A stretch of 16,129 nt of DNA from Archangiaceae bacterium (lineage in GTDB: Bacteria; Myxococcota; Myxococcia; Myxococcales; Myxococcaceae). This document shows positions 1 to 16,129 of the stretch, piece by piece. The notes beneath the pieces were generated by a model that saw only the letters and a program-made list of their open reading frames with translations, did not search any database and was not told the origin of the DNA. Each line of letters starts with the position of its first letter. Position 1 is the stretch's first letter. Where the stretch lies: positions 1 to 16,129 of the forward strand of contig JAYVCD010000296.1 of the NCBI GenBank assembly GCA_043750125.1, read 5' to 3'. Made by a program: the position numbers and the translations under genes.

Positions 1-543
1 TTCCACCACCGCCTCGAGCGCGCGCGCCAGGTAGTGCAGCACCGACAGGTCAGCCCGAATCTGTTCTCCGATTCCCGGCCGCTGCACTTTGACCACCACC
101 TCTTTTCCATCGAGGGTGACCGCGCGGTGGACCTGCGCAATCGATGCGGCCGCGATGGGAACCGGGTCAAAAGTCGGGAACAGCTCTTCGAGGGGCCGGT
201 GAAACGCGTCCGTAATCTGCTGCCGCACCTGCTCGATCGGAAACGGCGGAACCTGGTCCTGCAGCGTCGCCAGTTCTTCGATGAACTGCGCCGGGAGCAG
301 GTCCGCTCGGGTCGACAACACCTGCCCCAGCTTGATGAACGTCGGCCCCAATTCGCTGAGCACCATCCGGAACCGGCGAGCGACCGACTCGGCCCGCGAT
401 TCCGCAGTCTGCTCGGTGATCTCTTTGCGGCCCAGGCGCGCCCACAGGCCCGAACGCTCGAGCACATCGGCAAAACCGTGACGCCCCGCGATCACGGCGA
501 TTTGTCGTACGCGGTTCAGGTCCTGAAAGGCCTCACGGATCAC
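1..543 (-). CDS. ubiB: AarF/ABC1/UbiB family atypical kinase, N-terminal part (runs off the left edge)
   Basis: Manual translation from GTG at 543: [24 protein letters not shown]...[21 protein letters not shown]...[12 protein letters not shown]...[13 protein letters not shown]...VVVKVQRPG. It has the KxGQ motif, the A-rich loop (AAASIAQV) and the VxVK lysine of ABC1 kinases. An in-frame TGA at 556-558 limits the start. Confidence 0.93.
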
Positions 544-642
544 AGCCGCAAACTGTCACGAGCTTGGGACCCGGGCAATTTGTAGACGTTGCAGGCCCGC
601 CCGCACCCGCTCAGGGCACGCGGGATGCAACTTTGTCGCCCC

Positions 643-3138
643 ATGCGAGTCGTTCACGGGCTGGCGGTGCTGCTGTCGATTGCATTTTCGTCCCAGGCGC
701 GCGGGGAACCGCCCAACCCGAATTGCCTTGCCGGGGACCCGTTCAGCTGTCTGGAAGGCGAGCCCTCGCTTTCCGCAGCCACCCGGGCCTGCGATCTGGG
801 GCAACCCGTGGGCTGCCGAATCGCCGGCGCGCAATGGATCAATGCCAAACCCGACAAGCCGGCCCTCGCGCTGCGGCTGTTCGACAAAGCATGTGAGCAG
901 GGCGATTCGATTGGCTGCTACCAGAGTGGCCAATTGCTCAGCGATGAGGGCAGCGCAATCGGAGACGTACCGCGGGCCTTTGTCGTCCTCTACCGAAGTT
1001 GCCGCCAGGGCTATGGCCCCGCGTGCACCCTGGTGGGGGCCCTGCACGCAGACGGAGTCGGACACCCGAAAGATTTCACCCGGGCTGCGATTGCGTACCG
1101 AAACGGCTGCGAACGAAGAGACCCGCGCGGCTGCATTCTGCTGGGGCGGCTGCTGGTCCGGCCGGCCGACGCCGCCGCCGCCTATCATCAGGCGTGTCAG
1201 CTCGAGAACGCAGAAGGCTGCGTGCAGCTCGAGCTGATGAAAAAGAAGGGCATCGTTCCCTCGGCCACCCTCACGCCGCTGCTGGACCCGATGGTGGAAG
1301 CCGAGCGGGCCTCGCGCAACAAGCCGGGGGGCCGCAATGCCCTGCCTTTTACCGAAGTCCGAGATTGTGCGCAGAGAACCCTCGAGCCCGCGTGTGTCCG
1401 TGGCGATCTCGCGGTCTGCCAGCAGAGCGCAGATCTTCAGCAGAACGGCGGCGACGGCGCGGCCGCCTACTGCATGCGGCGGCAGGCGTGCGAGCGCGGC
1501 GACGGCTTTGCCTGTGAACAGCTGGGGCTGGCGAGCGAGGCGGGCCAGCTGCCCAGCTCTCTGGAAGTCGCCCAGGGTTGGTATGAGAAAGGCTGCCTGG
1601 GCGGCAGCGCCCCGTCCTGCGCGAGTGCCGTTCGTCTGATCGATAAGGTGGATCCTTGGGCCACGGCCAACCAGCGGGCGACCCGGAAGCTGGCGTTGAC
1701 CCTGCGCGGCTGCGCCCTGGACAGCGCGGGGGACTGCCTGGTCGTCTACCAACGGCTGCTCACGAAGATCCCCGACCCCGTCCTCGCCCACCGCGCGTGG
1801 ATCACTTTGGGCCGGTGGTGCGAGAAGGATCCGCGCGAAGGTCCGGCCTGCGCGGTGGTCGAAGACCGGCGCAAAGCCCTGGTCCTCGAGCGCGACTGCC
1901 ATGCGGGCAAGGCGGTGGCGTGTCGCGAAGCGGCGCCCTTGAATCCGGATCCTTCGAGAGCGAGCGCGTTGTTGGGCCAAGCGTGCGCATTGGGAGACTG
2001 CCAGAGCTGCCTGGGCAGAAAAGCTGGGGAAGCAGTCCCGGTGGCCGAGGTCCTCGCCAACCAACGGAAGGCGGCCGAAGTCTGCCCGGCCGAATGCAGG
2101 GCCGCCGCGGTCCAGGACATCGAGCCCAAAGCGTGCGGGTACGCGGTGCGGGCCCTCGCGCAGCTCGGAGGACCGAAGAACGAACGCAGGGCGATTGGCT
2201 TTGCCGAAGAGCAATGCAAGCGCGGCTTCACCTGCGAGCTGTTGGCCGAGCTGTTCGTCGTCACCGAGACACTGGCTGCCGATGATGAAAAACGCGTGGG
2301 AGCCTTGCTCGACCGCGCGTGCGCCAACCACCGGGCCGGCACCTGTCAGGCCCACGCCGAGCTCGCCTTGATTCGTCCGGCCCGCGCGCTGTGCAGGCGC
2401 GGCGAGGTCGAGGGCTGCCTGAAGCTCGCAGACCAGCTGAAGCTGTCCGCCGTCGAATTCCCGCAGGTCAGCGTGGCGTGGGAACGCGCCTGCAAGCTCG
2501 GCTCGAACCTCGGCTGCGTTCGGCACTGGGCCAGCCTGGGCAGCGCGCTGTCCCGCGACTCGACAGCCGTCGAGGAATCTCACCGCAAAGCCGCCGACGC
2601 CTGCCAGGCGGGCGAGCTGCAGATCTGCATCGAGCTGGCAAACCATCTCAAGTTTAGATCTTCGGACCCACAGGCGCTGGCCGAGCTGAAGGAAGTCGCA
2701 GAGAGGGCAGTGACCGCCCTTCGGATTCAGTGTGATCGCGCGGACAGCGACGCGTGCGAGACAGCGTTCAATTTCCTTCAGTTCAAAAAAGAGCTCGACG
2801 GCCCCACCCGGGCCAAAGAGTTTCTGCGCAAAGCGTGCGAGCACGGCGCCGGAACCCGGTGCGTCGAGCTGGCAGAGCAGTGCGTGCGAAGCAAGGACCC
2901 CACCGGCGCCGCCCAATACGAAGTCAAAGCCTGCACCCATGGCAGTTCAGCGGGGTGTCGAATGCTGCTGGAACAGCGCAACACTTTGGCCAGCGATCTC
3001 CGGGAAGAGGCCGACCGGGCGCTCGGTGCGGCCTGTGGAAAAGGCGCGCTCGACGCCTGCGAGCTCGCCGCCGACGCTGGAATCGCGCAGCGCCCCCCGG
3101 TTTCAGCAGCCCCGCCCGGCCCGCTGAGCGCCAACTGA
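643..3138 (+). CDS. Secreted cysteine-rich Sel1-like repeat protein (Hcp-type, about 831 aa)
   Basis: ATG 643 gives a signal-peptide-like N-terminus (MRVVHGLAVLLSIAFSSQARG); ATG 625 is an alternative. By hand I count about 51 Cys and about 20 C-x7-C units such as KACEQGDSIGC, RSCRQGYGPAC and RACKLGSNLGC. One Sel1-style GVGHPKDFTRA segment is present. Confidence 0.85.
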   Translation: MRVVHGLAVLLSIAFSSQARGEPPNPNCLAGDPFSCLEGEPSLSAATRACDLGQPVGCRIAGAQWINAKPDKPALALRLFDKACEQGDSIGCYQSGQLLSDEGSAIGDVPRAFVVLYRSCRQGYGPACTLVGALHADGVGHPKDFTRAAIAYRNGCERRDPRGCILLGRLLVRPADAAAAYHQACQLENAEGCVQLELMKKKGIVPSATLTPLLDPMVEAERASRNKPGGRNALPFTEVRDCAQRTLEPACVRGDLAVCQQSADLQQNGGDGAAAYCMRRQACERGDGFACEQLGLASEAGQLPSSLEVAQGWYEKGCLGGSAPSCASAVRLIDKVDPWATANQRATRKLALTLRGCALDSAGDCLVVYQRLLTKIPDPVLAHRAWITLGRWCEKDPREGPACAVVEDRRKALVLERDCHAGKAVACREAAPLNPDPSRASALLGQACALGDCQSCLGRKAGEAVPVAEVLANQRKAAEVCPAECRAAAVQDIEPKACGYAVRALAQLGGPKNERRAIGFAEEQCKRGFTCELLAELFVVTETLAADDEKRVGALLDRACANHRAGTCQAHAELALIRPARALCRRGEVEGCLKLADQLKLSAVEFPQVSVAWERACKLGSNLGCVRHWASLGSALSRDSTAVEESHRKAADACQAGELQICIELANHLKFRSSDPQALAELKEVAERAVTALRIQCDRADSDACETAFNFLQFKKELDGPTRAKEFLRKACEHGAGTRCVELAEQCVRSKDPTGAAQYEVKACTHGSSAGCRMLLEQRNTLASDLREEADRALGAACGKGALDACELAADAGIAQRPPVSAAPPGPLSAN

Positions 3139-3143
3139 AAAAT

Positions 3144-3992
3144 TCAAGTTAACAGGTTGGGCAGGTGCTTCTCGCCACGTGAGGCGGCCGAGATGATCGC
3201 CGCCAGCTGATCGAGCCCATCGGTGAGACATGCGGGGCCGGGCTGCAAGATGAGCGGGCTCTTGATTTCGTACAGCTGGTTGTTCGTCACAGCCGAGACT
3301 TCGCGCCACCCGGGCCGGGCGAGGATCTTCTCGCGCTTGACCTTCCGGCCACACCAGCTGCCAATCACCACCTGCGGGTCTCGCCGGGCGATCTCTTCGG
3401 ACTCGAAGATCCGGCCCCGCGCTCCTTGCTGGGTCCGGGTCTCCAGACAGATGTCCTGTCCTCCGGCGAGTTCGACCAGCTCAGAGCACCAGCGAATTCC
3501 GCTGATCAACGGCTCATGCCATTCTTCGAAGAACACGCGCGGCCGCTGGGGAAGCGCGCTGGCCTTGTCGGCCACCTCTTCGACGTGGGCCAACAGCTCG
3601 GCGGCCAACGCTTCGCCCGCTTCGGCTCGCCCCACCAGCGCGCAGGTCGCTCGCACCGTCTGAAGAATCTCTGCCACCGAGCGCTGGTTGAAGAGCACCA
3701 CCGGGACTCCGCGGCGCGCCAGCTCTGCGCCGAGCTCGGCCTGAAGGTCCGAGAAGCCGACCACCACATCGGGCTTCAGCTCGAGGATCTGATCGAAGTT
3801 GGCGTCGAGAAAGCTCGAGACCCGGGGCTTCTTGCGGGCCTCGGGCGGGCGAACGGTGAAGCCGCTGACCCCGACGATCAGATCCTGAGCGCCGATGCGG
3901 TACAGGGTTTCGGTCGTCTCTTCGGTCAGACACACCACCCGCCGGGGGTAGCGGGGAGCGTGGGCAAGCAGGGCGCGAAGCGAGGTCGACAT
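3144..3992 (-). CDS. BtuF-like / helical-backbone metal-receptor family protein (cobalamin or Fe-complex binding fold), no signal peptide
   Basis: Motifs PRRVVCLTEETTETLY, IVGVSGFTVRPPEA, ILELKPDVV, RPRVFFEEWHEP, ELVELAGG, RDPQVVIGSWCG and ILQPGP match class III substrate-binding proteins. The N-terminus has no hydrophobic core. Confidence 0.82.
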   Translation of the reverse strand: MSTSLRALLAHAPRYPRRVVCLTEETTETLYRIGAQDLIVGVSGFTVRPPEARKKPRVSSFLDANFDQILELKPDVVVGFSDLQAELGAELARRGVPVVLFNQRSVAEILQTVRATCALVGRAEAGEALAAELLAHVEEVADKASALPQRPRVFFEEWHEPLISGIRWCSELVELAGGQDICLETRTQQGARGRIFESEEIARRDPQVVIGSWCGRKVKREKILARPGWREVSAVTNNQLYEIKSPLILQPGPACLTDGLDQLAAIISAASRGEKHLPNLLT

Positions 3993-4002
3993 GGCGCGCT
4001 CT

Positions 4003-5151
4003 TCAGGGTTGGGAGGCGCCCTCGTACGTGATCGACGCCTGAGACATCACGTACTCCACCGCCAGCAGGTGCCAGGCGGTCTGCGCCATCTGGGCGGTCA
4101 GCTGCTTCGACTCGCGCAGGCCTTTCTTCACCTCGTCCGCGCTCAAACCGAAAGGCTCCGCCGAGATCGTCGCCAGCTCTTCCAGCTTTTCCGGGGTCAG
4201 CTGCAGCTTGTCGCGTTCCGTAATTGCTTTGAGCACCAAAGCAATCTTCAGTCGTCGTTCGGCATCGGTCCGGGTGAGCGGGTCAGTCAGCCACGAATCG
4301 AGGGCTTCTTGCTGTTCGGTCGAATCGAAGCCGCGCTCGACCAGCGCCTTCCCCTCGAGCTGACCCCAACGCCTTCGGACCTCTTCGTCGATCAGTGCCT
4401 GGGGAACCTGAACTTCCGACCGTTCGACCAGCGCGTCGAGCACCAGGTCCTGCCCTTCCAGAGTCAGGATGTCGGTCAGCTCGTCTTCGAGCTCTTCTCG
4501 AATCGCGTTCATCACCGCATCGAGGCTCTTGCCCTTGTTCATCGCCTTGAGGAACGCGGGCGCCTCGTCGTCGGGCTCGGTCACCTCGCGGGCGGCGCGA
4601 ATGTCGACGATGAACCGGGCCGGTTTCCCGCGCAGCGCCTCGACCGGGTAGTCGTCAGGAATCTTGAGCTCGATTTCCAGGCTGTCGCCGACCTTCTCGC
4701 CCGCGATCGCTTCGCTGAAGCCGGGCAGGGTGGCCTGGGGAGCCAGCTCGAGCCACAGGCTGAACCGCGCTGAAAAGGGAATCAGCTTTCCTTCGCAGTA
4801 GCCCAGGGTGTCGAGCTGCACGTCATCACCCAGCGCGACCGCTTCACCGGCCGCGCGATCTCGAGTCTTGGCGTGGGTGCGCTTGAGCTCGTGAAAGCGG
4901 CGCAGCAGATCGTCCTGAGTCAGGTCCGCCGGCATCGGCACGGTGACCTTCAGGTCGTCGGTAGAGGGCGCCCGGACCTTCGGGAGGTCCACGGGCGTGA
5001 CTGCCAACGCGTCAGCCATCGGCCCCATCTTCAACAGGTAGGGCAGGCCTTTGGGCTTCGAAGACGGCTTCTTGCTCTTGGTCACGGTGTCTCCAGGGAC
5101 GAAGCCCGCCGCGCCGAAATCCCAAACAGGGTTGTACCGGCGGGTGCTCAC
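4003..5151 (-). CDS. Trigger factor paralogue (linker + FKBP-type PPIase + C-terminal chaperone domain) lacking the canonical N-terminal ribosome-binding domain
   Basis: Colinear with trigger factor from the linker onward: LKVTVP..DLTQDDL..FHELKRTHA, GDDVQLDTLG, LPGFSEAIAG.KVGD, IPDDYPVEALRGKPARF, LDALVERSEVQVPQALIDEE, AERRLKIALVLKAITERDKL. Only about 55 aa precede the linker. GTG start with AGGA about 7 nt upstream. Confidence 0.88.
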   Translation of the reverse strand: MSTRRYNPVWDFGAAGFVPGDTVTKSKKPSSKPKGLPYLLKMGPMADALAVTPVDLPKVRAPSTDDLKVTVPMPADLTQDDLLRRFHELKRTHAKTRDRAAGEAVALGDDVQLDTLGYCEGKLIPFSARFSLWLELAPQATLPGFSEAIAGEKVGDSLEIELKIPDDYPVEALRGKPARFIVDIRAAREVTEPDDEAPAFLKAMNKGKSLDAVMNAIREELEDELTDILTLEGQDLVLDALVERSEVQVPQALIDEEVRRRWGQLEGKALVERGFDSTEQQEALDSWLTDPLTRTDAERRLKIALVLKAITERDKLQLTPEKLEELATISAEPFGLSADEVKKGLRESKQLTAQMAQTAWHLLAVEYVMSQASITYEGASQP

Positions 5152-5171
5152 CGCCGATTCCTACCAGAGGT

Positions 5172-6143
5172 TCAGAAGAACGACCCGATGAAACCAGAGA
5201 CTGCGGAAACCCCGGCTCCGATCTGGCTGACGATCGGGATGTTGGTCGCGGCGGCAATCGACCCAACGGCGGTGATCACGCTGCAGACCTTCTTCCCGGT
5301 CGAAGCCTTGGGATCCATCACAGTCGCGACTGCGTTGGCGGTGTCGAATGCAGCGATCGCGATGTTCAGACCCGGAACGAAGCGGGCGCCTGCCTTGCCC
5401 AGCGTTCCTGCGGCGGCCTTGGCCCCGGCCTTCAGCGCGGCCTCTCCTGCTGCCTTCCCGCCTTCGCGCAGTGCTGCCCGCGAAGCGGCGCGACCGGCCG
5501 AGCCCGCGATCGAGGTGGCCAGCGTTCCGGCTTCCTTGGCTGCGAGGTGGGCGGCCTGGGTCGCGGCGCTCTTCACCGCTGTCTTGGCAGCGCCTTCGAA
5601 CGTGCCGACCATCGCGGCCTTCGCCGCTGCGGCGGTGACCCGCTTGCTCGCGCCCGGAACTGCGAGCTCGAACGCGCTCTTCGCGGCCTTATAGGTGCTG
5701 GTGAGCTTGTTGACGGCGATCGCGCTGGTGAGCGCGGACTTGGCGGTGAAGGCTCCGACTTTGGCCGCATCGAAGGACGACCACGCCGCGTGGGTGATGT
5801 CGCTGAGCGAGCCGGTGCGAACCGCCTGGCGAATGTCGGTGATCGCCGTGCCCACTTTGCCCGGGAACGTCGCCAGACCGGTGACGACCCCCAGCGCCCC
5901 GTCCGCGACCTTCAGCTTGCCCAGCAGGTTGAGCTTGCCGGTTGGATCCTGAGCCAGCTGCGCTGCGGTCTTGCCCGCGTGGTTCCAGGCGCCTTTGAAG
6001 CCCTTCTCGCCGACGTGCCTGGCTGCGTCAAAGCCATCGGTGACCGCCTTCTTCGCGACCAGCACGGTCTTCACCGCTTTCTTGGTGGTGTAGACGATGC
6101 TCTTGAACGGGTTGGCGAACTTTTTGCCGATTGAGAAATTCAT
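5172..6143 (-). CDS. Hypothetical Ala/Gly/Lys-rich amphipathic helical protein with hydrophobic C-terminal hairpin (candidate membrane-active secreted protein)
   Basis: 323 aa ORF with strong GC3 bias, ATG start and GAGG at 6156-6153. Roughly a quarter of residues are Ala and the protein is net basic. C-terminus: GARFVPGLNIAIAAFD...VITAVGSIAAATNIPIVSQIGAGVSAVSGFIGSFF. No Sec signal. Confidence 0.85.
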   Translation of the reverse strand: MNFSIGKKFANPFKSIVYTTKKAVKTVLVAKKAVTDGFDAARHVGEKGFKGAWNHAGKTAAQLAQDPTGKLNLLGKLKVADGALGVVTGLATFPGKVGTAITDIRQAVRTGSLSDITHAAWSSFDAAKVGAFTAKSALTSAIAVNKLTSTYKAAKSAFELAVPGASKRVTAAAAKAAMVGTFEGAAKTAVKSAATQAAHLAAKEAGTLATSIAGSAGRAASRAALREGGKAAGEAALKAGAKAAAGTLGKAGARFVPGLNIAIAAFDTANAVATVMDPKASTGKKVCSVITAVGSIAAATNIPIVSQIGAGVSAVSGFIGSFF

Positions 6144-6188
6144 GAAAGCGGGCCTCGCAAAAAAAGAAAAACAGCAGGACTGCTGAAG

Positions 6189-6215
6189 TTATCGGCTTAC
6201 TTCGGGTTTTGGTTC
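6189..6215 (-). promoter_or_regulatory. Putative sigma-28 (FliA/WhiG-type) promoter for the 6143-3144 gene run
   Basis: The minus strand at 6196-6189 reads GCCGATAA, an exact match to the sigma-28 -10 consensus, 45 nt upstream of ATG 6143. The -35 position (N15 upstream) reads GAAC, a poor match to TAAA. Confidence 0.55.
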
Positions 6216-6230
6216 TTCCTGACCAAAATC
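6205..6230. promoter_or_regulatory. Palindrome TTTTGGT-N8-ACCAAAA in the divergent intergenic region (possible regulator site)
   Basis: TTTTGGT at 6207-6213 and ACCAAAA at 6222-6228, with an outer G6205/C6230 pair. AT-rich in a GC-rich background. Confidence 0.4.
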
Positions 6231-6262
6231 AACATGTCAGCCCTGTCCGGTAGGGTCGAAAC

Positions 6263-7495
6263 GTGGCCGGCCTGACACTGTTACATGCAGCTGATTTACA
6301 TTTGGGCAGCCCTTTCCGGGGAATTGCGGCCCAGGGCGACCTGGCGCGGGTCTTCGCCGATTGCACCTTCGACGCCTTCACCCGGCTGGTGGACCTGGCG
6401 ATCATCCAGAAAGTCGACGGAGTCCTCCTCGCCGGGGACCTCTTCGATCAGAAAGATCGCTCGCTGCGGGCCCGCCTGCATCTGAAGGAACAGCTTCAGC
6501 GGCTCCACTCCTCGGCGATTCCCTCATTCCTGGTCCACGGGAACCATGATCCGATTGAAGGGGACCCCGGTGGCCTGGCCTTGCCTTCTTCGGTCACGGT
6601 CTTCGGGGCGAGCCTCGCCGAGGTCGAGCTGCCCGGCTATTGCGTTCAGGGAATCAGCTTTCCCACCGCCGAGGTCAAAGAGAACCTCTCGGCTTGTTTT
6701 GGTAGGCGGTCTGCCAAGCCGACCGTCGGGCTTCTCCACTGCAACCTGGGGGGGCAGGCCGGTCACTCGGACTATGCGCCCTGCTCGCTGCAGGATCTCG
6801 AACGGGCGGGTCTCGACTACTGGGCGCTGGGCCATGTTCACACCCGTTCGCAGCACCGTCTGGCGGGCAACGGCCTGGCCGCCTACCCCGGAAACCTTCA
6901 GGGTCGACACGTCAACGAAACGGGCGAACGCGGCGCGTTGTTGGTCACCCTCGATTCCACCCGGGAAGCCGCCCCCACCACCCGCTTCGTGGCCCTCGAC
7001 ACCGTCCGCTGGCACCGGGTCGAAGTGGCGATCGACGAGCTCGAGTCTCTCGATGATCTGATTCACCTTTGCCACTCGGCCATCGCCCGTGCAGTCGGCG
7101 CAATTGCTTCGATCGTCCGGCTCCAGCTGACCGGCCGGGGCCCGCTCCATGCGTCTTTCGAATCGGCGGAAAAGCTCTTCGAGCTCGAGGCCGCCATCCG
7201 GTCGCGCCTTCAAGGTGAGGTCTTGCTCGAGTCCCTGCGCGATGAGACCGGTTCGAGCTGGGAGCTCGAGCGGCTGATCGCTTCGGGAGGCCTGGTGTCC
7301 GAAGTGGCGCTCCAGCTTCGCCAGCCGCCCGCGAATGAACAGCTGGGGCGCCTGTGGGCGATGGCCGGGCTCGAAGCGCTCGACGCGGCGCTGCTCGAAG
7401 CCGGCCTGAATCCGTTGAAGGGACAGGCGGCCGCGCTCCACCACCAGGCGGCGACCCGCGCGGTCGACCTGCTCGAGGGGGATTCATCGCCGTGA
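6263..7495 (+). CDS. yhaO: Mre11/SbcD-family metallophosphoesterase (YhaO-like DNA repair exonuclease)
   Basis: All five phosphoesterase motifs are present: LLHAADLHLG, LAGDLFD, HGNHD, LLHCN and WALGHVH, plus YPGNLQGRHVNETGERG. GTG start with AGGG upstream. Confidence 0.92.
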   Translation: MAGLTLLHAADLHLGSPFRGIAAQGDLARVFADCTFDAFTRLVDLAIIQKVDGVLLAGDLFDQKDRSLRARLHLKEQLQRLHSSAIPSFLVHGNHDPIEGDPGGLALPSSVTVFGASLAEVELPGYCVQGISFPTAEVKENLSACFGRRSAKPTVGLLHCNLGGQAGHSDYAPCSLQDLERAGLDYWALGHVHTRSQHRLAGNGLAAYPGNLQGRHVNETGERGALLVTLDSTREAAPTTRFVALDTVRWHRVEVAIDELESLDDLIHLCHSAIARAVGAIASIVRLQLTGRGPLHASFESAEKLFELEAAIRSRLQGEVLLESLRDETGSSWELERLIASGGLVSEVALQLRQPPANEQLGRLWAMAGLEALDAALLEAGLNPLKGQAAALHHQAATRAVDLLEGDSSP

Positions 7496-10400
7496 AGCCC
7501 GCTCGACTCAGCTTTGATCAGTTGCAAATCGACGGCTTTGGACACTTTCACGAGTTCAAGGTCGAGCTCGCCCCGGGGCTCAACGTTCTCTACGGCGCCA
7601 ACGGGGTCGGCAAGTCGACGTTGATGGCGTTCGTCCGTTCGGTGCTCTTTGGCTTCGCCCGTCGCAACACCGCCGAGCGCTACCAGACCCAGGGGGGCAA
7701 GGCGTTCGGCGGTCGGGTGTTGCTCTCGACCCCCCACGGAGAGCTGTGGGTCCAGCGCCTCGATGGCAAGCGGGCCGAAGGCGAGCTGAGCGTGAAGAAC
7801 GGAGTGATGGCCGCCGTGCCAGAGTCGCGGCTTCGAGAAGCCCTCGCCAGCGTGGACAAAGAGCTGTTCGAGCAGGTGTTTGCCTTCGGCGTCGATGAGC
7901 TGCGCTCGTGGGGCCAGCTGATGGATGCCGGCAAAGTCAAAGACGCGCTCGCGGCGGCCTCGATGCAGGGCGCGCTGCGGCTGCCCCAGGCGCTCGAGAG
8001 GTTCGACGCCGAAGCGCGCGGCCTGTGGGGAAAGCAGGCAACCACCCGGCCGCTCAACGTCGTCATCAACGAGCTGGCGCAGGTTCGGGCCCGGCGTCTG
8101 CAACTGGGAAACCGGCCCAGGGAATACTTCGCCACCTGTGCCCAGCTCGAGGCGACCGGGTCTGAAGCGGAGCAACTGCAGCAGGCTCTCGAGCAGGCCT
8201 CGCGCGACGAGTTCCTGCTCGAACGGCTGCGCGAGGCCGCCCCCCACGTCGAACGGGCCGTCGAAGCCGCCGCCCAGCTGGCGGCGTTGCCCAAGGTCGA
8301 CTCCTTTCCTCAAGACGGGTTGGTCCGGCTCGATGAGGCCCAACTGGCGCAGCACACCGCGGGGGCTGCCCACGCGCGGGCCGCCGCCAACGCGCAGACC
8401 CTCACCCATCAGCTCGAGCAGCTCACGCAGACTCTCGCCTCTCTTGCCTCCCAGGCTCCGGTCTGTGCCGCACTCGATTCATGGCGGCAGGTCGCATCGC
8501 TCGACGCGGACCTCGATGAGCGGCGCGCCAGCTGGGTCCAACGGCAGCTTCGGGCCACCGAGCAGGTACAGCGGCTGGGCCTGCCCCAGACCCTCGAGGC
8601 CATCGACGCTTCGGTCGCGGCGCGCGCCTGTCTCACTGCACTGCGCGCGCGCTGCGGCCAGGCCCTCGAAAGGTCGACCCGGGCTCGCGACGCGCTGCGC
8701 CTTTCAACCGGCCGGCGCGAAGACGCGCAGCGAGAACTGCTCGGGCTCGAGGCCGAGCTGGGCCTGCTGGGCGGCGCGACGGTCGGCAATCCCGATGCGG
8801 CCCTGGAAGCCGCGCGCGGCCTTTCGAACGTCGAGCATCAATGCCGGGGAATCGAGGCACAGCTCGAAGATCGGCAAACGGCGCTCGCGGCGGCCGCGGT
8901 CCCCGACGAGCCTGCGCCCGCAGAACGTTGGCCGCTGACGTGGGTCGCGGCGATCAGCTGCGGCGTCATCGGGTGCCTTGCCCTCGCTTTCGCGCTCGCC
9001 GGCCCCGGGCCTGCGGCGGTGGCTGGGCTGTTCGGGTTGGGGTTCATCGCGGTGCTTTGGATCCTGCGCCACAAAGACCAGCAGCACAGGCGCTCAGCGC
9101 GAAGCGCGCACGAGGCGGTGGTGGGTCATCGGCACGCGCATCGCGAACGGCTCACCGCCGAAGCGCAGCTGGCCCGCACCCGCCTCTGCGCGCTTCAGCA
9201 ACAAGCGCACAGCCTGCGGGAAGCGGCGGGCCTGGATCCCGATGGGGCGCTGGGGCCCCGTCTGGTCGCGCTCGAACGCCTCGTCGGGGCGGCCCATCGG
9301 CGATCCGACCTGGTGCGAGATGCGGCGGTCGCGCGGTCGCGGCAACTCTCGGCACTCGAAGATGAGTCCCACGCCCATTCAACGCTGAATCAGGCCCTGG
9401 CCGATGATGAGGTTGAGCGCGCTGCGCTCGCCCTGCAGCTCAATCGGCTCGGGCTGCCCGACAGCCTCGAGCCCTCGGGAGCGTTGGAATTGTTGGCCGA
9501 GGTCGTTCTGGCCCAGAGCGCCGCCTCGGTCCTCGCCGACCAGTCCGCCGCGCTCGATCGCGACGCCCATCGCGTTGCTCAAGCCTCCGATGCGCTCAAG
9601 CTTGCGGCCCGCACCGCCTGCGTCTCTGGTTCGACCGCCGCCGAGCAGGTCGCCGGCCTGGCCGCCTGGCTTCAGGCCGCCCGCGCTGTGCAGGCCGACG
9701 CCGCAGCCAGCGCGTCGCGGCTCGACGATGCGTCGGTCTGCCTGGCTGAGGCAAAGGCCGACCAGGCGCAGGCGCAGCAGCGGGTCGAAGCCCTGCTCGC
9801 AGACGCGCACGCCGATTCGGTCGAGAATTTCCGCAGGCTTGGAGCCGCGTTCGCAACCGGTCAGCAGCTCGCCACCGAAGCCCGACATGCCGACGCCCGG
9901 GTGAAAGTCGCCAGCGGGCTGGCCGTCGAGGCCGCCCACGCCCAGCTGCTCCAGGCTCCGGGGCTCGAAGCCCGACTCGAAGCAGCTCGGCATCGCCGGC
10001 TCGAACTCGAAGGGCAACGCCGTCACCTCCACGAGCAGCGCGGCGCGCTGACCCAACAGCTCGCCGCCTGGGAAACCGACGCCCAGCTGGGCCAGCTGCT
10101 GCAGCAGGAACAGGCGCTCACCGCCCGGGCCGAGCAGCTGGCTGCGCAGTTCGCGGTCGCGCGCATGGGGCAGGCAGTGCTGGCTCAGGCGCGCGAAAAA
10201 TTTGAGGCCGAGCATCAACCGCAGGTAGTGCTTCGCGCCGCGCAGCTGTTCAATTTGCTGACCGACGGGAAGTACCCCCGGCTGACCCTGGACGCAGGCA
10301 ACGCCGGGCTTCGGACCCTCGATAGCCAGGGGCGAAGCTTCAGCGTCGAGCAGCTGTCCCGCGGAACCCGAGAGCAGCTGCTGACCTCGCTGCGGCTGGC

Positions 10401-10638
10401 GATGATCGAGGACTTTGGCCGCGAAAGGCTGGCACTGCCGGTGATGGTGGACGACGTGCTGGTCAACTGTGATCCCGCCCGTGCCCAGCGCATGGTCGAA
10501 GCGCTCTGCGAGTTGGCTACCCGCCATCAGGTCCTGGCGTTCACCTGTCATCCTGCGACCCGGGAGCTGTTCAAGCAGTACGGGGCGAAGGCCATCGAAG
10601 TGAGCACCCGGGCGCAGCTGGCGTTGCTCCCGACGTAA
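7492..10638 (+). CDS. yhaN: YhaN-like (AAA_27) SMC/Rad50-type coiled-coil ATPase with central transmembrane hairpin, about 1048 aa
   Basis: The likely start is GTG 7492, overlapping the upstream stop (GTGA), with GAGGGGG upstream. Motifs: IDGFGHF, Walker A GANGVGKST, signature LSRGTREQL, Walker B VMVDDVLVNCD and H-switch FTCH. Long coiled coils; two hydrophobic segments at 8941-9066. Confidence 0.9.
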   Translation: MKPARLSFDQLQIDGFGHFHEFKVELAPGLNVLYGANGVGKSTLMAFVRSVLFGFARRNTAERYQTQGGKAFGGRVLLSTPHGELWVQRLDGKRAEGELSVKNGVMAAVPESRLREALASVDKELFEQVFAFGVDELRSWGQLMDAGKVKDALAAASMQGALRLPQALERFDAEARGLWGKQATTRPLNVVINELAQVRARRLQLGNRPREYFATCAQLEATGSEAEQLQQALEQASRDEFLLERLREAAPHVERAVEAAAQLAALPKVDSFPQDGLVRLDEAQLAQHTAGAAHARAAANAQTLTHQLEQLTQTLASLASQAPVCAALDSWRQVASLDADLDERRASWVQRQLRATEQVQRLGLPQTLEAIDASVAARACLTALRARCGQALERSTRARDALRLSTGRREDAQRELLGLEAELGLLGGATVGNPDAALEAARGLSNVEHQCRGIEAQLEDRQTALAAAAVPDEPAPAERWPLTWVAAISCGVIGCLALAFALAGPGPAAVAGLFGLGFIAVLWILRHKDQQHRRSARSAHEAVVGHRHAHRERLTAEAQLARTRLCALQQQAHSLREAAGLDPDGALGPRLVALERLVGAAHRRSDLVRDAAVARSRQLSALEDESHAHSTLNQALADDEVERAALALQLNRLGLPDSLEPSGALELLAEVVLAQSAASVLADQSAALDRDAHRVAQASDALKLAARTACVSGSTAAEQVAGLAAWLQAARAVQADAAASASRLDDASVCLAEAKADQAQAQQRVEALLADAHADSVENFRRLGAAFATGQQLATEARHADARVKVASGLAVEAAHAQLLQAPGLEARLEAARHRRLELEGQRRHLHEQRGALTQQLAAWETDAQLGQLLQQEQALTARAEQLAAQFAVARMGQAVLAQAREKFEAEHQPQVVLRAAQLFNLLTDGKYPRLTLDAGNAGLRTLDSQGRSFSVEQLSRGTREQLLTSLRLAMIEDFGRERLALPVMVDDVLVNCDPARAQRMVEALCELATRHQVLAFTCHPATRELFKQYGAKAIEVSTRAQLALLPT

Positions 10639-10663
10639 TGACTCTGGCAGTGGGGGGGTGGTA

Positions 10664-13459
10664 ATGCAGATCGAACCCGTGGCGAGCATTCCGCAGATTG
10701 AAGTCCCAGCCCCCTGGCTGAAGATCCCGCTCGATGACGGTGGCGTTCCCGCGTTGCCGGTCGCAGAGCCCGCCGAAGCGACGGCGATCGTGCTCACCCC
10801 GATGATGAAGCAGTACCTCGAGGTGAAGGCGCAGGTGCCCGGGGCCATCTTGTTTTTCAGGCTGGGCGACTTCTACGAGATGTTCTTCGAGGACGCGGTG
10901 AAGGCCTCCGCGCTGCTCAACATCACGCTGACCGCTCGCAGCAAAGGTGCCGACAAGGTTCCGATGTGCGGCGTCCCTCATCATTCAGCCCGCCGCTACA
11001 TCGCCCGCCTGGTCAATTTCGGCTGCAAGGTGGCGATCTGCGAGCAGGTCGAAGAAGCCGGCGGTCCCGGCATTGTTCGCCGAGAAGTGGTGCGGGTCGT
11101 CAGCCCGGGCATGGTGCTCGACGACGACGTGCTCGAGGCGACCGAGAATAACTTTCTTGCCGCGATCAAGCCGCCTTCCGATGACGCAGACGCCTGGGGC
11201 GCCGTGCTGCTCGACGCCTCGACCGGAGAATTTCTCGCGCTCGCTCCCGCGTCGCTCGAAGTGTTGGGTGACGAGCTCAGCCGGGCGAAAGTGCGTGAGG
11301 TGCTGGCGCCCGAAGGGTCGTTGGGGGCCCGGCTCGACCCCCTGCTCGAGCTGCTCAGCACACGGCCCGCGCTCGCAACATTGCCTCCCGATGCGTTCGA
11401 CGTTCGGCGAGGCGAAGCGCAGCTGAAGGCCCATTTTCAGGTCGCCTCACTTGACGGCTTTGGCCTCGATTCGAAGAGCCCTTCGGTCGGAGCAGCCGGC
11501 GCGGCGCTGCGCTACCTCAAAGAGACTCAGAAGACTCCCGCTGCGCACGTCGACCGGATCTCGGTGCTCGCGCGCGGGACCCAGTTGGTGCTCGATGAGT
11601 CCTGCCGAACCCACCTCGAGCTGCACAAGACGATGAAAGACGGCGCCCGCGCCGGCTCATTGCTGGGAGTGATGGATCAGACGTCGACGGCCGCCGGCGC
11701 ACGGAAGTTGAGCCGGTGGATCGCCGCTCCGCTGGCCCAGGTCGCGGCCATCGACGCGCGGCTCGACGCGGTTGCGCTGCTGGTGGGCAAGGCGGTGTGG
11801 CGCGAAGAGCTCGCCGCGCTGCTCAAAGAGGTCGCCGATGTCGAACGGCTGTGCGGGCGACTGTCGCTCGCCTCGGGCACACCGCGCGACCTCAAAGGGC
11901 TGGGCCGAAGCCTGGTCGCATTGGGCCGGTTGGGCGCTGCTCTCGACCAGCCCCCCACCGCAGTGCCGCAGCTGCTCAAGTCGTTGGCCGGACCGCTGAT
12001 GAGTGAGCAGCTCGCGACGCTGGGCGCGACCCTCGAGGCGGCGGTGATCGACGAACCCGGGGCGGTGGTCGCCGACGGTGGCTTCATTCGCTCAGGCTAT
12101 GACAGCGACCTCGACGGCTGCGTGGCGCTCGCCACCTCTGGAAAGGACTACCTCGCGAAGCTCGAGGCCCGAGAACGAACCCGCACCGGCATTGGCAGTC
12201 TGAAGGTCCGCTTCAATCGGGTCTTCGGCTACTACCTCGAGGTCACCAAGGCGAACCTCCACCTGGTCCCCAAAGAGTGGACCCGCAAGCAGACGATGGT
12301 CGGCGGTGAACGGTACGCGACCGACGAGCTGCGCGAATACGAAGAGAAGGTGCTCTCGGCCGACGAAAAGCGAATCGCGCTCGAACAGAGGTTGTTCGAG
12401 CAGCTGCGTGCCCTGGTGATCGCCCGCGCCTTTGCGCTGCGGGCGGCCGCCGATGCCGCCGCCACGCTCGATGTCCTGATTTCCTTCTCGCGGGTCTCGG
12501 CGGCCGGCAGGTACGTGCGGCCGACGGTCGACGACAGCCAGGTGCTCCAAATCGAAGGCGGCCGGCACCCGGTCGTCGAGAAGTCGCTGCAGTCGGGTGA
12601 GGTGTTCGTTCCCAACGACATTCGGCTCGATCGCGAAGAGGCGCAGGTGCTGATCATCACCGGCCCCAACATGGCGGGCAAGAGCACGGTGATGCGCCAG
12701 GTGGCGCTGACGGTGGTGATGGCGCAGTCCGGCTGCTTTGTGCCTGCCCGCACCGCCCGCATCGGCCTGTGCGATCGGGTCTTCACCCGGGTGGGAGCCA
12801 GCGACAACCTGGCGCGCGGTCAATCGACCTTCATGGTCGAGATGACCGAGACCGCGCACATTCTTCATCACGCCACCCGGAGCAGCCTGGTGGTGCTCGA
12901 CGAAATCGGTCGCGGGACCTCGACCTTCGATGGGCTGTCGATCGCGTGGGCGGTCGCCGAGCAGTTGCACGATCGCGTCGGAGCCCGAACTTTGTTTGCC
13001 ACCCACTACCATGAGCTGACCGACCTCGCCCGCGAGCGGCCCCGAGTGAAAAACTGCTCGATAGCGGTGCGCGAAGTCGGAGGGCGGGTGCTGTTCTTGC
13101 GCAAGCTCGTCTCGGGCAGCGCGAGCAAGAGCTATGGCATCGAGGTCGCCCGGCTGGCGGGGTTGCCTCCCGAGGTCGTGGCCCGGGCGCGTGAGCTGCT
13201 GCACAACCTCGAGGCCTCTGAGCTCGACGAGACGGGGCACCCCCGGCTGGCACGGAAGGCCACTGTGGCGCCGGCCGAACCGACCGCCCGCGTCGATCGC
13301 TCTCAGCTGGGGTTGTTCGGCCCGGTGAGCCCGGTGGTCAGTGGCCCCAACGAAGCGGTGCTCCGAGCCCTGGAAGAATTTTCAACCGACGCGTCAAGCC
13401 CCCTCGAGGCACTCAATGCCATCGCCCGCTGGAAGGCGGCGCTGGCGAAGAAGAGCTAG
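10664..13459 (+). CDS. mutS: DNA mismatch repair protein MutS (MutS1)
   Basis: TPMMKQYLEVK, FFRLGDFYEMF (mismatch-binding Phe-x-Glu), TGPNMAGKST, GQSTFMVEM, DEIGRGTSTFDG, FATHYHEL, SYGIEVARLAG and a C-terminal clamp motif QLGLF (13304-13318). ATG 10664 is preferred over GTG 10658 because the G-rich RBS lies at 10652-10658. Confidence 0.98.
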   Translation: MQIEPVASIPQIEVPAPWLKIPLDDGGVPALPVAEPAEATAIVLTPMMKQYLEVKAQVPGAILFFRLGDFYEMFFEDAVKASALLNITLTARSKGADKVPMCGVPHHSARRYIARLVNFGCKVAICEQVEEAGGPGIVRREVVRVVSPGMVLDDDVLEATENNFLAAIKPPSDDADAWGAVLLDASTGEFLALAPASLEVLGDELSRAKVREVLAPEGSLGARLDPLLELLSTRPALATLPPDAFDVRRGEAQLKAHFQVASLDGFGLDSKSPSVGAAGAALRYLKETQKTPAAHVDRISVLARGTQLVLDESCRTHLELHKTMKDGARAGSLLGVMDQTSTAAGARKLSRWIAAPLAQVAAIDARLDAVALLVGKAVWREELAALLKEVADVERLCGRLSLASGTPRDLKGLGRSLVALGRLGAALDQPPTAVPQLLKSLAGPLMSEQLATLGATLEAAVIDEPGAVVADGGFIRSGYDSDLDGCVALATSGKDYLAKLEARERTRTGIGSLKVRFNRVFGYYLEVTKANLHLVPKEWTRKQTMVGGERYATDELREYEEKVLSADEKRIALEQRLFEQLRALVIARAFALRAAADAAATLDVLISFSRVSAAGRYVRPTVDDSQVLQIEGGRHPVVEKSLQSGEVFVPNDIRLDREEAQVLIITGPNMAGKSTVMRQVALTVVMAQSGCFVPARTARIGLCDRVFTRVGASDNLARGQSTFMVEMTETAHILHHATRSSLVVLDEIGRGTSTFDGLSIAWAVAEQLHDRVGARTLFATHYHELTDLARERPRVKNCSIAVREVGGRVLFLRKLVSGSASKSYGIEVARLAGLPPEVVARARELLHNLEASELDETGHPRLARKATVAPAEPTARVDRSQLGLFGPVSPVVSGPNEAVLRALEEFSTDASSPLEALNAIARWKAALAKKS

Positions 13460-13474
13460 GTTTTCGTCGACAGC

Positions 13475-14217
13475 ATGCGGCTGGCTGTTCCCAACGTCCC
13501 TCGCACCGTTTCGCTGCGGCAGGTGCCCGGGGGGCGTCCTGCTGGTGGCAGGGGGGGGCGCTGATCAGCAATCGCGCCGGCGGGTGGCTGTCGAACGAGC
13601 GGCAATTTTTGATCGATGCGGTCGAGGTGTCCGGGCAGATCACCCGGGTGGCGCTTCCGGCCCTCGAGGACCGCGAGGGAACGGCGGCCCGGCTGTCTGT
13701 CCTCTACGCCTGGCCGGAAGGCTTTTCCCGTTCCGCCGCCGGGGTTGCCACCTCGGGGCTGTTCGCCGAAGGCCTCGGGGCCGGAGCCAGCGTCCCGCTC
13801 CTTGTCGACCCCCGGGATCCCGAGCACCCGCGCGAAGCGGGCTACGTGCGCGATCGCGAAGGACTGCACCGCTTCGTTCCCCTGGGTCTGGGCCTGGGGA
13901 TGCTGCTCGCGCTGGGGTTGTTCGGCTTCGAATTCAAGCGCGCGGTGAGACGTGAGCTCGACCCGCTGCGCAGCGGAATTCTGGTCTGGCTGACTCCCGA
14001 TGAGCCGCTTCCCCAGACGAAGAGCGAGGGAAGTTTCGCCGCCAGCTGCTATCGGCAAGACGTGAAGGTTTCGGTGCGCGCGCGCGCGCGTCCGGGCCGA
14101 GCGCCGGTGCGCAACGGCGAGAAGGTGCTCGCCGTGGTGGTGCCCAGTCAGCCCACCTGGGCGCGCGTCATTGACGAAGATCTGGCCCATGCTCTGGGCT
14201 GGTTCATCAACTCGTGA
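13475..14217 (+). pseudogene. Membrane protein (DUF3592-like) with the 5' end frameshifted at two poly-G tracts
   Basis: ATG 13475, 15 nt after the mutS stop, gives MRLAVPNVPRTVSLRQVPGG and stops at 13562-13564. The hydrophobic GVLLVAGG follows in another frame, and the main body (ALISNRAGGWL...VPLLVDPRDPEHPR...LGLGLGMLLALGLFGF...GWFINS) is in the third frame. The shifts coincide with G6 (13529-13534) and G8 (13551-13558). The DUF3592 label comes from the TM - small beta domain ending VDPxDP - TM layout. Confidence 0.65.
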
Positions 14218-14236
14218 GCTCTTGCGAAAGCTTTCC

Positions 14237-14992
14237 CTAGAGGTGAACGAAACAGTCGACGGCCACCACGCCCAGGGCTTCGGTGAGCGTGAGCCGGTTG
14301 CCGCGCAGCTTTGCGGCCGCCGCGACGTACGGCTTCTTGTCGGCGCTGGTCTCTTCGTCCGGCAACACCACGGCCATCTGCCGCAGTTTCAGATCCCGGG
14401 GGGTAGCGACCACCAGCAGCCCCGACTTCGCCTGCAAGTGCGCATCGTCCACCGAGGCCCGAATCCACCCGCGCATCGGGCCTTCGTGCCTGAGCCAATC
14501 GACCGTCTGGCCCAGCGAGAGCTCTTTGGCTCCAACGAAGTGAGGAATCTCGCAGTTCATCGCGCGGCTCACGTCCCAAACGAAGATGTAGACGTCGCGG
14601 TTGTTGAGCTCCTTGGCCGGGCTCTCGCCGTCGTACGTCACGCCAATCGCGGTCAGCTCGTCATCGTCGTCGGCAAAAAGCCGCGTCGACGTCTTGCCGA
14701 GCAAACGTGCCCGCGCCGCTTTGCTCTCGGCTTCGCGTGCACCTTGAAAAGCAGAGCTCAGCTGCGCTTTCTGAAATTCAGTAGGCTGGCGCGGCGCCGA
14801 TGTTCCTGATCCGGACGCAAAGCCCGGGCGGCTGGCCGTGCACGGCAGGGGCCGGGCCGTCGGGGTGGGGGCGCTCGCAGCAGAATGAATTCCGGTCGAG
14901 GTCTTCTTCGTTCCAGCGCTGTCGAGGTCGAGCCCCTGTCCCTTGCCCGTGCTGTTTTCGCGCTCTGGCATGCGGAACCGAATTGTAGGCAT
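14237..14992 (-). CDS. Hypothetical protein: low-complexity N-terminus plus C-terminal domain resembling an inactive CHAP/NlpC-P60-like fold
   Basis: Start is ATG 14992 (MPTIRF) or ATG 14971; the longer 15178 start would overlap the amidase gene. The C-terminal domain reads RDVYIFVWDVSRAMNCEIPHFV..ELSLGQTVDWLRHEG..RGW..LLVVA..RQMAVVLP...CFVHL. Confidence 0.7.
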   Translation of the reverse strand: MPTIRFRMPERENSTGKGQGLDLDSAGTKKTSTGIHSAASAPTPTARPLPCTASRPGFASGSGTSAPRQPTEFQKAQLSSAFQGAREAESKAARARLLGKTSTRLFADDDDELTAIGVTYDGESPAKELNNRDVYIFVWDVSRAMNCEIPHFVGAKELSLGQTVDWLRHEGPMRGWIRASVDDAHLQAKSGLLVVATPRDLKLRQMAVVLPDEETSADKKPYVAAAAKLRGNRLTLTEALGVVAVDCFVHL

Positions 14993-15060
14993 CGAGTCGT
15001 TTTTTTGCCGCGATGTAAGACGCGTGCTCACATGGCTGAAGCACACCTCTGTAGCGCTCG

Positions 15061-16129
15061 ATGCCAACCAAACTCCTCCCGTCGACTTTTTTGCTGACCC
15101 TTTTTGCGTTGGCCGCGCACGCCGGCTCGACGCCCGCTGCCGACGAGGCCTACCAGGACGCCAAGAGCGCCAGCGCAAAGCTGAAGGGGGACGAGGCCCG
15201 GCGGAAATTTCGGCACCACTGGCTCAACGTGACCCAGAAGTTCCAGAAGGTCGTAAGCAAGTGGCCGAAGTCGGATCGCGCTCCCGAAGCGCTCTTCAAT
15301 GTGGCCGAGCTCTCTTCCGAGCTGTCCCGATTTTCGCAAGACCCTGAAGATCTGGCGGCCAGCGAGACGGCCTACCGCAAGCTGACCGAAGGCTGGCCCC
15401 ACCACAAGCTGGGGGACGATGCGGCGCTGGCCCTGGCCCACCTGCTCGCCGAGCGCCACCACGATTCGGCCGGAGCCCGCGCGGCGATCGAGGCCTCGCT
15501 GGAAAATGGAGGCGGCGATCGCAAGACCCAGCTCAATGCGCTGCTCGCCACGCTGCCGAAACCCGCTGCCCGAGCTCCGGCCCCGGTGGCCCGGCCGAGC
15601 GTCGCCGACGCGATTGCCCGGGCTGGGCGCAAAGACGACTTCAAGAGCGCTGTACCCCCGCGCAAGCCGGTGAGGATCGCCACCGAGCTCGAAGAGGAAG
15701 ACCCGTTGATCAAGCCCAGTGCCCACGGGCGCAGGGCGGCGGTCGCGCGGCCCGAGCGTGAAGAGGAAGCGTCTCCACCCGTGGCCGACGAGCCCGGGGG
15801 CACCGATGCGGTGATCGAGGGGCTGAAGCTGCCGACGCTTTCGAACCTGCAAGAACGGTTGCGCGATGTTCGAGTCGGCGCTCGGCCTCTGCCGAATTCC
15901 GACGCGACCTTGACCCAGCGGCTCAAGCAAGCTGCGCGTGATGGACACAGCGCCGAGTTCACCCTTGCCGAGCAGCTGGGTCTGAAGATGCGCCGGGTGG
16001 TGATCGACGCGGGCCATGGCGGGCACGACACCGGAGCCATTGGCCCCACCGGCTTGCTCGAGAAAGACGTGGCGCTGGCGATCGCGCTGCAGGTTGCCAA
16101 GAGGCTCGCCGCCGCAGGGCTCGAAGTGG
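15061..16129 (+). CDS. amiC: N-acetylmuramoyl-L-alanine amidase (Amidase_3, AmiC-like) with N-terminal TPR-like domain; partial, runs off the right edge
   Basis: Manual translation: signal peptide MPTKLLPSTFLLTLFALAAHA; TPR/YfiO-like repeats KWPKSDRAPEALF and WPHHKLGDDAALALA; Pro/Ala/Glu linker; then RRVVIDAGHGGHDTGAIGPTGLLEKDVALAIA, carrying the Zn-ligand His and Glu of Amidase_3. Confidence 0.93.
   Translation, partial: MPTKLLPSTFLLTLFALAAHAGSTPAADEAYQDAKSASAKLKGDEARRKFRHHWLNVTQKFQKVVSKWPKSDRAPEALFNVAELSSELSRFSQDPEDLAASETAYRKLTEGWPHHKLGDDAALALAHLLAERHHDSAGARAAIEASLENGGGDRKTQLNALLATLPKPAARAPAPVARPSVADAIARAGRKDDFKSAVPPRKPVRIATELEEEDPLIKPSAHGRRAAVARPEREEEASPPVADEPGGTDAVIEGLKLPTLSNLQERLRDVRVGARPLPNSDATLTQRLKQAARDGHSAEFTLAEQLGLKMRRVVIDAGHGGHDTGAIGPTGLLEKDVALAIALQVAKRLAAAGLEV

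Follow-up and report, generated by a model that had tools for sequence, protein, structure and literature searches.

The window, a stretch of 16,129 nucleotides of a contig from an Archangiaceae bacterium, carries two adjoining genes on its minus strand. Translation of its open reading frames identified a gene encoding a protein of 323 residues, designated P1 (5172–6143), and, downstream, a gene with a GTG start codon encoding a 382-residue paralogue of trigger factor (TF) (4003–5151). The features of the locus, in the direction of transcription, are as follows.

6144–6262, minus strand: region 5′ of P1, common to a divergent sbcD-like gene, with GAGG at 6153–6156 and a 5-bp stem and T-run at 6172–6185
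5172–6143, minus strand: P1 gene, encoding a basic, Ala/Gly/Lys-rich protein modeled as all-helical; stop codon at 5172–5174
5760–5867, minus strand: conserved N-proximal motif of P1, residues 93–128 (alignment consensus)
5409–5723, minus strand: Ala-rich helical core of P1, residues 141–245 (confidently modeled part)
5175–5384, minus strand: C-terminal conserved hydrophobic tail of P1, residues 254–323 (alignments and hydropathy)
5152–5171, minus strand: intergenic spacer of 20 nucleotides, with AGGA at 5158–5161, 6 nucleotides before the GTG codon
4003–5151, minus strand: TF paralogue gene, encoding 382 residues, acidic, without the ribosome-binding N-domain (profiles and structure)
4987–5151, minus strand: residues 1–55 of the TF paralogue, in place of the ribosome-binding domain (low pLDDT, no consensus)
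4579–4869, minus strand: divergent FKBP-like head domain of the TF paralogue, residues ~95–191 (model and match to 1l1p)
4048–4527, minus strand: C-terminal substrate-binding (arm) domain of the TF paralogue, residues 209–368 (PF05698, Trigger_C)

The short spacer and the AGGA that it contains are consistent with co-transcription of the two genes. Across loci, the distance between the P1 stop codon and the first aligned TF residue had a median of 65 nucleotides and did not exceed 150 nucleotides in 62 of 73 cases. Upstream from P1, GAGG is located 9 nucleotides before the ATG codon. The stem-loop does not exceed chance level (2 sites observed, 3.3 expected), and no sigma-70-like site was found.

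TF is the textbook ribosome-bound generalist chaperone, and TFs are acidic in general. The paralogue of the window is acidic (D+E, 17.3%; K+R, 12.8%; pI of 4.85). The Pfam profile Trigger_C (PF05698) matched its residues 209–368 (E = 1e-19) over positions 1–160 of 162, whereas TIGR00115 was matched only through model positions 103–400 of 410, with a score of 153 bits that is below the curated cut-off of 180.2. The protein aligned to residues 73–419 of the 432 residues of E. coli TF (1w26), and no GxRxG motif was found in its first 120 residues. Compared to a canonical Tig, the paralogue has the C-terminal TF domain, but neither the N-domain with its GFRxGxxP signature nor a score above the cut-off. 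Its gene does not adjoin clpP or clpX. As anticipated in the preliminary description, the window copy is not the only tig of the genome, a separate and complete gene encoding the GFRPGKVP motif (256 bits) being present on another contig (G000:C278:2-781).

The AF2 model of the TF paralogue (pLDDT of 86.5, pTM of 0.77) had the trigger factors 2vrh and 1w26 as best Foldseek matches in the PDB (E = 5e-17), and predicts with confidence that the TF fold is kept in the absence of the N-domain. Residues 1–55 were mostly of low confidence (pLDDT below 50 for residues 5–33) and poorly conserved, with no consensus in the A2 alignment. The head was beta-rich in the model and matched the PPIase domain of E. 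coli TF (1l1p, E = 1.3e-8); FKBP folds were among the Foldseek matches, the Pfam profile FKBP_C reaching only E = 0.14. The arm domain was modeled as helical with pLDDT values mostly of 85–97.

P1 is rich in alanine (23.8%), glycine (10.8%), and lysine (9.9%), with a pI of 10.3 and a net charge of +25. Its N-terminus contains no hydrophobic stretch (Kyte-Doolittle 19-residue mean of 0.05 at residue 1), and a hidden signal peptide is impossible because only 15 in-frame codons precede the ATG codon (open frame of 338 residues). Neither a Tat motif, with its twin-arginine N-terminus, nor a cofactor domain was detected in the translation. Open reading frames, composition, and profiles thus bore out the initial claim that a basic Ala/Gly/Lys-rich protein lacking a Sec signal is encoded 20 nucleotides ahead of an acidic, N-domain-less TF paralogue. 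P1 belongs to no Pfam family, with nothing detected even at E ≤ 10, and matched no NCBIfam model; its family comprises 131 proteins for which every given name is 'hypothetical'. The AF2 model of P1 was entirely helical with a mean pLDDT of 64. Block means were mostly 89–95 over residues 151–240 (72–77 at 201–220), and hydropathy autocorrelation in the core peaked at lags of 4, 7–8, and 11, as in amphipathic helices. The conserved N-proximal motif, of consensus LPG...TA..D.R.A.R.GS..D...A..S...A.K, is present three times in the 642-residue member P0134 (repeats read by eye). Representatives of the family range from 146 to 642 residues, their bodies differing in length and repeats.

The tail of P1 comprises, in order, an RF.PG.N motif, a helix, a Lys-rich loop (DPKASTGKK), and a hydrophobic segment of 38 residues, which is rich in small residues, contains an invariant N-I-P kink, and ends with FF. 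In an alignment of 72 sequences, 13 invariant columns were located within residues 254–306. In a 38-sequence alignment of the tail, 16 of 80 columns were invariant and the mean column identity was 70%. This near-invariance extends to polar residues, across paralogues and lineages. The TF paralogue is less conserved (46%), and binding to it alone cannot explain conservation of the tail. Matches to the tail were found at E ≤ 1e-3 in 265 library representatives (one per 50%-identity cluster). In the 78 loci in which the alignment extended to the last residue of P1, the tail reached the protein end without a stop codon or X. A minority of the library members extend beyond the hydrophobic segment, including P0118, P0192, P0204, and P0223, which carry long charged extensions of 11-residue repeats C-terminal to it. 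These extensions, and the conserved, Lys-rich loop ahead of the segment, suggest that both of its ends stay in the cytoplasm. P1 thus has no N-terminal signal and has a hydrophobic element at its extreme C-terminus, as would a hairpin-anchored protein. Membrane insertion is not assured, however, because the tail is only marginally hydrophobic (borderline maximum Kyte-Doolittle 19-residue mean of 1.67, at residue 287).

The neighborhood survey of N-domain-less TF paralogues proposed in the preliminary description was strongly positive. A TF paralogue was located on the same strand directly downstream from P1 in 74 of 80 public loci, the six others corresponding to four contig ends and two true orphans. 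Conversely, a firm P1 match was found directly upstream from 40 of 44 TF paralogues in whole-genome searches. In a search of 61 genomes, in which TF paralogues were retained at 178 bits or more, P1 was adjacent by coordinates to 23 of 28 TF paralogues; for the remaining five, profile searches detected one firm P1 (E = 3.6e-15), one weak P1 (E = 3.6e-6), and none in three cases. P1 was upstream from all 11 TF paralogues detected in five named genomes (Myxococcus, Corallococcus, and Archangium) and from all 5 detected in five genomes of a distant lineage, whose MutS is 45–49% identical to that of the window genome (62–65% for Myxococcus, Corallococcus, and Archangium). Recurrence of both genes and of their adjacency across dozens of genomes indicates that the pairing goes beyond chance. 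The module is multi-copy and patchy, occurring in 18 of 36 genomes of the family and in 2 of 4 genomes of the genus of the window.

Pairwise distances of P1 and TF were correlated (r = 0.88 for 65 pairs, a value reached in none of 999 Mantel permutations) and their clusters agreed (ARI of 0.61–0.95, depending on the cut); the two genes are inherited, and have been duplicated, together, although shared ancestry alone can give such a distance correlation. The median net charges were +21 for P1 and −21 for TF in the 65 pairs, a complementarity that provides weak evidence of association, TFs being acidic in general. Six orphan P1 genes (L089, L095, G031:C3, G020:C113, G018:C32, and G005:C51) and three TF paralogues without P1 (G020:C251, G018:C110, and G035:C11) were found; in genome G005, P1 is present and canonical tig is the only TF gene detected. 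Orphans of both kinds indicate that each gene can persist alone. Such orphans, and the fact that linkage by itself can generate correlated distances and shared duplications, would fit a historical accident in which the genes were duplicated together without functional coupling. We consider this very improbable, since the two genes remain neighbors in the same order and on the same strand whereas all genes around them differ, and do so in three or more old paralogue groups of a single genome and in a lineage as distant as indicated by MutS.

In an all-against-all clustering of the open reading frames of 81 regions, TF was present in 75 regions and P1 in 70, and the next largest genuine cluster covered 23; there was no conserved third gene beside the pair. 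In 20 sampled positions, the flanking genes were heterogeneous, comprising unrelated housekeeping or signaling genes, and none of those sampled encoded a TPR chaperone or a T3SS component. No recurrent secretion, immunity, or mobile gene, and no toxin, antitoxin, or T6SS gene beside the pair, was found in the 81 regions and 20 sampled flanks. A PADLOC search gave no match.

These neighborhoods bear on the possibility that P1 is a membrane-active effector, exported independently of Sec to kill prey or competitors, and kept soluble and harmless by the TF paralogue. P1 has no signal peptide and combines amphipathic helices with a conserved hydrophobic hairpin, an architecture reminiscent of alpha-pore-forming toxins and of the channel domains of colicins. 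A multi-copy, patchy module that also occurs in a distant lineage fits an accessory trait, and the language-model neighbors of the tail included glycine-zipper (0.82) and colicin (0.81) clusters, albeit with all scores below the noise level of the tool. However, the proposal that P1 is a pore-forming toxin or T3SS translocator found no counterpart in sequence or fold: Pfam contained no colicin, toxin, or translocator match at E ≤ 10, and Foldseek returned no PDB match at E ≤ 0.001 (best E = 1.0; MakE at 1.2 and ClyA at 2.6 were not significant), in a search limited by the pLDDT of 64 of the model. Contact-dependent killing or export, also put forward at the outset, is disfavored by the absence of recurrent secretion, immunity, and mobile genes around the pair and by single deletions of the three TF paralogues of Myxococcus xanthus, which reportedly cause no predation defect, although redundancy could mask one (PMC11559001). 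In our judgement, the near-invariant tail also agrees less well with an effector, which would evolve fast, than with a conserved assembly or partner in the cell, and we regard the effector as unlikely.

N-domain-less TF paralogues have already been published for Myxococcus (MXAN_1178, MXAN_1713, and MXAN_6153) and were interpreted as subfunctionalized general chaperones (Wan et al., 2024, PMC11559001). In myxobacteria, extra copies of this type were recently explained as a division of general TF tasks that avoids toxicity from increased dosage. Thus, the TF paralogues themselves are not new (Wan et al., 2024), and a dedicated ribosome-free TF has a precedent in PceT/RdhT (PMC8905343). We found no published account of the pairing with the P1 family, and Wan et al. 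(2024, PMC11559001) make no mention of a neighbor, operon, or partner gene. MXAN_6152, which adjoins MXAN_6153, is a member of the P1 family. M. xanthus AM003 harbors tig and three N-domain-less copies, and all three directly follow a P1-family gene. The TF paralogue of the window is 52% identical to the AM003 copy at locus L064, and the P1 cluster of this locus includes MXAN_6152. The AM003 loci are probably equivalent to those of DK1622; the pair of the window belongs to a paralogue group different from that of MXAN_6152/6153.

According to the same study, MXAN_6153 does not bind ribosomes, refolds GAPDH, and is induced by heat, oxidative, and salt stress, its deletion weakening growth under H2O2 or NaCl (PMC11559001). 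All three paralogues reportedly failed to prevent aggregation of denatured GAPDH in vitro (PMC11559001), which is unexpected for a pure holdase; GAPDH, however, is not the proposed client. The stress and sporulation phenotypes, for which the pairing offers a hypothesis, fit a harmful client needing restraint equally well. P1 might thus be a self-directed, holin-like or programmed-death-like toxin acting in developmental lysis or stress, with the TF paralogue as a sequestering antitoxin. The two-gene layout, in which the gene for a hydrophobic protein rich in small residues precedes that for an acidic binder, would suit such a system, and loss of TF paralogues lowers stress tolerance or sporulation (to 63% for MXAN_1178 and 56% for MXAN_1713), as unrestrained toxicity would (PMC11559001). 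We nevertheless hold it to be quite improbable because the three single deletion mutants are described as viable with wild-type-like growth at 30°C (PMC11559001), because six P1 genes are orphans and G005 combines P1 with canonical tig only, and because vertical inheritance is stable, in housekeeping-type neighborhoods lacking mobile-element signatures.

In M. xanthus pull-downs, each paralogue reportedly recovered numerous candidate substrates that differed for the most part between paralogues, with OmpA and ribosomal proteins among them (PMC11559001). This diversity would be accounted for if the roles were reversed, with P1 serving as a docking platform in the membrane in place of the lost ribosome-binding domain, and recruiting to the membrane a TF paralogue that chaperones other membrane or secretory proteins. 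Loss of the docking domain together with gain of an obligate neighbor, and the basic surface of P1 facing an acidic TF, point in the same direction. The widely varying length and repeats of the P1 body beside an invariant tail are left unexplained by this arrangement, which we judge rather unlikely.

The observed gene anatomy, TF homology, loss of the N-domain, second complete tig, conserved adjacency, and absence of another conserved neighbor are the basis of our proposal that the TF paralogue is a dedicated post-translational holdase and that its client, P1, resides at a membrane surface of the producer cell through a C-terminal hairpin anchor. We give this proposal about an even chance of being correct. 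We infer binding, the part of P1 that is bound, its membrane destination, its topology, and its physiological role as follows. P1 and the TF paralogue would form an autonomous, co-inherited operon encoding a client and its private chaperone. P1, which lacks a signal peptide, would be synthesized in the cytoplasm as a long, basic, amphipathic helical body with a marginally hydrophobic, highly conserved hairpin or re-entrant segment at the C-terminus, or near it in some relatives. Such a tail emerges from the ribosome no earlier than termination, too late to be shielded by co-translational factors. In the case of tail-anchored proteins, the segments are likewise described as meeting targeting factors only once translation is complete (PMC6794478). 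The TF paralogue is predicted to retain the substrate cradle, formed by the arms and the FKBP-like head, and, having lost the ribosome-docking domain, would be free in the cytosol and act after translation. It would capture P1, most likely via the hydrophobic tail, hold it soluble, and hand it to the inner membrane of the cell or to another lipid surface, where P1 may be a monotopic, cytoplasm-facing protein contributing to stress tolerance and development. The idea of a TF repurposed as a dedicated chaperone is favored, a holdase for the hydrophobic-tailed neighbor being its most economical form, whereas the toxin, translocator, antitoxin, and non-Sec export initially associated with it are unsupported.

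The pattern suggests that N-domain-less TF copies are kept because they serve a specific client, contrary to shared general work, and that the pair is a private chaperone system for P1 rather than a toxin system: the copies follow one P1 family in all 11 cases from the five named genomes, in all 5 from the distant genomes, and in 24 of 28 from the sampled relatives, while the surrounding genes change. With 265 library representatives and an unusually conserved hydrophobic tail, P1 defines an uncharacterized family. Generalized, the proposal would be that of TF-based post-translational targeting in the Myxococcaceae and a distant soil or sediment lineage, in which a ribosome-free TF escorts a C-terminally anchored, membrane-active family with a logic similar to that of GET3/TRC40; in its boldest version, the client would be an effector that permeabilizes membranes during predation or developmental lysis, with the TF paralogue also serving as its intracellular safety catch. 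This generalization is a long shot. The pair also provides a tractable case of bacterial handling of membrane segments that emerge only after translation ends, which the literature on E. coli tail anchors calls poorly understood (PMC6794478).

Among known systems, colicin channel domains, ClyA, MakE, and T3SS translocators (the latter with class II chaperones) are, like P1, helical and Ala-rich with a hydrophobic hairpin kept soluble, but they have no detectable sequence or fold similarity to P1, whose hairpin is its most conserved part. Other chaperones with dedicated clients include the SecB-like chaperone of toxin-antitoxin-chaperone systems and the Eag chaperones, which shield transmembrane segments of T6SS effectors. 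In these cases also, a general chaperone fold has been duplicated, with gene order linking the copy to a single client that is hydrophobic or prone to aggregation; the folds are different, and the P1 pair adjoins no toxin, antitoxin, or T6SS gene. We know of no TF-type factor in the targeting of tail-anchored proteins. The latter (clients of GET3/TRC40 in eukaryotes; DjlC and Flk in E. coli, with SRP, DnaK, and YidC) have a C-terminal hydrophobic element and need a cytosolic chaperone (PMC6794478), but their anchor is a single, strongly hydrophobic helix, whereas the P1 tail is an apparent hairpin or re-entrant segment of marginal hydrophobicity, with a putative targeting route.

Closer to the TF paralogue, whose best matches in sequence and fold are TFs, canonical Tig has both the FKBP-like head and the arm domain in common with it; in M. 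xanthus, Tig is reported to be encoded in a tig-clpP-clpX operon (PMC11423568). The N-domain-less TFs of M. xanthus, which originate from the same bacterial family, are like the window paralogue in lacking the N-domain and GFRxGxxP and in coexisting with one complete tig; they were read as general (Wan et al., 2024, PMC11559001), whereas here the copies follow P1 genes. Assignment of the TF paralogue to the RdhT/PceT type was rejected, its neighbor P1 having neither a Pfam family nor a twin-arginine N-terminus. PceT reportedly has no ribosome-binding domain. As proposed for the TF paralogue, PceT/RdhT is described as a chaperone derived from TF whose gene adjoins that of its sole dedicated client, which is held in the cytosol before reaching the membrane (PMC8905343). 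The client of PceT is a Tat-exported cobalamin/Fe-S enzyme bound through its N-terminal twin-arginine signal (PMC8905343), whereas P1 has a C-terminal hydrophobic element. Taxa and client families are unrelated, and what the two systems have in common is the logic of a dedicated, co-encoded client.

The two-gene arrangement given in the preliminary description was correct: both open reading frames, the 20-nt gap between them, the composition of the 323-residue protein (P1), the missing signal sequence, and the acidic character of the trigger factor (TF) paralogue were all confirmed, and the anatomy of both genes is established. The features of the window are the following.

5172-6143, minus strand: P1 gene, encoding 323 aa
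4003-5151, minus strand: TF paralogue gene, encoding 382 aa, GTG start
between these two genes: 20-nt intergenic spacer, with AGGA 6 nt before the GTG
3144-3992, minus strand: gene for a BtuF/Peripla_BP_2-type substrate-binding protein, beginning 10 nt past the TF paralogue stop
6263-7495, plus strand: SbcD/Mre11-like phosphoesterase
within 7354-10638, plus strand: SbcC/AAA_27-type ATPase, the listed start overlapping sbcD
10658-13459, plus strand: MutS, full-length
589-3138, plus strand: 849-aa ORF, sole match a weak Sel1 repeat
window edge (ORFs listed at 1-543, minus; 589-3138, plus; 15061-16128, plus): ABC1/UbiB-type kinase fragment
window edge (same ORF list): Amidase_3 (N-acetylmuramoyl-L-alanine amidase) fragment

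P1 is rich in alanine (23.8%), glycine (10.8%), and lysine (9.9%), with a pI of 10.3 and a net charge of +25. Its N-terminus is devoid of a hydrophobic stretch, and a signal peptide is excluded since only 15 in-frame codons are present upstream of the ATG. Hydropathy peaks at the C-terminal end of the protein (Kyte-Doolittle 19-residue mean of 1.67 at residue 287). The TF paralogue is acidic (pI 4.85; D+E 17.3% versus K+R 12.8%) and may be co-transcribed with the BtuF-like gene in the window. On the other side, a DNA-repair block (6263-13459, plus strand) is divergent from P1; the true start of its SbcC-type ATPase is probably later than listed. No Pfam family was found for the ORFs at 13456-14190 and 14237-15178 (both minus strand). 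Scanning positions 3000-6500 for promoters and terminators revealed nothing beyond chance. About 30 nt upstream of the P1 start codon, the leader contains a GC-containing 5-bp stem with a T-run after it (6172-6185, minus strand); the scan returned 2 such elements against 3.3 expected, no more than chance would give.

The TF paralogue has lost the ribosome-docking domain and kept the TF cradle. The trigger-factor C-terminal domain was detected by Pfam (E 1e-19), and the alignment to the NCBIfam tig model began at position 103 of 410, with a score below the cut-off of that model (153 versus 180.2 bits). Comparison with solved structures revealed matches to residues 73-419 of the 432 residues of E. 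coli TF and to residues 89-379 of V. cholerae TF. The GxRxG motif was not found. The AlphaFold2 model, based on an alignment of 42 relatives, was confident (pLDDT 86.5, pTM 0.77); residues 5-33, with pLDDT below 50, precede an FKBP-like head rich in beta structure and a helical arm domain, and the top PDB matches of the model were trigger factors (E 5e-17). The genome has a second, complete tig, as the preliminary description had anticipated: a separate canonical gene carrying GFRPGKVP was detected on another contig (C278, 256 bits), where the end of the contig truncates it. The complete tig of M. xanthus is part of a tig-clpP-clpX operon (PMC11423568).

A neighbourhood survey of TF paralogues lacking the N-domain, proposed at the outset, revealed recurrent adjacency to P1. 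The TF paralogue was located directly downstream of P1, on the same strand, in 74 of 80 public loci. Of the other six loci, four run out of contig within 300 nt, and L089 and L095 are true orphans. The first aligned TF residue lay a median of 65 nt past the P1 stop, and at most 150 nt past it in 62 of 73 cases. The converse search, with a TF-paralogue profile in 61 genomes (the window's genome and 60 relatives), gave bimodal scores: 28 paralogues, all from the window's own family, scored at least 178 bits and all other matches at most 124 bits. For the most part, the latter are full-length frames of roughly 410-620 aa, which we read as the canonical tig of each genome; a few are short or cut fragments. 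P1 was adjacent by coordinates to 23 of the 28 paralogues; beyond these, there was one firm P1 profile match (E 3.6e-15) and one weak match (E 3.6e-6). Three of the 28 had no P1 (G020:C251, G018:C110, and G035:C11, given as genome:contig). The frame upstream of the TF paralogue in G020:C251, read by eye, is aldo-keto reductase-like. In G035:C11 (locus L118), a long low-complexity ORF, rich in Pro/Ala and containing a hydrophobic glycine-rich segment (3028-5391, minus strand), lies 4 nt upstream of the P1-less paralogue and may encode a different client of the same kind. All 11 TF paralogues of five complete or named genomes (M. xanthus AM003, Myxococcus sp. Y35, Corallococcus exercitus, C. coralloides, and Archangium minus) were preceded by a P1 gene.

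P1 was found in 18 of 36 genomes of the window's family; the order's eight other families, represented by 24 genomes, yielded none. Pairwise distances of P1 and of the TF paralogue were correlated (r=0.88 for 65 pairs; none of 999 permutations as high), although this correlation alone is no proof of co-adaptation since relatives share history. The clusters of the two proteins largely coincided (ARI of 0.61-0.95, depending on the cut). These results show that P1 and the TF paralogue have been inherited and duplicated as a unit. One locus (L086:4401-6492) has tandem P1-family ORFs (4401-5354 and 5431-6492) upstream of a single TF paralogue.

Eight P1 loci (L086-L088, L089, L090, L093, L096, and L103) came from records labelled outside Myxococcota: Vulcanimicrobiota for four loci from three records, and the automatic labels 'Enterobacterales' (two), 'Burkholderiales' (one), and 'Selenomonadaceae' (one) for the others. 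The MutS proteins of five distant genomes (G066-G070) were 45-49% identical to that of the window; in comparison, a genome of the same genus reached 84%, and Myxococcus, Corallococcus, and Archangium reached 62-65%. Each of the five contained exactly one TF paralogue (333-397 bits) and a weaker TF match (52-99 bits, frames of 490-582 aa), which we read as the canonical tig. The P1 tail domain was located directly upstream of the TF paralogue, on the same strand, in all five, indicating that the adjacency survives very deep divergence or horizontal transfer. The GC content of the distant loci ranged from 56 to 73%. The pair may have reached these genomes by horizontal transfer or may be of very ancient origin. 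Adjacency by pure hitch-hiking, implying no functional relation between the two genes, is very improbable because the arrangement has persisted too long.

The pair has no conserved third companion. When the ORFs from the 80 loci and the window were clustered all against all, the TF paralogue appeared in 75 regions and P1 in 70; the remaining large clusters were alternative-frame shadows of the same two genes. The largest independent cluster was a small membrane ORF, convergent and downstream, present at 23 loci of one paralogue group. This hydrophobic ORF of about 133 aa, which has no Pfam match, is limited to the MXAN_6152/6153 paralogue group (L054-L076), where it lies immediately downstream of the TF paralogue (for example, L064:7981-8382, minus strand), and is absent from the window. 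Among the neighbours in the window, the BtuF-like, SbcD-like, and 849-aa ORFs were rejected as parts of the module since Tblastn with these three as queries found each in 0 of 80 loci. Pfam assigned unrelated functions to the flanking genes at 20 sampled positions, including a GGDEF protein, two Ser/Thr kinases, peptidases, an Ile-tRNA synthetase, a sigma-54 activator, a CAAX protease, and an HD protein; no phage or transposon gene and none for secretion or immunity was among them. The strict P1-then-TF order is kept while the surroundings change.

The P1 family was absent from Pfam (for the whole protein and the tail, even at E ≤ 10), NCBIfam, and PADLOC. A word-indexed search identified 131 relatives, named 'hypothetical protein' where a name was given, in Corallococcus, Myxococcus, Pyxidicoccus, Archangium, Stigmatella, and unclassified Myxococcaceae and Myxococcales. 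In an alignment of 72 members, all invariant columns were within the last 70 residues (R254, P257, G258, N260, A264, D267, T291, A292, S295, A299, N301, P303, and S306). The mean column identity of the 80-residue tail was 70% among 38 diverse members. The tail ran without a stop or X through to the protein end in the 78 loci with an alignment reaching the last residue of P1, and the final residue was F, W, or L in all 60 distinct tail sequences. A tail profile searched against 1.84 billion proteins matched 265 representatives at E ≤ 1e-3, each standing for one 50%-identity cluster, and 219 of them reached E ≤ 1e-10. The tail was at the extreme C-terminus in most representatives, and a minority extended past it. 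Exact tandem 11-residue repeats rich in charged and small residues formed the extension in four of six inspected members (P0118, P0192, P0204, and P0223); the P1 of the window has no such extension. A periodicity of this length is characteristic of amphipathic helices on lipid surfaces or of hendecad coiled coils. An 11-residue-repeat build of the P1 body itself was rejected on hydropathy autocorrelation (period of about 3.9-4; negative at lag 22), exact 11-mers being confined to the extensions of some relatives. The N-terminal parts of ten long family members contained no Pfam domain. A search for a P1-TF fusion, made by looking for TF-paralogue relatives of 670-2000 aa, found none at E ≤ 1e-10, a negative result rated as weak evidence, and the sole apparent fusion in the library (P0165) was rejected because it looks like the product of a frameshift in gene calling.

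The AF2 model built for P1 contains helices throughout; its mean pLDDT is 64, and it is confident mainly at residues 151-240. The fold search of this model advocated in the preliminary description returned no PDB match at E ≤ 0.001 (best E 1.0). For both the whole protein and the tail alone, the ESM Atlas gave nothing at 0.9 or above outside P1's own cluster; TspB, glycine-zipper, colicin, RTX, and MamC clusters scored 0.77-0.85, within noise. The predicted complex of P1 and the TF paralogue (alignments A1 and A2) scored 0.28 versus a mark of 0.32, a value given no weight for or against binding.

The N-domain is missing from nearly all extra TF copies, and multiple copies, up to seven, are limited within Myxococcales to Cystobacterineae (Wan et al., 2024; PMC11559001). 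The M. xanthus proteins MXAN_1178, MXAN_1713, and MXAN_6153 do not bind the ribosome and refolded GAPDH. All three genes can be deleted with no defect in growth at 30°C or in predation. Sporulation was reduced to 63% (1178) and 56% (1713) of the wild type; deletion of 1713 led to heat sensitivity and deletion of 6153 to oxidative and salt sensitivity (PMC11559001). The explanation offered by Wan et al. is subfunctionalisation, and the genes adjoining the TF copies are undiscussed in their text (PMC11559001). A cluster look-up assigned MXAN_6152 to the P1 family, which places a putative client gene next to the published MXAN_6153. In the paper texts searched, MXAN_6153, 1178, and 1713 were mentioned by Wan et al. 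only, and MXAN_1177, 1179, 1712, 1714, 6152, and 6154 were unmentioned.

Recurrent pairing supports the dedicated chaperone-client module initially proposed; the toxin, export, and antitoxin parts of that proposal were unsupported. P1 as an exported effector, although its architecture resembles that of pore formers, is unlikely in view of the lack of homology, of linked export or immunity genes, and of a predation phenotype. The M. xanthus deletion phenotypes agree with a self-directed toxin held in check by the TF paralogue, but the deletion mutants grow normally and orphan P1 genes exist, making this explanation improbable. Reversal of the roles, P1 serving as a membrane dock for the TF paralogue, is rather unlikely.

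Strong constraint in P1 is confined to the hydrophobic segment with which the chain ends, suggesting that the TF paralogue would act on P1 post-translationally. A segment at this position is beyond the reach of ribosome-bound factors and meets cytosolic factors only after release, a principle outlined in PMC6794478. Both ends of the element would remain cytoplasmic, as judged from the conserved Lys-rich loop preceding it, the long charged extensions following it in some relatives, and the missing signal peptide. The anchor would then be a hairpin or a re-entrant monotopic segment, and the basic amphipathic body would rest on a membrane or lipid surface. A function in the envelope or development of the producing cell itself would agree with the stress and sporulation phenotypes reported for the M. 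xanthus paralogues. Taken as a whole, the reading of the TF paralogue as a post-translational chaperone of P1, with such an anchor and such a role, has in our judgment an even chance of being correct.

The proposed client family appears to be undescribed, as do its invariant tail and near-obligate association with TF paralogues; no description of the pairing was found in the paper texts searched. The class of TF paralogues lacking the N-domain and the principle of a dedicated TF are already known. PceT/RdhT is a TF-type chaperone serving one co-encoded client (PMC8905343).
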